Part shown: positions 1-64,000 of the stretch, piece by piece | How the letters are laid out: every line of letters starts with the position of its first letter | Numbering within the stretch: the stretch's first letter is position 1 | DNA from: Naegleria gruberi | Taxonomy: Eukaryota | Length of the DNA: 64,000 nucleotides | Reading direction: 5' to 3' (one strand) | Assembly (NCBI GenBank): GCA_000004985.1 | Contig: GG738927.1 | Notes under the pieces: generated by a model | The model's input: the letters and a program-made list of their open reading frames with translations, nothing else | What the model was told of the DNA's origin: nothing | The model's database searches: none | Program-made: the position numbers and the translations under genes

Positions 1-669
1 ACACACTATTACTAAAAAGACAATATATATTTATATATTATATTATTAATATTGTCAAAGGCATCAATCAAGTTAAAAAAGATATAAATCTATTAATAGA
101 TCCAGCAGTAAACAAAATAAACTGCAACAAGTCGTTAAATACGAGAAGAAACCTCAAGTTCGAAAGCAAAACATCAACACACAAAAAAAATGCCACAACA
201 CCAAATCCAACACAAACACCTCCAAACCGTCTCTGACCTCAAACTCAACATTAAACCACGAAAAATCAGTGATTACAATCAGAAACGTTGGAATTCCCTC
301 ACCGATGCTGAAAAACGAATCTACAACGACAATTATTGTTGTTCCTATTGCGACCTTCACAGGTATAGCATGAAAACATACTCTAGTAATATGATCCCAT
401 TGGCTGTTGTAATGGAATCTACTGGTGGACATGGTCCTCGTTTTGTTTCAAAGAAATTTGGACGAAACTTGTCAGTACACTCCAAGATTTTTGTTGGCAT
501 TACTGATTGTTAAACAAGAATATGCTTCTACAACTGTGAGATACTGTTTTTTGAGACAGGGAAAGTTTGGTCATAGGATTGATCATTCGAAATGCGCAAT
601 TTTAGAAAAGGGTGAATTCTTCAACCATTCTTTGTTGGGATAAAGAAACTGGACGAAACACAAGTAGAT

Positions 670-1596
670 TTGGTGCTGTTAAACAGATGGAAAACCAAAA
701 TTGTTACCATCATGCTGAATCAGGATAACATTAAGGAATCTCAAGTGTCTTGGAAAAAGGGAAAAGGACTAGTTTTTGAAAAAAATGAAGAACAAAGGTT
801 GATTCCATGCATTTCTGATGGAAACTGTCTGGATTTTGTTGGAAGCACTGATTCTACAGTGTTCAAAGCTAGTTTTTCCAATACAGATAGTCCAGAATTT
901 ACTGATGTTTCTCTGAAGTGTGATAAGAAATGTTTGGTTTTAGTCAACCAAACAGATCAAGCAATTTACTTGATTTACAATCAAATTCACAAAATGGTGA
1001 AGATGGAAGATGAATACTCAAGTGAATTGGTTCAATTTACTAATTTCTCACAATTTTCAAAGCTCATTACTCAGTCTGAGTCAAGAGCACTCTGTCGATT
1101 GACCAAAACCAAATACTTGGTGTTGATTTTTGAAGACAACTCCAACGCAATCACTTTCCAAGATCTAATCACACAAAATACACGTTGGTTTCTCTTTGAC
1201 TTGCAAAGCCACTCAATTGAGGTTGTGAGCCCAATTGTCCATCCATTAATTCAGCAGGGAAAGCATGAATTCTCAATCATTCAAAAAAAATCAAGAAAAA
1301 GAAAAGATTTTCGTTTTCTAGATGGTGATGTCAATGGTGGATACAGTGAAGCTTTGGAATTTCCTCAATCTTTCTCAAAACCAAAGTTGTTCGCTTTTCG
1401 TCCATTTAAGGCAAATCCTGACCTCTTCCAAGTTCATTTGAATTTGAGAGAGGAATTTGAAGCAATGAGTTTTTCTCTTAATTCATTGGGGTTTTCGTTC
1501 AGATTCTTGTTCAAAGTGAAGAGTGAAGCTCCAACTCCTTTTTCTCAAAAACAAACATCCTCCTTTTCCGATGTTTCTCTTCAATGTTTTTATTAA
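670..1596 (+). CDS. Hypothetical protein, 308 aa ORF. The upstream ORFs 190..513 and 425..643 may be 5' exons of the same gene.
   Basis: Long ORF in an AT-rich background. No recognisable family motif. Exon structure was not resolved. Confidence 0.3.
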   Translation: MVLLNRWKTKIVTIMLNQDNIKESQVSWKKGKGLVFEKNEEQRLIPCISDGNCLDFVGSTDSTVFKASFSNTDSPEFTDVSLKCDKKCLVLVNQTDQAIYLIYNQIHKMVKMEDEYSSELVQFTNFSQFSKLITQSESRALCRLTKTKYLVLIFEDNSNAITFQDLITQNTRWFLFDLQSHSIEVVSPIVHPLIQQGKHEFSIIQKKSRKRKDFRFLDGDVNGGYSEALEFPQSFSKPKLFAFRPFKANPDLFQVHLNLREEFEAMSFSLNSLGFSFRFLFKVKSEAPTPFSQKQTSSFSDVSLQCFY

Positions 1597-2072
1597 TTCA
1601 TCCAACATACTCATAAAATGTAATGAATAACGAATACATTGTAAAGAGTGCATGCATTCATTTTTCTCATCAAAATTATGGATGTTGAATTTATGAAATT
1701 GATGGCTCTGTATTTCGTAAGAATGAATTAAGCGAAGAAGCACATCTAAATAAACAATGAAAAGGCATTTCTTCCAAGAAAGCAATCAATATTTAACAGC
1801 AGATGCTTTAGCTTGCACTTTATCTTTCAATCCTGAAAAAACTGTTGGTGGTAAATCTGGAGCATCAACAGCAATTGCTTTGGGTATTTATTATTACTAT
1901 CATGTAGCAATAGAAGAAATTCCATTATGAGAAGACAAAAAATTTTTAGTTCAATAATAATCATCTTTATTGTAAACATTCAATTCAAAAACAGTAAATA
2001 AAGTAATTGCATATCATCAATGAAACTATTCCTCAAAATATAACTTGATTAAAACCCTTTCTAGAGATCTTT

Positions 2073-2540
2073 TTAGATTCTAAAAAATTGTCTCTTTCCC
2101 ATCAGATAATAGGCCACAATTCTCGTACCTATCAGTGCAACCGAACCAAATGATGCAATCAAAAAGCCATAAAGTATGGAACCAATATAAAAAATCATGT
2201 GATACTTGTAGAACTCAGGTTCAACCGTACTGCATTCTTTTTGGTTGACTAAAGCAAACGAACATATACGAAGGACAATTGCAATCAGTATACAGCAATA
2301 ATTGAGGATATTAAAGATGGTAAAACCCTTCGTCGTTTGCTTTTTAACATGATATTCAAATGTCTCTGCATCCCATTCCTTGTCAACCTTCATGCACTTT
2401 TGTTTAATTGTTTCCTCTACAAAATGCATAATCTGATAAAGGGAAAATAACAGAAACTGAATGAGAAAAAGTATGGTGATTGTTTTGCACTGACACGATT
2501 CAGTATCATCCAAATGAAAGAAGAAAGCAATGATCAGCAC
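2073..2540 (-). CDS. Small multi-pass membrane protein, paralog A (3' exon). It is paralogous to 3939..4341 and shares the motifs DTESC, EFY and GK.EF.
   Basis: The 155 aa ORF has 3-4 hydrophobic helices. Motifs shared with the 3939..4331 ORF (DDTESCQC vs SDTESCKS; PEFY; MGKRQF vs VGKNEF) indicate paralogy. Confidence 0.45.
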   Translation of the reverse strand: MLIIAFFFHLDDTESCQCKTITILFLIQFLLFSLYQIMHFVEETIKQKCMKVDKEWDAETFEYHVKKQTTKGFTIFNILNYCCILIAIVLRICSFALVNQKECSTVEPEFYKYHMIFYIGSILYGFLIASFGSVALIGTRIVAYYLMGKRQFFRI

Positions 2541-2696
2541 TATAGTTTGTCAAAATTATTTGAAACTATATCCGAAACAAAAACACATACCTTCAACTAT
2601 TTTATAAAGCAAGGAAACCAAGTAAGCTAAAACGAGTCCTACTTTTGACAAACTATTGTGTTTTTATCTTCAACAAGTTATCGGAAAGTGAGAAAC

Positions 2697-2927
2697 TTAC
2701 ATTTTGGCAAGCAGAGTGGCGAGTTTACTTCTCTTCTCACTTTCGTTTTCTTGTTGAACAACTAAATTATTCTCAAGATTGTTGACAACCTTTTTTTCCA
2801 CATTTTCTCTTTTTTCGAAATTCTCATCATCAATTCCCAAATTCTCCTTGCTATTGTTGTGTGAAATCATATTTTTTTTAAAACGAATTTTTTTAAAAAA
2901 TGTCAATTGACTTGTCGTCATCCTCAA
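2697..2927 (-). CDS. Putative 5' exon of the paralog A membrane-protein gene.
   Basis: The ORF ends at a GTAAGT donor (AAAAT|GTAAGT). Its N-terminal peptide resembles the 5' exon of paralog B. The only canonical acceptor before 2540 gives a 1-nt frame mismatch, so paralog A may carry a frameshift or use a different acceptor. Confidence 0.3.
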   Translation of the reverse strand: MRMTTSQLTFFKKIRFKKNMISHNNSKENLGIDDENFEKRENVEKKVVNNLENNLVVQQENESEKRSKLATLLAKM

Positions 2928-3920
2928 AGAAGAAGCATCACGATGACATTTTAAACAAGTTTGGTCTCGATGTGAACATTACACTTGTTGGATCTGGTGG
3001 TTTTGGTTGTGTGTACAAGGTTGATGTGTCAGAAAATTGCTATGCCATAAAGGCAGTTGATTTTGTGGAGGATAATCAAATTTCGGAGAAACCAACAAGA
3101 AGTGAAGTGGTTATAGAAGCCATGAGAGATTTTAAACATGAGAGATTGTTGAATATTATGGAGAGGTTTGAAGTGGACTATACTTTGTACATGGTTTCGA
3201 ATTTTTGCAAATACGAAACATTGGAACAAATTGGAGGATATTTGAAACTAGATGAATACCATTGTTTGTTGATACTGAATCAATTACTGGAAGGTTTAGA
3301 ATATTTGCATTCCCAAAAACTCATACATAGGTTTGTTTTATAACTTAACCAAATATTGTAATATACGAAACAACCTAAACAGAGATATTAAACCTAGTAA
3401 TGTCCTAGTGGAATCAATAGATCCTACACGAGTTATTCTCGCAGATTTTGGGTTATTATTGCATGAGCATGGAAATAGAGCTGATCAAATGTGTGGTACC
3501 TTATACTATCTGCCTCCTGAAATTTCCCCAACAGGAGGAAAACGATTCACCTTCGCAGCTGATATTTATTCACTCGGATTGACCATAATTTCAATGATGG
3601 GAGTTCATATTCAGTTTCCAAGAACCTCACTTACTGTCAAAGGTCAAGTAATTCAGGGACTAAGGGAGAAATTAAGTAAGGCAACTATAGATATCCTATT
3701 GGATATGATTCATCCGTCACCTTCTCTCAGAGCTAACTTTTGCACAAACTTAAAAAAGAGAGTCAATCAAGTGATGAAAACTCTTGAAAACACTGAAAAT
3801 CTCTATCAGAATCGGCAAATGTATGAAGATATTGAGGAAACTGCCTTTTACAAAATTGGTTATTTCCTAAACGAAGTTGTGGATATTATAACCAATACCA
3901 AAACAGCAAATATTATTTAA
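2900..3920 (+). CDS. Ser/Thr protein kinase, paralog 1. Structure is join(2900..3330,3383..3920) with a 52-nt intron (GTTTGT...AACAG).
   Basis: Gly-loop GSGGFGCVYK, the VAIK-like motif AIKAV, catalytic loop HRDIKPSNVLV, and DFG (ILADFGLL). The intron splits the R codon of the HRD motif at exactly the same position as in paralog 2, and the frame is restored across it. Confidence 0.8.
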
Positions 3921-3938
3921 TCAATTATTACAAAAGAT

Positions 3939-4759
3939 TTATTTATATCTAGAGAATTCATTCTTTCCCACCATGAAATTGGCAACAACTCTCAACAGCA
4001 TGTAAACACAAACTGTACACAAATTGAATACTATGACATATACTAAAAAGGAGCAAGTATACGACAAGACATTCGAATAAAATTCTGGAACTTGACTAGT
4101 GTTTTGGCATTGAGAAACGAGTGCAATATTACATATTGTTAGAATAACGACTGGAACTATGTGTACAACATTACATGATCTGATACAACCGTACATTGAA
4201 TCATCACACACTTCACATTTGAAACATGATTTCATACAGACCAAGCAAGTGTTTAACAATAATGAAAATATGGAACATGACAAGATGATAGAAGAGATGG
4301 AATGTGATTTACATGATTCGGTATCACTCAACTGATTGTATCTATTATAGAGAACGCCTAAACTGTCAAGTTATTCAAATATTGCAGAATAAACTTACAT
4401 CCCCAAATGTTAAATGCCAAAATTGTGAAATAATCAAAGAGAAGGTATAATCTAAATATTCTATTGTGTAAATTGCCAAGTTAATAAAGAAAATCCAAAA
4501 CTTTGAAAACTCACATGGATCCTGCTTTTTTTCCAGTCGTGGTCTGAGATGAGATTTGTTCTTCAACAGTTTTTGGTTTAGCATTTGGAATCACAAGAAG
4601 CGAATTATCATTCCAAAGATCCGATACTTGTTCAGAATGTTCATTAGGGTGGAGAGCAACTAATGACATGTCATCAACATCATTGTGTGAATCCATTTTT
4701 TTGAGATGACTGTCAACTAAACTGTTGAAGAAATGCTTGTGGAAATAGACGTGGGACAT
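3939..4759 (-). CDS. Small multi-pass membrane protein, paralog B. Structure is join(3939..4341,4515..4759).
   Basis: The 5' exon ends in-frame at a GTGAGT donor. The acceptor CTATAATAG|A restores the frame into the 3939..4331 ORF (junction ...KKAGS-I-YNQLSDTESC...). The 3' exon encodes several transmembrane helices. Confidence 0.5.
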
Positions 4760-4796
4760 CTTTCACACACACTTTGTGTGAAACACTTATTAAAAA

Positions 4797-5922
4797 ATGG
4801 CTGACAACGATACAACATGTGATCAAATGATGATGGATTATTCATTTGGAGGTGGTCATATCAATTCAAATTTGCGAGGAAATTTACCCAACGATCAAAG
4901 AATTAGAATGAAACACATGAATGCCATCAATAACCATTATTACCTTTACAGTAATAATTCTAATACGAATTCTAATACTAATTCTAATAATGTAATAGAA
5001 CCTATAGGAGCAGGAGGATTCGGCACTGTCTACAAAACACAAATTCCCTTCGATAATACCATACACAATGTTGCCATTAAAGCAATTGAATTTGCAGAGG
5101 ATAATCCAAAGAGTGAAAGTGAAAAGCAAAAGCCAAGCAGAAGACAAGTAATGAAAGAGGCCAACAGAGTATTTGTGCATCCTCGACTTTTATATGTGAT
5201 GGATAGTTTTGAGGAGGATAAAACTCTCTATATTGTCTCGCCATTCTATGCAGGTGGAAGTTTGGAAAAGAATCAAGTAATAGAGGAGAGGTCATGTTTG
5301 ATAATTCTTGAACAGGTGTTGGAAGCTCTCGAGGTGTTACATGCCAATGATTACATTCATAGGTAGGTTTTGGTTTGGCAATCATGGAAACTAAACTAAT
5401 CTCAGAGATATTAAGCCTCACAATATTTTTGTCAGAAATTCGAATCCAATTGATGTTGTTCTTGGTGATTATGGACTGCTGAGATCTGTACACACCTTAA
5501 AAACAACAGGATTTTGTGGAACAAAATACTTTACAGCACCTGAAATTAAGGGAACAGATGTTTCAAGTTACACAAACAAATCAGATATTTACTCAACTGG
5601 TATGACAGCATTGAGATTATTGGGAGTTATTATTTCCGATCCAAGAACGACGACTACATTTAAAAGCCAAGTCGTCAATGGATTAGCATCTAGGAATGTT
5701 AGTAGGGAAACAACAGAGTTGATATTGCAAATGGTTCATCCAAACAGAAGAAAGAGGCCAAATGCCACACAAGCAAGACAACAAGTTCAACAAATTTATT
5801 TCATCTTGTTGCAACAATCGAATGATTTCTCTCCAGTTTCGCCAATTCAAACAACTAATAGTGGTAATTATGGAGGTTTTTTGCATGCTGTGTTGGACTC
5901 CTTTTCAGAACTTTTCTTTTAA
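4797..5922 (+). CDS. Ser/Thr protein kinase, paralog 2. Structure is join(4797..5362,5406..5922) with a 43-nt intron (GTAGGT...CTCAG). It has an N/S-rich N-terminal region.
   Basis: Gly-loop GAGGFGTVYK, AIKAI, HRDIKPHNIFV, a DYG variant of DFG (LGDYGLL), and APE (FTAPEIKG). The intron position and phase are identical to paralog 1. Confidence 0.8.
4950..4995 (+). repeat. Imperfect hexanucleotide microsatellite (AATTCTAATAC)n inside the kinase-2 coding region. It encodes an SNTNSNTNSN tract.
   Basis: Direct repeats of aattctaata(c/g) are seen in the sequence. Confidence 0.6.
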
Positions 5923-6018
5923 TACTTTTGTAAAAAATTGAAGAGAATCTTTTAGTTTAGTTTTTTTACACACAAGTCAACCAGAGAAAAGTAAATTTTG
6001 AGATTGATTTAAAAAAAA

Positions 6019-7497
6019 ATGCAAACAAGGGTCGTACTGTCGGACTTTCAAACTCTTGATGATTCATCACTGTTTCAATTATTTGAAAAGATGAAACATA
6101 AACTTTCAACAGCTAGAAAATCAAAAAGAAAATTCTTGGAAAATCGAATGAATATTGCTTTCGGATACATTCCCATAGAATTTTACAAAGATAGGGAATA
6201 CGTTTTGGCATCCATCAAGAAGAATGGCTCTCATTGTCTCTATGATATTCATCCAGAAGCCTTCTCCGATCGTGAAATTCTATTCGAAATGTTAAAATCC
6301 CTTAAAAATGATAATTTTGCATCTGTTCCAATTGACAATGAAATATTGAAACCATTTGCTAATGATCGTGAAATTGTCAAATTATTAATTCACCTAGATT
6401 CTTCTTTCTTTGACAATCAAAAATTCAAATTCGATAGAGAAATGGCTCTATTGGCATGCATTTCATGTTCAGATAACTGTTTCGGGATTAGTACGGAGTT
6501 TATGGAGGATGAGGAGTTTGTTTTGAGTGCTATTGAGGAGAATTATTCAGTATTCAATACAACAAGTGATAAATTGAAAAATGATAAAGCATTTATTAGA
6601 AAGGCATTGAAGAGAAATGGAAAGGTAATTTACGAGTTGAGTGATGAGCTGATGGGTGATGAGGAGCTCATTAAGATTGCTATTGAACAAAACCCAATGG
6701 TATTCGAAGCGATATATGAAAATGAGAGTATTAATTGTGGAGCAGATGTTATCAAGATGGCTGTCGAGAAGAATGGACAGTTATTGCAATTTGTGACGGA
6801 AGATTTGGAGAATTTTGATAGAATTGCAGTGAAACAGAATCCATTGGCATTGGATTATGCAAGTGATCAATTGAAAAATGATAGAGATAGTGTTCTGGAA
6901 GCTGTCAAAAAGGATGGATCTTGTTTTGTTTATGCATCTGAAGAATTGAGAAGTAATTCTTCATTCGTGCAAGAGGTAATTGATAATTGTGCAATTCCAA
7001 AGGAAAGCAATGAAATGCATCACGTTCTACTCCTCATTTTGAAAGAAAAAGGATATTGCCCTACCTCTGTCTATGAAGCATTGAGAAATATTGATAAGGA
7101 ACTTGCTTTGAGAATAGTTAGCATTCATGGAGAGATGATTTGTATAATGGTCGATTGGCAGAATGATAGGGATGTGTTACTGACAGCATTTGAAACATGC
7201 ACTTCATCTACAGGAAGAAAACGTATCTGCTCAAATATTTATATTACTGATAAGGAGTTAATTTATGAGATTTTTGTAAAATATTCCACTGATATTATAG
7301 GTCAAATTTATGAATTGGATGTTGAATTGTTGAGAAGATTGCTTCAAATTGATGGTTCTGCATTTCGTTTAATGGATGGAAAGTTTAAGGATGAACCTAT
7401 ACTGATTGAAGAAGCTTGGAAACAAAGTGGATATGTTGATGGGCCATCTGATGAATTATATACGAAACGTATGGAATATGCCTATCCAGAATTGTAA
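6019..7497 (+). CDS. DUF4116-repeat protein, 492 aa.
   Basis: Roughly 30-aa repeat units recur with the pattern D.E.VL.A......AL.YAS..L..D..F (for example REYVLASIKKNGSHCLYDIHPEAFSDREILFEM and RDSVLEAVKKDGSCFVYASEELRSNSSFVQEV). This matches the DUF4116 repeat family. Confidence 0.55.
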   Translation: MQTRVVLSDFQTLDDSSLFQLFEKMKHKLSTARKSKRKFLENRMNIAFGYIPIEFYKDREYVLASIKKNGSHCLYDIHPEAFSDREILFEMLKSLKNDNFASVPIDNEILKPFANDREIVKLLIHLDSSFFDNQKFKFDREMALLACISCSDNCFGISTEFMEDEEFVLSAIEENYSVFNTTSDKLKNDKAFIRKALKRNGKVIYELSDELMGDEELIKIAIEQNPMVFEAIYENESINCGADVIKMAVEKNGQLLQFVTEDLENFDRIAVKQNPLALDYASDQLKNDRDSVLEAVKKDGSCFVYASEELRSNSSFVQEVIDNCAIPKESNEMHHVLLLILKEKGYCPTSVYEALRNIDKELALRIVSIHGEMICIMVDWQNDRDVLLTAFETCTSSTGRKRICSNIYITDKELIYEIFVKYSTDIIGQIYELDVELLRRLLQIDGSAFRLMDGKFKDEPILIEEAWKQSGYVDGPSDELYTKRMEYAYPEL

Positions 7498-7634
7498 AAG
7501 TCATCATCAAATCCTAATTGAATTAAATCTCTACCAGCAAATATAAACAATTTCACTATTAGGTAAAATTAACAGTTCAAATAATGGTTTTTATATTCAT
7601 GTATCAAGTTGGATTTAAAATCCCAAAATCCCAT

Positions 7635-8402
7635 TTAATATTGAACTTTTCTTTGATTAATAAAGTTCATAATTTTTTGAGCTGTTTCCTTTGCCTTATA
7701 ATAATTAAGGTAGCCCTTTGTAAACTTAACATTTCCAGAGCTAGTCACAATTATAATCTTTCCACTTGGAACTCCATTCACTCTCATTGAAAAATCCATC
7801 TCCACCACAACATCATTTATCGAACTATAAGGCACAGAAACTTCACGATCCAGACAGCCAAATTTCACAACTGCTCCATAACTCTTACTCATCAATTCTC
7901 TCTTCCTATCATCAAATATAAAGTCAGTATCTCTTGTAATAAGTGCAATAATCAAGAATGGTATGGCCAGGAATGGAAACCACAAAAAGACAAGGCCAAC
8001 AATAAAGAAAACCCAAGCGAAATTATTCTTTGGAGCTTTCATTACTATTCTTCCGTGCTCATCTACCTGAACATCAGCCGAGTTAAGATTTGATGGTGGT
8101 GATTGTGGAATGTAAACTTGTTGCACTGGAGGCATTTGCTGATTATATTGAGGCTGCAATGGTTGTTGTGGAGGGACAAAACCTATTGGTTCTGGTAGAT
8201 TATTCATCATACCTTGTTGGGGAGGAATTTGAGAAGGAACTTGATAAATATATTGTTGTTGTTGTTGATGTTGTTGTACCTGATCAATAGTTTCATTCAC
8301 CACACCAGTTGGTTGATAATACTCTGCGTGATCGGAAGAGTTTGATGCTTCTTGTTGAACAAGAGGTTCCTTAAGGGAATCTTGAGTTTGTTGCAAATGC
8401 AT
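7635..8402 (-). CDS. Q/P-rich single-pass membrane protein. The ORF-track start at 8471 is GTG; the first ATG is at 8402.
   Basis: A poly-Q/P-rich N-terminus, one strongly hydrophobic segment (FAWVFFIVGLVFLWFPFLAIPFLIIALI), and a C-terminal globular region. No family assignment. Confidence 0.4.
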   Translation of the reverse strand: MHLQQTQDSLKEPLVQQEASNSSDHAEYYQPTGVVNETIDQVQQHQQQQQYIYQVPSQIPPQQGMMNNLPEPIGFVPPQQPLQPQYNQQMPPVQQVYIPQSPPSNLNSADVQVDEHGRIVMKAPKNNFAWVFFIVGLVFLWFPFLAIPFLIIALITRDTDFIFDDRKRELMSKSYGAVVKFGCLDREVSVPYSSINDVVVEMDFSMRVNGVPSGKIIIVTSSGNVKFTKGYLNYYKAKETAQKIMNFINQRKVQY

Positions 8403-8825
8403 TTCGCTGGAACTGTAAGGAGGTATTTGAGGTATTTTGTTTGCTGTTGTTTTTTCAATAATAACATTCACAACAGCAATATATTACGAGAGATATTAAG
8501 GGCGGCTTGATGTTATGGTTCAACAACATAGAAGTAATGTAATAAGGGCATTCAATGGTGTGGATAATGGCAATGATGGTCCATCAGCATTTTATTAAAT
8601 ATACTTCAACATGCATTAGTATAAGTCAATTGAACTCTTACTCCACCCATTATTATGAGATCTCAGAAAGTACATTTGGCTCACAATTTATCTTTTGGTA
8701 TAATCAGAGTTGTTTCTTTTGTACCGAATTACGGCTCCAATTTTTAAATTACTGTTCAGGGTGCTCCTTAATGTTAAGAACTATCCAATTTTTCGATTTA
8801 CATCTTGTATCCATTCAATACCTTG

Positions 8826-11764
8826 CTACTGGATACTACAACTCTTGTGTGACTTCTTCCCTGGCTTACTTGGCGATTTTCTACTGAGCAGTTGCTTAAT
8901 GTGAGGAATAGAGTCCCATTCATTCAATTTTCCTTCATACATTTTAGAAAGTGGTTTCAAATTCATTTCTGCAAACTGAGTGAGTAAATTGAATATTTCA
9001 TGAACTGGTGGTATCATTTCTGGTTCGTAGATTGGAGAGGAGGAAGGTATTCTTTGTTGTTGGAAAAGAGTTTCGTCACCAAACATTAACATCCACTTGC
9101 AAATATCTAAAAAGTTTTCAACAGAGAGTAAGGTGGCGAGCTTTCTGATTAGATATATTTGAATAACACTGTCCATTTGGAATAAACTGGCATGATAAAT
9201 CATTCCAATTAGAATGGTTATTTCACTATTCAAAAGGACGAAAGAATCATCCACCGAGTCTTGTTGTTTGGATATTCCATAGCATGCGTGCATGAGATGG
9301 AGTAGTGCCTTTTCCTTAATCTTGGCCTCTGATGCTTCGATTGCATTTCTAGAATCGAGGTCAAAATCATATAAATCCAAGCAATTATCATCTTTGGAGA
9401 ATTGGAACTGTTCATCAAATATCTTTTCAAAAAGAGGGCTATAAGATGAGAGGATTGTCTTGTGCAAGTACAATACGTGCTTCTTTTCTGAATCGATAAT
9501 TACCTTGACATCTGAAGTAGCTTGATCGTTGAACATGTTGTGGAAAATATGTCTATGGTTCGATTGTTCATGAATTGGATGATTAATGTAGTGAGCGAAG
9601 GGTTTTTTCAAGCGAACTACACGAGAGACCTTTTCCAATGGTGTATCTTGAATATTTGCATTGAAATCTTGGAAATTATCCAAGAGCATTCTTATCTCAT
9701 CGGCTACTTGATCTGTAAGTTCCACATTACCATCTATTTCTTCAACCAAATAGTACATTACAAATCTTCTAAAATTCTCTATAATTAAATCAGTTTCGAT
9801 ATGATTCATGACATAGAGAGCATGAACCTTCTCGATAGGGGTCATGCTTACTAAGTGGTCCACTATCTTCTCCTTCTTGTGCACAAAATGACCTTGAACA
9901 CAATCCACTAAATATTGAGCAAAATTTAGTGCGATAGTAGTCATGGAATTGAGATACTCTTCATTAATCACCACATTCTCATAAAATTTTGGTGTTACCT
10001 TTCTCAATAGTGGACCATATCCATAAATCTTGTCATGGATTCTATCTCTATTGTAATGTCTAATAGGGAAGTGAAGTATTGGCAGAGAATCAATTATGGC
10101 CTTTCTGTGTGCAAAGTAAAAATGTGATGAGAATGCAGATGTCTCAACTCTGTTGATGGTATCAGTGTTAATTGAGGAAACCTTCCTGAAAACAGATGAA
10201 TATTGTGTTATATCCCCTGTACCAAGTCTATTTAACTTGTGAAGAGCAGCTCTATTTAAAAACTTACCTTCCATCAGTATTAATACCACAACTGTAAGCA
10301 TTCTGATCAGTTAGGAAAACAGACAACGAAGCTCCACATGAAACATGTTTTGGAATGAGATTAGTTTTCAGCATTGCAAATTGTGGCTTTTTCACTCTAT
10401 CTGAAAGACCCAACTCACCATTGATATTTCCACCACTGCAAATCATGTATCCACCAGTATTAGTAATAGCCATCGAATGAACAAATCCACATGAAATTTT
10501 TGTAATCTTAAATCCTGGTCTTACCATGTTAATTTTGACAAACTTTTTTACACTCTTCACATTACCCAGTCCAATTTGTCCCGATTCATTAGATCCAGAT
10601 ACGTAAATCTGACCATCCTGACTCAGTAGAACTGAATGGTCCTTACCAAAACTAATATCTTGAGCCAAAAACCCAGCTTGAACCAATGTGAAATAGGCAA
10701 CGTTGGGCTTGGATGACTTTCTACCAATGCCCAACTCTCCACAATTATTCTTTCCAGCAACATATAGAGCTCCATTATTTGTAATGAATGCAGAATGATG
10801 CTCTCCACAACATAGTCTCTTGATGGGTATATTCAACTCGTACGATTCAATAATTTCTTCCTTTCCATCTTCTAATGAGTGTTCCACGACATTATCTTCA
10901 TTACTGCTTCCACTCCCACTGGATGAACATTCTTCCTCTTCATTGTTTGAGGTATTTACAGTATATTTTGGTATATTTACTTTTTCGAAATCCTCCCGTT
11001 TCACTAAATCTCCCTAAAATGATGAGTCAATAAATCAATTTCACTAACTTACCAATCCAAGTTGACCATTGGTATTTAAACCTAAATTTAATCAATTAAT
11101 ATAACAAGTCCAATTGGATGTTTCCAATAATAATTATCAGTTTCCATATTTAGATATTTTATGACTTACCACTGCTGTACAACTCTCCTTCATTCGTTAA
11201 CAACATCAAATGAAACCATCCACTCGATATTGCCTTCACCTTCTTATCAAAATGTAATTTATGCATTTGTGACAATCCAGATTGATTTGTTTTCATTGCT
11301 CCCTTGAACGAATTATATCCACTCACATAAACTTCTCCAAATTCTGTTAATATTGCCAAATGATATGCACCTGCTTCCACTTGTTTAATCATAATCGGAG
11401 CAAAAGAAGGATTTTCAATTGTATGATGAGATGAATTCTTGCTAATTGGTGTTACAGTTGGAACTGGCTTTTCCGAATAATCATCCAATTGACCCAATAT
11501 TCCATACTTGTTTTTGCCACAAGAATAGATAAGATTGAGAGGTGCATTAGGAGAGGCAATATGTAATAGAGGAAGTGAAACACTATTTCTATTATTGTTT
11601 GATGATGATTTTGAAGTATTCGGAGAAGAATTATTATTCAATGTTTCCTCTTCATCATGTTGATGATTAGCAAGCGACGATGATGCTGATGAAGAAGGAC
11701 TCTCAGGTGAAGTTGCCTCCACCATTGAATCATCTTCCGTAGTTGAAAGTCTACTCTCTTCCAT
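8826..11764 (-). CDS. RCC1-repeat + BTB domain protein (RCBTB-like). Structure is join(8826..10227,10268..11013,11053..11081,11170..11764), including a 29-nt micro-exon.
   Basis: RCC1 blade motifs occur repeatedly (YSCGKNKYGILGQ, LYVAGKNNCGELGIG, IYVSGSNESGQIGLG, CSGGNINGELGLS). GTAAGT donors and AG acceptors restore the frame at each junction. The micro-exon encodes (G)LNTNGQLGL, itself an RCC1 motif. The C-terminal exon contains a BTB/POZ domain (VKVIIDSEKKHVLYLHKTILSSYSPLFEKIF...). Confidence 0.7.
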
Positions 11765-12280
11765 TATTGAAAATTGAGTTGGTTACTGGAAGTTCTTTGA
11801 GGTGTTTTTTCTTATATTATTAATATCTATCGGGACAGAGCAACAATTAATCGTACTACTCTGATGATTAATTCTAATGATTGTTGCTGTGTTGGGTTGG
11901 GCTCTCGTAGTTTCCTCTATTGGCCACAGTTTCTAATTTTGATGTTTTCTTCTTATTGTCTTGCAGCTTATTCTTGATTCTTTGTTATTAATAATTCTTC
12001 CTTATTGTACTACCAAGGAAAAACAACAAATCACTGGGCGGGAATTTTGTAGAGTTGTGGCTAGAAAGCTTTGGCGCTTGTTTTTTTCTTTTGAAATTTA
12101 AAAAGTTTGAAAAGAGTAAAATTGATGATGAATTTTTGAGTTGTGCTTGAAGTTTTGAAGGTCTTTCTAAAATGGACAGATGTGGCTTGGTGGCCATGTT
12201 GAGAAAAAGGCAGTTGATACCCTTGAGGTGAAACCAATGAGGATGGTTCAAAAAATTGTTGTAATCTCGAGTTCATTTCG

Positions 12281-13801
12281 GTGCCTTATACGAAATATCA
12301 TGAAGATGAGGATGTAAAGTGGAATAGGGTTAGTCCAAATCGTTTCAAACATTTATTGGCACTGGAGATTGGAGAAACAGAATCTTTGAAAGAACTTGAA
12401 AATATGTGGACAAGGTACGAGCAAGATCCATCTCTTTTGGATACAGTTACAGATTTTGTTACAAGGTTTTTGCGAAACAAATATTTTAAAAAAACCCTGG
12501 TGACCAAGTATGTCATTAAATTGAATAATACCGAACTAGCCAAAGATTTACTGAGAGTTTCCTCGAGTGGCAATAACTTGGATGCTGAGAGTTTAGTTGC
12601 ATTGATAAAAGCATTTGGGTTGGAAACATATAGAGAGAGGGTAATGGATCTTTTGGTAAAATGCAAAGCCAATCTTGCCTATGGATTCTTACAAGAAATT
12701 GAGGATGAGGAGATGGCAGAGAAGGTCATTTCTTTTTTTAGTGTAAAAGGAGGGGCCTCAAGCTATGAAAGTATTGTTTTACTCTGCCAAAAATATAACA
12801 GGAATTTGAGTGAAGAGGTCAGAAAGAAAATGTTATCGAATTGGTATGGGGATGTGCAAGATCTATTTGAAATGGCTAAAAGGTTGAAGGACAAGAACTG
12901 TTTCAACGCAGTGTTGGAGAAGTATTTCCGTCCTGCTAAAGATAATGTACCACATTATGCAAGAAACAAATTGAATGATTTTGATATGAATGTTAGCATG
13001 GTGGTGGATTGCATTCAATATCTTGGACTCGACAATTGCTCCAATTTTTTGAAGGAGTTAATAGCTGAATATTGTGCGAATGTTTTCGACTCTGTACTAA
13101 TAAGAATTCTCAAAATGTTTATCGGCCACCCAACCAATGAGCATGTAATCATGTTCATGATAGAGCAATTATGCTCTGGAATCTCTAAAAAAGTCACAAG
13201 TGACAAGGTGGATGAACTGGTTGGAATTTTACAAGGATTTGAAACAAGAGATGTTGGATTTATGAAAGCTTTCGTAAAAGGAATTACACCTTCTAAGGAA
13301 AATAGAAAAAATTATCATGTAATAATTTGTCCTCTAATTACAAAAGTTAAAGGAGTGGATGCTATCATCAACAGTGAGCCAATACAAAAATTAATATCCA
13401 AATGTATCTCATACTATGACAAGGTTATTGATAAACCTTCTAAATTAACACCTCCACCTTCAAATTGGACAATTGATGTAACTCTGAAATGTACTTGTGA
13501 TTATTGTCAGATGGCCACACAATTTTTGAAGAATCCTCACGTAACTGAATACAAACTTCAGGAAAATGAAAAACTCAGAAAGCACGTTACAGATAATATT
13601 GTGGCAGTCACTAGAGAATGTCTCTATAATACAGAAAAGACAAATAGACCGCCTTACATCTTGCATATTACAAAGAATACTCAATCTAAAGCCATGCAAG
13701 CAAAAGCATTGGAAGAAGTCAAAGCCAACAAAATCGAGCTGACCTCATTACTTACCTCAAGTTTGGAACCCAATAAGAAAAAGTTGAAAATTGAGGAATA
13801 A
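12281..13801 (+). CDS. Hypothetical protein, about 500 aa. The annotated start is GTG. The true start may be ATG at 12407 or lie in an upstream exon.
   Basis: Long ORF. A Cys-containing C-terminal segment (LKCTCDYCQ) is present. No confident family. Confidence 0.4.
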   Translation: MPYTKYHEDEDVKWNRVSPNRFKHLLALEIGETESLKELENMWTRYEQDPSLLDTVTDFVTRFLRNKYFKKTLVTKYVIKLNNTELAKDLLRVSSSGNNLDAESLVALIKAFGLETYRERVMDLLVKCKANLAYGFLQEIEDEEMAEKVISFFSVKGGASSYESIVLLCQKYNRNLSEEVRKKMLSNWYGDVQDLFEMAKRLKDKNCFNAVLEKYFRPAKDNVPHYARNKLNDFDMNVSMVVDCIQYLGLDNCSNFLKELIAEYCANVFDSVLIRILKMFIGHPTNEHVIMFMIEQLCSGISKKVTSDKVDELVGILQGFETRDVGFMKAFVKGITPSKENRKNYHVIICPLITKVKGVDAIINSEPIQKLISKCISYYDKVIDKPSKLTPPPSNWTIDVTLKCTCDYCQMATQFLKNPHVTEYKLQENEKLRKHVTDNIVAVTRECLYNTEKTNRPPYILHITKNTQSKAMQAKALEEVKANKIELTSLLTSSLEPNKKKLKIEE

Positions 13802-14207
13802 TCTAGAGGATTAAATTATTACAATAATTTTATTATAAGAATATGATATTGAGAAATCTATTCATCTTGGTCTTCCTCCAAATCCTCAATATCTTCAAAA
13901 TCCGCTTCTTCAACATCCTCACTAATATGCCATTCTTCATTCTCATCTTTAATAATGGATAATATTTGAAAAAGAGGATTCTGCAATATATAAATGGTTT
14001 GATTGTATGGACGTTTCCTTTCACTTTGGATTTACCAACCGGATATGTTTGTAATCTGTGTAAATTCTCATAAATGACACCATGTACAAATTCCGTAACG
14101 AGCAAAAGACTCGAATTTCTTATTGGAGGTTTGGACTAGACGTTCCTTAATTTCTTTCTGGAAATAATTCCAATCTGAAACATAGTACATTCCTCTTGAT
14201 ACCAAAA

Positions 14208-15490
14208 TTAGGATACAATGTTCAAATCAGTCAAATTTCCTTCTGTCAAATATTGTAGTAATCTTACTCTCATTTCTCTTTCTGTTTTCTTCACTATCCT
14301 CCCAAGTAAGAGAGAGGGCGAAATGAATGGTATTCGTACTGGAGAATTCTCTTCCTCCTCATCAAACACTCTCCCCAGTACACATTTCACTTCTTCCAAT
14401 TCTGTTGTGTTGATAATATGATGAATGAATCTTTGGATAATCAAAATCCAAATAATATGAAACGATTGAATTGACAGAATTTCTGATATGTGAATCAGAA
14501 ATAACTTCAAATTCAGGTCTCATTTTGAAATGAATTTCCCAAATTGACTGTAACTCCTTTCTGTAATTTCTTAATTAGAATATCTGGTTTGGTGAAGAGT
14601 ACTATTTTTCTTGTGTCCATTAATTCTGGAATACTGTTCATAAATTTAAACATCCTTTTGGTATCTTGAATTCTCAAAGTTTGCGAATCATCTTCAGCTA
14701 GATATTGATCTATCTCTGAAAGTGAGATCACCAAAAAGATTGTTTCTGGCATGGAAGCCAAAGACTGCATCCATGTTCTTCTTTCAGTTCTAGCCCCTCC
14801 CACATCCCTGAAATAGCCATACCTGAATTCAAATTGTTTGCTTGAATTTGTACATTCATAACACCACGTCAAAGGAAGAAAGCTTTCGTTTGGATTTTCA
14901 ATATTTTCCAAGAATTCTGGTAAATTTTCCAGCATTTGAAGGTTCAGTCTTGAATGTAAATTGATGCTATTTTTGTGTTCATTGCAATATTGTGAAATAT
15001 TTAAACTTATTTCATTCCATCTAATTTCGTATAATTCTCGCATATTTGGAATTTTCCAAACATGGATTAATAATTCACAAAAATCAAAATTAGAAACTTG
15101 TGGAAAGGAATCGAATAAATCCCAATCTTTTATCCTGATAATTTCCTCAATTTTATCCAAAGTCGATTCAAATCTCTCTAAAATCAACCCTTTCATTTGC
15201 TTTCTTTCACTTTCTTCCAAAATACTCCACAATTTTCCCATCATTGAACAACAAGCATACTGCAAATCATGCTCAAACTCTATTTTACTCGAATAAAACC
15301 ATTCCTTCCTCAAAATATGTTTTGCCAAATAATACAATGTTGATTTTCCACTATTGGCTGTTCCAAAAAGTGAGCAGCCCTCACCTATTTTTCTCCTAAT
15401 GGGTTGTTGTTGATTGGTTGCATCCGAAGGCAGTTGTTGCTGCTGATGATGATGATTATTTGGTATCGGATGTGATTGTTGTGCTCCCAT
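14208..15490 (-). CDS. Divergent heterotrimeric G-protein alpha-subunit-like protein. It starts at MGAQQS (ATG 15490). The 3' portion lies in a different frame below 14513.
   Basis: Motifs present are an N-terminal MG (myristoylation-type start), a P-loop FGTANSGKST, the DVGGAR(T)ERRTW switch II (the canonical form is DVGGQRSERKKW), and LFTKPDIL in place of NKKD. The downstream frame 14208..14510 encodes a G-alpha C-terminal-like segment (SEILSIQSF...FIHHIINTTEL, resembling AAYIQCQF...IYTHFTCATDT). Confidence 0.6.
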
Positions 15491-15693
15491 TTTTTTCTCT
15501 AAGGAAAAGTTCACCATCTTTTCTTTTCAATTTTTTGTAATTTTTGATATAGTTTACAATAAATAGCAGCTCATATATTAGCAATTATTGAGATCATTTT
15601 TGAACATTGTTGCATACTGGACGGAAACATAGAACAAATCGTTTCTTTTCCAATTCCAGTTCAGAAAAAATTGTCACAACCATAACCACCACC

Positions 15694-16140
15694 ATGACAC
15701 TCCACGCACGATCTTATACCCCAAGTGGTGGTGTTGCTACTTCCTCTTTTGTGATTGCCATTATTATTATTGCCACCATGTTCTTATTAATTCACTCTTC
15801 CAATGCCTTGAAGTGTTATAGTGGCAGTTTCACTGGTAGTATCACTCCGATTACTTTGCAGAATAATCTGACTCAGGTTTCAATTAGTGCCTCTGGTAAT
15901 GTGTGTTATAGTTATAAGGTGGCCATGAATGGAGTCTTGAATGTGTTCGGAGAGATGAGCAGCAGTGAATGCTCTGCTACCAAGAGTAAAGGTTCTCCCT
16001 ATTTTGATGTTGCATGTTGTGCTGTGAGTGATTTGTGTAATACTGGAGCTACTAGTGGTGTTGTTGCTGTTCCGACAATGTCTTCTTCATTGATGATGTT
16101 TGTTGGTTTGATTGTTTGGTGTTGTTGCTTAACGTTTTAA
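15694..16140 (+). CDS. Small secreted GPI-anchored protein with a Ly6/uPAR (three-finger)-like Cys pattern.
   Basis: A signal-like hydrophobic stretch is followed by LKCYSG...C...C...CC.VSDLCN, matching the L.CY.C start and CC....CN end of LU domains. A Ser/Gly omega region and a C-terminal hydrophobic tail (VVAVPTMSSSLMMFVGLIVWCCCLTF) are typical of GPI signals. Only 6 Cys are present, so the assignment is tentative. Confidence 0.4.
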   Translation: MTLHARSYTPSGGVATSSFVIAIIIIATMFLLIHSSNALKCYSGSFTGSITPITLQNNLTQVSISASGNVCYSYKVAMNGVLNVFGEMSSSECSATKSKGSPYFDVACCAVSDLCNTGATSGVVAVPTMSSSLMMFVGLIVWCCCLTF

Positions 16141-16257
16141 TTATTTTCCAAATTCAACTGAAAATTCTGTTTTATCAAAAGTCAACATAATTGTAAATAG
16201 AGTAAATTATAATTTCCAATAAGAGTTCAATAATCAATAGAGAAAATATTTTCTTCT

Positions 16258-18480
16258 TTAATAATTGTCTTCTTCATCGACGTGAACACCAGTCAAGTGA
16301 GAGTGATTGGAATCTCCAGCAATGTGCCAACTGTTTGGATTTGACTTTCCGATTGGAGCAGAACCACCCAATTGACCCTTATGAGCATTGTGTTCCTTCA
16401 AAAATACATCATGGAAATTCTTCCAGAAATCTAATGAGGCAAATGTGTTAATTAGTGACTCGTTAGATGTAGCTCCAGTTGAGGCAACCTTATTTTGGAT
16501 CAGTTCAACCATATCTAACAAGTATCCCATACCAACAGTTCCTTTCCATGATTGACTATCAGCGGATTTAATAGTCTTACACTTTTCAACGATACGTTTA
16601 CATAATTGAATATCTTGCACCAATAATTTGGTCTTTAAATCAACAACAGATCCCTCGGAAATTGATAAACCACAAACAGCTGCAACCAAATTGTAAAGTT
16701 GCTTGTGTAAAAGTGAGTTGAAATCAAACTTGAAGGAAAGGTCTACAATAATTGCAGTGGAGGAGGTTTCCTTCAATGATGCAATAATTGAAGAAATAAC
16801 CTTTTGAACAGATTGTTCCTTTTCATTCTTTGAATATTGGAGGTTGACCAAACTCTTTTGGAGACTTATTAATTGTGAGTGAATGGTAACAATATAGTCA
16901 ATAGTAATCAAACGAACTTCACCAAGGGTTTCCTTCAATTCAACACCACATTGAAGAACTTGTATAACTTGTTGTTTTGGAGCTACATTGAGAATGGCAG
17001 TCAACTTTTCAAGAAGAGATGATGAAGTCAATGACTTTAAAGCTTCAACACCAAGTTCGATAACTTTGATATCAGTTGCAGATAATGTGGCATAGTCAAG
17101 AGTAGTAAGCATGGAAATGGCAGAAATGGCAGAAACAATTTGAGTCAAGAGATTCTTCATAAATTCAATTCCCAAAATGAAAAGTGATCTTTGAACCTCA
17201 TTGGTTTGGTCACACTTTAAAATAATATCCCAAAGTCTTTCAATATTGGTTGTTGATAAAATAGATTGAATAGCTGGCAAAGTATAGCTTGGTCTCTTTG
17301 TGAGTGATTTTTCAATCAATTGAGTCAAGAGAGAAAAGATATTCTTTTGTTCATCTTCAATTTCAATGTTCAAATCTTCATCGAAAACTTGTGTAGTATA
17401 ACTTTCAAGCTTGTTGAGCAATCTATCAAGCATAGCATATTTAGAGAATGTCCATTCTTGAACTGCCTTGTATGTTTTCATTTCTTCACTATTTTCCTCT
17501 TCACTTTCATTACCAAATGATGAATTTGAATTGACAGAGAAGGAGTAAGAGTCAGAGAATGAAGAGAACCCGCTCAACAATTGAATGAGTTGAGTTTGAG
17601 TTTGGAAAATCATAGATTCCATTCCAATAAACTTCAAGAAGAAGGTATCAAAGTCACACAAACCAATATTTCTAATAAATAAGTTTTCAAAGAGAGCCTC
17701 GGAAGTTGCAGTAAGCGATTCATCAACAGTCAAACTAACTGGAAGAGCCTTTTCATCAATAATTTCACACATTCTTTTCACAACATCAATATAATACTTG
17801 TCTGGTTTTTCCAAAATGACCAACATGGCCTTGATCCAGTATGTTGAAAGACTTCTATTCTTTGGGATAAAGTATGGCTTTCTTGTGAGAAGATACTTGA
17901 TGAGAAGCAAATCCAAAAATCGTTCTCCATAAACTTGATAATTTTCATCTTCACTCTTGCTAATAAGAGCACTATTAATACCATCAATAAAACAACCGAA
18001 AATTTCAGCAACAACATATGGATGTTGGAAGATAGCCTTGAGTTCTGGTCTATTTTCCAATTCTTCTAATTTATCTTTCATTGGAAGATTTGCCAAATAT
18101 TCTTGCTTCATCTTTTCTTCTTCTTGTTTGGCTTGTTTTCTAATGGAATCCGATGAAGTATTTTCTGTTGTAGCTGATGATTGATCATCCCATGAACCAA
18201 AATCGTCATCAAAAAAGTTTGAAGCTGTTTTTGGTTGATTCTTCTTATTCAAAATATCATCTTCAAAGTACTCCTCCACAGAAATATAATCAATTAATTT
18301 ACGTAAATTCTTGGAATTGGTGAGGAAGGAAATCAACTTTGGATTCAAGGATTTGACTTCTTGAAGCAAGGTTTCTTGATCTAAAATTTCTTCCAAGGTT
18401 GTTGATGGATTATCGAGAATGGTATCCAACGATTCAAAAACTTCGTCATCCGAGAACAAATCCCAAACACTTTGAGCCAT
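16258..18480 (-). CDS. SIT4/PP6 phosphatase-associated (SAPS-domain) regulatory subunit.
   Basis: The N-terminus (WDLFSDDEVFESLDTILDNPSTTLEEILDQETLLQEVKSLNPKLISFL) matches the conserved SAPS/PP6R start (F........LD.LL..E.vTLEELLDEEDvLQECK.QN.KLIDFL). It is a 740 aa acidic helical protein in a single exon. Confidence 0.7.
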   Translation of the reverse strand: MAQSVWDLFSDDEVFESLDTILDNPSTTLEEILDQETLLQEVKSLNPKLISFLTNSKNLRKLIDYISVEEYFEDDILNKKNQPKTASNFFDDDFGSWDDQSSATTENTSSDSIRKQAKQEEEKMKQEYLANLPMKDKLEELENRPELKAIFQHPYVVAEIFGCFIDGINSALISKSEDENYQVYGERFLDLLLIKYLLTRKPYFIPKNRSLSTYWIKAMLVILEKPDKYYIDVVKRMCEIIDEKALPVSLTVDESLTATSEALFENLFIRNIGLCDFDTFFLKFIGMESMIFQTQTQLIQLLSGFSSFSDSYSFSVNSNSSFGNESEEENSEEMKTYKAVQEWTFSKYAMLDRLLNKLESYTTQVFDEDLNIEIEDEQKNIFSLLTQLIEKSLTKRPSYTLPAIQSILSTTNIERLWDIILKCDQTNEVQRSLFILGIEFMKNLLTQIVSAISAISMLTTLDYATLSATDIKVIELGVEALKSLTSSSLLEKLTAILNVAPKQQVIQVLQCGVELKETLGEVRLITIDYIVTIHSQLISLQKSLVNLQYSKNEKEQSVQKVISSIIASLKETSSTAIIVDLSFKFDFNSLLHKQLYNLVAAVCGLSISEGSVVDLKTKLLVQDIQLCKRIVEKCKTIKSADSQSWKGTVGMGYLLDMVELIQNKVASTGATSNESLINTFASLDFWKNFHDVFLKEHNAHKGQLGGSAPIGKSNPNSWHIAGDSNHSHLTGVHVDEEDNY

Positions 18481-18973
18481 TTCTTATTGTTGATGATGAT
18501 GAAAATTAAAAACAGAAAAACAAATAGCAGCAAGTGATGATGTAACCGAAATTTTTTTCGATTTTTTTAAAATTAAATTTTTTTAATTGAATTCAAAATC
18601 ATGTTTTACAGCTCAGTTAAGTATTGCAAGACAAACAGAACTGCTTGTTGAAATGATAAGGATAAATTGAAATATTGAAATGATCATTACTATTGGGTTC
18701 TTTTTCAATTTAAAATTATAAATTTAAAATAATTCCGTTCAGCAATTTGATTTCCATTGAGAAATAATTCGTACGCAATATTTGTGCTACTGTTGACACG
18801 TGTGTTGTTGTGATTAGTTTGAAGATTGGCCCTTCTATCTTGATCTATTTTGCGTTCAATTTCTTGGCTGCGCATGCATTAAATTCAATATCAAATTCAA
18901 ATGGAGCGGATAATAAAATTCTCAATTTGTTAATTGCAACATCCATCGATTTAGAAAAAACCCAAAAAACAAA

Positions 18974-20200
18974 ATGCACAACATTAGCAGTCTAGACAAC
19001 AGCACTTCCTCTCCATTATTCGATTTGATATGGCAGAATAAGAATGCTTACTATGAGCATTTGGCACTCTCCAATAAACATCAACAAGCCAAGAAGGAAT
19101 CTACTAATTCCTCTGAAAAGGAGTCAATGAATGAAGAGGAAATTGATGAAACTCTCCGATATATTGAAAATCCGTATCTTGTTGTAGAAAACAAACCAGA
19201 CACACATTTCATGCTATTGGCAAAAAATCCAGAAACTGAAGAAGGACAAGTCATGACTTTCTATAATCAAATCCATATTAATCCAGACCTTAATGATGCT
19301 AACAAATTGGATGAAGAATTGAATGGATGTTTTGAAAAATCAGCCCAACTCAAAGTTCCAATAATTTGCAGTGTTCCAACAAACGCTAAAAACACCTCTC
19401 AGATAATGGATAAGTTAATTAATAAGGGGTTCATACCATCTGGTACTGGACCAGGAATGATTTTGAATTACTCTACATTTGATAAACAGAAAGCCAAAGA
19501 TGCACTGAAATCCAATTCTGAAAAGTTGGAAATTGGTGAATTGAAACAAGTGAATTGGATACACAGATATGACGATGAACACCCTGATAATATCATGTTG
19601 AGATTATGGTGTTATACTTTGGTTTCTTCATTTGGATTCTATTCTAAAGAGACAACTGCAAATCATTTCTATGAGGTGTTCAGACATGCTCGTTTTGGAC
19701 CAGAAGAATCTCTTAGAATGTTCTATGTACTCTATAGAGAAACTCCAGAATCTAAACCAAAAATGATTAGTGTAGCCACACTCTTCGTAGAAAAGGAGAA
19801 GAGTGTGTGTGGGCTCTACAATGTTGGTACTGTAAAGGATCCAGCTATTAGAAGGATGGGTTCTGCTCGATTATTGTCCTATCATGCAGTTTTTGAAATA
19901 GGACAGGAAGAACTCAATTTGAAATATTGTACCTTGCAATCTTCAAAGGCAGCATTCAATTTGTACAAGCAATTGGGATTTGAACACATTGGAGATTGGA
20001 ACATGATTGTATATCCAGATAATGTTCACTGGTTGTTAAATCTCTTACTCAAGTTGGTTTTGTTGAGATTTGCCATGCGTCTGTTGGGTGTGAGAGATCT
20101 TTCCGAGGGATCGGCTTGGAAAAAGTTGCTGGCCTTTGTAGTGCTGTGGTTCTCATTTTTGGTTACTGTCATATTTTGGGTAGCTCCTCAAATTCAATAA
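18974..20200 (+). CDS. Protein with a C-terminal GNAT-type N-acetyltransferase fold.
   Basis: A GNAT motif A-like segment (VKDPAIRRMGSARLL, i.e. R..G.A) and a motif B-like AFNLYKQLGFEHIG. The N-terminal two thirds is unassigned. Confidence 0.4.
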   Translation: MHNISSLDNSTSSPLFDLIWQNKNAYYEHLALSNKHQQAKKESTNSSEKESMNEEEIDETLRYIENPYLVVENKPDTHFMLLAKNPETEEGQVMTFYNQIHINPDLNDANKLDEELNGCFEKSAQLKVPIICSVPTNAKNTSQIMDKLINKGFIPSGTGPGMILNYSTFDKQKAKDALKSNSEKLEIGELKQVNWIHRYDDEHPDNIMLRLWCYTLVSSFGFYSKETTANHFYEVFRHARFGPEESLRMFYVLYRETPESKPKMISVATLFVEKEKSVCGLYNVGTVKDPAIRRMGSARLLSYHAVFEIGQEELNLKYCTLQSSKAAFNLYKQLGFEHIGDWNMIVYPDNVHWLLNLLLKLVLLRFAMRLLGVRDLSEGSAWKKLLAFVVLWFSFLVTVIFWVAPQIQ

Positions 20201-20205
20201 AATCC

Positions 20206-21594
20206 TCAATTTCCAGATAATTTCAACCATTTTCCTAATAATTGTTCCATGTTGACATTGTTATGTGTTGTTGATGATGATGAAGAGGAAATGTTTTGAT
20301 TAATGATATCATTTGTAGATGTAGAATCATTGTCTGTGAAAAAATAATTCAATGAGGATGCTACCATCAATTTGGAACAAGTTATTGCTCCTTTCATATT
20401 GGCTAGAGCTATCCTTTTGAATTTTTCATGTTCCAATCTAGTGGGATGATAATTTCTAGCAAAGCATTCAGATCTAACAATTTTTAAACAATGAACCATA
20501 TAAATCTGTAGAGAGCTAGCTTCAAATAGTTGAAAATCTTTACATTGATAAATATCCTTACTCTGATCGTATAGATAATTGAGACAGGAGGTAAGAGCAG
20601 TGGCAGTCAACTCAGAAGCTGAACCCACAAATATTTTTACACCTTCCTCTATAGCTTTAAATATTTGATGTGATTTTGGGTAAAACTTAGGATCAAACTC
20701 TGGTCTTGAAGTGCTACTCTTTTCCATCATTTCAATATTAAACAATTTGGTGATAAACTCGTGTTGTCCCTCCAAAATTAAATTATTTTCGGCTTGCTCT
20801 TCCATCAAATCCAATTCAAACTCCTCATCAAAATCTATTTCATCAATATCTACTTCATCCTTATCCTCTTCCTCATTAATAATCTCAACTCGGTCGAATA
20901 TTGTTTCACTCGTAACTGATTCTCCACTTTCACTAATTATATCATAAGTTACAGCTTGTTCATTACTAAGATCAGATATTTCTGAAATAGGTTGAGTAAT
21001 TAAGGTGAGTGATATCTCATGTTCGTCCCTCCAAATTATTTCCTTAAAATCCAAATCAATAATGGCTCTAAATTCTGTTGGGTCCACAGTTCCTTGTTTG
21101 GCCTTGTTCACAAATTCTTTACCATCCAAAAATTCCTTTTCAATATCACTTGCTCTCTCCTCAGCAATGACTTTGAAAGAAAATAAAAGTGTTGATGGTT
21201 TCAAATGGCACGGATAAAAAGCCTGTTTAAATTGTCTCATATAATTCGTGACATTCTTCAAGTAATCCTCAGTGCCAGCTCCTTCCACTCGCACAAAGAT
21301 CGGAGTTCTCTTCAAACTCTTAATCATGTGTGCCTTCTCACCAACAGAAAGCCTAGAGAAAAAGGAATTAAAATAATAATTTTCACGATATTTAACAATG
21401 ACTGTATCGGTGACTAGATGTTCTCGAGAAACCTTCTCCGATTTGATTTTTGTTTTTTCTCCCGATTTTACATTTAATGATGTTGTTGTTGTTGAAGAAG
21501 GAGTTGTTGTACTACTTCTCCTAGAAGAAGAGGCAGCATCAGCAGATGAAGAAGTTTTTCTTGCCTTCTTGCTCCTTGTGTTTTTTGTTCTCAT
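20206..21594 (-). CDS. Hypothetical nuclear-type protein, 462 aa, with an S/T-rich basic N-terminus and an acidic DE-rich middle.
   Basis: Long ORF with a proper ATG at 21594. No confident family. Confidence 0.35.
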   Translation of the reverse strand: MRTKNTRSKKARKTSSSADAASSSRRSSTTTPSSTTTTSLNVKSGEKTKIKSEKVSREHLVTDTVIVKYRENYYFNSFFSRLSVGEKAHMIKSLKRTPIFVRVEGAGTEDYLKNVTNYMRQFKQAFYPCHLKPSTLLFSFKVIAEERASDIEKEFLDGKEFVNKAKQGTVDPTEFRAIIDLDFKEIIWRDEHEISLTLITQPISEISDLSNEQAVTYDIISESGESVTSETIFDRVEIINEEEDKDEVDIDEIDFDEEFELDLMEEQAENNLILEGQHEFITKLFNIEMMEKSSTSRPEFDPKFYPKSHQIFKAIEEGVKIFVGSASELTATALTSCLNYLYDQSKDIYQCKDFQLFEASSLQIYMVHCLKIVRSECFARNYHPTRLEHEKFKRIALANMKGAITCSKLMVASSLNYFFTDNDSTSTNDIINQNISSSSSSTTHNNVNMEQLLGKWLKLSGN

Positions 21595-22372
21595 TTTTTT
21601 GGCTGATTGTCTGGACTATTGAGTTTACAAAGTCAAGATGGTGAAACTATTAACATTGAGTGTTTACATTGATAATGAGTTGTGGAGCTAATTTTCTGTT
21701 CACTCATCTTTGAGAAATATTTCGAATAGAATATTAAACCAATTATTCCACAAACAAGTGTTTTCTAAGGTTATTGCTCACGATCTGCTTACAGTTTTTT
21801 CTATACAACAAAATTTCTATCATCATCTATTAATATTTCTATCGGAAAAAAGAGACATTCCCACAAATATTTTCTATACACTCATCATGACCCATTAATA
21901 TAATTTCTCCTTTCCCAACACTTGTACTATTAATTCCTTCTCAGCCTTAAGAATATAAAAAACCAACAAAGCTTAAAAACTCTTCTTTCAGGTTGTAAAT
22001 GGCAATGGAGGCATTTTTAAAAACAACACAAAAAAAAGGAAAATACAAACTCTGTTATAAAAATAGCGCGCACGTGGTCGGAAAACAAGTGTTGCCAACG
22101 AGCTTGAAAATTTCTTCTTCTCTTGAGAACAGCAGTGCGCTTTTTTATTAATAGGTTTAATTTCTCATCATACTTATAGTAATACAATAATACATTGGCT
22201 ATTCTTTGTTGAATTTGACAAATTTAAAAAAAGCCAGCTTTTCAAAGTTCCGAAGGCTTTCATCAAATTCTAACAACAACAAACTCTCTCTTGCTAAATA
22301 GTGTACATACAATCTAAAGAAGCTAACAGTAATAATAGTAATATAATATAATTTGTAAATAATTTGTAAATC

Positions 22373-23557
22373 ATGGAAACACAAGATAGTGTAACGGTTA
22401 AATTATTTAAACCATTAAATCACGATACGAATCCATACTTGTTTGTCAATGATGAACATAGTGATACATCATCTGATGTGAGTAGTAATAGAGAGTTTCA
22501 AAATATGATTGAAGATTTGAGGAGAGAAAGAAAACAAATGGAACAACAAAGTCTCTACGAAAGTCAACTACACTCCTCGAGACACTCTTCATCAGCAGAG
22601 GAGGAAATCAATTCATCAACCTTTACTACTGATTTGGATACTATTCAAGCATTAAATGTATTACAAAATTATATTCTTAAAGAATATGAAACTCTTAAAA
22701 GTAAAATTACTAGAGAATTAAAGGAATCTTGGACGATAATAGATGAAAATGGGAATAGTGTTGATGATGAAATGTCAATACAATCACTTTATCTTGAACA
22801 TTACAAAATCAACAAGATATTTCACGAGCGATTAACTGCTATATATAATAGTTTTAATAGAGAATACTTTTCCTTCAGTAAGGCCACAACTCTGTTAGAA
22901 TTACATAATGCCACTACTGAAATAAGTGCACATTACGATAGAATGTCTCTCAAATTTTCCAAAGCTTCAAAATCATTTAGACAAGTTCCTGAAATTCAAA
23001 TTGTTCAAAGCTCGCCAATTGTAAAGAAAGGCATGTCTTCTCTCTATGAAGATATTGAATCAGATGGAGAAGAGAGTGACGATGATAGTGTAGTTGAACA
23101 AGTGGAAGGGTCTATTCTTACTGAAAATGCCCTACAACAATATAGAAATGACACTAATGAACATGACTATTCTCCGGCATATTCTATTGTTACGAGTTCT
23201 ACAGTGTTGACTGGACCTTTCAGTCCTCTTATCACTCCAGTTAATCCTGTTCAAAATAATAATATATTCGATGATAATCACTCTATTCATACTGTTACAG
23301 AGGATGGCAGTATTGAAGATGAAAATAATAATCAAAGTACAGATTCTGTCAAGACAGTTCATCGAATTGCAACAACACCAAAATTAACTAGTAATAGCTT
23401 TTTCGCTCTTCCTTCCGAACTCGATGGTAGTACCATCGTTACTGAGCTATTACGAGTCATTGTTGAACAAGGTTTACAAATTTCTGAAACATTCAACAAG
23501 TATTACGCGAATGAATTCTACAAGAATGCAAAATTATCTCAAAGTGAGAGTAAATAA
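22373..23557 (+). CDS. Hypothetical protein, 394 aa.
   Basis: Long ORF with ATG at 22373 and an A/T-rich upstream region. No family assignment. Confidence 0.35.
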   Translation: METQDSVTVKLFKPLNHDTNPYLFVNDEHSDTSSDVSSNREFQNMIEDLRRERKQMEQQSLYESQLHSSRHSSSAEEEINSSTFTTDLDTIQALNVLQNYILKEYETLKSKITRELKESWTIIDENGNSVDDEMSIQSLYLEHYKINKIFHERLTAIYNSFNREYFSFSKATTLLELHNATTEISAHYDRMSLKFSKASKSFRQVPEIQIVQSSPIVKKGMSSLYEDIESDGEESDDDSVVEQVEGSILTENALQQYRNDTNEHDYSPAYSIVTSSTVLTGPFSPLITPVNPVQNNNIFDDNHSIHTVTEDGSIEDENNNQSTDSVKTVHRIATTPKLTSNSFFALPSELDGSTIVTELLRVIVEQGLQISETFNKYYANEFYKNAKLSQSESK

Positions 23558-23718
23558 AATCAAAGTATTCAAACAAATTAAATGATTTAAAGGTTGTATT
23601 TGTACAATTTAGATTTCAAAATTGCCTTGGGTGAACCCTTCTAGTTTGTAATTTACAACAATAATCTAAAATGTAAATTCCTTAGAGATCTCAATCCACT
23701 CGTGGCAAAATAATCAGA

Positions 23719-25202
23719 TTAATCATCAGAATCATCAGAATCATTAGAATCAGCAGAATCAGCAGAATCCTCTGAATCCTCAGAATCCTCATAGGACTCT
23801 TCCTCTTCTCTCTTGAATTTTGGAGCAAGAGTTCTCAAAAACTTATCCTTCAAAGCTGCAGGCGTTCTACATGTGTGAAAGGTTGTAGAATAAACTTTCA
23901 ATATCTTAGTCCAATTATCACTGAATCGTCTGTATCCTTCCTCTAACTTGTCCATCTCTTGTTCAGACCAAAATCTTGAGCTAGACTTTTTGGTAGGGGA
24001 AGACAATATTGACCTAGCTGCAGAGTCAGAGAGAACAGTACTATTCCTACTTTTTCTTCGACTAGATTTTCTCTTTTCTGTCTTTTCTAACTTGACAAAT
24101 AACGAGCCTCCTTCCTCTTCCTCCTCTCTTCTTCACTTGTTTCTACACATGTTGTAATACCATTTACTCTATCAGTAATGAAATTTGTATACTTATTTTC
24201 TGTATAATATTCTGAAGTTTTTCTATATTTGTTCAGTCCTTGCAAAGTGCAATCAGGTTCAAATTCTTGCTTCATTTTAGCATTATCATCACTTAGTCCA
24301 GTAGAAATTCTTTGTTTGTCCTTGTTTGGAGTTAAATCAAAGAGTTTTGTTTGCCTTAATCGTTTTTTACCGTTCTTTGATTGAGTTGATGAGGTAGTGC
24401 TTTGGGTGTCCTCTTGATTGTGAATAGATTGTAGAATGGAATCACTATGTGAAATGAAACTCTCTTGATGATTTTCGAGTGGATGAATCTCTGAAGGCAG
24501 TTGTGATGGAGAGGAGGCACCTGCTCCCAATTCTGGTAAATCAGTATCTATTTTATGTTGTACACCATTAACTTCTTCATGCTTGGAATTATTTACGAGA
24601 TTTAGTAATTTATCAGGAATGCAGAATATCAATTTTTCCACATTAATCAACAAGCCAGATAAAGCATCCTTCCTTTCATTTGGTTCTGCTTTGTTAATTT
24701 TCCTCTTCCATGATGCAAGTTTCTTCTCAAACCTCTCCTTTCCGAAACTTGATAATTGGGCTACTGATTTAAATCCTTCTTCCGAAAGTCCAGAAATTAT
24801 TTCCTGTAATTTAGTTATTAAAGCATTCACTTGATCGATGAAAGATGTACTCATCACAGAGTCTTTTAATTGTGATAGGTTTGTAAAAATCTCCTGAATC
24901 TTTACTATTACATCATCACGATTATATTGGTCACCAATGGCTTGCACAAATTTTGCAATCAAATCGCCATGTTCTCGAAAATTATTATACAAATAACTCA
25001 GGACGATTGTATTTGCTTCCGATCGTATTTGTGGCAAGACTTCATCATCGGTAATCATTTCATCAGTTATGTTTGATTGTTCCATTTTTTTTGTCTTGGT
25101 TTGCTGCTTCGAGAGAATTACCAGGTTGGATGCTGGCTTTGCATCGTTTTCTGTCGAATAGGTCTTGTGCCAATTTACGTGAGAGAGTTGATATTTCTTC
25201 AT
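23719..25202 (-). CDS. TRF/Tbf1-like telomeric-type Myb (SANT-like) DNA-binding protein. It is probably two exons (24087..25085 and 23719..24006) with an acidic SD-rich tail.
   Basis: The C-terminal exon contains a single TRF-type Myb domain (RFWSEQEMDKLEEGYRRFSDNWTKILKVYSTTFHTCRTPAALKDKFLRTL), showing the W..E....L..G.......W..I.........RT...LKDK.R pattern. The upstream part is helical and could be a TRFH-like dimerisation region. The first ATG in frame is at 25085. Confidence 0.5.
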
Positions 25203-28200
25203 TCTCGTGTCTAATGTATTTCAAAAGAAGACCACTATTCTCTTCAGATTCGGTTGCCAGGGTTGCGAATGAATCAGCCAATACAATCAAACAACTCATA
25301 ATGAGTGGAGCACCATCACTGGTAAAGACTTTAAGACAACTGATTACGAGTGGATAAAATTCTGAAGCCAGTGTTTTGGAAACGATCATAATCTTACCAA
25401 TTGCAGCTACAGCATGACTTTTCAATGATTTTGGTGCCTTTCTTGATTGCATACAGTTCCTTAGTAGATTGACATATCTAGAAAGAAATCCCTTGGTTAA
25501 GCTTTCAGTAACAGCCCTTTCTAAAACAAGTCCTTTGGCTTGTTCTCTTTGATTTTCCTTCATGCAGTTTTCCTCCTCACCTTCAAAATCATCCTCCTCT
25601 GATATCAGCTTGTCACTATTCTCGTTGAATTTCCTAGTAGCAATAGACCTAATTTCCAAACTATCCCTATAACAAATCTCTCCAACTAAATCAAAGAATG
25701 CACTCATCTTTTCGAGATCAGTTTCTTGTTTTTCAGTAAAATCCTTCCAAACTGAGCTCTCCACTTTTCCAATTCCATAGTAGGCCAATCTTCTATTACT
25801 CTCTGTAGAGTATACCAAGGAAAGGGTCTCACGACCAAATTCTAGTAGTAGGAACGCAATGTTTTCTTCCAAAAAGTTGTCCACAGACTTTTTGAAGGGT
25901 TGATTATTGCTTATTCTATATACCTCCTCTATAATTCTTATTTTCAATGAGATTAGCTTTCGATTACCTTCAATGTTGGAAATCAAATCTTTAAGGTTTT
26001 GAAGAATGTTTTCAAAAGGAATGAATACCAAAAAACTAGAGTCTAACTTGAGCAACAACAACATGGTGAATATTGCTGTTGTTAAATCTAGCTTCTCCCT
26101 ACAATACTCAACCAGAGATCTCAAACTCAAGTTAGGGAAGTAAGTCTTGATTCCACTGAATAAAATCAGCCATGGATCGATTAATTCAGTATTTCTTTTA
26201 CAGGTTACATTGATGAAAAAGCACTATAACTTACGTGATTGATTGCAACAATAAACCGAACTTGAACTTGGATTGAGGATCTACAAAATAGGAAACAAAC
26301 AGATTGCATATTCTCTGCTTAACAGATGAGTGTGTATCCTTTCCAATACAGGATACAAGTTCTGACCAGTCAATCTTCAAACCTTGAATGGTCAGTTTGT
26401 CAAACAAGTTGAACACTGATAGTATGGATTCTTTGCAAAATAGAGGGCCTTCAAGTGATAAAGCTCTCAAAGTGTTGAGCAATTTGGGAATGAATTTGTA
26501 GTAGACTTTTTCGAGAAATTCTACGTGCATTCTCTTACAAGAAATGTCATCATCCAAGTCATTTGATTCATGTTGGAACAGAATACACTCACTTTTTGTG
26601 GATGAAAATCTCACTTTAACATGCGAACTTTGTTGTAATCTTCTACTAAGGCTTTCGAATGTTTCATCAATGAATGGTACCATATTCTTTGGTTGTTGTT
26701 CCAAAAATAACATGGTGTTATCATATAAGGATTGACCTAATTTCTCAATCACATTATTCTTGTATAATTGATATAAATCCAACAATTCGACGCTTTTTTC
26801 AAAGTTGTCTCTACACAATAATAAATCAAAAGCTCTGGTGTAGGGATTTCTTTGTATTAGACCAAATGAAGCATTAATACTCTGTACTCTTGTTGTCTTT
26901 GACTTGTCAGAGATGTGGTCAAGGCAATTATTCTAATTACCTTAATAATCATATTTGAAATGTAACTTACCAAGAATTTGTTAAACTCAACAGCATAATT
27001 ATTCCAATCAACCTGACCCGAAATATCTGCAATTTTCTGGAATGCTCTTGTTCTAACAAAGGCGTCCTTATCGTTTGTTCTTTGAAGTACAATATTCAAG
27101 AAATCCTTATTGAGTATGTTTGCCTCTATCAAGTTGGAAATTACTTCCAAAAAGTATTTTCTAATTGAACCATTTGAGGAATTGGAAATGAAATCCAGAT
27201 CAGAAATGTACATTACGAATACTTTTGGAATTTTCTTTGAAAGGATTGACAACAGCTCTACAGCCTTTGATACATCTTTGCTCTTCTTATTGGTCAACTC
27301 TACCATATTCTGTACAAGTTGAATGAAATAATCCAAAAAGACGAAGGAGAATTCTTCGTTATGATTATGTATATCAACAAGTATTGAGCACATATTTTGT
27401 GGCTCAATTATTCCTTCTATGCACAACTTGGAAATAAATGCGCAAAATCTCAGGTGATATTTTCTTAAATCCTCTTCATCATTGATAATCTTGAACGGTA
27501 ATAGAAGCAACACTTGGAACGCACTCCACAAGCTTGTACTAGACTTTTTTCCTCCATTTGAAAATGCCAATAGGAGCTTTGGTAGGGAATAGTGCACCAA
27601 TTCAATCAAGATTTCCATTCTCATTTGCTTTCTTTTTGCATTCTCATAAAGAAGTGAAGTATAAGAATCAATAGAACCGAGTATCTTTTCCAAGCTACCT
27701 CCCTTCAATTTTCTGTTTTGTGACAGCTTGAAGAGTGAAGCAACTAGAATTAAGAAATGTCTATTGAATATTCTCATCAATAAAGCTCCATCAGGGTTAC
27801 GTGATGATGCCTCACCCTCATTCAATGAAATAGCCTCACTAATTGAATGACATCCATATTCTACAACCCTCACTATTTGACATAAAGTGTCACTACTCAA
27901 TGAATCAAAGGCTAAAACAATACTGTTGAAAATTCTACTATCCAACATCGGGAAAGCTATCATTAAAATTACATGATCACAATACATGAATAATTATTCG
28001 AAACATACCATCAACAATACTATGAAATTGATTTTTAATTTTCATCGGAAAATCATTCAAAAGACTTAACAAGCCTTCACTTGAAATTGGATTCTCTACA
28101 ATCAAACTATCCACAGACTTGAATAAGGATGAATAATCACCCACTCTTTCATTTTCACTCTCCTTGAACAATCCTTTTGAATTCGAAACAAGGCTTTCAA

Positions 28201-28366
28201 AATTCCAAACTTTTGAATTTCTAATCAATTTTGGCATATCCAAATAGCCTTTCTCCTCCTCTTTACTACCATTAGCCAGCACATTCAAATTGATCAACTC
28301 ACCATTATCAGCCTTTCTCTTCTTTCTTGGTTGTTTATCACTTGATTGCTGCTTCTTGTTTGCCAT
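25063..28366 (-). CDS. Large helical-repeat (HEAT/ARM-like) protein of about 1,100 aa encoded by at least four exons. Function unknown.
   Basis: Four consecutive same-strand ORFs (27977..28366, 26857..27987, 26231..26818, 25063..26130) are separated by short gaps or overlaps consistent with introns. An N-terminal basic KKRK segment is followed by long amphipathic helical repeats. Confidence 0.45.
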
Positions 28367-28372
28367 TTTTTT

Positions 28373-29077
28373 TCAATTTGTTTTTGGCGCCTTAGAATGT
28401 TGTTGATCTTTGATAATTTCCTCAACCTTTCTCATTACAAAATTCAAATAGACTCTATCTAAATCACTACAGAATACCTCTGATTCATGCATGGTTTTCT
28501 CTCCATACGAGCCATGGAAACTACTGGCTCCCAATTGTCGATCATCTTGTCTATTGAATGAGGCTATTTCCTCACCACCGAATGAAGTACTTGATGGTTG
28601 CTGCTTGATGAGGACAATAGAAAAATGATGAGCATTCGAAAACATTAATCCAAATTGATTATCAGTGACTAATTGGACAATCTTTGCGAGAAGGTGAAAT
28701 TCTGCCAACAAGTCAGCTCTTCCTTCCTTGTTTAAATCAAAAACATGATCATCAGGATGATTGACTTCCTTCTTATCATTTTCCAAACATTCAAACATCA
28801 TGGTTCTTTCTTCATTGACATAGAATGACCACACTGGAAACTTTCCTTCAATGCAGAGTTTGTATTTTGTAGGGAGTTTATTCTCTTCCGAAGAGGGTGA
28901 TGATGAGGGTGATTCACGTTTGTTATTTCCCTTTCCATTCATTAAAAAACCACTCGATATTGAATATTCATAGGAATGAGAAAGAAAGCAGCCACTCACT
29001 TGTTCCGATTCGTACCAGTTATATGATGAGGATGCCTTTCCACTGAAAGGATTATTCTTATTATTTGAATTGCCCAT
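28373..29077 (-). CDS. Hypothetical protein, 234 aa, starting MGNSNNK (possible N-myristoylation site).
   Basis: ORF with ATG at 29077. No family assignment. Confidence 0.35.
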   Translation of the reverse strand: MGNSNNKNNPFSGKASSSYNWYESEQVSGCFLSHSYEYSISSGFLMNGKGNNKRESPSSSPSSEENKLPTKYKLCIEGKFPVWSFYVNEERTMMFECLENDKKEVNHPDDHVFDLNKEGRADLLAEFHLLAKIVQLVTDNQFGLMFSNAHHFSIVLIKQQPSSTSFGGEEIASFNRQDDRQLGASSFHGSYGEKTMHESEVFCSDLDRVYLNFVMRKVEEIIKDQQHSKAPKTN

Positions 29078-29931
29078 TTTTTTCTGTTAGTTGTAGATTT
29101 TACTAAGTGCAGGTTCGGAGATTTATCTTTTTTTGGGTTGAAAGATTGAATTGGAAATTCATCACGTTTGGAATATTTAAAGATTGATTCTATGAAATAT
29201 AAAATGTCTTGCTTAATAGTGAACGATGGAAGGTGGTAACAATTTGGACATGAATTGTTCTTTTCAATTCTACTGCTTTATTATAATAAGGTTTAGTCAA
29301 ACAATGTTGCTGAATATTTTCCATTCAATCGAAACATGTAATTTCAAACATTATTCTTGATATCGGTCATTGTTATCTCAATCTAAAATGTGCTTCTCTG
29401 AGAATGTCAATATTGTGCTCAAAGGATCTTTGGGGTCTATTTAAAGTCTTTGCTTATCTCTTCAGAAAATGATGTGTCTTGAGGTTTTTGCAGAGTTGGG
29501 GGTATAGCGTGAAACAGGTTGCCAAACAAAGTCATGTACTGTTTTACCTCAAGTATTATCCTTAACATTGTTCTTGATAATGGATATTGCATCATCTTCA
29601 TGATAAACCAAATGCAAAGGATAAGATGCAAGTAATGTATAAATAATTCAACTTCAAGAATAAACATTACCAGAGTAACTGGCAATGCGCTAGAGCAACA
29701 CTATCTACATACATTGTTGTACTCAATCATAGCCATAGTTGATTTTCAATTAGCTCATTCAAGTACACAATAGTCGCACAGTGTAGGCAAAATAAAAAAG
29801 ATTGAAGAGGATCAACTAGAAAAAAAATAACAAAAACACCCTGCCGCTGCGAGTTGCGTTTGTTTGATAACGTTTGAATCTCTCAAAGGATTATCTTCTC
29901 AATAGACAAGTTTCCATTTAACAACAACAAT

Positions 29932-31389
29932 ATGGCACAACAAGGAAGTGATGGAATTGATTCTTTCTTCTCCTCCGCAAACTTCCTCTCTAACTTCAAG
30001 TATACTTCTTCCTCTCATCAAGATGAACAATTATCGACTAGTAGACAATTTTCTGATAACTATTTATCCTCCTCTACCATCATGATGAATAATAATAACA
30101 ATATGTGGTTCTCCTCCAAACCAGCTTCATCATCAAACTTTTTCCTTTCCTCCAATCATCCTTCTTCCTCTGTTAGTACTTCATCAGCAATGAATTCACT
30201 GCAACACCACCTCTCCTCCACCTATCCTATAGCCCCTATTTCGAGATCATTGTCTGATAATTCACTCAAATCAACTCCACTCTATCAATCCAACAATAAT
30301 AACTTTTCACCCGAATCATCCAAGAAGAAGAGAAAACGATGCGATGAAGAGTACGAGAATGATGAGATTGAGTACGATCATTCTACTAATAACATCAATA
30401 ATTCTATTGATTTGATGAGAGAGGCAATGATTCTTCCAACCATCAATTTCCATGACAATATGATGGAAGAGAGTAATAATAATAATGGAGAGGATCATGA
30501 TTCGAGTATGTTCTTTCCACAATCATTCAACATGTTTGGCAATGTGAATAGTGGTCTGATGCAATTTTCCTTGCAGCATCAACAACATAATGCATTTCCA
30601 TTGTTTGAATCGGAAGAAGATATGGTTACGAGTGCTTCATCTGCTACTGGTGGTGTAAAGAAGAATAGAATGTCTCCACAATCACACCTGATTGAATTCA
30701 TTCGGGACAATATTATGCAATACTTACTGTTTCATCTCAAGCTTGATATGAGACAGACCATTTCTGGTGATGTGAATAATAGTGAGGATGTCAAGATGAG
30801 TGATGATTCAACCTCCTCCAACACTACTGGAATTGAACAGGATGTTGTCGATATTACCATACCTGTTGGTCTCTTGTTAGACTATATTGTACAACAAGCC
30901 CAGAGATTGTATTTTAATATGTATGAATATATTAGAGAGCTTGCATCCTCCTCAGTCAAACACCAAAGTAAATCAACAGATAATCAAAAAGAGATTGAGC
31001 TCTCACTTGCCTGTAACGAATTCGAAAAGATGGTTATTGAGCAAGTCCATTTTCTCCTCTCCCAAATCCAACTCATGAGATCCACAAATCAATCCAATGA
31101 TACTCAAATCATTCCAATGCTCAAAAAGTATGACAAGATTTTGCCAAAGAATTTTCACACATTACGATTGGTTAGCAGCACTAATGATGACAGTAGTATA
31201 GGGAGTAATGCTGATTCGTTCACTCTAGAGGGCATTGTGGACGAATCATTTCTCTTCAAATCATCCAGCTCCTCTCCCTCCATTCATAGATCATCCTTTG
31301 CACAAAACTTTGACGACATGAAAACCAATTCCTCCCTTAACGATATTTCCTCACTTCTCCTCAATACCAAGTTTAAATTGTTTTATTAA
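29932..31389 (+). CDS. Hypothetical S/N-rich low-complexity protein, 485 aa.
   Basis: Long ORF with ATG at 29932, highly biased composition, and a structured C-terminal third. Confidence 0.35.
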   Translation: MAQQGSDGIDSFFSSANFLSNFKYTSSSHQDEQLSTSRQFSDNYLSSSTIMMNNNNNMWFSSKPASSSNFFLSSNHPSSSVSTSSAMNSLQHHLSSTYPIAPISRSLSDNSLKSTPLYQSNNNNFSPESSKKKRKRCDEEYENDEIEYDHSTNNINNSIDLMREAMILPTINFHDNMMEESNNNNGEDHDSSMFFPQSFNMFGNVNSGLMQFSLQHQQHNAFPLFESEEDMVTSASSATGGVKKNRMSPQSHLIEFIRDNIMQYLLFHLKLDMRQTISGDVNNSEDVKMSDDSTSSNTTGIEQDVVDITIPVGLLLDYIVQQAQRLYFNMYEYIRELASSSVKHQSKSTDNQKEIELSLACNEFEKMVIEQVHFLLSQIQLMRSTNQSNDTQIIPMLKKYDKILPKNFHTLRLVSSTNDDSSIGSNADSFTLEGIVDESFLFKSSSSSPSIHRSSFAQNFDDMKTNSSLNDISSLLLNTKFKLFY

Positions 31390-32098
31390 ATGTGAATTTA
31401 CTATAGTCAATCGAATATAGGATGTATCGTGAGTAACTATTGCTTGTACTAATAACAAACAAGGTTAGGTATAATATGCAAAGCTTCTTCTACTTGACAA
31501 GGGTTCGAATAAAGCAACAAATGTGGTCGAGTGACTTGGAACGCACTCACACCTCAATTAGCCGTATTATTATTTGCCCAAATGAATGTCAGACAATTTC
31601 CTTAACAATCCATGTCTTCGTTTTGAGATGAAAACACTCTCAAATTGAGATGGAGCCAATCTCCTTAGTTCTGTGTCTCCCTTAATTTAGATCTTGACAT
31701 TAATAATGGTTTTACATCACCCTTAATTAAGATCTTTACAACGCACCTCAACCTTGTTCTGTGTCTACAACTTATATATTCAGGCATTCGGAGAGTCAAC
31801 GATTAAGGATTTTGTATTGCTAGTTGTTTCAATAGCTCTTTATTTAGCCAATGCCACTTTCCTCAAAATCAAATTTATCCATTTCTAGTAAGCTCCATGT
31901 TTAGCGGTCTTCCAAATTAGGCCTTCACTAAAGACATACTCATATGAACCAATTGAGATTGACTGGAGATTACGTCTCTTTAAGTTTTTAAAACGAAAAT
32001 ATCAAAAAAAACAAGCAAACGCACGCTTTTACAAAGCAAAAGAGAAAAAATCTCATTTCTGCTCTCTTTTCCAAAGCTCTCTTGAAGCACCTTTGAGC

Positions 32099-32728
32099 AT
32101 GATGAATCCATCATCAGTAACAACAACACTACACAGGAGTTTGTCATGGAGTGGTGGTGGTGGCTTGAATAATAGCAACTGCTCTAAATTCTTTAATCAT
32201 ACTATAGCGAGACAACGTCAAATTAATCAGAGAAGAAAGATGGTGAATTTTGAATGTGGTTGTTCATCGTCCATGTCATCTGAAGCTTCGTTATCGACAA
32301 TGACAAACTCATCAACAACAATGAATAATAGCACACCAAGATATTTCTCATCCAAACATGGGAGAAGAGAAGCAACAAGTGATAGTTACTTGTTGAAATC
32401 AAATACAGTTCGAAACTATTCTCATGAGACTCGACAACATGTGAGTCGACCTCAACGGGTCTTACCTAAAGCTCACAATCCACAATCACTCTTATTACTG
32501 ATAAGAAGTGTAATGGACAGTGAAGAATTCACAACATTATCTGGAGACGAAAGTCCAAAAAAACTCCACAAGCAATTCCAGTCCACTGAATCTCTCAGTT
32601 TACCAACTGAATCCCAAATTGTAATTAATCTTCCAACCTTTACCATTAATTGTATAGGTTTTCTTCGAACCCAAATCCACAAATTTGTAAATTATTTCAA
32701 TACAATCTTCAATAAAACCATGCGGTAA
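32099..32728 (+). CDS. Hypothetical Ser-rich protein. The ORF-track start at 32093 is TTG; the first ATG is at 32099.
   Basis: ORF only. Confidence 0.3.
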   Translation: MMNPSSVTTTLHRSLSWSGGGGLNNSNCSKFFNHTIARQRQINQRRKMVNFECGCSSSMSSEASLSTMTNSSTTMNNSTPRYFSSKHGRREATSDSYLLKSNTVRNYSHETRQHVSRPQRVLPKAHNPQSLLLLIRSVMDSEEFTTLSGDESPKKLHKQFQSTESLSLPTESQIVINLPTFTINCIGFLRTQIHKFVNYFNTIFNKTMR

Positions 32729-32986
32729 TAGTAACTAATACAAACTTTCTAATATTTCAACAATATAATTTTCCAAGTTAGCTGAGTACAATTTATTTTA
32801 ATGAGTAACATGATATTCACAATGACCTACAAGTTAAAACAATTAACTATTCTTGATAGTGGTAGAAAAGAATGTATCGAATATCTTGAAATCAGCTGCA
32901 ATCACATAGGTTCCGAGGGAACCAGACAACTTGAATAATGTTAGAAGCATTAGCATATTATTACAATGAATAAAGTACACGTTGAA

Positions 32987-34873
32987 CTAGTCCGAATCTT
33001 CCTCTTCAGTTTTTGGTTTCTGACTAAAAAAGGAGCCAATTTCACTTTGCTTCTTTTTAACTTTCAGCTTACAATTCACTTTTTCTTCCTTTCCTGTCTC
33101 CTTATCAACTATGAAAATATCATCTTCATCATCTATTTCATTCTCCTGGGGAAGAATTGATTTTTTCACAAGCTTAATATTACTCTGCTTTTTGGTTGGT
33201 TTTTTGGATGATGGCTCTGGAAATTCCTTTCCAGGAATAAATGGAGTCTGGAATAGATTGATGAGTTTCTTCACCTTCTTCTTACCAAAACCTGGCAAGT
33301 CATTCAGTTCATCAGATGTTGTCTGAATGACCTCTTTCAGTGATCCAAAGTGATTGAGCAATGTAATGTGATCTCTCTTGTTGAGTGTGTTTTTCAGAGT
33401 GGCAGCAAAGAGTTGATGCACTTCCTCAGTGTGCGAAAGTTTTTCTACCTCAACTGGTTTGGAGTTGCTATTGGAGCTACTTTCCCTACTCCATCTCCTA
33501 TTTCCCTTTCGTTTACCTTGTCCTCCTGTTGATGTAACCAATGAATTGGTTGATGATTGAAGTGAGGCCAATGATTGATTAGGTCCTTGAATCAATGATG
33601 AACCCTTAGTCTCGCATGCTCTAATGGTTTCCAAATACAGTGCACATTCCTCATCTGAAAATCCACAAATCACAGTCCAATCGGCCCACATGGAAATTCT
33701 CGTTACTTCTATGAGTGCCTCATCGAGTGCAGTCTCTGAAACATAGGTTGGTGCCTTAAAGGTTCCACCATTCTCACCCTGAGAGTCCTGATGATTAGAT
33801 AGATAAATTGATGAATCTCCACAGGCATCCACATGTACATCCACATTCACTAGAATGATTCGATTAGTAAACGTGCCTCTTTTACAAATTTCAGTCTTGT
33901 GAAAATTCTTAATTCTCTCTAAAATATATTTCGGTTTGGTCATGTGAAATTTAAGACTGAGATAGAATGCAGTGGTTTGTCTTCCTAGAATATAATCAGT
34001 TAAGGTCCAATCTTTTGTAAAGTGTAATTTGAAAACCTTGTCCCGAATGTGTTTTACAATGGGATTCTTCTTTTGCACTTCATTTGCAACAATGGTTGTG
34101 GCAGTGGTGGGAAAAGGCACATACGAATTAGGTGGTACAGGATTTGATGTTACAGCAACTTGTGGACTAATGCTTTCAATCAATGGAGAAGCAGAAGCAC
34201 TATTACTACTTCCAACAGAAGAAGGCGTCGATGGTGTACTACTATTAAATGGAGGAATAAATATTGGAGGAGTACTTTGATTCAAAGATGTCATAGACGA
34301 CTTGACAGGAGTAACAAAAGATGAAGATCCACTACCAACACTCGGAGAAGAATTACTCTTTTGAGAATTTTGAGAATTTTGAGATGTTTGTGAAATCCTT
34401 TGTGGAGGAATAAACTTTTGTGGCACGAATGGCACGTTACTATTACTCGGAATGCTATTTGGTGGAGAAACCACAGTACCAGGTGTTCTATTGATAATTC
34501 TACTCGTGTAATTTGTTGTTGGTGTGTTGCTACTGCTTGCTACAGACGATGATTGTCTCGTTTGTTGTTGTTGATTGAAATTAATTAAATTATTATTATT
34601 ATTGGATGATCCCAAGCCTGGAGCACTATTCGGAAGCCTCAAAGTAGCAGATGACGATGATGGTGATGATGATGATTTAAAATTCCTTTTCAATTCGGCA
34701 AGCCTTTGATTGGCATCTTGTCGATAACTTTCCAATTCTCGTTCTTCCTTTTCCTGTTCCTCATCAATATCAAAATCCATTACATTGACAATCAATCCGC
34801 CTCCTCCTCCACTACTACCCTTCGAAGATGATGATGAATTGTTATTCCGAGAGGATGAATTGTTTTCTTGCAT
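32987..34873 (-). CDS. ERCC1: DNA excision repair protein ERCC1 homolog (XPF partner), with an N/S/Q-rich N-terminal extension of about 270 aa.
   Basis: The central domain aligns with ERCC1 (NPIVKHIRDKVFKLHF...YILGRQTTAFYLSLKFH......RIILVNVDV...WADWTVICGFSDEECALYLETIRACE, compared with human [49 protein letters not shown]). The C-terminal tandem helix-hairpin-helix (HhH2) reads LLNHFGSLKEVIQTTSDELNDLPGFGKKKVKKLINLFQTPF. Confidence 0.8.
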   Translation of the reverse strand: MQENNSSSRNNNSSSSSKGSSGGGGGLIVNVMDFDIDEEQEKEERELESYRQDANQRLAELKRNFKSSSSPSSSSATLRLPNSAPGLGSSNNNNNLINFNQQQQTRQSSSVASSSNTPTTNYTSRIINRTPGTVVSPPNSIPSNSNVPFVPQKFIPPQRISQTSQNSQNSQKSNSSPSVGSGSSSFVTPVKSSMTSLNQSTPPIFIPPFNSSTPSTPSSVGSSNSASASPLIESISPQVAVTSNPVPPNSYVPFPTTATTIVANEVQKKNPIVKHIRDKVFKLHFTKDWTLTDYILGRQTTAFYLSLKFHMTKPKYILERIKNFHKTEICKRGTFTNRIILVNVDVHVDACGDSSIYLSNHQDSQGENGGTFKAPTYVSETALDEALIEVTRISMWADWTVICGFSDEECALYLETIRACETKGSSLIQGPNQSLASLQSSTNSLVTSTGGQGKRKGNRRWSRESSSNSNSKPVEVEKLSHTEEVHQLFAATLKNTLNKRDHITLLNHFGSLKEVIQTTSDELNDLPGFGKKKVKKLINLFQTPFIPGKEFPEPSSKKPTKKQSNIKLVKKSILPQENEIDDEDDIFIVDKETGKEEKVNCKLKVKKKQSEIGSFFSQKPKTEEEDSD

Positions 34874-34960
34874 TTTTTTTGATTTTGGAAAATTCTAGTG
34901 AAAATTCGAACAATTTTACTTTTTCACTGTTTGCATTCGTCAAAGTTGAAAGATTGGAGT

Positions 34961-37900
34961 TTATTTCTTCTTCTTGGTAGAGTAACTTGTTTCTTTTGGT
35001 GTTGGTAGCTTTTTCTTTGGTTTCTCTTCCTCAGATTCCGAACTTTCTATCTTCTTTTTAGTTTCATATTTCATATCATCATCGGATTCTTCAGAGTCAT
35101 ACTTCTTTGCTTTCTTTGAAACAGGTGATTTGAGTGGTTTCTCTATCTTCTTTGGTGATGGACACCCATCAGAAGAGTCGTCATCTGAACTTTCTTTCTT
35201 CTTTTCACTCTTTTTAGTTTTCCATGTTTCTGTTTCTTCCTCTTCGTCATCCAATACTTCATGAATGTTTGTGAGCTCGTCTTTGGATCTCTTGACATAA
35301 ATGTGAGATTCACGAGTTCTCAATACTAATTTTCTAGACCGATACCAAGATTTGTTCATTTTTGATTCTAAGCTCATTGTTTGAAAGTTAATTGTGTTGC
35401 CATTAGAGAGTTCGTATAGAGAATTTGTAGCCTTTTTTGAGCTTGACTTTTGAGCTTTGAATAACCTGTATGCTTGTTCCACTAGTTTTGCTTCTTCTTC
35501 ACCAAGTACATTTCTACCAGAGCCTATCCCAAGTATCCATTGATACTTGGTAAACTTTTTCTTTCCTACTGACTTGTTCTCTATTTTTTCATCAACATAG
35601 GCATCTCTAAAAAAGTTTCTATTATGTGGATGGAATGAGCCAACAACATATTGACGGGTTGGCTCATATGTTATAAATTCCAAATGTGGAGGGAGGTCAC
35701 TCTTTGGTTCCTTTGGTTGAATAATTCCATTAATATCGTTAAGTGAATACTCAAAGAATAGTTTCATCTTTTTCTCCTCAACTACGTATGTTGTTCTTGC
35801 CTTAATGTGATTAAAAAGCTGACTAGCAGATATAAATTCAGAATTCCAACTGTACCTAGGAAGACGAATTTGTGTATAGTCATGATATTTTGACTTGGAA
35901 ACCGTCTTTTCGGCAGATTCAACATCATTTCCTGCTCCAATTGATTTCAGTCCTCCTCTAAAATTGGCATGCTTATAGGCATGTCTGATGAGGAGAATTT
36001 TGGCAAGACCTGTGACATTATGAAGTTTGGCTCTTGGTTGAGGCTGTCTAAAGTATCTTCTATTATGTTTGTAGAAATGATCCCCTATCAAAATATCATT
36101 TTGAACTCTTTTTTCTTCATAGCCAGCTACTCCAACTCTAAAGCCACGGAGAGCATACTTGGTTAACCTTAATTCGTCTTATGAAATTATTAGAATTTAA
36201 TTTTAAAGTACTCACAAGTTGTAGATTGTCTATCAACGTCTACAATATTGCATCTTGTCTTTATGGCTTGAATGGCTCTTGGTAATGCGTAAACTTGAGA
36301 GCCATCAAAACCAACACAACAACAATTCACATCGAATCCAATTAAGACTTCAGCCTTTTGTTGACCAAGAGATTTGTAAATTTTAAAAATTACGTAAACT
36401 TACTGGAGATTTGTAAATTCTCAAAATTACTTGCACTGTCCTTACTGAGCTGATAAACTTGAATGTAATAGCATTTTCAGTTCTGATCAACAAAATATCA
36501 TCATAATTTGTGCCTTCTTCGGTGGACTTTGGAGAGGAGTATTTTTTGGATTTTTTAGTGAGCTTGTTGAACTTGTTGCTATCATTTGCATTTTCTGGTT
36601 TTGCAAAATGTGGAATGTTTTTGATATTCTTTTTGAATAATTCAAAAAGGTAAAAAATCTTCTTTTCGGCTTCCTTTTCATCCAAACCATAAATGAATAA
36701 ATCTATATCACTGTTTTTCCAATAGGATTTTCTAAAATAGTTGAAAAGTTCTTCATCCAAATCATCTTGTTCGTATTTTTTGAATGAGCTTGCTTTTTTG
36801 GCTCGAACAGGTTTATCGTCCTCAGAACTTGTTGCTGAAAAATATCCATCTGCAACAGACCCATTATCATTATCAGAATTAGAACCATCATCCTCATCCC
36901 AGAGCACTTTTTTCTTTGCTTGTTGCATTACTCCACCTTGGAAAGGATCAACCTTTTGAAATCTACTGTAACGGTTTTCTTGTAGCAAGTCTTTTCTATC
37001 CAATTTAGCTTTGAGCATGCATGCCAAAATTCCACCACCTAATTTTTAAATATTATTGAAAATTGAATAATTAAAAATATTAAAGAAAGACATACCTGCT
37101 GCGAATACATTACTCCAATCCATATCTTTAAATAGACCACAAGTTAGAGCGTTAAATTGAGTGAAGAATTCTTCTCTATCAGAAACAATTTCTGGGATTG
37201 GTGGCAATTTGAGTCTTGAATATTCATTGATAAGTTCAGAACATTCAACAGGGTTTTCAAAATCAAAAAGCAAAGGTAGGGTACTTGGAGGATCGCATGG
37301 TTTGAGTAATTCTCTGGTAGAATGTTCATTACCAAAAACACTAACCAAATGAATGTAAGGATCTGAAAGAATCTGATTTTCTCTATCTGAAACATATAAA
37401 TTTCTCAAAAAGTCTTCCTCTTTTTTGATTTTTAAATTATTAGATCCAATATCTTCGATTGGATAACGAAGAGGATCTAAAAAGTCTAAAAGTCCTTGGA
37501 GTTTGAATTCTTTGGCCTCTTTGTAAACCAGTTTTCTCTGAGACATTTCTCTTGGGACTGAAGTGAAGGTTGCACTCTCCAAATATTCGTACAATACAGA
37601 AAAGACTTCACTATCTCTGTCAAGGAATATTTCACGGTTGGTACTTGCTTGAATCAATTGAGGGAAAATACTTTCTGGATGGACAAGTAACTTTTCAATA
37701 CCAATGCAAAATTTCACACCTCTTACATTGAAAACAATTGGTTCCTTTTTCAAAAAGGCCTCTCTTTTTCTGAGTTCTTCTCTTTCCTGTTCAAGATCAA
37801 CCTCAGCCTTTTTCAAAAAGTCTTCCATGACAGTCTTTTCCTTGAGTGTAAGCTTTGAAAACATATCCAACCATTTTTCATCACTTTCGTTTTGATTAGA

Positions 37901-38720
37901 ATGGAGAGTGTTATGTTGAGAAACTCTGTATTCTTTGATTTCAGGTGTATCTTCCTTTTCTTCCATTCTTTGGTGTCTTTGATTGGAATTGTGTTGCTTG
38001 ATCAATTCGGCAACTCTTGCACTTAATTTACTTGTACCAAAGTAATCAGATTCTATCAGCAAAGCTTTTAACTTTTCAATGGTATCTTCAGTTATATTTT
38101 CCCACAAACCTACATATGTGGTGGATCCTGTGTGAATTAAATAAATGTCACTCGTCATCACAACTAAACATTCTTAACCTACCAGTTCTAATATGCTCCA
38201 AAATGATTGGAAAATAATCTGGATTACTCTCACTCAACAAGATACAGCCATTCTCATCACGATCAACCTTAAAATCAGAATTCAACATGGTCTTGATCAT
38301 ATTCTCTCTTCTATTAATGGTAGAAAGTGAGGTAACAAACATTTTCCCTCCGACCATCAATTTGACAATATTTTCACCTGATTGCAAGATTTCCTTCACC
38401 TTTTCACTATTCAGATGATCATCTTGTTGGTCATCCATCTTGTTGCCATTAAACTTTTCTAGAACTTCGATTTCCTTCATCTTTTGTTGATTTCTTCTCC
38501 TTTCTTCATCGATTTTGTGGAGAGCATCAATTCGGACTGTTTCTAATTCTTCTCTCTCTTTGATGTATTGTGGATCATCTTTTGAAGAGGAAAATGATGA
38601 TGGTTTTGGTGCATAGGATGAAGATGACGAAGAGCTTGGTTCTTCTGCTTTGCGTTTCTTCTGATGTTCGAAGGCGGAGGATGAGCTTACTTTCCTTGCC
38701 GTTTGTTTGGTTCGGGCCAT
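34961..38720 (-). CDS. Large multi-domain protein: a histone H3 N-terminal tail mimic (MARTKQTARK), two KCTD/T1-type BTB domains, an unassigned D-x-D-containing central domain, and a K/E/S-rich tail. Approximate structure is join(34961..36167,36212..36354,36404..37038,37096..~38130,~38148..38720).
   Basis: ATG at 38720 with an A-rich leader. The first 10 residues are identical to histone H3. BTB/T1 signatures include VKLMVGGKMFVTSLSTI...DRDENGCILLSESNPDYFPIILEHIRTGRLRM and IVFNVRGVKFCIGIEKLL...REIFLDRDSEVFSVLYEYLESATF. Three downstream introns (GTATGT, GTAAGT and GTACTT donors) restore the frame exactly into the 36383..37027 ORF, a 139/143-nt exon, and the 34961..36091 ORF. The BTB1/BTB2 junction near 38130-38168 is unresolved. 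Confidence 0.55.
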
Positions 38721-38878
38721 TTTTTTTCTTGTTGAAACTAGAAATCATTCAAAGATGTTGTAATGATCACAGCTGTGATTTTCATAGTAACTTGTGGATT
38801 TTGTAAAGATTTACAGTAAAGTAACACATTTTAATTGGTTAAAATAATTGGTTTAATAAATTGATGAGATCAGCTCAA

Positions 38879-39426
38879 TTTAAAAGTGGAAAACATAGGA
38901 AAAGTTTTGAGTAGTTTCTTCCTTACCGCCATAAGGATACCAACAAGTGTTACCCTTGGCCTTTCCTGGAATATCACCATGAGAAGTATGTGCTAGATAT
39001 TCATGAATTTTCAAATATTTTAAAATGTGAAATAGTTGTTGTTATTTCACAAATGATCAAAACACTTACCAATAGCGCTCCACAAAGTACCAGCACCATC
39101 ATTTTGATAACCAGTGGCAACTGATTGAGCTGGAGAGTCACCACTATGCTTGTAAGTAGTACCATTTACGACATAGGAGAAATTATTAGTGACTTGTTCT
39201 TGTCCACCATATGGGAACCAAGCAGTTCCACTGGCATTGGCCTTTCCTGGAATGTTACCCCATTGTGAGTGGGCTTTTTTATAATATTAAATATTTGATC
39301 CGATTAATATCACGATATGATCAATTAAATCAAACCTACCAACAGCTACATAAACAACACCAGCACCATCATTTTGGAAACCAGTGATAGCATTATGAGG
39401 AACCATACCAGAATTAGCAACTAACA
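38879..39426 (-). CDS. DM9-repeat protein of about 135 aa with two DM9 motifs. Structure is join(38879..38991,39069..39272,39339..39426).
   Basis: Three exons are joined by GTAGGT/GGTAAGT donors and AG acceptors with the frame maintained. The motif ITGFQNDGAG..(V/L)......H...G.IPGKA.....W.PYGG.E....NFSYV is repeated twice, as in DM9 domains (DUF3421). Confidence 0.6.
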
Positions 39427-40066
39427 TCTTGTTGTGTGGATTAATATTTATCAAGCGAGTGCTTTGAGTATTTTTTTTGTAAATTATTGATCAGATTTTG
39501 ATCTCATTTTAGCGCCAAAAATAGATCCGTAGACGTGTTACCTTTCCACAGCCTTGAAAAAAATTGTCGAACACGTTATTCCTCGGAGATGGACGTGTTG
39601 TTGGCACAAAACGTGTGGATAGGAGGTTAATGAAGCAGAGAAGGAATGAGTTAGGAACACGTATTGATGGTTCCTTATTTTTACAATGTTTTCAAAGTTT
39701 AAATGATGATATTTAAGAGGAACAACACGATAATTTTGATTATACATTTTAGAATGTGTTATAATTTTGTTAAATATTTACGAGATACCAAGTTTCATTT
39801 TACAAATTTTGGAGAGAACGAGAGCTGGTCGATCGAGTGGTGGTTCTAATTGAGGAGCATTGGCAGAATCTTTGAGAGATTCAGCTGTTTCCTTATTTGA
39901 GCTTTCGGCCATGAATTCTTCGAATAATTTCAAGGCATTTTCATAATGTTCTGAAAAGTATTCGAGGCAAGCATCTTGATACTTTTTCCATTTCAATAAT
40001 TGATTCTTTTGTTGCAATTCATACATCCATTCTAAAGTTTGGAAAGTCAATATTAATTAACAAAAA

Positions 40067-42514
40067 TCAGGAAAAAAACTTACCATCTTCCGAGACCTTA
40101 TTACTCGATCCCAATTCATAAATAGCCTCCTGACCAGCAATATCATTGGTAATTACGCTATCTTCAATACTATGAATATCAATTAAGGAATCAGTTTTTA
40201 CAAAAATGGAATTTTGATAAAATTGATCAGCAGCTAACATTTTCATATCGACAAATCTGGTCTGATATGTCTTACTTGCAGTTTCGAATATCCTCTCTGG
40301 AATGACTACTTGTAAATCTAAACGATGCGCAGTTTCCAATAACTTTTCCAAGTTGACTTTAGCAGAACTAATTATTGAGAAATTCTTGCTTTCTGAAGTG
40401 CCCAAATTTCCACAATATACTCTTTGGGTAGTAATTGCAAATCTGAACTGCAAATTTTCTGCCAATTGATGTGAAACCTTTTCACTCTTCTTACTGGAAT
40501 GAGATGAAAAACTGTTCGAAACCAAATTCTTTCTCACAGCTAGCAATTTCTCCTGTAAAACCTTAACAGTTGAAAGCGCCTTTTCCACATGATTCTGACT
40601 ATCTTTTGTTGTATTAAACGAAAGAATAATAATATCATTCTCAAATGCTCCAATATTAAATCCACTGCTTCGACTCTGAACATTAATTTGCTCATAAACA
40701 AGAGATAGCAAGTTGACCACCGATTTACAATCCTCTGTCTTGTACCACTGATCCAGACCGTCTAGTAAAATCCCCAGAAACGTAACTTGTTTACCTTCCA
40801 AATAGAGAGAAAACATGGAATTTTGACCTTTCTTTGAAGAGTTGGATTTTTGGGATTTGATCATATCAATCGAGCTGAACAAACCTGATTTGAAATTGCC
40901 ACTTGTTAAAATTCTGGACCTGTTTATACTTTGATGGAGAGCAGAAGAAGCTGCCTGCTGTTGTTTCCCTGTTTCATCTGATTGTCCATCTAATTCTGCT
41001 AACAAATAACTTGGAATGAAAGCTCGATACATTTTGAGTTTTTTTAACATTGCTGCAAATTGAGTTTGAACATAATTGAGCTCTGAAAAGTAACTTTTCG
41101 ATTCTTGATCTTGTAGAGCAGCATCTATATCCATGTTGGCCACTCTCTCAAACATTGTCATTAAAGTCTTGAATGGTTTTACAATACGGAATGAAAAGGC
41201 AACTCCAACCAAAACACTAACTCCGATAATTACTATACTTCCACCCAAAGCAGCCAATAGAGCAATGATAATTGGAGAAATGTAATTCCATTGTGGAGTG
41301 GACATGGCAATGACCCAATCCAAATTATATTTTGAACAAAATCTATATACGGTAATGTATTCATTAAGGGTAGAAATTTGGTAAAGAGTGTCACATTTCA
41401 ATTCTTTCAAATTTGGATAGTTTCTGTACATTTCCTTAGCCAACTTGTTATGCTCCTCAGACAAAACAGTCAACCCAGTCCTTCTAATCACATCCACCTT
41501 ATTTTCTGCCAAATAAGCCAAAGAAATCGTTCGATTATTGACAGCTATCAAATAATCAGTTTTCGTTTCTATAATAAATGCTGTCGATCTTGCAATACTC
41601 GAAACGAGATCTTCCAAGAATTTGGAGATACGTTTTAACTCCATGCTAAATGCCAAATATTTGGAAATTTCAGTTGTGGAATTTGATTTAAGCCAAGATG
41701 TCATCATGGTGACAAATGTTAAATCGGCACCGACATTATAGGAAGGAGTAAATAATGAATTGTCAGGATTTGACTTGGCAGTGGCATATAATCCAGATAA
41801 TTCAAAACTTGGCATGATCATATTAGGAGTTACTGATCTTTTGCAATAGTCGACTGTCAAACCTGCCAAACAATAATATACTTTCTGATAGGACGTGCCA
41901 ATGTCAACAAATGCTGGAATAGTTCCCCAATTAATTATTGAAATAGAACCTGTCTGATTACCAATCAAAATGGCAGAGGGCAATGCATCATGTGTTTCAA
42001 ACTCTGATTTGTAAAATTTGAACATTGACAACTCCAACTTGTCAGGATGATCCAAATCATCTTCGTGAATTTGACTTTTGGCAGTATTGACAACTAGCAC
42101 AATTTCCTGAACTGTTTTTTCGATATAGGAACGAACAGATTCGAATTCATTCTTTCGAATAGTTGATGAGAGAGATGTGATTGCTGGACCGAAACTTGAC
42201 AGCCAAGTTGCTGAGATAATTAAAGCTGACAGGACAACTAGGATTGTAATCATGGAAATGATAAAGAATTTGACAGATCTGAAACAGCTGACAGTTTTTT
42301 CATTCTTGACATTCTCAGCTAGGGAACCATCAGAATCTGCATTCGAAACTTCTTCGACATTTTGCTTTAATCCAGAAAATGATTTTTGGTTGACAGCTGT
42401 CACGACTGAATAACGTAGAGCATATGTATTCTTGGAATTGGTTGAAAGGTTGAGTGGATTCTCTATGGATTGTCGAATACTGGCAGGAACGACTTTACTA
42501 CTCGAATAAACCAT
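40067..42514 (-). CDS. Receptor-like membrane protein: TM, a ~300-aa extracellular sensor region, TM, a HAMP-like linker, and a C-terminal class III nucleotidyl cyclase-homology domain that is possibly degenerate.
   Basis: Two hydrophobic segments flank a large loop. After TM2 comes a HAMP-like amphipathic segment (FRIVKPFKTLMTMFERVANMDIDAALQDQESKSYFSELNYVQTQFAAMLKKL). The C-terminal region shows the cyclase-homology-domain layout (VTFLGILLDGLDQW... ...FRFAITTQRVYCGNLGTSESKNFSIISSAKVNLEKLLE, compared with RIGIHTGPVVAGVVG.....Y.LFGDTVNTASRMES). Confidence 0.55.
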   Translation of the reverse strand: MVYSSSKVVPASIRQSIENPLNLSTNSKNTYALRYSVVTAVNQKSFSGLKQNVEEVSNADSDGSLAENVKNEKTVSCFRSVKFFIISMITILVVLSALIISATWLSSFGPAITSLSSTIRKNEFESVRSYIEKTVQEIVLVVNTAKSQIHEDDLDHPDKLELSMFKFYKSEFETHDALPSAILIGNQTGSISIINWGTIPAFVDIGTSYQKVYYCLAGLTVDYCKRSVTPNMIMPSFELSGLYATAKSNPDNSLFTPSYNVGADLTFVTMMTSWLKSNSTTEISKYLAFSMELKRISKFLEDLVSSIARSTAFIIETKTDYLIAVNNRTISLAYLAENKVDVIRRTGLTVLSEEHNKLAKEMYRNYPNLKELKCDTLYQISTLNEYITVYRFCSKYNLDWVIAMSTPQWNYISPIIIALLAALGGSIVIIGVSVLVGVAFSFRIVKPFKTLMTMFERVANMDIDAALQDQESKSYFSELNYVQTQFAAMLKKLKMYRAFIPSYLLAELDGQSDETGKQQQAASSALHQSINRSRILTSGNFKSGLFSSIDMIKSQKSNSSKKGQNSMFSLYLEGKQVTFLGILLDGLDQWYKTEDCKSVVNLLSLVYEQINVQSRSSGFNIGAFENDIIILSFNTTKDSQNHVEKALSTVKVLQEKLLAVRKNLVSNSFSSHSSKKSEKVSHQLAENLQFRFAITTQRVYCGNLGTSESKNFSIISSAKVNLEKLLETAHRLDLQVVIPERIFETASKTYQTRFVDMKMLAADQFYQNSIFVKTDSLIDIHSIEDSVITNDIAGQEAIYELGSSNKVSEDGKFFS

Positions 42515-42941
42515 AATGCTGAGTTTCGTAGAGTTTCGTCTATTTTCGACTTTGAATGTTTTAAGGTTTAAAGTTGTTTTTTTTCGTTGTGAGTAAAAAG
42601 GTTTTGAAATCGTCAGAGTTTAATGAAGAATGAAATATCCTTAGAGATAGCCATGAAGCAAACACATTCCCGCGCAAAGTTATACGAAACTCATTGGTCA
42701 ATCGACTTGGTTGCAAAAAATCAAAAAAGTATTTAGAACTCCATATCAGAAATGGTTCAATGCATATTCGTCAACTAAATTAAAATACAAACTCGGTTTT
42801 CGTGATTAGAGGACTTTCGTGTTGAGGTTTCGTATAAATCAACCAACATCAAAATTTTAATAGCAATTTACATTTAGAAATGAGAAAATCGTAATTCGTT
42901 CATTTCAGAATATGAAAATTTAATGTCATTTGAGGTTGAAA

Positions 42942-43559
42942 TCATTTATTCATCCTTTTTTGGAAATCTCTTTGCATAGGTGCTGATTTGCTTCGAATTC
43001 TTATATCTCTTTCATTTGATTGATAATTTTCAAGTGTATCAACTGTGTCAATTGTCATTCGTCTCGAGTTTCGTTTAAAAGCCAAGTTTTCATTCGAAAG
43101 AATGGAACCTCTCCTTACCACTTTATCAGTTTCAAACAGTGCTTCATCATAACTGGTTAAATCTGGAGAAACTGAGAATACACTATCACAAACTGAACTA
43201 ATTGTTTCTACCCAAGTAGACGAATCTTCTCCATCTTTGCTGTCTTTACTCCCAGATGATGGAAATGTATAACTGTTCAAGGGTGATGCACTTGTATGAT
43301 TGTTCTCACTATGATTTGATGAAATAATGTTGTATAAATCGGACGAAACTGGAGAGAAACTATTCCCACTACCAGAAAGACTAATGTCTTTTGATTTGGA
43401 GAACGAAGATCCCAAAATATCGAGCTGGACTGAAGAAGCTGAAATTGAGGTCAATGTATTCCAACAACCAAACGCAAAATTCGCAACCCACAAATAAACA
43501 AAACTAAAGGTTTCTAATATTAATTTTCTATACTCTTTCTCTTCAAATAGCAGAGACAT
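42942..43559 (-). CDS. Hypothetical Ser-rich protein, 205 aa.
   Basis: ORF only. It lies between the two divergently oriented receptor-like genes. Confidence 0.25.
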   Translation of the reverse strand: MSLLFEEKEYRKLILETFSFVYLWVANFAFGCWNTLTSISASSVQLDILGSSFSKSKDISLSGSGNSFSPVSSDLYNIISSNHSENNHTSASPLNSYTFPSSGSKDSKDGEDSSTWVETISSVCDSVFSVSPDLTSYDEALFETDKVVRRGSILSNENLAFKRNSRRMTIDTVDTLENYQSNERDIRIRSKSAPMQRDFQKRMNK

Positions 43560-44321
43560 TTCTTTTTATTTGGTTTCTCCTCTTGGACCCAACAATTATC
43601 TGAGAGGTTTCAGTCTTTTCTTCATTCACATCATTGGAAAGCATATCTCTTTCCATTTTCTCCATTTTTATCTTTTAACTTTCCAATAAAAGTTGTGAAT
43701 TTCATGAAGGCTAGTCTATTACTTCAATCTCTCTTGATATCAAGGTCTATTTATGGATCTACTAGTTTCGAATAAAGTGAGATAGTTTAATTGAATCAAT
43801 AAAACAGTGTTTATGTTATGAATTGGCCAATTCACCGTATTTTCTATTAATTTCTCCTTTTTTTTTTTATTATTAATTTTAAAAAATTGAAATTAATTTA
43901 TTTATAAATTTTCTGAATTAAGGTTGCATTTGGAAATTCTTGGAATTTGATTACTTTGAATTTCTTGTAATATTAAACTATTCGAAATTCCAAATTAGGT
44001 CTATCCGTTAGTGTGTTTCTTTGTAACCACAAATGTTCCCTAAACGGAAAGAAAGGTAATCCAAAGACACTTCAGTTTGTGAATGATGTAAAGACACACA
44101 ACAAAAAAATGTCTTCACAACCAAAACATGTTTCTTCTTCAGTTTCGAATAATAACAATGCAACAGTTGTTCGAAAGCAATTGTCTACCGAGTAGGTTTA
44201 TAATTAATGGATTGTTACCTTATCTATTGTTCTAATTCGAATATCTCTTGTCCAAAAACATAGAAATATAAAAGATTCGGCAGGTTTCGAACAATTAGAA
44301 AAGAAAGCTTTCATCAACGAT

Positions 44322-46676
44322 ATGAAAACAAGACAAATAACGCCGAGCCCTCTAACGATTTCATCATCTTCAAATCGTCCCGAAAAACATTCGAATAATA
44401 ACATTAAAACTTGCTGCTTTGGAAGAAACTTTAGTTTACGAGTGAAAACTACTTTCGTATTAATTATAATGTTTCTCGGATTGATGGCACTTTGTCTGGG
44501 GATTTTACTAGCTGCCTTTTTCGTGGTTTTTCAAAATGTGGAATATCAACAAGCTAAAGAAGCAAGTAAACGAGTTTCTCGAGCATTATTGGACGATTTG
44601 AATTATTTACAGTCAAAAGTATTCGAATTTGGAGCATTTGATGATACAGTTTCCGTCTATGAAAATCTCACTCAGGAAAATATTGGAAATTACACTGAAA
44701 TGTATTGGCACTGTGTTTATTTAAATAGTGTGAATGTGAATATGGCTTTTCTTTATTCGAAAGATGGAACTTTAATTACAAAAGTTCATTGCTTTAAGGG
44801 GCAAATGATAGAACAAGTTCCTGATGAGTTTTCAAGTTTGGAAAAGAATTCGTATGGAAATTTCTTTTTACAAGATATTGAAAATGTTTGGAGTAGGAAA
44901 TCTGGAATTTTAATTCCAAAAAAGACAATTTTTGAGATGGCAACTTCTGATGAATCGAGGAATTTCCTTTCGAGTTATGAATCGAATGTGACGAATATTG
45001 TGTTGGTAGCTGCAATGCCAGTGCAGAGTACAAATTATGATTATTCGAGAGGTTTAGTCTTGTTTGCCAAGTATCAATTGGATGAACATGCTTTGGATAT
45101 GGCTGAAAGAACTCAACTTTGCATGACCATGATGAATTTGAAAAACGAAACTGACCTCTATTCATTCAAGGAATCGATTGGATCGTTGGATACGAATGCA
45201 TTTTCGAGTGGAACTGATTGGAAAGTAACAAATATTACAACCTCATCCTATTTAACTGATTGGATTGATAACGAATCGTCGTTGGTTCAGTTTTTGGACT
45301 CGAGTGAAGAAAATTCAGTGAAATTGAATAATCGTCAATGTTGGAAAGATAATATGAATGATGAAAGTTCTGTTTCCTTCAATGCTGGATCTCCTACCGA
45401 TAGAATGGCTTCCTATCAAGCATTCTACACACTAGATGGAGAAAAGTCACTCATTATTCGATCCGATATTCCAAGAAAGACATTTCAAATAGGAATGGCA
45501 TCATTTCTAGTTGTTTGGTCAGTCATGACTTTTATGATTGTTGTCATGTCAATTGCCATTGTCTGTTTTGTGGAAATGATAGTTCTGAGAAGAGTCATCT
45601 CACTATCAAGTACTGTACAACGTGTGCACGACACTGTTAATTATGCAATTAGAGCTCCAAAACTAGGAAATGATGAACTAGGTCAATTATCCAAAGATCT
45701 TAACACCATGCTCGGAGAGATTGAACATGTGCAAAATCAACTCGAAAAGGACAATACAGTGATGCAGGATTTATTGGAGAAGACTGCTCTCGAAGAGGCC
45801 AAGAGTAGATGCGTCATGAATAGTATTGACGATTTCATTGTAACTGTTGACTGCTCAAATGGCATGCTTCTCAATATCAACCTCTCATTTGAGAGTAGAA
45901 TCTTGAGAAAACAGAGAGCTTCCGTAAATTTTGAAGCACTCCCCTTCAATCAAGCTGTCTTTGCCTATTTTAAGGAAATTCCATCATTGGAATTGCTTTT
46001 ACAAAAATTGGAAAATCTTGCCACGACTGGATCACATTGGGAAACTACCATTCTATCAGGATTTGGATTGAATATTCCAGTACATGTCACTGCTAAAAGA
46101 ATTAAGGTAATTATGGGTAAATTCACACGAGTGGATGCATACATGATTGTTGCCAGAAATTTGAGCGATCAAAACGAAATGAAACAAACCATCAAGAACA
46201 AACAAGATAAACTCGATGAAATGAAACAACATTCTGACTTTGACAGATACATGACAGATCCAATACTAAGACAACAATTTAAGGAATTTTGCACTAAGGA
46301 ACGAGCTGAGGAAAATGTCATCTTTTTGGAACAAGTAATGGAATATAAGAAATTATCAAGAACTCACGAAAGAGCCAAGAAACAAAAGGAAATTATTGAA
46401 ATGTTTCTTTCTGAAAATTCAGCAACACCAATCAATATTTCAAAACAAGTTTTTACAACAGAAGTGAAGAAAATTTTGGAAGGTTTTGGCCAATTACAAC
46501 TTTTTGATAATTTAGAAACAATTATTAAGAGTATGCTCATTTTGGATAAGTTTAAGAGATTTATTTCACAATTTGAAACAAGTCAAATGACGACCATTGA
46601 TACGGACAACATGTCTAGCTCAGGATCAATCGCATCAGATGCCAGTTATCAACACACTTTTACATCAACTGATTAA
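44322..46676 (+). CDS. Receptor-like membrane protein: TM, a ~340-aa extracellular sensor region, TM, HAMP, a PAS-like domain and an RGS domain.
   Basis: The HAMP sequence immediately follows TM2 (VLRRVISLSSTVQRVHDTVNYAIRAPKLGNDELGQLSKDLNTMLGEIE). The RGS-domain signature is ILRQQFKEFCTKERAEENVIFLEQVMEYKKL...IIEMFLSENSATPINIS....KKILE. Confidence 0.65.
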   Translation: MKTRQITPSPLTISSSSNRPEKHSNNNIKTCCFGRNFSLRVKTTFVLIIMFLGLMALCLGILLAAFFVVFQNVEYQQAKEASKRVSRALLDDLNYLQSKVFEFGAFDDTVSVYENLTQENIGNYTEMYWHCVYLNSVNVNMAFLYSKDGTLITKVHCFKGQMIEQVPDEFSSLEKNSYGNFFLQDIENVWSRKSGILIPKKTIFEMATSDESRNFLSSYESNVTNIVLVAAMPVQSTNYDYSRGLVLFAKYQLDEHALDMAERTQLCMTMMNLKNETDLYSFKESIGSLDTNAFSSGTDWKVTNITTSSYLTDWIDNESSLVQFLDSSEENSVKLNNRQCWKDNMNDESSVSFNAGSPTDRMASYQAFYTLDGEKSLIIRSDIPRKTFQIGMASFLVVWSVMTFMIVVMSIAIVCFVEMIVLRRVISLSSTVQRVHDTVNYAIRAPKLGNDELGQLSKDLNTMLGEIEHVQNQLEKDNTVMQDLLEKTALEEAKSRCVMNSIDDFIVTVDCSNGMLLNINLSFESRILRKQRASVNFEALPFNQAVFAYFKEIPSLELLLQKLENLATTGSHWETTILSGFGLNIPVHVTAKRIKVIMGKFTRVDAYMIVARNLSDQNEMKQTIKNKQDKLDEMKQHSDFDRYMTDPILRQQFKEFCTKERAEENVIFLEQVMEYKKLSRTHERAKKQKEIIEMFLSENSATPINISKQVFTTEVKKILEGFGQLQLFDNLETIIKSMLILDKFKRFISQFETSQMTTIDTDNMSSSGSIASDASYQHTFTSTD

Positions 46677-46801
46677 TTTGGATAATAATTTAAACCCTTC
46701 CAATAAATTTAACACTAAATCTTTGAAATTCATGAATTAATAATTAAATTACAAAATACTGTAAATTATTAATAAAATCTAAAATTTTGAGATGAAAAAA
46801 A

Positions 46802-48112
46802 ATGAACCAACAAGAAGGACCAAATTTTTCCCTCCTCGCTTCATCATCATCGGACAATAACTTTATCGGGATGAATACACCATCATCGTCATCATCAAAT
46901 AATTCATCATCATTATCATCATTATCAAATAATATTCATGTTTGCGTTACTGGCGCAACTGGCTTTATCGCCACTCATCTCGTCTATCAATTATTAGCAA
47001 AGGGATATATTGTACATGCTACGGTTCGTTCCCTTGAAAGCGGAAGAAGAGAATTAATACAAAATATATTACAATTTGATCAGAAAAATTCAAAGGAGAA
47101 GGGAACAGGGTTATTGGTGAGTAGGGAATTGATGGAGAAGAATTTGGTGTGTTTTGAGGCTGATTTGCTCAAGTCGGGAAGTTTTGAGAAGGTAATTAAG
47201 GGATGTCGATTTGTTCATCACACTGCTTCACCTTTTAAGGTTGATGTTAAGGATCCACAGAGAGATTTAGTTGATCCTGCATTGAAGGGAACTTTGAATG
47301 TGTTGCAAGAGTGTGTTAAATTGAGAAAGAGCCAATCCAGTACTGATCCAGCAAGATTACAGAGAATTATGTTGACTAGCTCTATTGCTTCTATTGTTGA
47401 AACATCTGTTCCTGGAAAGGTTTATGATGAAACTGATTGGAATCTTGATTCTTCTGTGAATAATAATCCATATCTCTATTCGAAGGTTGTTGCTGAAAAG
47501 GCTGCTTGGACTTTAATGCAAGATGCTCAAGCTAAGAATGGTGATGACTTTTTGGAGTTAGTGACCTTGTGTCCTGCTGTTGTTATTGGACCTCCAATTA
47601 ATCCAAAACTTATCAGTCAATCTCATGAAAGTATCATGTTGATGGCCAGAGGTGAATTCCCTGTTATTTTACCACTTGATTTTGCATTTGTTGATGTTAG
47701 AGATGTTTCCAAAGCTCATATCAATGCCATGGAAAAGAATATGGACGACAAGACATACTTTGCACCATCCAAGAAGCAACGTTTCGTTGTTTCAAATGGT
47801 GTCACAACCTCAATGAAGGATTTGGTGAATCACATGAGAGAAGCATTCCCTAATCCACCATACAAATGGAACAAGAATTTGCCAACTATTAATTTGACTG
47901 GATATCTTGGAATTGGTGTTGGTAAATTAGCTGCCTTGATTCAACCAAAAGGATTGAGACAATACTTGAACTCTGTGATGGGCAAACCACAATTCTTCAA
48001 TAATAGCAAGATTAGGAATACTTTTAATTTGGACTTTATGAATTGGAAAGATAGTGTTACAGATTCTGTTAAATTTTTGGATGAAAATGGTTTCATCACT
48101 AGCAAGTTGTAA
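46802..48112 (+). CDS. NAD(P)-dependent epimerase/dehydratase-family (extended SDR) reductase, cinnamoyl-CoA/dihydroflavonol reductase-like.
   Basis: The N-terminal Rossmann motif VCVTGATGFIATHLVYQLLAKGYIVHATVR is typical of CCR/DFR-like SDRs. The ORF is 436 aa with an S-rich leader. Confidence 0.7.
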   Translation: MNQQEGPNFSLLASSSSDNNFIGMNTPSSSSSNNSSSLSSLSNNIHVCVTGATGFIATHLVYQLLAKGYIVHATVRSLESGRRELIQNILQFDQKNSKEKGTGLLVSRELMEKNLVCFEADLLKSGSFEKVIKGCRFVHHTASPFKVDVKDPQRDLVDPALKGTLNVLQECVKLRKSQSSTDPARLQRIMLTSSIASIVETSVPGKVYDETDWNLDSSVNNNPYLYSKVVAEKAAWTLMQDAQAKNGDDFLELVTLCPAVVIGPPINPKLISQSHESIMLMARGEFPVILPLDFAFVDVRDVSKAHINAMEKNMDDKTYFAPSKKQRFVVSNGVTTSMKDLVNHMREAFPNPPYKWNKNLPTINLTGYLGIGVGKLAALIQPKGLRQYLNSVMGKPQFFNNSKIRNTFNLDFMNWKDSVTDSVKFLDENGFITSKL

Positions 48113-48399
48113 TTTTATTAAAGTGTTTGTTGATGCACAAAATTGATAAAGACTAAGATTTTTGATTGTTGTGGAATTTTAAATCCTATCCGAGATTTCT
48201 GTTCTAGCTCCTCATGCATTCCAAGGTAGAGGGAAAGAGTTTCAAAGAGCTATTGTGATGGAAAGAAGTAAACAATAGCATGTCTCTGTTCAATTAGGTG
48301 CATAATTTTGTTTTCTAACAAATAAACTTGCTTCCGTAATGCTTACAAGGAATTCACACTTGCCAATTACTTGTACAAGCAAATCAAAGAAAGGAAAAA

Positions 48400-51300
48400 A
48401 TGTATTCAAACAACAACAAGTGTCATTGTGGTTTAATTGCCAAGCAAGGAACGACCTCGAAGGGAGAAAATCAGGGTAGAAAGTACACCTCCTGTTCTAA
48501 AAGTATGACTGATAAGAGTCGATGCAAATTCTTCAAGTGGTTAGATTCATCAGAACAAACAGCAACAACCAACATATCATCTTCTTCATCATCCTTCAAA
48601 AGCAATAGCAAATTACAGCACAGTGAGCAGGCTTTTGATGATACTTTGAACAAGACGATACAATTGATGAATAGAGTGCTTCCTTCTTCCTTGTTATCAT
48701 CAACAAGTGGTTCTTCTTCTTCATCATCAAATAACAAGTCTCCTTCCAACAACACTAATAGCCAGTGCTCATCTCTCACACTCTCACAATTGTGCTCCAG
48801 TATGGAAGACTTGAATATTGACAAAGATCTTTCAAAGCCTTCTTCTTCTCAAGCTATTGATAGAGACTTCATATTGAATGATAGTCTTTTTCCTTCTTCT
48901 TCTTCAGAAGCAAGCAAGAATAGTCTTCCTCTGATTGGAAACAATCAGCATAAAGGAGGAACATCATCTTCATCGTTACCAAATTCTCTCCTTGAAGAAT
49001 GTATGCAAAAGGAATTAAATAGCAAACAATTGGAGGCTGTCTGTGCTAGCGAACATGATTGTGTATGTGTTTATAGTGGACCGGGATCTGGTAAGACAAA
49101 GGTAAGTTGTTGTTATTATTGGATGGTAGAGGGAATTAATAATTAATTATTTGATGAATATTCATCTTGTGATGATGTGATGAATTTTTTTTTAATTTTT
49201 ATTTAATTTTTTTAAAAAATTCATAACGGTCATGGATCCAAATTTTAGACCATCACCAACAGGATTGCCTACTTGTGTATTGTTAAAGGAATTGAACCAA
49301 GGAATGTATTTGCCATGACTTTTACTAACAAGGCTGCTCAGGAGATGAAAACAAGACTTGTTCACCTTGTGAAATTGTACGATTTTCAAAAGAGAATTAA
49401 TGCAAAGGATTTCAGTCATATTGGAACGTTTCATGCAGTTTGTGCTAATATTTTGAGAAATGAGATGCATCATTTGACTCGTATTGTTGGATTGGATCAG
49501 AAATTTATGATATTTGATTCGGAAGAGCAGCTGTCATAATTAGGAGCTTGTACAAGTCATCAACTAATCATTCCATTAGAAGNNNNNNNNNNNNNNNNNN
49601 NNNNNNNNNNNNNNNNNNNNNNNNNNNNNNNNCTTTTAAAAAATTCGTAACGGTCATTGTAAACTTTGGGTGGATCCAAATTTTAGACCATCACCTACAG
49701 GATTGCCTACTTGTGTATTGTTAAAGGAATTGAACCAAGGAATGTATTTGCCATGACTTTTACTAACAAGGCTGCTCAGGAGATGAAAACAAGACTTGTT
49801 CACCTTGTGAAATTGTACGATTTTCAAATTAATGCAAAGGATTTCAAGACTTGTTCACCTTGTGAAATTGTACGATTTTCAAATTAATGCAAAGGATTTC
49901 AGTCATATTGGAACGTTTCATGCAGTTTGTGCTAATATTTTGAGAAATGAGATGCATCATTTGACTCGTCTTGTTGGATTGGATCAGAAATTTATGATAT
50001 TTGATTCGGAAGAGCAGCTGTCAATAATTAGGAGCTTGTACAAGTCATCAACTAATCATTTCATTAGAAGTTTACTTCCATTGAGTTTGTCTTTGGAGGA
50101 TATGGAGAAGAAACTCTCTCCAACTCTAGTTTTACAAACGATATCACGATGTAAGAATCAACAGGTTTCAGCTGATGAATATTCGAAAGCATTCCATCAA
50201 GAAATTGAGGAAACGGTCATTGCTGAACTATTTGTAGAATATCAACAGTATTTATCGAAACACAATGGGGTGGATTTTGATGATTTATTGCTTCATGTTG
50301 TGTACTTGTTTGAAAAATTCCCTCTAGTGAGAGAAAAGTATGCCAATCAATGTGAAGTATTATTGGTCGATGAATTTCAAGATATCAACAAGTTACAATA
50401 CAAGATTGCCATGCATTTGAACTCAAAGAGGAAGAACATCTTCTTGGTTGGTGATTCCGATCAAAACATTTACACTTTCAGATTCAGTGATAGCTCAATA
50501 ATGCGGGAAGTTATCAAAAAGTATGAGAAGGAGGGAAAGAGCATGAAAGTCATCATGATGAATGAAAACTATCGATCCACAAGAAGTATTGTCCAATTTT
50601 CAGACAAAATAATAGCTAGCAATTCTAACAGATTAAGAACTATCAGCTCTACCACTTCAAACACCACGGGTTTACCAGTTTCGATAGTCAGTTGCTCTGA
50701 TGAAGCCGAGTTCATTACAAATGAAATTGTAAAACTCACAAACATGAATAACAACATTCAATATTGCGACTTTGCAATCCTTATCAGAGTCAACTCTGCT
50801 TCTCGAGTATTCGAAGACATTTTTGATAGGAAAAAGTTGCCTTACAGAATTTTGAATTCCACAAGATTTTACGACTCTATGGAAGTGAAAGATATTCTTT
50901 CCTATGCAAAAGCTATTGCAAATCCAGATAATGATCACTTCCTGTTGAGCTGTGTGAATGTTCCAAGAAGATGCATCACTGAGGAGACAAAGTCCAAGTT
51001 GATAAAGCTTGCAGCTCAGAATAAGATGTCTCTGAGGTCAATTATCAAGAATCATAACAAGGAAATTGCTGGACATCTAGGAGCCAATGAGTTACAAACA
51101 CTCATTTCCACAATAGATTTTATCGAAAAGTCTCAAATTAATCTTCATTCTCCTTCAACTATTATGCAAGATATTATTCGGGTGATTGATTATGAATCCT
51201 ACTTGAAATTCACACAGAAGAATATGTTCGAAACAAGATGGGAGAATTTGAAAGAGTTAATTAACATGTGTCAAGAATTTGAGTCCAAATCAACCATTCC

Positions 51301-52570
51301 CTCAATTTCATCATTTTTACAAAGCATTTCAATTTCCACAGAGATGGAACCAATTTCAAAAGATTCATCAAATTCCATTACAATTTCCACAATCCATGCA
51401 GCCAAAGGTTTAGAATTTGGAATTGTATTTGTGGCAGGAGTTGAGAAGGGAAATATTCCATACTACAAAGCTCAGGAAAAGAATGAAATAGAGGAAGAGA
51501 GAAGATTACTGTTCGTTGCCTGTACAAGGGCTCAGTCCTTACTCTGTTTAACCAATTCCAAAACAAGATTCAGACTTGGAAAGAGTTACAACACTCAGAG
51601 TTCTGAGTTTTTGAGCATAATTCTCTCTAATCAATTCACATTCTATTCTAATTCATCATTAGCGACTCTATTGAGTGATAATTCCATATCTCAATTAAGA
51701 TATGAGACTATTAATCATTTAGTAGCTTGCAGAGACAAGAAATCTAAACAAAATCTTTCTTCCTCCTCGGATATTCTGACAAAAGATCTGAAACGAGTTA
51801 AAAATATGGAAAGTTTCGAACCTACAACCGAATCAAGCAACGTTCCAGAATATTGGTTCAATAAGGAACGATTCAAGATTGTGGACGTAACAGATACTAT
51901 GAAATTAACCATTCAAGACTTGATGGATAATTCATGTGAAAAGAAAACTCTTGGAAGTGGAAAGGATCAAACGTATTTCAAGAAACAATACACTCAATTG
52001 GAAGTTATCAAAGTGGAACGAGTTGAAAATCCAAATCTCTACGGATTATATCAAGCCAAACAATCTCAAATGAAATCTTTCAAGGATAATCCCCAACCCA
52101 TCCCAGTCAAAACTGTGGAAAAAGTTCCACCCAACTCAACAGCCAAAACCTGGATTCAAAGTGTAAAATTATGCCAACAAGTTAATGAAAAATTCTTTTG
52201 GCACGGCACTGATTCACAAGTTGTGAGCATTATTTGTGAACATGGTTTAGATGCAAGAGTGAGCTCACTTTCTGGACTATTCGGTGCAGGAATTTATTTT
52301 GCAGAATATTGTTCCAAGAGTGATCAATACTGCTCGCCAACGAATGATCTTTTTCACATGTTTCTCTGTCGAGTCATGATTGGTAATCAAATTGAAACTC
52401 TTGAAAAGGGAAAATCTCTCAATAATATTCGAAGACCAAGTGTCATTCCAAACACCAATGGACGAACATTTGATAGTATTCTAGGAAAACCAAACATGTA
52501 CAAGGAATTTGTAGTTTACGATAGTTGCCAATGCTATCCAGAATTTCTAATTACTTATAAAAGGAAATAA
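48400..52570 (+). CDS. Three-domain fusion: zf-GRF zinc finger + UvrD/Rep-type SF1 DNA helicase + C-terminal PARP catalytic domain with an H-Y-E triad. Exon 1 is 48400..49101 and exon 2 begins at 49249 (copy A) or 49687 (copy B). The coding sequence is interrupted by a scaffold gap and a duplicated, misassembled block, then is continuous from 49832 to 52570.
   Basis: The zf-GRF pattern is [27 protein letters not shown]...CKFFKWLD. Walker A is SGPGSGKTK, followed by GTAAGT (49102). The helicase motifs are Ia [49 protein letters not shown], and [19 protein letters not shown]...[13 protein letters not shown]. The PARP segment reads [47 protein letters not shown] (compared with PARP1 LLWHGSR...[21 protein letters not shown]), then [11 protein letters not shown] (PARP1 LLGEVALGNMYE) and [19 protein letters not shown]. 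Confidence 0.75.
49192..50060. repeat. Near-identical duplicated block flanking the gap (about 49192-49582 vs 49633-50060), plus a tandem 55-bp internal duplication (49792-49846 and 49847-49901). This is most likely an assembly or haplotype artefact inside the helicase gene.
   Basis: The copies differ by a 1-nt indel (ctgtcataatt vs ctgtcaataatt), a 6-nt indel (caaaagagaatt vs caaattaat), and one substitution (TITNR vs TITYR). The 55-bp unit is not a multiple of 3, so it breaks the frame. Confidence 0.7.
49583..49632. other. Scaffold/assembly gap, a run of 50 N.
   Basis: Seen directly in the sequence. Confidence 0.98.
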
Positions 52571-52763
52571 AAATGATATCAAACTAGAAATTGAACATAA
52601 CTGATTGGACATGCACTCCATTCCTTACCTCCACTGACTCCATATTTCCAAATCCATATGCGAACAAATGTTAAAATTTAATATTTATTCATTCTTTCGT
52701 GCGTTCAAATTTTGAGTTGAAATTCTCCCGCCAAAATGTAACCAAAAATCTCATCAAAAAAAA

Positions 52764-55700
52764 ATGGAACAACGACCAAACGAAGAGCACGTGCTGAAGG
52801 AAGCATCGACGACGTGTTCGTTATTATCATCATCATCACTATCATCAGCTTTTCGGAAAGTATCAGGAGGTGAAGAAGGAATGAATTTGAATGATTCATC
52901 GTCATCTTCTACGAGTACATGCAATAATAATCATAATAATTGTAATCGACGACATCGTCATTATCAAGAGGGAGGGCTTTCGGCATTGCCTAATGAAATT
53001 TATTTACATATATTTTCATTTGCACTTGATCCATTTTCTCTAATCGGAAGTGTGGCTAGTATTAGACATGTGAACAAATGTTGGTTTGAATTGACGGAAT
53101 CGGAATTCTTTTGGAAGGAAATTGTTATTAGATTGTTGAGACAAAAGATGATGGTGGAGAGTACGGAAGATGGTGTTGATACTCAGCAGAAGGAGGATAT
53201 TGAACAATTGAATGCAGAATATGAGGAATTGAGTAATAATTATGAAGATTTTGATGAATTTATGCAAGAATTATCGAATAGGTTTTACAAGACACATGAA
53301 TTTATTGATAATTTGATATATAATACTAGAACGAGCAGATACTCGGTATTTTATAAGAAGAATGATCGATTTATTGGATGGAAAAAGTATGATGATGTGG
53401 AAAGTATTGAAGAATATGATTCAGAGGAAGAAGGAGATGATATTAATGTGGGACCAAATCTTTTCGATAAATCCAAGGAATGGATAGATAGTTGCGGAGA
53501 GGAGCATCATACAGGAAATGTATTATTGCAAGCATGTTTGGAAATCATTTTAGGCCATGAGATGGTAGAACATTTGGGAATGAAATCGTGTGGAGTTTTC
53601 ATTCAACAATTTTTCTCAAAGCTTTTCGAACCAGCAATCAAAATGATTAAAACACAGAAAGAGGCAGGAACCAAGTTGAATGTGGTGGAATTGGAAAAAA
53701 CTCCAATCTTGAATAGAAACCTACTCAACTTCATCAAGGAAAATGGAAGATGCTCCAAATTATTCCAGCAAAAAATTACAAATAATTGGAATCTTTTTGA
53801 TGAACATTACTGTACAATACCAAGGCAGTATATTCTCTTTATGGTTGAACATTTTTCGAGAGTTAAAGTCAGAGAGGGAGCATGTGAAATGAATGCAGTT
53901 AAATACATTTGCAAATCTCTCAGAGATTGTGGAATTAAAATCGAGGACTTGTGCTTTATAGGTGACAATGTAATGCCAAACTTTGAGTACACAAATGGAT
54001 TGAGGTCTATGGTAAGATCTGGAAGTGGTGTTTTCTTATTGACTCATTTGGCAGTTTGGACAGAAAATTACGAGCTATTGGACTGGGCATTAACAGTGAA
54101 AAATAAGGAAGGAGATGTTACTCTGTATGATTTAGTAACCTCAACCCTGGCAGAGCATATTAATGCAGATCAAATGGACCACATAGATAGAGTTATTCCA
54201 AAAGATCTCACTGTAAAGTCGTACATTATGGCTCATCTTTCACCTGTTGAAGTGAAAACATACCTTCTCAATGAAGCTGTCATGATGAACAATGTGGAGA
54301 TGGTAAGGCACTTGTGTGACAAGTATTTGTGTAATCCATTTGGACCTTGGGAACACAAGTATTCCTCTCCTTTGCAGTATGCTCTGATGCAAAGTATGCA
54401 CGCCTCACTCTCCAAACATAATAACGAACAAAAGATTGTGGAAATTTTCGAGAAAAAGTATGGACACTCTGATAATTACAAAACTGAAATAGAAATTGCT
54501 AAAAAACTGAGTGCACAACGGAGAGTAACCTCAGAGACATGCTCATTGTGTTCTTGCTTGACCAGTGATAAAACTGCATTGGCTTACGAGAAAAAGTATG
54601 GAGGTGTCTACAAACCAAATATTGAGGAAGAGAATTATGAACATGTTGAAATGAAACGAAATTTCGTATTAGAAGAAGAGACAATAGCGCCTGTGATTTC
54701 ACTTGATGTACCAGGGGTACCATATGATGGTACTGAGTCAGATGAGGATGATACCGAAGAGTGCATGTCAATTCCATGGCTTCGTCACTATGTTCATAAT
54801 AAGAAGAGAAAGAGAGCTCACAATGATCCAGTTATTGACACTATAATTAAGGAAAAGGAAATAATGGGACCAGTGACGGACATTGTATCGAACTTTGAGA
54901 GTGTCAATGAGCATACTGACTTTGCTGATGATTTCTATATAGAGGTCAAAGCTCTAAATAGGACATGGGATCGCAGCAAGAGGATTAAATTAGATGAAGA
55001 TGCACCAAACGAGAAGTTTACCACTACTAGAGACTCTCTCTGTTTTTCTAAACTTAATTTTAGAGAAGTAGTCCAAGCAGAATTAAGAAGACAAAAAACG
55101 GATGTCTTTCTCAGTCCACATGCAAAAATGTTGGTCCAACAAGCTGCAGAAGATTTTATTGAACATCAAATCTATCGTCTCAATAATGAAATGACCTATG
55201 GAGAGCCATCTGATACTCAGACTGGCCGAGCCAAGACATTATTTACTGATAAGTTTACGGGAACACTGTACTTCCGATATCAATTCTTTAGAAATTGTGA
55301 AATTCATGATCAGCTTTCAACATTTGCCTTTGGAAAACATAATCTAGTATTTGAGGAAATTGTAAAACTTCTTAATGCCTTGATAGAGGAAGAGGAAGAT
55401 GACGAAGAGGATGATTTGGATTATCCATGTGATCATCTCTCTGTTAATTCTGATGATTCCATGTTATCATGCACTGCCTTAGAGTTTGGAGAAAATCATG
55501 AAGAGGGATTATTCAGAATGCCAAAGAACTTTATGGTTTACACTGATTTGGAGAATTTAAAATATTCTAAATCATTTGTTGGAGATGATGGTTATGAGAG
55601 AATTCTTGCTACTGAGATTCATCAAAACACAAAACATCACATTGTCACAAGTTCTGATCCTAAACTAATTACTAGTTGGGCTGACAATATTACAATCCAT

Positions 55701-55769
55701 GATTCTGGAAACGAACATAACTTGTATGAAACTAAATTATTACAATCTCAACTCGAAAAAAATAGATAA
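52764..55769 (+). CDS. F-box domain protein, 1001 aa.
   Basis: An N-terminal S-rich leader is followed by an F-box-like segment (LSALPNEIYLHIFSFALDPFSLIGSVASIRHVNKCWFELTE). The remainder is unassigned, with an acidic EDDEEDD patch near the C-terminus. Confidence 0.5.
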   Translation: MEQRPNEEHVLKEASTTCSLLSSSSLSSAFRKVSGGEEGMNLNDSSSSSTSTCNNNHNNCNRRHRHYQEGGLSALPNEIYLHIFSFALDPFSLIGSVASIRHVNKCWFELTESEFFWKEIVIRLLRQKMMVESTEDGVDTQQKEDIEQLNAEYEELSNNYEDFDEFMQELSNRFYKTHEFIDNLIYNTRTSRYSVFYKKNDRFIGWKKYDDVESIEEYDSEEEGDDINVGPNLFDKSKEWIDSCGEEHHTGNVLLQACLEIILGHEMVEHLGMKSCGVFIQQFFSKLFEPAIKMIKTQKEAGTKLNVVELEKTPILNRNLLNFIKENGRCSKLFQQKITNNWNLFDEHYCTIPRQYILFMVEHFSRVKVREGACEMNAVKYICKSLRDCGIKIEDLCFIGDNVMPNFEYTNGLRSMVRSGSGVFLLTHLAVWTENYELLDWALTVKNKEGDVTLYDLVTSTLAEHINADQMDHIDRVIPKDLTVKSYIMAHLSPVEVKTYLLNEAVMMNNVEMVRHLCDKYLCNPFGPWEHKYSSPLQYALMQSMHASLSKHNNEQKIVEIFEKKYGHSDNYKTEIEIAKKLSAQRRVTSETCSLCSCLTSDKTALAYEKKYGGVYKPNIEEENYEHVEMKRNFVLEEETIAPVISLDVPGVPYDGTESDEDDTEECMSIPWLRHYVHNKKRKRAHNDPVIDTIIKEKEIMGPVTDIVSNFESVNEHTDFADDFYIEVKALNRTWDRSKRIKLDEDAPNEKFTTTRDSLCFSKLNFREVVQAELRRQKTDVFLSPHAKMLVQQAAEDFIEHQIYRLNNEMTYGEPSDTQTGRAKTLFTDKFTGTLYFRYQFFRNCEIHDQLSTFAFGKHNLVFEEIVKLLNALIEEEEDDEEDDLDYPCDHLSVNSDDSMLSCTALEFGENHEEGLFRMPKNFMVYTDLENLKYSKSFVGDDGYERILATEIHQNTKHHIVTSSDPKLITSWADNITIHDSGNEHNLYETKLLQSQLEKNR

Positions 55770-56094
55770 TAATTTGTTTTATTCAATAAAATCAATTTAA
55801 GAGCAAAAGTTCAAAATTGTGATATATTACTCTTTTTTGCTGTTGCTAACAATAGTTTCAGTCTATTACTTTTTGTTGTTATGAAAACTGGGAGATTGAA
55901 TAAGTCAAGTTTTTCCAAAACCCAATACCACTCAACAAAATGACAATGATTAGTTTTTTCGTCTTCGATTTGAATTTCCACTAATTTGAAAAAATTTAAG
56001 ATTACTTCCTCAGATATTTGTTCGGCATCAAGCAAAATACTGGTATTTAACTTTAATTTGTCCGCCAAATCATAAATATCAGAGTGAAAATGAG

Positions 56095-57864
56095 CTAACC
56101 GGTACTTAGCAAGGAAGCATATTCATCCATATATACATGTAGCTTGATGTTGTTGAGCAAGTGGTCTATAATTTCTTGAGGTATCAATAACAAACCTGTC
56201 TCAACAAAGTGTTTGATCAAAATATCAGCCAGAAGAAAATGATGATGCATAGCATTCGATAAGGCAAGTATGGTTGCATAAATCTCATCACTGTATTTGC
56301 TTGCCTGAGCTAAATCGACAAATGGTGAAGGAAGTGTTACGTGAGCGGTTATACAGTAATTAATAATATCCTCAATAGGAAGTTTTTCAAGTAATCTCTT
56401 ATCTTGTTTAGCAATTAAATTAGCTGCTTGTAAAAGAAAATCCACATTGTCTTTCAAATTATTTGAGATTGAGTAGGGTAATATTTCTTCAATTTTTTCG
56501 AAGAATTGTAATGATTGTTCCTTGATATTTTCATTCTTGTCAAAACATTTGAAGGCAGCATGAGCCATTCTAATTGTGTATCGAGATGGACTTTTCATTA
56601 CTCTTTCAAATATCTCATCAAAAATATACTTTAAATCTGAGCCATATTCATTCCTAAGCAAAAGGTTTGAGACACATTTAGATGATTCCTCTTGAATTTG
56701 TTCGTTCGTATTATCCAACAATTGAAAAAGAACTGGTATTAAGATCAAAGAAAAGTATGCTGTGAAATTGTTAAACCCCAAAAAATCCAGACATTCCAAT
56801 ATTACATCATCTTCAGCACTAACCATTGTATACGAAAGAACTCTAATTAACTTGGAACCTAAATATAATTTAGAGTCCCCAAACTTGAAAAAAGCTAACA
56901 GTTTTCTTATTCTCATTTTGTTGGAGGTGTTGCTCTGGTTTGAAGAATCATTGTCTAGCACTGAAAGATCGTATGATACCTCCTCAATGAGTTGATCTTT
57001 GCAATGGATAAAGAAACTATTACGCAGAGCAGTTTTTAACGATTTTAACTTTTTAGTATTTTCGACTGGGAAATGTTGGTATGCTATCTTGGCCAAAGTG
57101 TTTTTGAATGTCTTATTAAAAATGTCAAGGGGTATATTGAAAAGTTCGTTGACTAACGTATAATCCATGGCAGTCATTACTATTTGTTTGTCCTCCCAAT
57201 TTCTTTTATCATAATATCGTATAATAAACAGATAGAAGCTGAAATGTTCTGATAGGAAATATTTACGTATCGATTCAGTAAATACGACAAGTAGTCCAAT
57301 TTTCCATTCTGGCATCTTGAGTGATTGTTGAAAAACAATCATGTTATCAGTTGTATTACTTTGAATTGTTCTCCAATCAAAACACTTTCGCATCACCTCA
57401 TCCAAATAATAGAAATGTTTGAAAAAACAATTATTCAAACGCTGTTCAATACTTTCAGCTCCTATCTTTCTAAAAGCTGCAATACCTAACGCCAATAATT
57501 TGTAATTTCTTACCATTTCATCATCATCTTCCAAACTAAAATTTTGCAAATATTCAAATTGAGGGAAACGTTCATCAAGCCAAAATGGTGTTTCTCCTAA
57601 ATGATTGATCTTCATGAATATCCTTTTTAAATGCTCCGAAATGGCACACCAATAATCATAATCATCATTTAATTCATCTTTATCAACTAAATCATTACTA
57701 AGAATTTGTAACAAGCCTTGTTTTAATTTGCTGAACAATTCTTCTATCGGAGCGGTTGGTGTATTGATAATTTTATCCCTAATAAGGGGAACCATCTTTT
57801 CAAAGCTTTTAAGTTTTTCTTCTTCCGATCTTTTCAAACGATCCCGTGCACGATGTGAAGACAT
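56095..57864 (-). CDS. Hypothetical all-helical protein, 589 aa.
   Basis: Long ORF with ATG at 57864. No confident family. The small downstream ORF 55811..56068 could not be joined to it in frame. Confidence 0.4.
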   Translation of the reverse strand: MSSHRARDRLKRSEEEKLKSFEKMVPLIRDKIINTPTAPIEELFSKLKQGLLQILSNDLVDKDELNDDYDYWCAISEHLKRIFMKINHLGETPFWLDERFPQFEYLQNFSLEDDDEMVRNYKLLALGIAAFRKIGAESIEQRLNNCFFKHFYYLDEVMRKCFDWRTIQSNTTDNMIVFQQSLKMPEWKIGLLVVFTESIRKYFLSEHFSFYLFIIRYYDKRNWEDKQIVMTAMDYTLVNELFNIPLDIFNKTFKNTLAKIAYQHFPVENTKKLKSLKTALRNSFFIHCKDQLIEEVSYDLSVLDNDSSNQSNTSNKMRIRKLLAFFKFGDSKLYLGSKLIRVLSYTMVSAEDDVILECLDFLGFNNFTAYFSLILIPVLFQLLDNTNEQIQEESSKCVSNLLLRNEYGSDLKYIFDEIFERVMKSPSRYTIRMAHAAFKCFDKNENIKEQSLQFFEKIEEILPYSISNNLKDNVDFLLQAANLIAKQDKRLLEKLPIEDIINYCITAHVTLPSPFVDLAQASKYSDEIYATILALSNAMHHHFLLADILIKHFVETGLLLIPQEIIDHLLNNIKLHVYMDEYASLLSTG

Positions 57865-57948
57865 TTTTTTGATTTTTTAAAAGATGTACAAAGTTTTTTG
57901 GCGGGGTTTTTTGTTGTTCCAGTGCTTATTGGAAGTTGTATCTTGACT

Positions 57949-59109
57949 TTATTTTTTGAATTGATGAAAGGATGATTGATAAGTATCTACGCGCATTCCT
58001 TTCTGTTTACATGATTCTATCAGTTTTCCAGGTTCAACATACATGCCTGCATAGTGCACACCAGCTGAAATTGTCTTGTTCGATCTGTTTTCCATCATTT
58101 GTTCAAGAACAGAGGCAATGGAAGCTGCTGTCAGGTTGTAGACATGGTCATGATAAATGGATAAGAAATATGAAGCACCTTCATCGTTAAATGCTTCTAC
58201 TTGAACTGCTGCACCGAATGGAGCTTTCACTTTACCAGTTGACCAAGGAAGAAGTTTGGAAAGAGGTTTTACCATGCATGACATATATTTGCCACTCATC
58301 TGAAGGCCAAGCATGATTAAATCTGGCACCATTCCCATTTCTGTAATATAAGCTCCTGTATTTCTCAATGATGGAATGTCCAAACTCTTCATTTCTTCCA
58401 ATTCCAAAGGATAGCACGAGAGTGTCTTGTCACCAATGGATGGAAAGTTGAACTTTCTTGCCATGACACTGTCAGAAGTCCATTTACCATCTATCATGAC
58501 ATTACTTCCAGATTCTTTCATATAATCCACAATATCTTTAATTCCTGAAGTCATCTCCATACCACCTTCTTCTCTTGACATGATGGCAACTGTAGCTCTC
58601 GACATATTTGGTAAATGTTTTGCTGCCTCCCTCACAAGTGGACTTCCCAATCCTGGATACATTCCAGTTTGACAAACAATGGTAATATTCTGTTCCTTAG
58701 CTCTATCATGGAGTGGTTTCAATAATCTTGAAGTGCTTGGTGACATGTGTGGATCAATCCAATCGACACCACATTCAATGGCCAATTCTGCCAATTTCAC
58801 AGTATGTTCATGATCATCCAATGGAGGAATAGTATTCACAACAGCATCATGACCTTGCAATAACTTCCTTATCGAATCATCATCTGAATTCTTCAGACAA
58901 TCTTCCAATTGTATTTCATGTAATTCAATTCTTCCTTCCAAATTACAAATTGATTGTAATTCCTTCATCAAATCATCTCTCAATTTCTCTAATCTTCCTC
59001 GTGTTCTTCCAACAAGTGTTAAGCTAAAACCGGTACTATATTGAAGAATGTATCTGGAAACCTGACGACCAGTTTCTCCTGTTGCTCCGAAAATGCAAAT
59101 TCTCTGCAT
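57949..59109 (-). CDS. Saccharopine dehydrogenase-like NAD(P)-binding oxidoreductase. The true start is probably MQRICIFGATG (ATG 59109); the ORF-track start at 59157 is TTG.
   Basis: The N-terminal Rossmann motif ICIFGATGETGRQV matches the SCCPDH/saccharopine-dehydrogenase-like family (V.IFGASGFTG). Length is about 385 aa. Confidence 0.65.
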   Translation of the reverse strand: MQRICIFGATGETGRQVSRYILQYSTGFSLTLVGRTRGRLEKLRDDLMKELQSICNLEGRIELHEIQLEDCLKNSDDDSIRKLLQGHDAVVNTIPPLDDHEHTVKLAELAIECGVDWIDPHMSPSTSRLLKPLHDRAKEQNITIVCQTGMYPGLGSPLVREAAKHLPNMSRATVAIMSREEGGMEMTSGIKDIVDYMKESGSNVMIDGKWTSDSVMARKFNFPSIGDKTLSCYPLELEEMKSLDIPSLRNTGAYITEMGMVPDLIMLGLQMSGKYMSCMVKPLSKLLPWSTGKVKAPFGAAVQVEAFNDEGASYFLSIYHDHVYNLTAASIASVLEQMMENRSNKTISAGVHYAGMYVEPGKLIESCKQKGMRVDTYQSSFHQFKK

Positions 59110-59951
59110 GGTTGCTAATGGTGAGGGATGTTGATGAATTATTTTCGGTATTATCAATACTAATCATTTTGTTTGTTTGTTTTTTTTGAATAAATTTCAT
59201 CCCATTGAATTGGGCAATCTTTTAAGCTGTTGTTATTAAACAACTTGAGATGGGAATAATTTATTGGCGTGTTGTTGGTTGTTTGTATGTTAGGTGTTAA
59301 GCACAAAATCAGGACATGATAAAGTGGAGGTCCTTAGTAGTACCAATAGTGCGCACGCATTCTTTTTGGCCTTTTCATTTTTTCATCATTTGATGAAATT
59401 GAATAAATATTAATATTTATTGATGATGACCGTTGTTATATTGAACATGGAATATCAGTAAAAGTATTGAATAAAGCGGGTGCAACCTTCTGCGTAATCA
59501 CGTTTTTCTACTAGGAAATTGTGTTTCTGCCATTTTGCTTGTATCTCCCTCATTTGTTGATGATACCGGAAAGAAAATATAGCACTATATAGAGCCTGTG
59601 ATGGTTGTTTAAAGGTGGAATTATGCCAGATGGTGAGATGAAATTATTAAATATATATAAAGTTGGCTCAATCTTCAGCTAATTATCAAAAGATTGTTGT
59701 TTGATTTCTTGTGATGTTTCAAAATAAAGAACTTTAAAACACAAAAAAGTTGTTTGCCAAATTTCTTAAAATCATGTGTGAAGCCAATCTCCAGACGTGG
59801 CATATTGTAAGATTTGATGAAATATTACCTTCAAATATCAAGAAAGAACACTATGTTTTCGTTTTCATTTGTAAAAAACAAAATAATGGAACTTGAGTAG
59901 GAGTTGAATTTTGTAAACTTCCGTTTTCGAATTGTAAACGTTTTAAAAAAA

Positions 59952-61139
59952 ATGCCAATAACATTCCAAGTGACTCAAGTCCATCCTGAAACTGTGAAGG
60001 TAGATGGTGATGCATTTGATCCGAAACAAGTCCTTCCATCTCTTCCGGAAGATAGAAAGTCGACGAAACCGATCACTGATTATTATGACATCAAGCCAAT
60101 TCAGTCAAGCTTTGGAAATTCACCTGTATTTAATATTGGAAGTAATTCGTTTGTGATGAGTGGTGTACAAGCCTATTCGAAACATCATCATTGGGTAATC
60201 AAACCAGATGACGTTTGGATTGCAATTTGCTCTCAATTTTCGAATTATGTAAACGAAAGATCAGAAAAGTTGAGAAGTAAATTCGTTGATTTTGATGGAA
60301 AGAAGGAATTAGTCGTGAAAGGTATTGGAACTTTATATACTGCCAATTATGAAGATCTTTCTATTCGAATGACAAGTGAAATTGCCAAAAATATTAAGGA
60401 TCCAAGTGTAAGAGAATGGGTCATGCCAGATTTCACAACAACTACTCAATCAGATCGAATGGTTGGTGCAGTTGTCTTGATGGCAGCTATGAAAAAGTAT
60501 TTTGATTACAAATTTGAATTGGAATGCAATTTACCAAGTGTTACTTTATTAGGACAAGTTGAAGATTGGATTAAAATTAGAGAAAGAGCTAATCGATTGC
60601 TTGAATTTGATACTGAGGAAGAATGTATGAAGAAATGGTCTCAATATTTATTCCCAGTTTTGGATAAATTTGTGGAATCCATTAAGGGAAATCCAGATAA
60701 GGAATGGTGGAATAGAGTAGCTAACTTTTTAGGAGGAGGTTCAGGACCTTCTTTTATCAGTGGTTGGATTACAACTTTTTGTGTATTTTCAGAAACTGGC
60801 AAATGGTTGGGTGATCAAAAAACAGAAGGTGAGGTTTGGTATGAGGATGAGGATGACAACGAACCAAAGGAAAAAGTAAGAGAAAGGGAATGGCCTGTCA
60901 TTGATGATGAAGAAATACCAAGAGGATATGTCAGTGTTCCAATTACTGTGGATGATAATGGAACAGTTTACAAAACTGAAATGTTTGCAGGACATATTGT
61001 TGCCTCAGTATTGAACCAAAATTCAATTCAACCACGAGTTGACTGGGCACTTTTCTTAAAGAAGGAAGATTATGATAAGGAATATCAATGTGCAAATGAT
61101 GAGGATGATGAGGATAACATGGACGAAAGCATGGACTAG
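59952..61139 (+). CDS. DUF4419-like protein with an acidic C-terminus. The first ATG is at 59952; the ORF-track start at 59904 is non-ATG.
   Basis: The conserved core [24 protein letters not shown] resembles the H.....PDD.W motif of DUF4419 proteins. A-rich Kozak-like context. Confidence 0.4.
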
Positions 61140-61433
61140 TAAATTATTACAAAAAGTTAACACTGACTGTAAACCTGCATTGTAATCAATTAAATACACA
61201 TCTGGAATTTTGTATTTAAAAAGAATTTAAAAACAATGTAATGAAACAAACAAAATTCTATATTTTTTTAGAGGGCTTCTTGGAATTTTATGATTTTCCA
61301 AATATATCCAAGTAGTAAGGCATAATTGCTTTAAAATGTATAGAGCACTGACAGTCAAACATCATTAGATGATTACTAAACTATTATGTAATGCGGAGGA
61401 CAATGATAGAAACAATATTTAAAAAAAAAAAAG

Positions 61434-63544
61434 ATGTTTAACATTCATTGTGTAACGATCATGATAGTGGTGATGATATCACTGATTTGTGTTGTTGCTT
61501 CTGTTGTATCTGCACAACAGAGAATCGATGTCAAGTATTCGATTCAAACTATTGTTGGTACTGGACAAACAAGTTTTAACAGGGATGGATTGACTGGATT
61601 GGCCACCACAATTAATAGCCCTATTGGTTTGTTTTATGAGGAAAGAAGTGGAGACTTGTACTTTGCAGATACTAGTAAGTTTAGTCCATGTTGTTTAGTT
61701 TACATGTCGTTCGAATCCTAAGTGAATCATAGAGTACGAGTATTGAGAAATAATTCAGGATTAATAGAAGCAGTAGCTGGAAACGGAACAGCTGGATACA
61801 CTGGAGAAGGAATTCTTGCTGTCAACTCGACACTTAACAGACCTTACGGTTTGTTTATTTCGAATAACAATGATATTTACATTGCTGGAAACTATGCCAA
61901 TCGAATTCATCTAGTTTCTTCCAAGGACAACAAGCTGTACACATTCGCTGGCACAGGTGTTTCTGGATTCAATGGTGATGGCTTACTTGCCAATCAATCA
62001 AGATTTACACAACCACTAGATATTAAACTGATCAACCAAGATAATCCAAACAACATGCAAATGATCATTGCTGATACATATGGCAGTAGAATTAGAGTGG
62101 TGAACATTTCAACGATGATCACAAAAACACTTTCAACTCTTAGGTAAGTTTCTAACAAAGTTTCGTATGAACATGTTGTTTAGTTATCCTTTTGGAATAG
62201 AATCAGATAGTGATTCTAATGAATTACTCATTGGATGTGCATCACCAAACAGTTATGTTATCCGTTATAATCTCAACACAAATATCATCACAACCGTGAC
62301 AGGTGTCAATGGAAATTCTTCTCACACAGGTGATGGTGGACTAGCTCAATTCGCCACTTTTAACAATGTGAATGGTGTTGCTATTTCCAAACTAAACGGA
62401 GCCATTTATATTGCTGAACCGAATGGTAATACTATTCGAAAGATTTCTAAAAATGGAATAATTACAGCAATTGCTGGAAGTGGGTCATCAGGTTACAATG
62501 GAGATAATCAACAAGATGCCACCAAATCTAATTTAAATGCACCAAGAGTAATTGTTACTACCAAATCTGGAGAAATCTTTTTCACAGATACTAGTAATAA
62601 TAGAATAAGAAAGTTGACAGCTGTTTGTCCAACTGGATATGTTATGGATGCGTTTAAAACTGTGTGTTTGGCAACATGTTATGGAATTGTTTATAATAAT
62701 TCAAATGTTTGTGGTTCGAATGGAAAATGTCAGGCAGTTGACAGTTGTGTTTGTGATAGTGGATATTATGGACTAGATTGTTCGATTCCTGTTTGTTTGA
62801 AGTCTACAAATGGAGAATGTGTAAATGTCACTAGTACACCAGTTATTATTGAAAACATTGAAACAAGTCAATTGTCAAACAAATCAATTTCAATTGGTAG
62901 CTCAGAAAATAACTCTACATCCAATTCGTCCATCTCAATTTCATTCCCTTCAGATTTTTCCAATTATGTTTCTAATCAAACAACTTCCTCATTAATTTCA
63001 CTCTTAACAGCTGTCTCCAAGGGAGGAGAAAATGTGACAACTTCAAACACAACCACTTCTTCAATTGTTTCAGATATTATCACAATTTCACTTGCCTTAA
63101 CAAACGGAGAAAAGATTCAAGTTTCTAAATTAGATAATCCAATTCAAATATTATTCCAAAAGCCATCAACATTTTATGGAAATTTGACATGCATGTATTT
63201 TGATGAATTGGTTAATGAATGGAAATTAGATGGAGTGGAAACTAAGATTGAAGAATGGACTGTAACTTGTCTGACTTCTCATTTGACATCATTTTCAGTA
63301 ATTGACATTAATCTCAAGAAGGAAATTGTTAAGCCAAACAACCCTAAGAATATCTATTAAGATTATTACCGATAGCAACGGAACTACCATAACAACTAGA
63401 ACTGAATCTAATCAACTCTCTGAAGAAGCTATTATCGCCATTTCAGTTTCAATTGCTGGAGCTGCAATTGTGTGTTGTGTTGTTGCAGTTATTGTAATGG
63501 TTGTAATTTGTATGATTAGAAGAAAAGGATCAAACAATAAGTAA
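61434..63544 (+). CDS. Type I membrane protein with NHL repeats (beta-propeller), EGF-like Cys-rich modules, a GPS/GAIN-like motif and a single TM. Structure is join(61434..61674,61723..62143,62184..63297 or 63327,63362..63544).
   Basis: A signal-like N-terminus. NHL motifs: LYFADTxNHRVRVL, IYIAGNYANRIHLV, IADTYGSRIRVVN, IYIAEPNGNTIRKI, IFFTDTSNNRIRKL. The 48-nt and 40-nt GTAAGT introns restore the frame. EGF-like: CGSNGKCQAVDSCVCDSGYYGLDCSIPVC. GPS-like: CMYFDE...W......W.VTCLTSHLTSFSVI. The final short intron (34 or 64 nt) joins onto a TM helix (AIIAISVSIAGAAIVCCVVAVIVMVVICMI) and an RRKGSNNK stop-transfer. Confidence 0.6.
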
Positions 63545-63558
63545 ATTCATATTTCTAA

Positions 63559-64000
63559 TTATTTGTTTTGTTTCACTAAACTATCGAAATCAATTGTCTT
63601 CTTCAATTTCTTTGAAGCGTTTTCAACTATTCTATTATTCTTATTCATTCGTTTGAGGAATTCAGTATTGTATCTCAATGAATAATGTGCAAAACGAAGT
63701 GATTCAATATTGATATCCATTGCTTGAGCAATAAAATCTTCATCACTAATAATTTCGTAAGAGGCTACCTCAAGAGCTGTAACATCGTGCTGTATAGCTC
63801 TCAGAACAATATCTCTATCATTTCTCATTTCAAACAATGCATAACAGAGGGCAGAATAACTTGTTTCATGACTAACCGCGTGCATTACAATTTCCTTATC
63901 GTTTAGGAATTCAGGTACTGCAAATTGAAGTGTGTCTTGATGGTTTTGGGCACATTTTAGAACAACATTTCTGTTATGTATAAACTTAAGAGGTACATAT
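63559..64000 (-). CDS. DUF4116-repeat protein, 3' end only; the gene continues beyond the window edge.
   Basis: It carries the same repeat signature as 6019..7497 (RNDRDIVLRAIQHDVTALEVASYEIISDEDFIAQAMDIN...LRFAHYSLRYNTEF). The reading frame is still open upstream past 63906 in the adjacent minus-strand frames. Confidence 0.5.
   Translation of the reverse strand, partial: YVPLKFIHNRNVVLKCAQNHQDTLQFAVPEFLNDKEIVMHAVSHETSYSALCYALFEMRNDRDIVLRAIQHDVTALEVASYEIISDEDFIAQAMDINIESLRFAHYSLRYNTEFLKRMNKNNRIVENASKKLKKTIDFDSLVKQNK

What the first reader, a model, noticed from the sequence alone, without database searches (positions are those of the whole stretch)
48400..52570. Single gene fusing a zf-GRF zinc finger, a UvrD/Rep SF1A helicase and a PARP catalytic domain with an intact H-Y-E triad
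Read through one GTAAGT intron, the locus encodes an N-terminal GRF-type zinc finger, a complete UvrD-family helicase core, and a C-terminal ADP-ribosyltransferase domain. The PARP domain retains the H-G-T, Y-Y and glutamate positions, and the PARP1-like C-terminal strand VVYD. This implies poly- rather than mono-ADP-ribosylation capacity. A UvrD-type 3'-5' helicase covalently coupled to a PARP writer, with a nick/ssDNA sensor finger, is not among the canonical eukaryotic PARP or UvrD-like architectures that I know of. It would be a self-contained damage sensor-remodeller-signaller. ERCC1 lies 14 kb upstream, but that is probably coincidental.
Basis: partly seen in the sequence, partly recalled or inferred. 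Interest (0 to 1): 0.85.

Follow-up and report, generated by a model that had tools for sequence, protein, structure and literature searches.

The report
Unannotated Naegleria GRF–PcrA helicase–PARP fusion gene
This stretch of the Naegleria gruberi genome encodes one protein that joins a single-strand-DNA-binding zinc finger, a complete bacterial-type DNA helicase and an ADP-ribose-writing enzyme domain, a combination found in no other sequence searched and apparently missed by the public annotation because an assembly gap cuts through it.

Summary
The window is Naegleria gruberi NEG-M. Exon 1 (48400-49101), a GTAAGT...TAG intron (49102-49248) and the remaining coding sequence to the TAA at 52568-52570 give a 1178-aa conceptual protein. 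Pfam scores four domains above their cut-offs: Zn_ribbon_GRF (aa 7-50), UvrD-helicase plus UvrD_C (206-843) and PARP (980-1176). The helicase aligns end to end with PcrA and keeps every motif. The PARP domain keeps H1057-Y1088-E1158 and models as a tankyrase/PARP15-like fold without the PARP1 regulatory domain.

Neither domain junction depends on the splice or the gap. GRF and helicase motif I share exon 1. The helicase C-terminal half and PARP share one 912-codon ORF.

No helicase+PARP protein appeared in three large protein searches or in 80 metagenome loci of this PARP family. The probable N. lovaniensis orthologue and the Willaertia relatives lack both GRF and PARP.

Caveats:
- The 50-N gap is flanked by two imperfect copies of about 390 bp. 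Each copy alone is frame-broken, so the intact ORF requires merging them.
- There is no transcript evidence.
- H-Y-E does not prove poly-ADP-ribosylation.

This is a new domain architecture built from known parts and seen in one species. Interest is moderate.

The parts
48400..49101 (+). Exon 1: start codon, GRF zinc finger, Ser/Asn-rich linker, and the start of the helicase including the Q motif and motif I
   Evidence: A single ORF from the ATG at 48400. The 5' 292 nt are 96% identical in an independent metagenome contig (L003), with only in-frame 3-nt indels.
48418..48549 (+). GRF zinc finger (aa 7-50; Cys8, Cys10, Cys32, Cys42; 'GRKY' motif)
   Evidence: Pfam PF06839, 35.0 bits against a cut-off of 25.9. 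Matches the NEIL3 GRF domains 7omk/7jl5 at E about 6e-6 to 9e-6 and more weakly APE2 5u6z. 100% conserved in L003.
48550..49014 (+). Low-complexity Ser/Asn-rich linker (aa 51-205), probably disordered
   Evidence: Direct reading of the translation; no Pfam match.
49078..49101 (+). Helicase motif I (Walker A), GPGSGKTK, the last codons of exon 1
   Evidence: aligned to PcrA AGAGSGKTR.
49102..49248 (+). Intron, GTAAGT...TTTTAG, phase 0, 147 nt, 22% GC
   Evidence: An intron lies at the identical position (after GSGKTK, before TIT) in the N. lovaniensis gene (L001).
49249..49582 (+). Start of exon 2, left-contig copy (motifs Ia and Ib); 1-nt deletion near 49529
49583..49632 (.). Run of 50 N: a scaffold gap between two overlapping contig ends
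   Evidence: it is the only N run in the window.
49633..50070 (+). Right-contig copy of 49210-49582 (3' end of the intron plus the start of exon 2). It contains a perfect 55-nt tandem duplication at 49790-49901 that breaks the frame
   Evidence: Pairwise alignment; TRF period 55, 2.0 copies, 100% match.
50024..51607 (+). Rest of the PcrA/UvrD helicase core: motifs II (VDEFQD, 50366), III (GDSDQNIY, 50450), IV (NYRST, 50567), V (IHAAKGLEF, 51392), VI ([12 protein letters not shown], 51497)
   Evidence: Pfam UvrD-helicase and UvrD_C. End-to-end alignment to PcrA 1pjr residues 4-641, E 1.9e-109. Coordinates.
51608..51841 (+). Helicase-PARP junction (aa 859-936), no recognisable domain. It contains Met925 (51806), positioned like the start codon of the stand-alone paralogues
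   Evidence: 0 stops in frame against 9 and 8 in the other frames. Modelled as low-confidence or disordered. Comparison with P0284.
51842..52567 (+). PARP catalytic module of a protist 'PxYW...HGT...GAGIYFAE...SKSDQY...YREFVVYD' family. H1057 is at 52202-52204, Y1088 at 52295-52297 and E1158 at 52505-52507
   Evidence: Pfam PF00644, 89.2 bits. Family alignments. AF2 model with pLDDT 81. Foldseek best matches are TNKS1/2 and PARP15/12/14. Coordinates.
52568..52570 (+). Stop codon TAA; the next gene (an F-box-like protein) starts at 52764

Best explanation
This is a real, lineage-specific Naegleria gruberi gene encoding a protein of about 1178 aa. From N to C terminus it has a GRF zinc finger, a disordered Ser-rich linker, a complete and apparently active bacterial-type PcrA/UvrD SF1A helicase core, a linker of about 78 aa, and an HD-less tankyrase/PARP15-like ADP-ribosyltransferase domain with an H-Y-E triad.

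Inferred origin: an ancestral heterolobosean PcrA-like helicase ended in an acidic SIM-like motif plus a basic tail. That tail was replaced when a stand-alone PARP gene of a mobile protist PARP family became joined in frame. Met925 sits where such genes start. The GRF finger was added at the N terminus.

Inferred mechanism: the GRF finger and the helicase 1A/2A domains load the protein on single-stranded DNA at gaps, nicks or stalled forks. The motor translocates 3'-5', as PcrA, UvrD and Srs2 do when they clear recombinase filaments. The tethered PARP domain has no autoinhibitory helical domain. It ADP-ribosylates itself and/or proteins met on the ssDNA, which would mark the site or release the enzyme. 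Whether it makes mono- or poly-ADP-ribose is open.

Shown here: the domain content, intact catalytic motifs, open frame across both junctions, the conserved intron position, and absence of the fusion elsewhere. Inferred: expression, enzymatic activities, substrates and biological role.
For: - Organism: the neighbouring ORF is identical to N. gruberi XP_002669407.1.
- Domains: all four score above the Pfam cut-offs.
- Helicase: E 1.9e-109 to PcrA 1pjr over residues 4-641, with motifs Q, I, Ia, Ib, II, III, IV, V and VI conserved.
- GRF finger: matches the NEIL3 and APE2 GRF domains, which bind ssDNA (PMC9561275).
- PARP domain: H-Y-E by alignment. E, the SKS lysine and the triad Tyr are invariant in the family. 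The AF2 model has pLDDT 81 and its best fold matches are TNKS1/2 and PARP15/12/14.
- GRF-helicase junction: GRF and motif I lie in one exon.
- Helicase-PARP junction: the helicase C-terminal half and PARP lie in one 912-codon ORF. The junction has 0 stops against 9 and 8 in the other frames, P about 0.003.
- The intron position is conserved in N. lovaniensis.
- An independent contig 96% identical at the nucleotide level keeps the GRF exon open, with only in-frame indels.
- The PARP part is only 46-50% identical to its nearest paralogues yet keeps all family-invariant residues. It is therefore a diverged, selected copy and not a recent mis-join.
- Microsynteny: a window gene at 39781-42619 matches the gene immediately upstream of the N. 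lovaniensis helicase P0001. P0001 lacks GRF and PARP; P0136 and the Willaertia relatives lack PARP, and P0002 and P0003 also lack GRF. P0001, P0136 and P0002 share the SIM-like tail.
- No helicase+PARP protein was found, and no helicase lies in 80 metagenome loci of this PARP family.
Against: - There is no transcript or protein evidence, and no gene model for the locus was found in the protein collections searched.
- The intact ORF needs the two copies flanking the gap to be merged. The right copy's perfect 55-nt duplication is not a typical base-calling error and could be a real frame-breaking allele.
- The fusion is seen in a single genome.
- Met925 could allow a PARP-only product.
- H-Y-E does not establish polymer synthesis (PMC10711553).
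- Orthology with P0001 rests on partial synteny and 44% identity.
Confidence: 0.7

Rival explanations
1. Recently disabled gene or null allele. The 55-nt tandem duplication in the right copy and/or the 1-nt deletion in the left copy are real. The locus then no longer makes the full tri-domain protein. It could make at most a GRF fragment, or an N-terminally truncated product from the ATG at 49832 that lacks motifs I and Ia.
For: The 55-nt duplication is perfect, with 100% match over 2.0 copies, which is unlike low-quality base calls. Neither copy alone is in frame. No annotated protein or transcript-derived protein for the locus was found.
Against: The two defects lie at different places, each confined to a contig end, and the left copy shows that the unduplicated sequence exists. 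Downstream, 912 codons stay open with every helicase and PARP motif intact, against 59-71 stops in the other frames. Any inactivation would therefore have to be very recent or limited to one allele.
Confidence: 0.13
2. Two functional units in one reading frame. The helicase (with GRF) and the PARP module are mainly expressed separately, for example from an internal promoter with initiation at Met925. The covalent fusion would then be a minor or incidental read-through product of two formerly adjacent genes.
For: Met925 lies 12 residues before the PxYW motif. The stand-alone paralogue P0284 starts 17 residues before its own PxYW motif. The junction has the lowest GC of the coding region, 0.28-0.32. 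All other members of this PARP family that were found are short proteins.
Against: No stop codon ends the helicase frame anywhere before the PARP domain. The 78-codon junction is open only in this frame. Real intergenic spacers of similar size in the window carry 2-7 stops in every frame.
Confidence: 0.12
3. Assembly chimera: the PARP-encoding sequence belongs to another locus and was mis-joined to the helicase gene.
For: The locus contains a gap and unmerged duplicated contig ends, so the local assembly is imperfect.
Against: The helicase-PARP junction (51608-51841) lies about 2 kb inside a gap-free contig that runs from 49633 to the end of the window. The PARP part is at most 50% identical to every known paralogue, so it is not a copy of another annotated locus. 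The frame is continuous.
Confidence: 0.03

Closest known systems
Bacterial PcrA/UvrD/Rep (SF1A 3'-5' DNA helicases)
   Same: The full 1A/1B/2A/2B core aligns end to end with G. stearothermophilus PcrA (1pjr residues 4-641, E 1.9e-109) with all motifs conserved. After the heterolobosean relatives, the next best hits are bacterial PcrA at about 33-38% identity.
   Different: It is eukaryotic and contains an intron. It lacks the C-terminal PcrA/UvrD Tudor domain (PF21196 is present in most bacterial hits but absent here). It carries an N-terminal GRF finger and a C-terminal PARP domain.
Tankyrases (PARP5a/b) and the PARP15/12/14 catalytic domains
   Same: It has the HD-less PARP catalytic fold. 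These are the best sequence matches (PARP15 58 bits, PARP12 56, PARP14 52, TNKS1 49.5) and the best fold matches. FGAGIYFAE, SKSxQY and YPE[FY]LITY are shared with tankyrase (own knowledge of the tankyrase sequence), and it has H-Y-E like tankyrase.
   Different: It has no ankyrin repeats and no SAM domain. PARP15/12/14 have H-Y-L/I, not H-Y-E. It has a family-specific N-terminal PxYW extension and an insertion of roughly 40 aa before HGT. By reading the sequence against my own knowledge of tankyrase, it also lacks the tankyrase zinc-binding insertion.
Stand-alone Naegleria PARPs (JGI 80603 = P0122; probably JGI 72525 = P0284) and their relatives fused to other modules
   Same: Same PARP family, 45-51% identical. 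They were described as unplaced, H-Y-E-retaining short PARPs in Citarelli 2010 (PMC2964712). The module occurs joined to various partners: kinase, ricin-B lectin, ankyrin, EF-hand, WW and SAM.
   Different: None of the 146 family members found is joined to a helicase or a GRF finger. All of those listed are at most 521 aa.
GRF-finger DNA-repair proteins (APE2, NEIL3, TOP3A, ZGRF1)
   Same: It has a single GRF zinc ribbon with intact Cys ligands and the GR-x-aromatic motif. This domain binds ssDNA in APE2 and NEIL3 (PMC9561275). ZGRF1 also pairs a GRF finger with an SF1 helicase (own knowledge).
   Different: The ZGRF1 helicase is Upf1/Sen1-like (SF1B, 5'-3'), not UvrD-like. Here AAA_11 and AAA_12 score far below the UvrD models. 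None of these proteins has a PARP domain.
Eukaryotic UvrD-like anti-recombinases Srs2, FBH1 and PARI/PARPBP
   Same: All are UvrD-family proteins acting on ssDNA/Rad51 intermediates (own knowledge). Human PARI/PARPBP interacts directly with PARP-1, PCNA and RAD51 (PMC7692344). A covalent UvrD-PARP fusion would be a 'Rosetta stone' counterpart of that interaction. Three helicase relatives without PARP (P0001, P0136, P0002) end in an Srs2-like acidic SIM-type tail (the SIM reading is an inference).
   Different: This protein has no F-box, although an F-box protein is a separate gene downstream. No PIP or SIM motif was identified in the N. gruberi protein. The helicase core is closer to bacterial PcrA than to anything else found. 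Anti-recombinase activity was not tested.

Membership tests
UvrD/PcrA/Rep SF1A helicases | N-terminal and C-terminal UvrD helicase domains (1A/1B and 2A/2B) scoring above the Pfam cut-offs | tested here: met
   PF00580 233.5 bits and PF13361 192.3 bits; end-to-end alignment to PcrA 1pjr.
UvrD/PcrA/Rep SF1A helicases | Intact catalytic motifs Q, I (GxGKT), Ia, II (DExQD), III (GDxxQxIY), IV (YRS), V, VI (TRA) | tested here: met
   [48 protein letters not shown] and [12 protein letters not shown] are all aligned to the PcrA motifs. Motifs Ia and Ib are read from the merged copies at the gap.
UvrD/PcrA/Rep SF1A helicases | C-terminal Tudor domain of bacterial PcrA/UvrD (the RNA polymerase-binding domain) | tested here: not met
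   No PF21196 hit, although most bacterial hits carry it. The position is occupied by the linker and the PARP domain.
UvrD/PcrA/Rep SF1A helicases | ATP-dependent 3'-5' translocation and unwinding | not testable with these tools
   Needs biochemistry.
PARP (ARTD) catalytic family | PARP catalytic domain profile match and ART fold | tested here: met
   PF00644 89.2 bits against a cut-off of 26.7. AF2 model pLDDT 81. Foldseek E about 3e-15 to TNKS1, with TNKS2, PARP15 and PARP12 close behind.
PARP (ARTD) catalytic family | H-Y-E NAD+-binding and catalytic triad | tested here: met
   H1057, Y1088 and E1158. E aligns with the triad position of PARP15 and is invariant in the family alignment.
PARP (ARTD) catalytic family | Poly- (rather than mono-) ADP-ribose synthesis | not testable with these tools
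   H-Y-E and the K903-equivalent lysine (SKSDQY) are present. PARP3 and PARP4 show that H-Y-E is not sufficient (PMC10711553).
PARP1/2/3-type DNA-dependent PARPs | WGR domain plus helical regulatory (HD/PRD) domain upstream of the ART fold | tested here: not met
   No WGR or PARP_reg Pfam hit. PARP1 matches only part of the domain at about 28-30 bits. The model has no helical domain before the ART fold.
Tankyrases | Ankyrin repeat clusters plus a SAM domain N-terminal to the catalytic domain | tested here: not met
   No Ank or SAM hits. Only the catalytic domain resembles tankyrase.
zf-GRF domain proteins | GRF zinc ribbon profile match with four zinc ligands and the GRxF/Y motif | tested here: met
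   PF06839 35.0 bits against a cut-off of 25.9. C8, C10, C32, C42 and 'GRKY' read directly. Matches the NEIL3 GRF domains at E about 6e-6 to 9e-6.
zf-GRF domain proteins | ssDNA binding | not testable with these tools
   Inferred from APE2 and NEIL3 (PMC9561275).
ZGRF1-type GRF helicases | Upf1/Sen1-like SF1B helicase core (AAA_11/AAA_12) | tested here: not met
   AAA_11 scores 17.1 bits, below its cut-off of 27. AAA_12 scores 28.9 bits, marginally above its cut-off of 27. The UvrD models score 192-233 bits.
FBH1 (F-box UvrD helicase) | F-box within the helicase polypeptide | tested here: not met
   No F-box hit in the protein. An F-box-like domain lies in the separate downstream gene 52764-55766.

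The most novel reading that the evidence does not exclude
The protein is a motor-coupled ADP-ribosyl writer. The PcrA-type translocase carries an unregulated (HD-less) H-Y-E PARP domain along single-stranded DNA. ADP-ribose would then be laid down processively on recombinase or RPA filaments, or on DNA ends themselves, at gaps and stalled forks. That would merge into one polypeptide the UvrD-like helicase and PARP partnership seen in trans in human PARI(PARPBP)-PARP1. It would be the first helicase-PARP enzyme and a natural Rosetta-stone link between anti-recombinase helicases and ADP-ribosylation.
Probability: 0.15. Interest if true: 0.75.

Novelty: new variant of a known kind. Interest (0 to 1): 0.5.

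Why it matters
PARP catalytic domains are known with many partner domains. No helicase-PARP protein appears in the eukaryotic PARP surveys consulted (PMC2964712, PMC4245714) or in the sequence collections searched here.

If the protein is made and active, it offers a compact natural experiment on how ADP-ribosylation is coupled to ssDNA translocation and filament clearing. It would also support, by gene-fusion logic, a functional link between UvrD-like helicases and PARPs, of which the human PARI-PARP1 interaction is an example in trans.

On the practical side, a 3.5-kb gene in the N. gruberi reference appears to be unannotated because of an unmerged contig overlap. The PARP repertoire listed for this model organism (six in Citarelli 2010) would then be incomplete.

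The significance is limited by occurrence in one species, the unresolved gap region and the lack of expression data.

Tried and rejected
- Exact look-up of the 912-aa ORF and of the downstream gene product found neither in the collection. A contig look-up for the neighbouring CAD-like gene product found nothing on record, so the public gene calls at the locus could not be inspected.
- A metagenome scan with query-specific peptides found no close relatives.
- A viral-contig scan with the PARP family profile found nothing, so there is no sign of giant-virus origin.
- A PADLOC scan gave only generic UvrD (GajB-type) helicase hits, weaker than the match to PcrA. No defence-system PARP model matched. 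I rejected a defence-system reading.
- Literature searches for UvrD + PARP + Naegleria, UvrD/PARP fusions, and PARP catalytic domain + helicase domain + Heterolobosea found nothing describing this architecture. The library is limited to open-access texts.
- I tested whether ERCC1 and this gene are part of a repair-gene cluster. The other large ORFs scanned in the window are unrelated: DUF4116, BTB, SAPS, RGS/CHASE4/HAMP, saccharopine dehydrogenase-like and teneurin-like. Rejected.
- I considered membership in the PARP1-like, tankyrase, ZGRF1 and FBH1 families. For each, a defining feature was tested and not met (see the membership table).
- I looked for cryptic introns in the long ORF. The only strong GTAAGT donor is the one at 49102. 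A GTAAGA at 50151 lies inside conserved helicase sequence.

Full report
**Source and gene model**

The window is AT-rich (34% GC) eukaryotic DNA. The ORF at 46802-48109 is identical to Naegleria gruberi NEG-M XP_002669407.1 on a 174-kb scaffold.

The flagged locus reads as follows:
- Exon 1 is 48400-49101.
- A phase-0 intron runs 49102-49248 (GTAAGT...TTTTAG, 22% GC).
- Coding sequence then continues to the TAA at 52568-52570.

The only N run in the window (49583-49632, 50 N) lies inside the helicase-coding part. The sequence on either side, 49210-49582 and 49633-50070, is the same roughly 390 bp twice, with a few substitutions and indels. The left copy has a 1-nt deletion about 54 nt from its end. 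The right copy has a 14-nt insertion in the intron, a 6-nt in-frame deletion and a perfect 55-nt tandem duplication at 49790-49901.

Neither copy alone is in frame. Merging them gives a 1178-aa protein that is collinear with PcrA and with the heterolobosean relatives, with nothing missing. I read the gap as an unmerged contig overlap or two haplotypes. This is the main technical weakness of the locus.

**Domain content**

Pfam places four domains above their curated cut-offs:

| Domain | Residues | Bits |
|---|---|---|
| Zn_ribbon_GRF | 7-50 | 35.0 (cut-off 25.9) |
| UvrD-helicase | 206-497 | 233.5 |
| UvrD_C | 507-843 | 192.3 |
| PARP | 980-1176 | 89.2 (cut-off 26.7) |

- *GRF finger.* It has four Cys ligands and a GRKY motif. 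It matches the NEIL3 GRF domains (E about 6e-6 to 9e-6) and, more weakly, APE2.
- *Helicase.* It aligns with Geobacillus PcrA (1pjr) over residues 4-641 at E 1.9e-109. Motifs Q, I, Ia, Ib, II, III, IV, V and VI are all conserved. The bacterial C-terminal Tudor domain is absent.
- *PARP domain.* H1057, Y1088 and E1158 occupy the triad positions. In the alignment to PARP15, the query E pairs with the PARP15 triad leucine. E, the SKS lysine and the triad Tyr are invariant, and H nearly invariant, in the family alignment.
- *Structure.* An AlphaFold2 model of aa 896-1178 has mean pLDDT 81. Its best fold matches are tankyrase 1/2 and PARP15/12/14. Sequence matches rank the same way, and PARP1 matches only partially.

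The domain is therefore an HD-less tankyrase/PARP15-like ART fold, not a PARP1-like one.

**Is it one gene?**

Neither domain junction depends on the splice or the gap. GRF and helicase motif I (GPGSGKTK) lie in one exon. The helicase C-terminal half, the linker and PARP lie in one 912-codon ORF (49832-52570) that has no internal stop, against 59 and 71 stops in the other two frames. The 78-codon junction (51608-51841) has 0 stops in frame, against 9 and 8 out of frame. Real intergenic spacers and the intron carry 2-7 stops in every frame. The chance of an open junction from base composition is about 0.003.

Three further observations support the model:
- The intron position, immediately after GSGKTK, is shared with the annotated N. 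lovaniensis gene.
- An independent 2.3-kb metagenome contig (L003, ENA ERZ929261) is 96% identical to window 46295-48691. It carries the first 292 nt of the gene with the GRF codons unchanged and only 3-nt indels. The upstream spacer shows 16 gap columns.
- The PARP part is at most 50% identical to any paralogue yet keeps all family-invariant residues. It is a diverged, constrained copy, not a mis-assembled duplicate.

**Is the architecture found elsewhere?**

- A word-indexed search of 5.8 billion proteins with the full protein returned N. lovaniensis P0001 (44%, helicase only), two Willaertia magna proteins, and then bacterial PcrA at about 33-36%. None had a PARP domain.
- An exhaustive phmmer search of 1.84 billion cluster representatives with the 912-aa ORF gave 150 top hits whose best-matching stretch lay in the helicase part. 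A relative with both domains would have outranked them.
- The linker-plus-PARP query found 13 relatives, all at most 521 aa.
- A profile of the PARP family found 146 members; all of those listed are under 500 aa. Their partner domains include ricin-B lectin, EF-hand, WW and SAM. The earlier searches also showed ankyrin and kinase partners. No helicase was among them.
- Eighty metagenome loci of this PARP family, about 18 of them with at least 2 kb upstream of the match, contain no UvrD or GRF sequence.
- Viral contigs gave nothing.
- Citarelli 2010 lists six N. gruberi PARPs (58866, 71853, 72525, 80022, 80603, 81181). Models 72525 and 80603 are short stand-alone members of this same family (80603 = P0122; 72525 is probably P0284), and neither is this locus; I did not inspect the other four sequences individually. 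Perina 2014 does not mention such a protein.
- No N. gruberi protein covering this locus turned up in any search. The gene appears to be unannotated, plausibly because of the gap.

**Origin (inference)**

A window gene at 39781-42619 on the minus strand matches the gene immediately upstream of P0001 in N. lovaniensis. Both neighbourhoods also contain an RGS-domain gene. P0001 is therefore the probable orthologue.

P0001 lacks GRF and PARP; P0136 (N-terminally truncated) and the Willaertia relatives lack PARP, and P0002 and P0003 also lack GRF. Instead, P0001, P0136 and P0002 end in a conserved motif, [VI][IC][LI]D followed by an acidic/Ser run and then a basic tail. I read this as SIM-like plus an NLS. 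In N. gruberi that tail is replaced by the PARP module.

Met925 lies 12 residues before the family's PxYW motif. The stand-alone paralogue P0284 starts 17 residues before its own. The simplest history is an in-frame join of the helicase gene to a formerly independent PARP gene in the N. gruberi lineage, plus acquisition of the GRF finger.

**Mechanism (inference from the domain families)**

GRF fingers bind ssDNA and fork structures (PMC9561275). PcrA, UvrD and Srs2 are 3'-5' ssDNA translocases that unwind from nicks and gaps and clear recombinase filaments (established knowledge). HD-less PARP domains are not autoinhibited by a helical domain (established knowledge for tankyrase and the mono-ARTs).

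The most likely function is an ssDNA-targeted helicase that ADP-ribosylates itself and/or proteins it meets, which would signal the lesion or control its own residence time. PARP3 and PARP4 have H-Y-E but are mono-transferases, and acceptor-site residues matter (PMC10711553). The lysine equivalent to PARP1 K903 is retained, so poly activity is possible.

Human PARI/PARPBP interacts directly with PARP-1, PCNA and RAD51 (PMC7692344), and is a UvrD-like protein (own knowledge). The fusion is a plausible Rosetta-stone counterpart of that interaction.

**Rivals**

1. A recently disabled gene or null allele, if the 55-nt duplication is real (0.13).
2. Mainly separate expression of the helicase and PARP, with initiation at Met925 (0.12).
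3. An assembly chimera (0.03), unlikely because the junction lies 2 kb inside a gap-free contig.

**Verdict**

The locus encodes a new domain architecture built from known domains, found in a single species, probably unannotated, without expression or biochemical evidence, and with an unresolved assembly overlap inside the helicase. Interest is 0.5.

Noticed in passing
window 32990-34873 (-): ERCC1/Rad10 homologue (PF03834, 81 bits, plus an HhH motif), 13.5 kb upstream of the fusion gene. No other repair genes were found among the large ORFs scanned in the window, so the proximity looks coincidental.
   Followed up: partly
window 52764-55766 (+): The gene immediately downstream encodes a 1001-aa protein with an F-box-like domain (PF12937, 31.6 bits). 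This is curious because FBH1 in other eukaryotes is an F-box plus UvrD helicase. No evidence of a link was sought.
   Followed up: no
L002 2431-7763 (ENA contig NODE_869; the protein is labelled N. fowleri in nr): The closest PARP relative (P0121, kinase remnant + coiled coil + PARP) lies about 2 kb downstream of two ORFs with ADP-ribosylglycohydrolase domains (PF03747). This may be a writer-eraser gene neighbourhood.
   Followed up: no
P0001 (L001 8001-10596), P0136, P0002: C-terminal 40-60 residues: Heterolobosean PcrA-like helicases without PARP share a conserved tail, [VI][IC][LI]D followed by an acidic/Ser run and then a basic stretch. It resembles a SUMO-interaction motif plus an NLS, as in the Srs2 C-terminus. 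The N. gruberi fusion protein lacks it.
   Followed up: partly
P0003 (Willaertia magna), N-terminal ~90 residues: The second Willaertia PcrA-like paralogue has a long basic, hydroxylated N-terminal extension that looks like an organellar presequence. This hints at a mitochondrial PcrA-type helicase in Heterolobosea and a bacterial or organellar origin for the family.
   Followed up: no
L003 (ENA ERZ929261, run ERR1078381, PRJEB11402), 1-2339: A metagenome contig 96.2% identical to window 46295-48691. It shows that an N. gruberi-like strain is present in that sample, and further contigs from it might cover the rest of the fusion gene.
   Followed up: partly
window 44322-46673 (+) and L001 3082-6176 (+): A membrane protein with CHASE4-like (21 bits) and HAMP (23 bits) matches, both below their Pfam cut-offs, plus an RGS domain (57 bits) lies two genes upstream. 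An RGS-domain gene also lies near the N. lovaniensis helicase orthologue, which suggests rearranged microsynteny.
   Followed up: partly
P0126 and P0127 (alignment A1, columns ~520-530): Two members of the PARP family have Thr in place of the triad His (WTG instead of WHG) while keeping Y and E. They may be inactive or altered-specificity variants.
   Followed up: no

What the first reader, a model, noticed from the sequence alone, without database searches (positions are those of the whole stretch)
61434..63544. NHL-propeller + EGF + GPS-motif single-pass membrane protein assembled from four exons
The combination of NHL repeats, tenascin/teneurin-like EGF modules and a GPS autoproteolysis-type motif (C...W...VTCLTSHLTSFSVI) just before a single TM resembles animal adhesion-receptor logic (teneurin-like, polycystin/adhesion-GPCR GAIN). 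Here it occurs in a compact gene with 40-64-nt introns. Whether the GPS motif is cleavage-competent (HL|T) is testable.
Basis: partly seen in the sequence, partly recalled or inferred. Interest (0 to 1): 0.5.

Follow-up and report, generated by a model that had tools for sequence, protein, structure and literature searches.

The report
Naegleria NHL–EGF–GAIN surface protein, frameshifted
This is one member of an uncharacterised family of amoeba (Naegleria) surface proteins that carry the same self-cleaving "GAIN/GPS" module as animal adhesion receptors; the supposed last intron is really a one-base insertion that breaks the reading frame just before the membrane anchor.

The parts
61434..61674 (+). 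Exon 1. Holds the start codon, the signal peptide (61434-61514, MFNIHCVTIMIVVMISLICVVASVVSA) and the start of NHL blade 1.
   Evidence: The translation was read. The N. gruberi orthologue P0121 has the same N-terminus (…VKYSIKTLIGTG…INSPIGVFYEESSGDL).
61675..61722 (+). Intron 1, 48 nt, GTAAGT…AG.
   Evidence: It has a consensus donor, like the other introns of the window. Splicing restores the NHL motif FADT-MNHRVRVL.
61723..62143 (+). Exon 2. Holds NHL blades 1-3.
62144..62183 (+). Intron 2, 40 nt, GTAAGT…AG.
   Evidence: It has a consensus donor. A 2-nt indel relative to the 98.9%-identical contig L001 falls inside it, which is tolerated only if the stretch is non-coding.
62184..63544 (+). 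Exon 3 is a single exon. It encodes NHL blades 4-6, the EGF module, GAIN-B, the linker, the TM segment and the tail. In this window an extra T at 63345 interrupts it.
   Evidence: The ORF is continuous in L001/P0001, in L002/P0122 and in N. gruberi P0121.
61536..62625 (+). Six-blade NHL beta-propeller (residues ~35-368, spanning both introns).
   Evidence: Pfam TEN_NHL 3.3e-12 and NHL 6.9e-9. PDB hits are a bacterial teneurin-like protein 9ifo at 1.8e-42, SOQ1 and NHLRC2. I read six [a]D/E..N.RIR-type blade motifs in the sequence.
62626..62820 (+). Cys-rich segment with 10 Cys. One tenascin/teneurin-type EGF core lies at 62677-62781, flanked by two extra Cys pairs.
   Evidence: Pfam EGF_Teneurin scores 27.3 bits against a cut-off of 24.3. 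EGF_2 scores 19.1 bits, below its cut-off.
62839..63321 (+). GAIN subdomain B (residues ~440-600): about 13 beta-strands and 2 short helices. No helical subdomain A precedes it.
63190..63315 (+). GPS motif CMYFDELVNEWKLDGVETKIEEWTVTCLTSHLTSFSVIDINL. The predicted scissile bond is L588|T589, between nt 63285 and 63286.
   Evidence: Pfam GPS scores 23.6 bits on the isolated region and 20.9 bits on the whole protein. C131, C157, H161 and F165 are invariant, and W141 and L162 are at least 90% conserved, in 47 relatives.
63345..63345 (+). Extra T that is unique to the window (AACCC-T-AAGAAT). It shifts the frame and brings TAA at 63358-63360 into frame.
   Evidence: The T is absent from L001 and L002. 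Removing it gives a 673-aa protein collinear with P0001.
63428..63517 (+). Transmembrane segment AIIAISVSIAGAAIVCCVVAVIVMVVICMI. It is in frame only if T63345 is removed. The tail RRKGSNNK (63518-63541) and the stop (63542-63544) follow.
   Evidence: Kyte-Doolittle maximum of 3.37. The segment is conserved in P0001, P0121 and P0122.

Best explanation
The locus is a three-exon, two-intron Naegleria gene for a type-I surface glycoprotein.

Domain order:
- signal peptide
- six-blade NHL beta-propeller, the probable ligand- or prey-binding head
- one EGF module
- a heavily N-glycosylated GAIN subdomain-B domain with an intact C-x-T-x-H-L|T-S-F site
- a ~35-residue Ser/Thr-rich linker
- one TM helix
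- an 8-residue basic tail

Inferred mechanism, by homology with GAIN domains:
- The domain probably cuts its own chain between L588 and T589 while folding.
- That would leave a ~560-residue N-terminal fragment held non-covalently on an 85-residue membrane stub through the last beta-strand, TSFSVIDI.
- The adhesive head would then be a force-releasable, sheddable unit.
- There is no intracellular signalling domain, so any signalling would need partners. Paralogues fuse the same module to kinases.

In this particular sequence, one extra T at 63345 shifts the frame 19 codons after the cleavage site. As assembled, the product is 612 aa and lacks the anchor. That is either an assembly or sequencing error, or a genuine anchor-less (secreted) allele.

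Shown here: the domain identities, the GAIN-B fold homology, the conservation of the catalytic motif, the absence of the third intron, and the indel.

Inferred: autoproteolysis, the adhesive role, shedding, and which of the two explanations for the indel applies.
For: Domains: Pfam; PDB phmmer.

GAIN-B homology:
- The 47-sequence profile hits only aGPCR GAIN domains, 22 of 22. ADGRG6 scores 3.4e-15, ADGRG3 1.1e-13, BAI3 8e-6 and CL1 1.3e-5, covering profile positions ~18-175.
- The AF2 model has pLDDT 86.
- C1, C3, H and F are invariant, and W and L are at least 90% conserved.
- The two missing cysteines are exactly the C2-C4 partners of one canonical disulfide (PMC3321182). They covary across 132 GPS motifs: both absent in 94, both present in 32, mixed in 6.

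No third intron:
- L001 (98.9% identical over 4 kb) and L002 (~88%) both lack T63345 and have continuous ORFs.
- N. gruberi P0121 and P0122 read HLTSFSVIDINL[KR]KEI.KP… straight into the TM segment.
- Six of six substitutions in 63298-63344 are third-position changes in frame 1, and the downstream indels are 3 and 6 nt.
- Nine other candidate introns in the window use GTAAGT or GTATGT, whereas the proposed donors are GTAATT and GTTAAG.
- The motif HLTSF[AS]VID.N[FY]KK is conserved across Naegleria paralogues.

Family: paralogues with NHL + EGF + GPS + TM occur in N. fowleri, N. lovaniensis and N. gruberi.
Against: - Autoproteolysis is not demonstrated. The domain lacks subdomain A entirely and has one rather than two disulfides near the scissile bond.
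  - In latrophilin-1 the whole GAIN domain was needed for cleavage (PMC3321182).
  - The solved GAIN domains named as self-cleaving with a short subdomain A (G1, G3, E5) keep 2-3 helices (PMC13197933).
  - Some GAIN domains with an intact motif are not cleaved: BAI3 and BAI2 were crystallised uncleaved (titles).
- Pfam GPS is only borderline on the single sequence.
- A 1-nt indel is also what one would expect inside an intron, so taken alone the indel does not exclude an intron.
- I could not obtain N. gruberi genomic DNA, reads, or RNA-seq for this organism.
- No ligand or function is known for any family member.
Confidence: 0.8

Rival explanations
1. One reading: a fourth exon is joined by a 64-nt (63298-63361) or 34-nt (63328-63361) intron that restores the frame to the TM segment.
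For: Both candidate introns have GT…AG ends and a length of 3n+1, and each gives an in-frame TM-containing protein. The other non-triplet indels relative to L001 fall in non-coding DNA, so an indel here would fit an intron.
Against: - The donors GTAATT and GTTAAG do not match the GTAAGT/GTATGT seen in 9 of 9 other candidate introns, and 34 nt is shorter than any of them.
- The 63298 donor would delete VIDINLKKEI. That is part of the last GAIN strand and of a motif conserved in all Naegleria paralogues.
- Residues encoded on both sides of 63345 (KEIVKPNNP and ISIK/VSIK) are conserved in P0122 and P0001.
- Substitutions in 63298-63344 are 6 of 6 at third codon positions.
- Three relatives have open, in-frame sequence across the whole interval.
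Confidence: 0.05
2. The extra T at 63345 is real, not an assembly error. This strain carries a frameshift allele that encodes a 612-aa secreted protein with a complete GAIN-B domain but no anchor, or a young pseudogene.
For: - The insertion is not a homopolymer-length change (CCC-T-AAG). That makes it less typical of long-read or 454 errors (inference from the sequence).
- The other differences from L001 look like genuine polymorphisms: 33 substitutions, one 9-nt in-frame indel, one intronic 2-nt indel and one poly-A indel.
- The truncated product would still contain the whole GAIN-B domain, including its last strand.
Against: - The TM-encoding part downstream is 100% identical to L001 and still open.
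- Both other alleles and the orthologue are intact.
- The rest of the gene shows purifying selection against L001, with about 3 non-synonymous changes among 14 in exon 3.
- A single uncorrected indel in an assembly is common.
Confidence: 0.35
3. The GAIN-B domain here is a non-cleaving structural stalk. The protein is a constitutively intact adhesin and the conserved HLT is kept for folding rather than catalysis.
For: - Subdomain A is missing and one disulfide is lost.
- Whole-domain and domain-extrinsic factors are needed for cleavage in animal receptors (PMC3321182; Chung et al. 2025, cited in PMC13197933).
- Uncleaved GAIN domains such as BAI3 and BAI2 exist.
Against: - H161 is invariant, L162 is at least 90% conserved, and T or S follows in the sequences listed, across very divergent protist and animal sequences. 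Such conservation is hard to explain without catalysis.
- The strand after the site is modelled with pLDDT ~95, packed in the sandwich as in cleaved GAIN domains.
Confidence: 0.3

Closest known systems
Naegleria NHL/EGF/GAIN-B single-pass proteins, e.g. N. gruberi 'predicted protein' P0121 (orthologue, 67-70% identity), N. lovaniensis XP_044547599 (UniProt A0AA88KJU5, 'GAIN-B domain-containing protein'), N. fowleri XP_044559224 and N. gruberi XP_002678052
   Same: The architecture is the same: NHL blades, teneurin-type EGF modules, a GAIN-B domain with C-x-T-x-HLTSF[AS]VID.N[FY]KK, a Ser/Pro/Thr linker, a TM segment and a short basic tail.
   Different: The numbers of NHL blades and EGF modules differ. 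This copy carries a frameshifting T at 63345. The N. gruberi gene model P0121 omits the propeller, which may be mis-annotation.
GAIN domain of adhesion GPCRs (ADGRG6, ADGRG3/GPR97, ADGRG1/GPR56, ADGRE5/CD97, ADGRB3/BAI3, ADGRL1/3)
   Different: There is no subdomain A at all, whereas the animal examples named in the review keep at least 2-3 helices. The C2-C4 disulfide is lost. The first Trp is replaced by Tyr/Phe. A ~35-residue linker and a single TM helix follow, rather than a 7TM body, so there is no receptor for a tethered agonist. The Stachel residues +6/+7 are I-D rather than L-M.
Polycystin-1 / sea-urchin REJ proteins (non-GPCR GAIN proteins)
   Same: A GAIN/GPS domain sits outside a GPCR context and autoproteolysis has been documented (PMC13197933).
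   Different: Those proteins have 11 (or 1-2) TM segments with PLAT, REJ and PKD domains. None of these is present here.
Teneurins and bacterial teneurin-like proteins (e.g. PDB 9ifo)
   Same: They give the best Pfam and PDB matches for the NHL propeller and the EGF module.
   Different: Teneurins are type-II proteins with the order EGF→…→NHL→YD shell→toxin-like C-terminus. Here the order is NHL→EGF in a type-I protein, with no YD or Rhs shell and no GAIN in teneurins. Only module types are shared.
SEA-domain mucins (e.g. MUC1) and ZU5/UPA/FIIND autoproteolytic modules
   Different: The SEA fold is different. ZU5 and FIIND are cytoplasmic and lack the GPS cysteines and the HLT motif.

Membership tests
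GAIN domain / GPS motif (Pfam PF01825; PROSITE GAIN-B) | Significant match to the GPS sequence profile | tested here: met
   PF01825 scores 23.6 bits (E 7.7e-5) on the isolated C-terminal region against a cut-off of 22.5. On the whole protein it scores 20.9 bits, just below. The family profile A2 against the PDB gives only GAIN domains, best 3.4e-15.
GAIN domain / GPS motif (Pfam PF01825; PROSITE GAIN-B) | Subdomain B fold: a twisted beta-sandwich of about 11-14 strands whose last strand follows the cleavage site | tested here: met
GAIN domain / GPS motif (Pfam PF01825; PROSITE GAIN-B) | Helical subdomain A (2-6 helices) N-terminal to subdomain B | tested here: not met
   Only about 6 residues separate the last Cys of the EGF region from the first strand. 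The model has no helical bundle. It is therefore a GAIN-B-only domain.
GAIN domain / GPS motif (Pfam PF01825; PROSITE GAIN-B) | Cleavage triad H-L|T/S/C | tested here: met
   SHLTSF lies at residues 586-591. H is invariant and L is at least 90% conserved in 47 relatives.
GAIN domain / GPS motif (Pfam PF01825; PROSITE GAIN-B) | Two disulfides flanking the site (CxCxHL|T; C1-C3 and C2-C4) | tested here: not met
   Only C1 (C557) and C3 (C583) are present. C2 is replaced by V and C4 by T. The loss is coordinated across the family: 94 motifs lack both and 32 have both.
GAIN domain / GPS motif (Pfam PF01825; PROSITE GAIN-B) | Actual cis-autoproteolysis | not testable with these tools
   This needs expression and fragment analysis.
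Adhesion GPCR | 7TM class-B-like domain immediately after the GAIN domain | tested here: not met
   There is a single hydrophobic segment and an 8-residue tail, and no 7TM Pfam hit.
Polycystin-1 / PKD-REJ | REJ, PLAT and PKD-channel TM domains | tested here: not met
   No such Pfam hits appear at E ≤ 10.
Teneurin | Type-II topology with EGF repeats preceding the NHL domain, a YD-repeat shell and a Tox-GHH-like C-terminus | tested here: not met
   The protein has an N-terminal signal peptide, the order NHL→EGF, and no YD, Rhs or Tox hits.
NHL-repeat beta-propeller | Six NHL blades with a significant profile match | tested here: met
   TEN_NHL scores 46.5 bits and NHL 35.7 bits, both above their cut-offs. 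PDB NHL proteins match down to 1.8e-42. I read six blade motifs in the sequence.

The most novel reading that the evidence does not exclude
The Naegleria family would represent a natural minimal GAIN module: subdomain B only, one disulfide, about 160 residues. It would still self-cleave at HL|T and act as a force-releasable tether for adhesive heads, and in paralogues for receptor kinases, in a discoban amoeba. That would show that the autoproteolytic adhesion-tether logic, including its pairing with NHL/EGF modules, predates animals and needs neither subdomain A nor a 7TM partner.
Probability: 0.35. Interest if true: 0.5.

Novelty: new member of a known kind. Interest (0 to 1): 0.3.

Why it matters
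GAIN domains outside animals have been noted before (Dictyostelium and Tetrahymena; PMC3321182). UniProt already auto-labels a Naegleria paralogue as GAIN-B, so the existence of the module here is not new.

What is modestly useful:
- It documents a Naegleria-wide family of single-pass NHL/EGF/GAIN-B proteins that I could not find discussed in the searchable literature.
- The domain is a stripped-down GAIN (no subdomain A, one disulfide). That makes it a convenient natural test of the minimal requirements for GAIN autoproteolysis.
- Paralogues with the same module occur in N. fowleri, a human pathogen, where surface adhesins are of practical interest.

For annotation, the practical message is that the apparent last intron is a frameshift. 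It should be checked against reads rather than modelled as splicing.

Tried and rejected
- A structure prediction with only three sequences gave pLDDT 53.5 and was not used.
- Word-indexed homologue searches with the C-terminal region and with the 47-sequence profile returned only 1 and 5 proteins. The exhaustive HMMER search was needed to find the family.
- N. gruberi genomic DNA for P0121 and for its scaffold-mate P0127 could not be fetched. The orthologue evidence is therefore at protein-model level only.
- Two metagenome scans for further alleles around 63345 found nothing.
- The afdb50 fold library was unavailable.
- Literature searches for Naegleria with 'GAIN domain', 'NHL repeat' or 'GPCR proteolysis site' returned no papers.
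- A scan of all six frames found no second NHL or GPS gene in the window.
- Programmed frameshifting and RNA editing were considered and rejected as unsupported. Two related contigs simply lack the base.

Full report
**Observation**

The window is AT-rich (about 34% GC) and clearly eukaryotic. Reading 61434-63544 on the + strand gives four stop-free stretches.

Two short introns have consensus GTAAGT…AG ends: 61675-61722 (48 nt) and 62144-62183 (40 nt). They join the first three stretches and restore NHL blade motifs across the junctions, FADT|MNHRVRVL and TLSTL|S|YPFGIESD.

Pfam finds the following on the spliced product:
- TEN_NHL at 3.3e-12 and NHL at 6.9e-9.
- EGF_Teneurin at 27.3 bits against a cut-off of 24.3.
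- GPS (PF01825) at 20.9 bits on the whole protein and 23.6 bits on the isolated C-terminal region, against a cut-off of 22.5.

PDB sequence search gives NHL proteins down to 1.8e-42. It also gives a weak ADGRG3 GAIN hit (E 0.016) over residues 529-594. There is only one full EGF, flanked by extra Cys pairs.

**Organism and orthologues**

The best named relatives are Naegleria proteins. Three are informative for the gene model:
- An ENA metagenome contig, L001, is 98.9% identical to the window over 59943-64000.
- A second contig, L002, is about 88% identical over the C-terminal part.
- The N. gruberi protein P0121 is 67-70% identical to the C-terminal half and shares the N-terminal signal peptide and first blade.

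**The 'last intron' is a frameshift**

Five lines of evidence argue against this.

1. L001 differs from the window in this interval by one thing only. It lacks the T at 63345 (AACCC-T-AAGAAT), and its ORF then runs uninterrupted from exon 3 through the linker and TM segment to the stop (P0001).
2. L002 also lacks that T and is also continuous (P0122: …HLTSFSVIDINLKKEIVKPNNPKIEVSIKVTDSNG…).
3. N. gruberi P0121 reads …HLTSFSVIDINLRKEIGKPKESPSVS…QLSQEAIIAISVS…. Residues on both sides of the indel, inside the supposed intron, are conserved.
4. Between the window and L002, all six substitutions in 63298-63344 fall on third codon positions of frame 1. The nearby length differences are 3 and 6 nt. 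This is the signature of coding sequence.
5. Nine other candidate introns in the window (38-67 nt) all begin GTAAGT or GTATGT. The proposed donors are GTAATT and GTTAAG, and the 34-nt version would be shorter than any of them.

In addition, the 63298 donor would delete VIDINLKKEI. That segment belongs to a motif, HLTSF[AS]VID.N[FY]KK, conserved in every Naegleria paralogue, and it forms the last strand of the predicted domain.

The gene therefore has three exons. As assembled, it ends at TAA 63358-63360 after 612 codons. Removing T63345 gives a 673-aa protein collinear with its relatives.

Whether the T is an assembly error or a real allele cannot be decided here:
- It is not a homopolymer-length change, and the other differences from L001 look like real polymorphisms.
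- Against that, the downstream TM-coding sequence is still perfectly intact.

I put the real-allele option at about 0.35.

**What the C-terminal domain is**

An exhaustive HMMER search with the three orthologous C-terminal regions found 143 proteins at E ≤ 1e-3.

The top hits are Naegleria fowleri, N. lovaniensis and N. gruberi proteins of 700-1400 aa. They carry NHL blades, one to nine teneurin-type EGF modules, this domain, a TM segment and a short basic tail. UniProt already names one of them 'GAIN-B domain-containing protein'.

More distant hits include proteins in which the same module and a TM segment precede a protein kinase: a Protostelium nocturnum protein (P0149), an unnamed metagenome protein (P0152) and an N. 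fowleri protein of about 2200 aa. A Barthelona protein and a fish protein with tandem GPS-like repeats also appear.

A 47-sequence alignment has C131, C157, H161 and F165 invariant, and W141 and L162 at least 90% conserved. Its profile hits 22 PDB sequences, all adhesion-GPCR GAIN domains. ADGRG6 scores 3.4e-15, ADGRG3 1.1e-13, ADGRG1 1.3e-13, ADGRL3 7.9e-12, BAI3 8e-6 and latrophilin-1 1.3e-5. The matches span profile positions ~18-175, well beyond the 40-residue GPS motif.

With that alignment AlphaFold gives a confident model: pLDDT 86, pTM 0.81, about 13 strands and two short helices. Structural comparison gives:
- Foldseek against the PDB: the first nine matches are GAIN domains.

GAIN subdomain B is complete, including the strand after the cleavage site (TSFSVIDI, pLDDT about 95).

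**Differences from canonical GAIN**

- There is no room for, and no prediction of, the helical subdomain A. The first strand starts about 6 residues after the last EGF-region cysteine. The review names animal GAIN domains with a short subdomain A of 2-3 helices (G1, G3, E5) that still self-cleave (PMC13197933). In latrophilin-1 the whole domain was required (PMC3321182).
- Only one of the two disulfides that pin the cleavage loop remains. In latrophilin-1 the pairs are C801-C832 and C820-C834 (PMC3321182). Here the equivalents of C801 and C832 are present, and those of C820 and C834 are V and T. Across 132 GPS motifs in the 143 hits, these two positions are both Cys in 32, both non-Cys in 94 and mixed in only 6. 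That supports the alignment and defines a widespread 'two-cysteine' GPS variant.
- The first conserved Trp is Tyr/Phe.
- The strand after the site ends in I-D rather than L-M.
- A linker of about 35 residues, not about 15, separates the domain from the membrane.

**How it probably works**

Shown: a secreted-pathway protein with an NHL propeller head, an EGF spacer, 17 N-glycosylation sequons, a GAIN-B domain with an intact H-L|T site and, in the intact allele, a single TM segment with the tail RRKGSNNK.

Inferred from GAIN biology (PMC3321182, PMC13197933): cis-autoproteolysis between L588 and T589 during folding. It would give a ~560-residue N-terminal fragment held on an 85-residue stub by the last beta-strand. 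The adhesive head could then be pulled off or shed under force.

With no 7TM body and essentially no cytoplasmic domain, tethered-agonist signalling as in adhesion GPCRs or polycystin-1 cannot be assumed. The closest functional analogy is a SEA-type mucin tether. Kinase-bearing paralogues suggest that the module is also used in front of signalling domains.

I put autoproteolysis at roughly 0.5-0.6, given the invariant catalytic residues set against the missing subdomain A and disulfide.

**Family membership and novelty**

- It is a GAIN-B/GPS domain protein. The sequence profile, fold and catalytic triad criteria are met. Subdomain A and the second disulfide are not met.
- It is not an adhesion GPCR, a polycystin or a teneurin.
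- GAIN domains in non-animal eukaryotes have been known since 2012, and databases already tag a Naegleria paralogue. This is a new member of a known kind.
- I found no paper discussing GAIN, GPS or NHL proteins in Naegleria.
- The most interesting open point is whether this natural minimal GAIN self-cleaves.

Noticed in passing
window 61462-61470: There is a 9-nt in-frame indel (TGATAGTGG, three extra residues in the hydrophobic core of the signal peptide) relative to the 98.9%-identical contig L001. A 1-nt length difference also lies in the A-run just upstream of the start codon (61421).
   Followed up: partly
window 59904-61139 (+): The upstream neighbour is a single-exon DUF4419 protein (Pfam 1e-111). 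It is intact in both the window and L001.
   Followed up: partly
window 63559-64000 (-), continued in L001 3872-6856: The downstream neighbour on the opposite strand is a ~994-aa protein made of about 20 DUF4116 repeats (Pfam 2e-187). Its function is unknown.
   Followed up: partly
P0121 (N. gruberi orthologue, 330 aa): The public N. gruberi gene model jumps from the first NHL blade (…SGDLNFSHTLNN) straight into the EGF module (TCVCKDGFYGLDCS). It omits the whole propeller. This is either mis-annotation (a ~1 kb false intron) or real domain loss. The genomic DNA could not be fetched.
   Followed up: partly
P0149 (Protostelium nocturnum), P0152, P0164/P0273 (N. fowleri, ~2200 aa): Relatives carry the same GAIN-B/GPS module and a TM segment in front of a Ser/Thr/Tyr-type protein kinase domain. 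This looks like a 'GAIN receptor kinase' architecture in amoebae.
   Followed up: partly
132 GPS motifs in the 143 hits: The two cysteines of the second canonical GPS disulfide (C2, C4) are gained or lost together: 32 motifs have both, 94 have neither and 6 are mixed. This defines a widespread two-cysteine GPS variant. It also occurs in a fish protein (Tachysurus vachellii XP_060742127) with six tandem GPS-like repeats.
   Followed up: partly
window-wide (e.g. 40032-40083, 37039-37095, 26933-26970, 10228-10267, minus strand): Candidate introns throughout the window are very short (38-67 nt) and have nearly invariant GTAAGT or GTATGT donors. This is useful as a local splice-site standard. They were identified only by ORF-joining logic.
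   Followed up: partly
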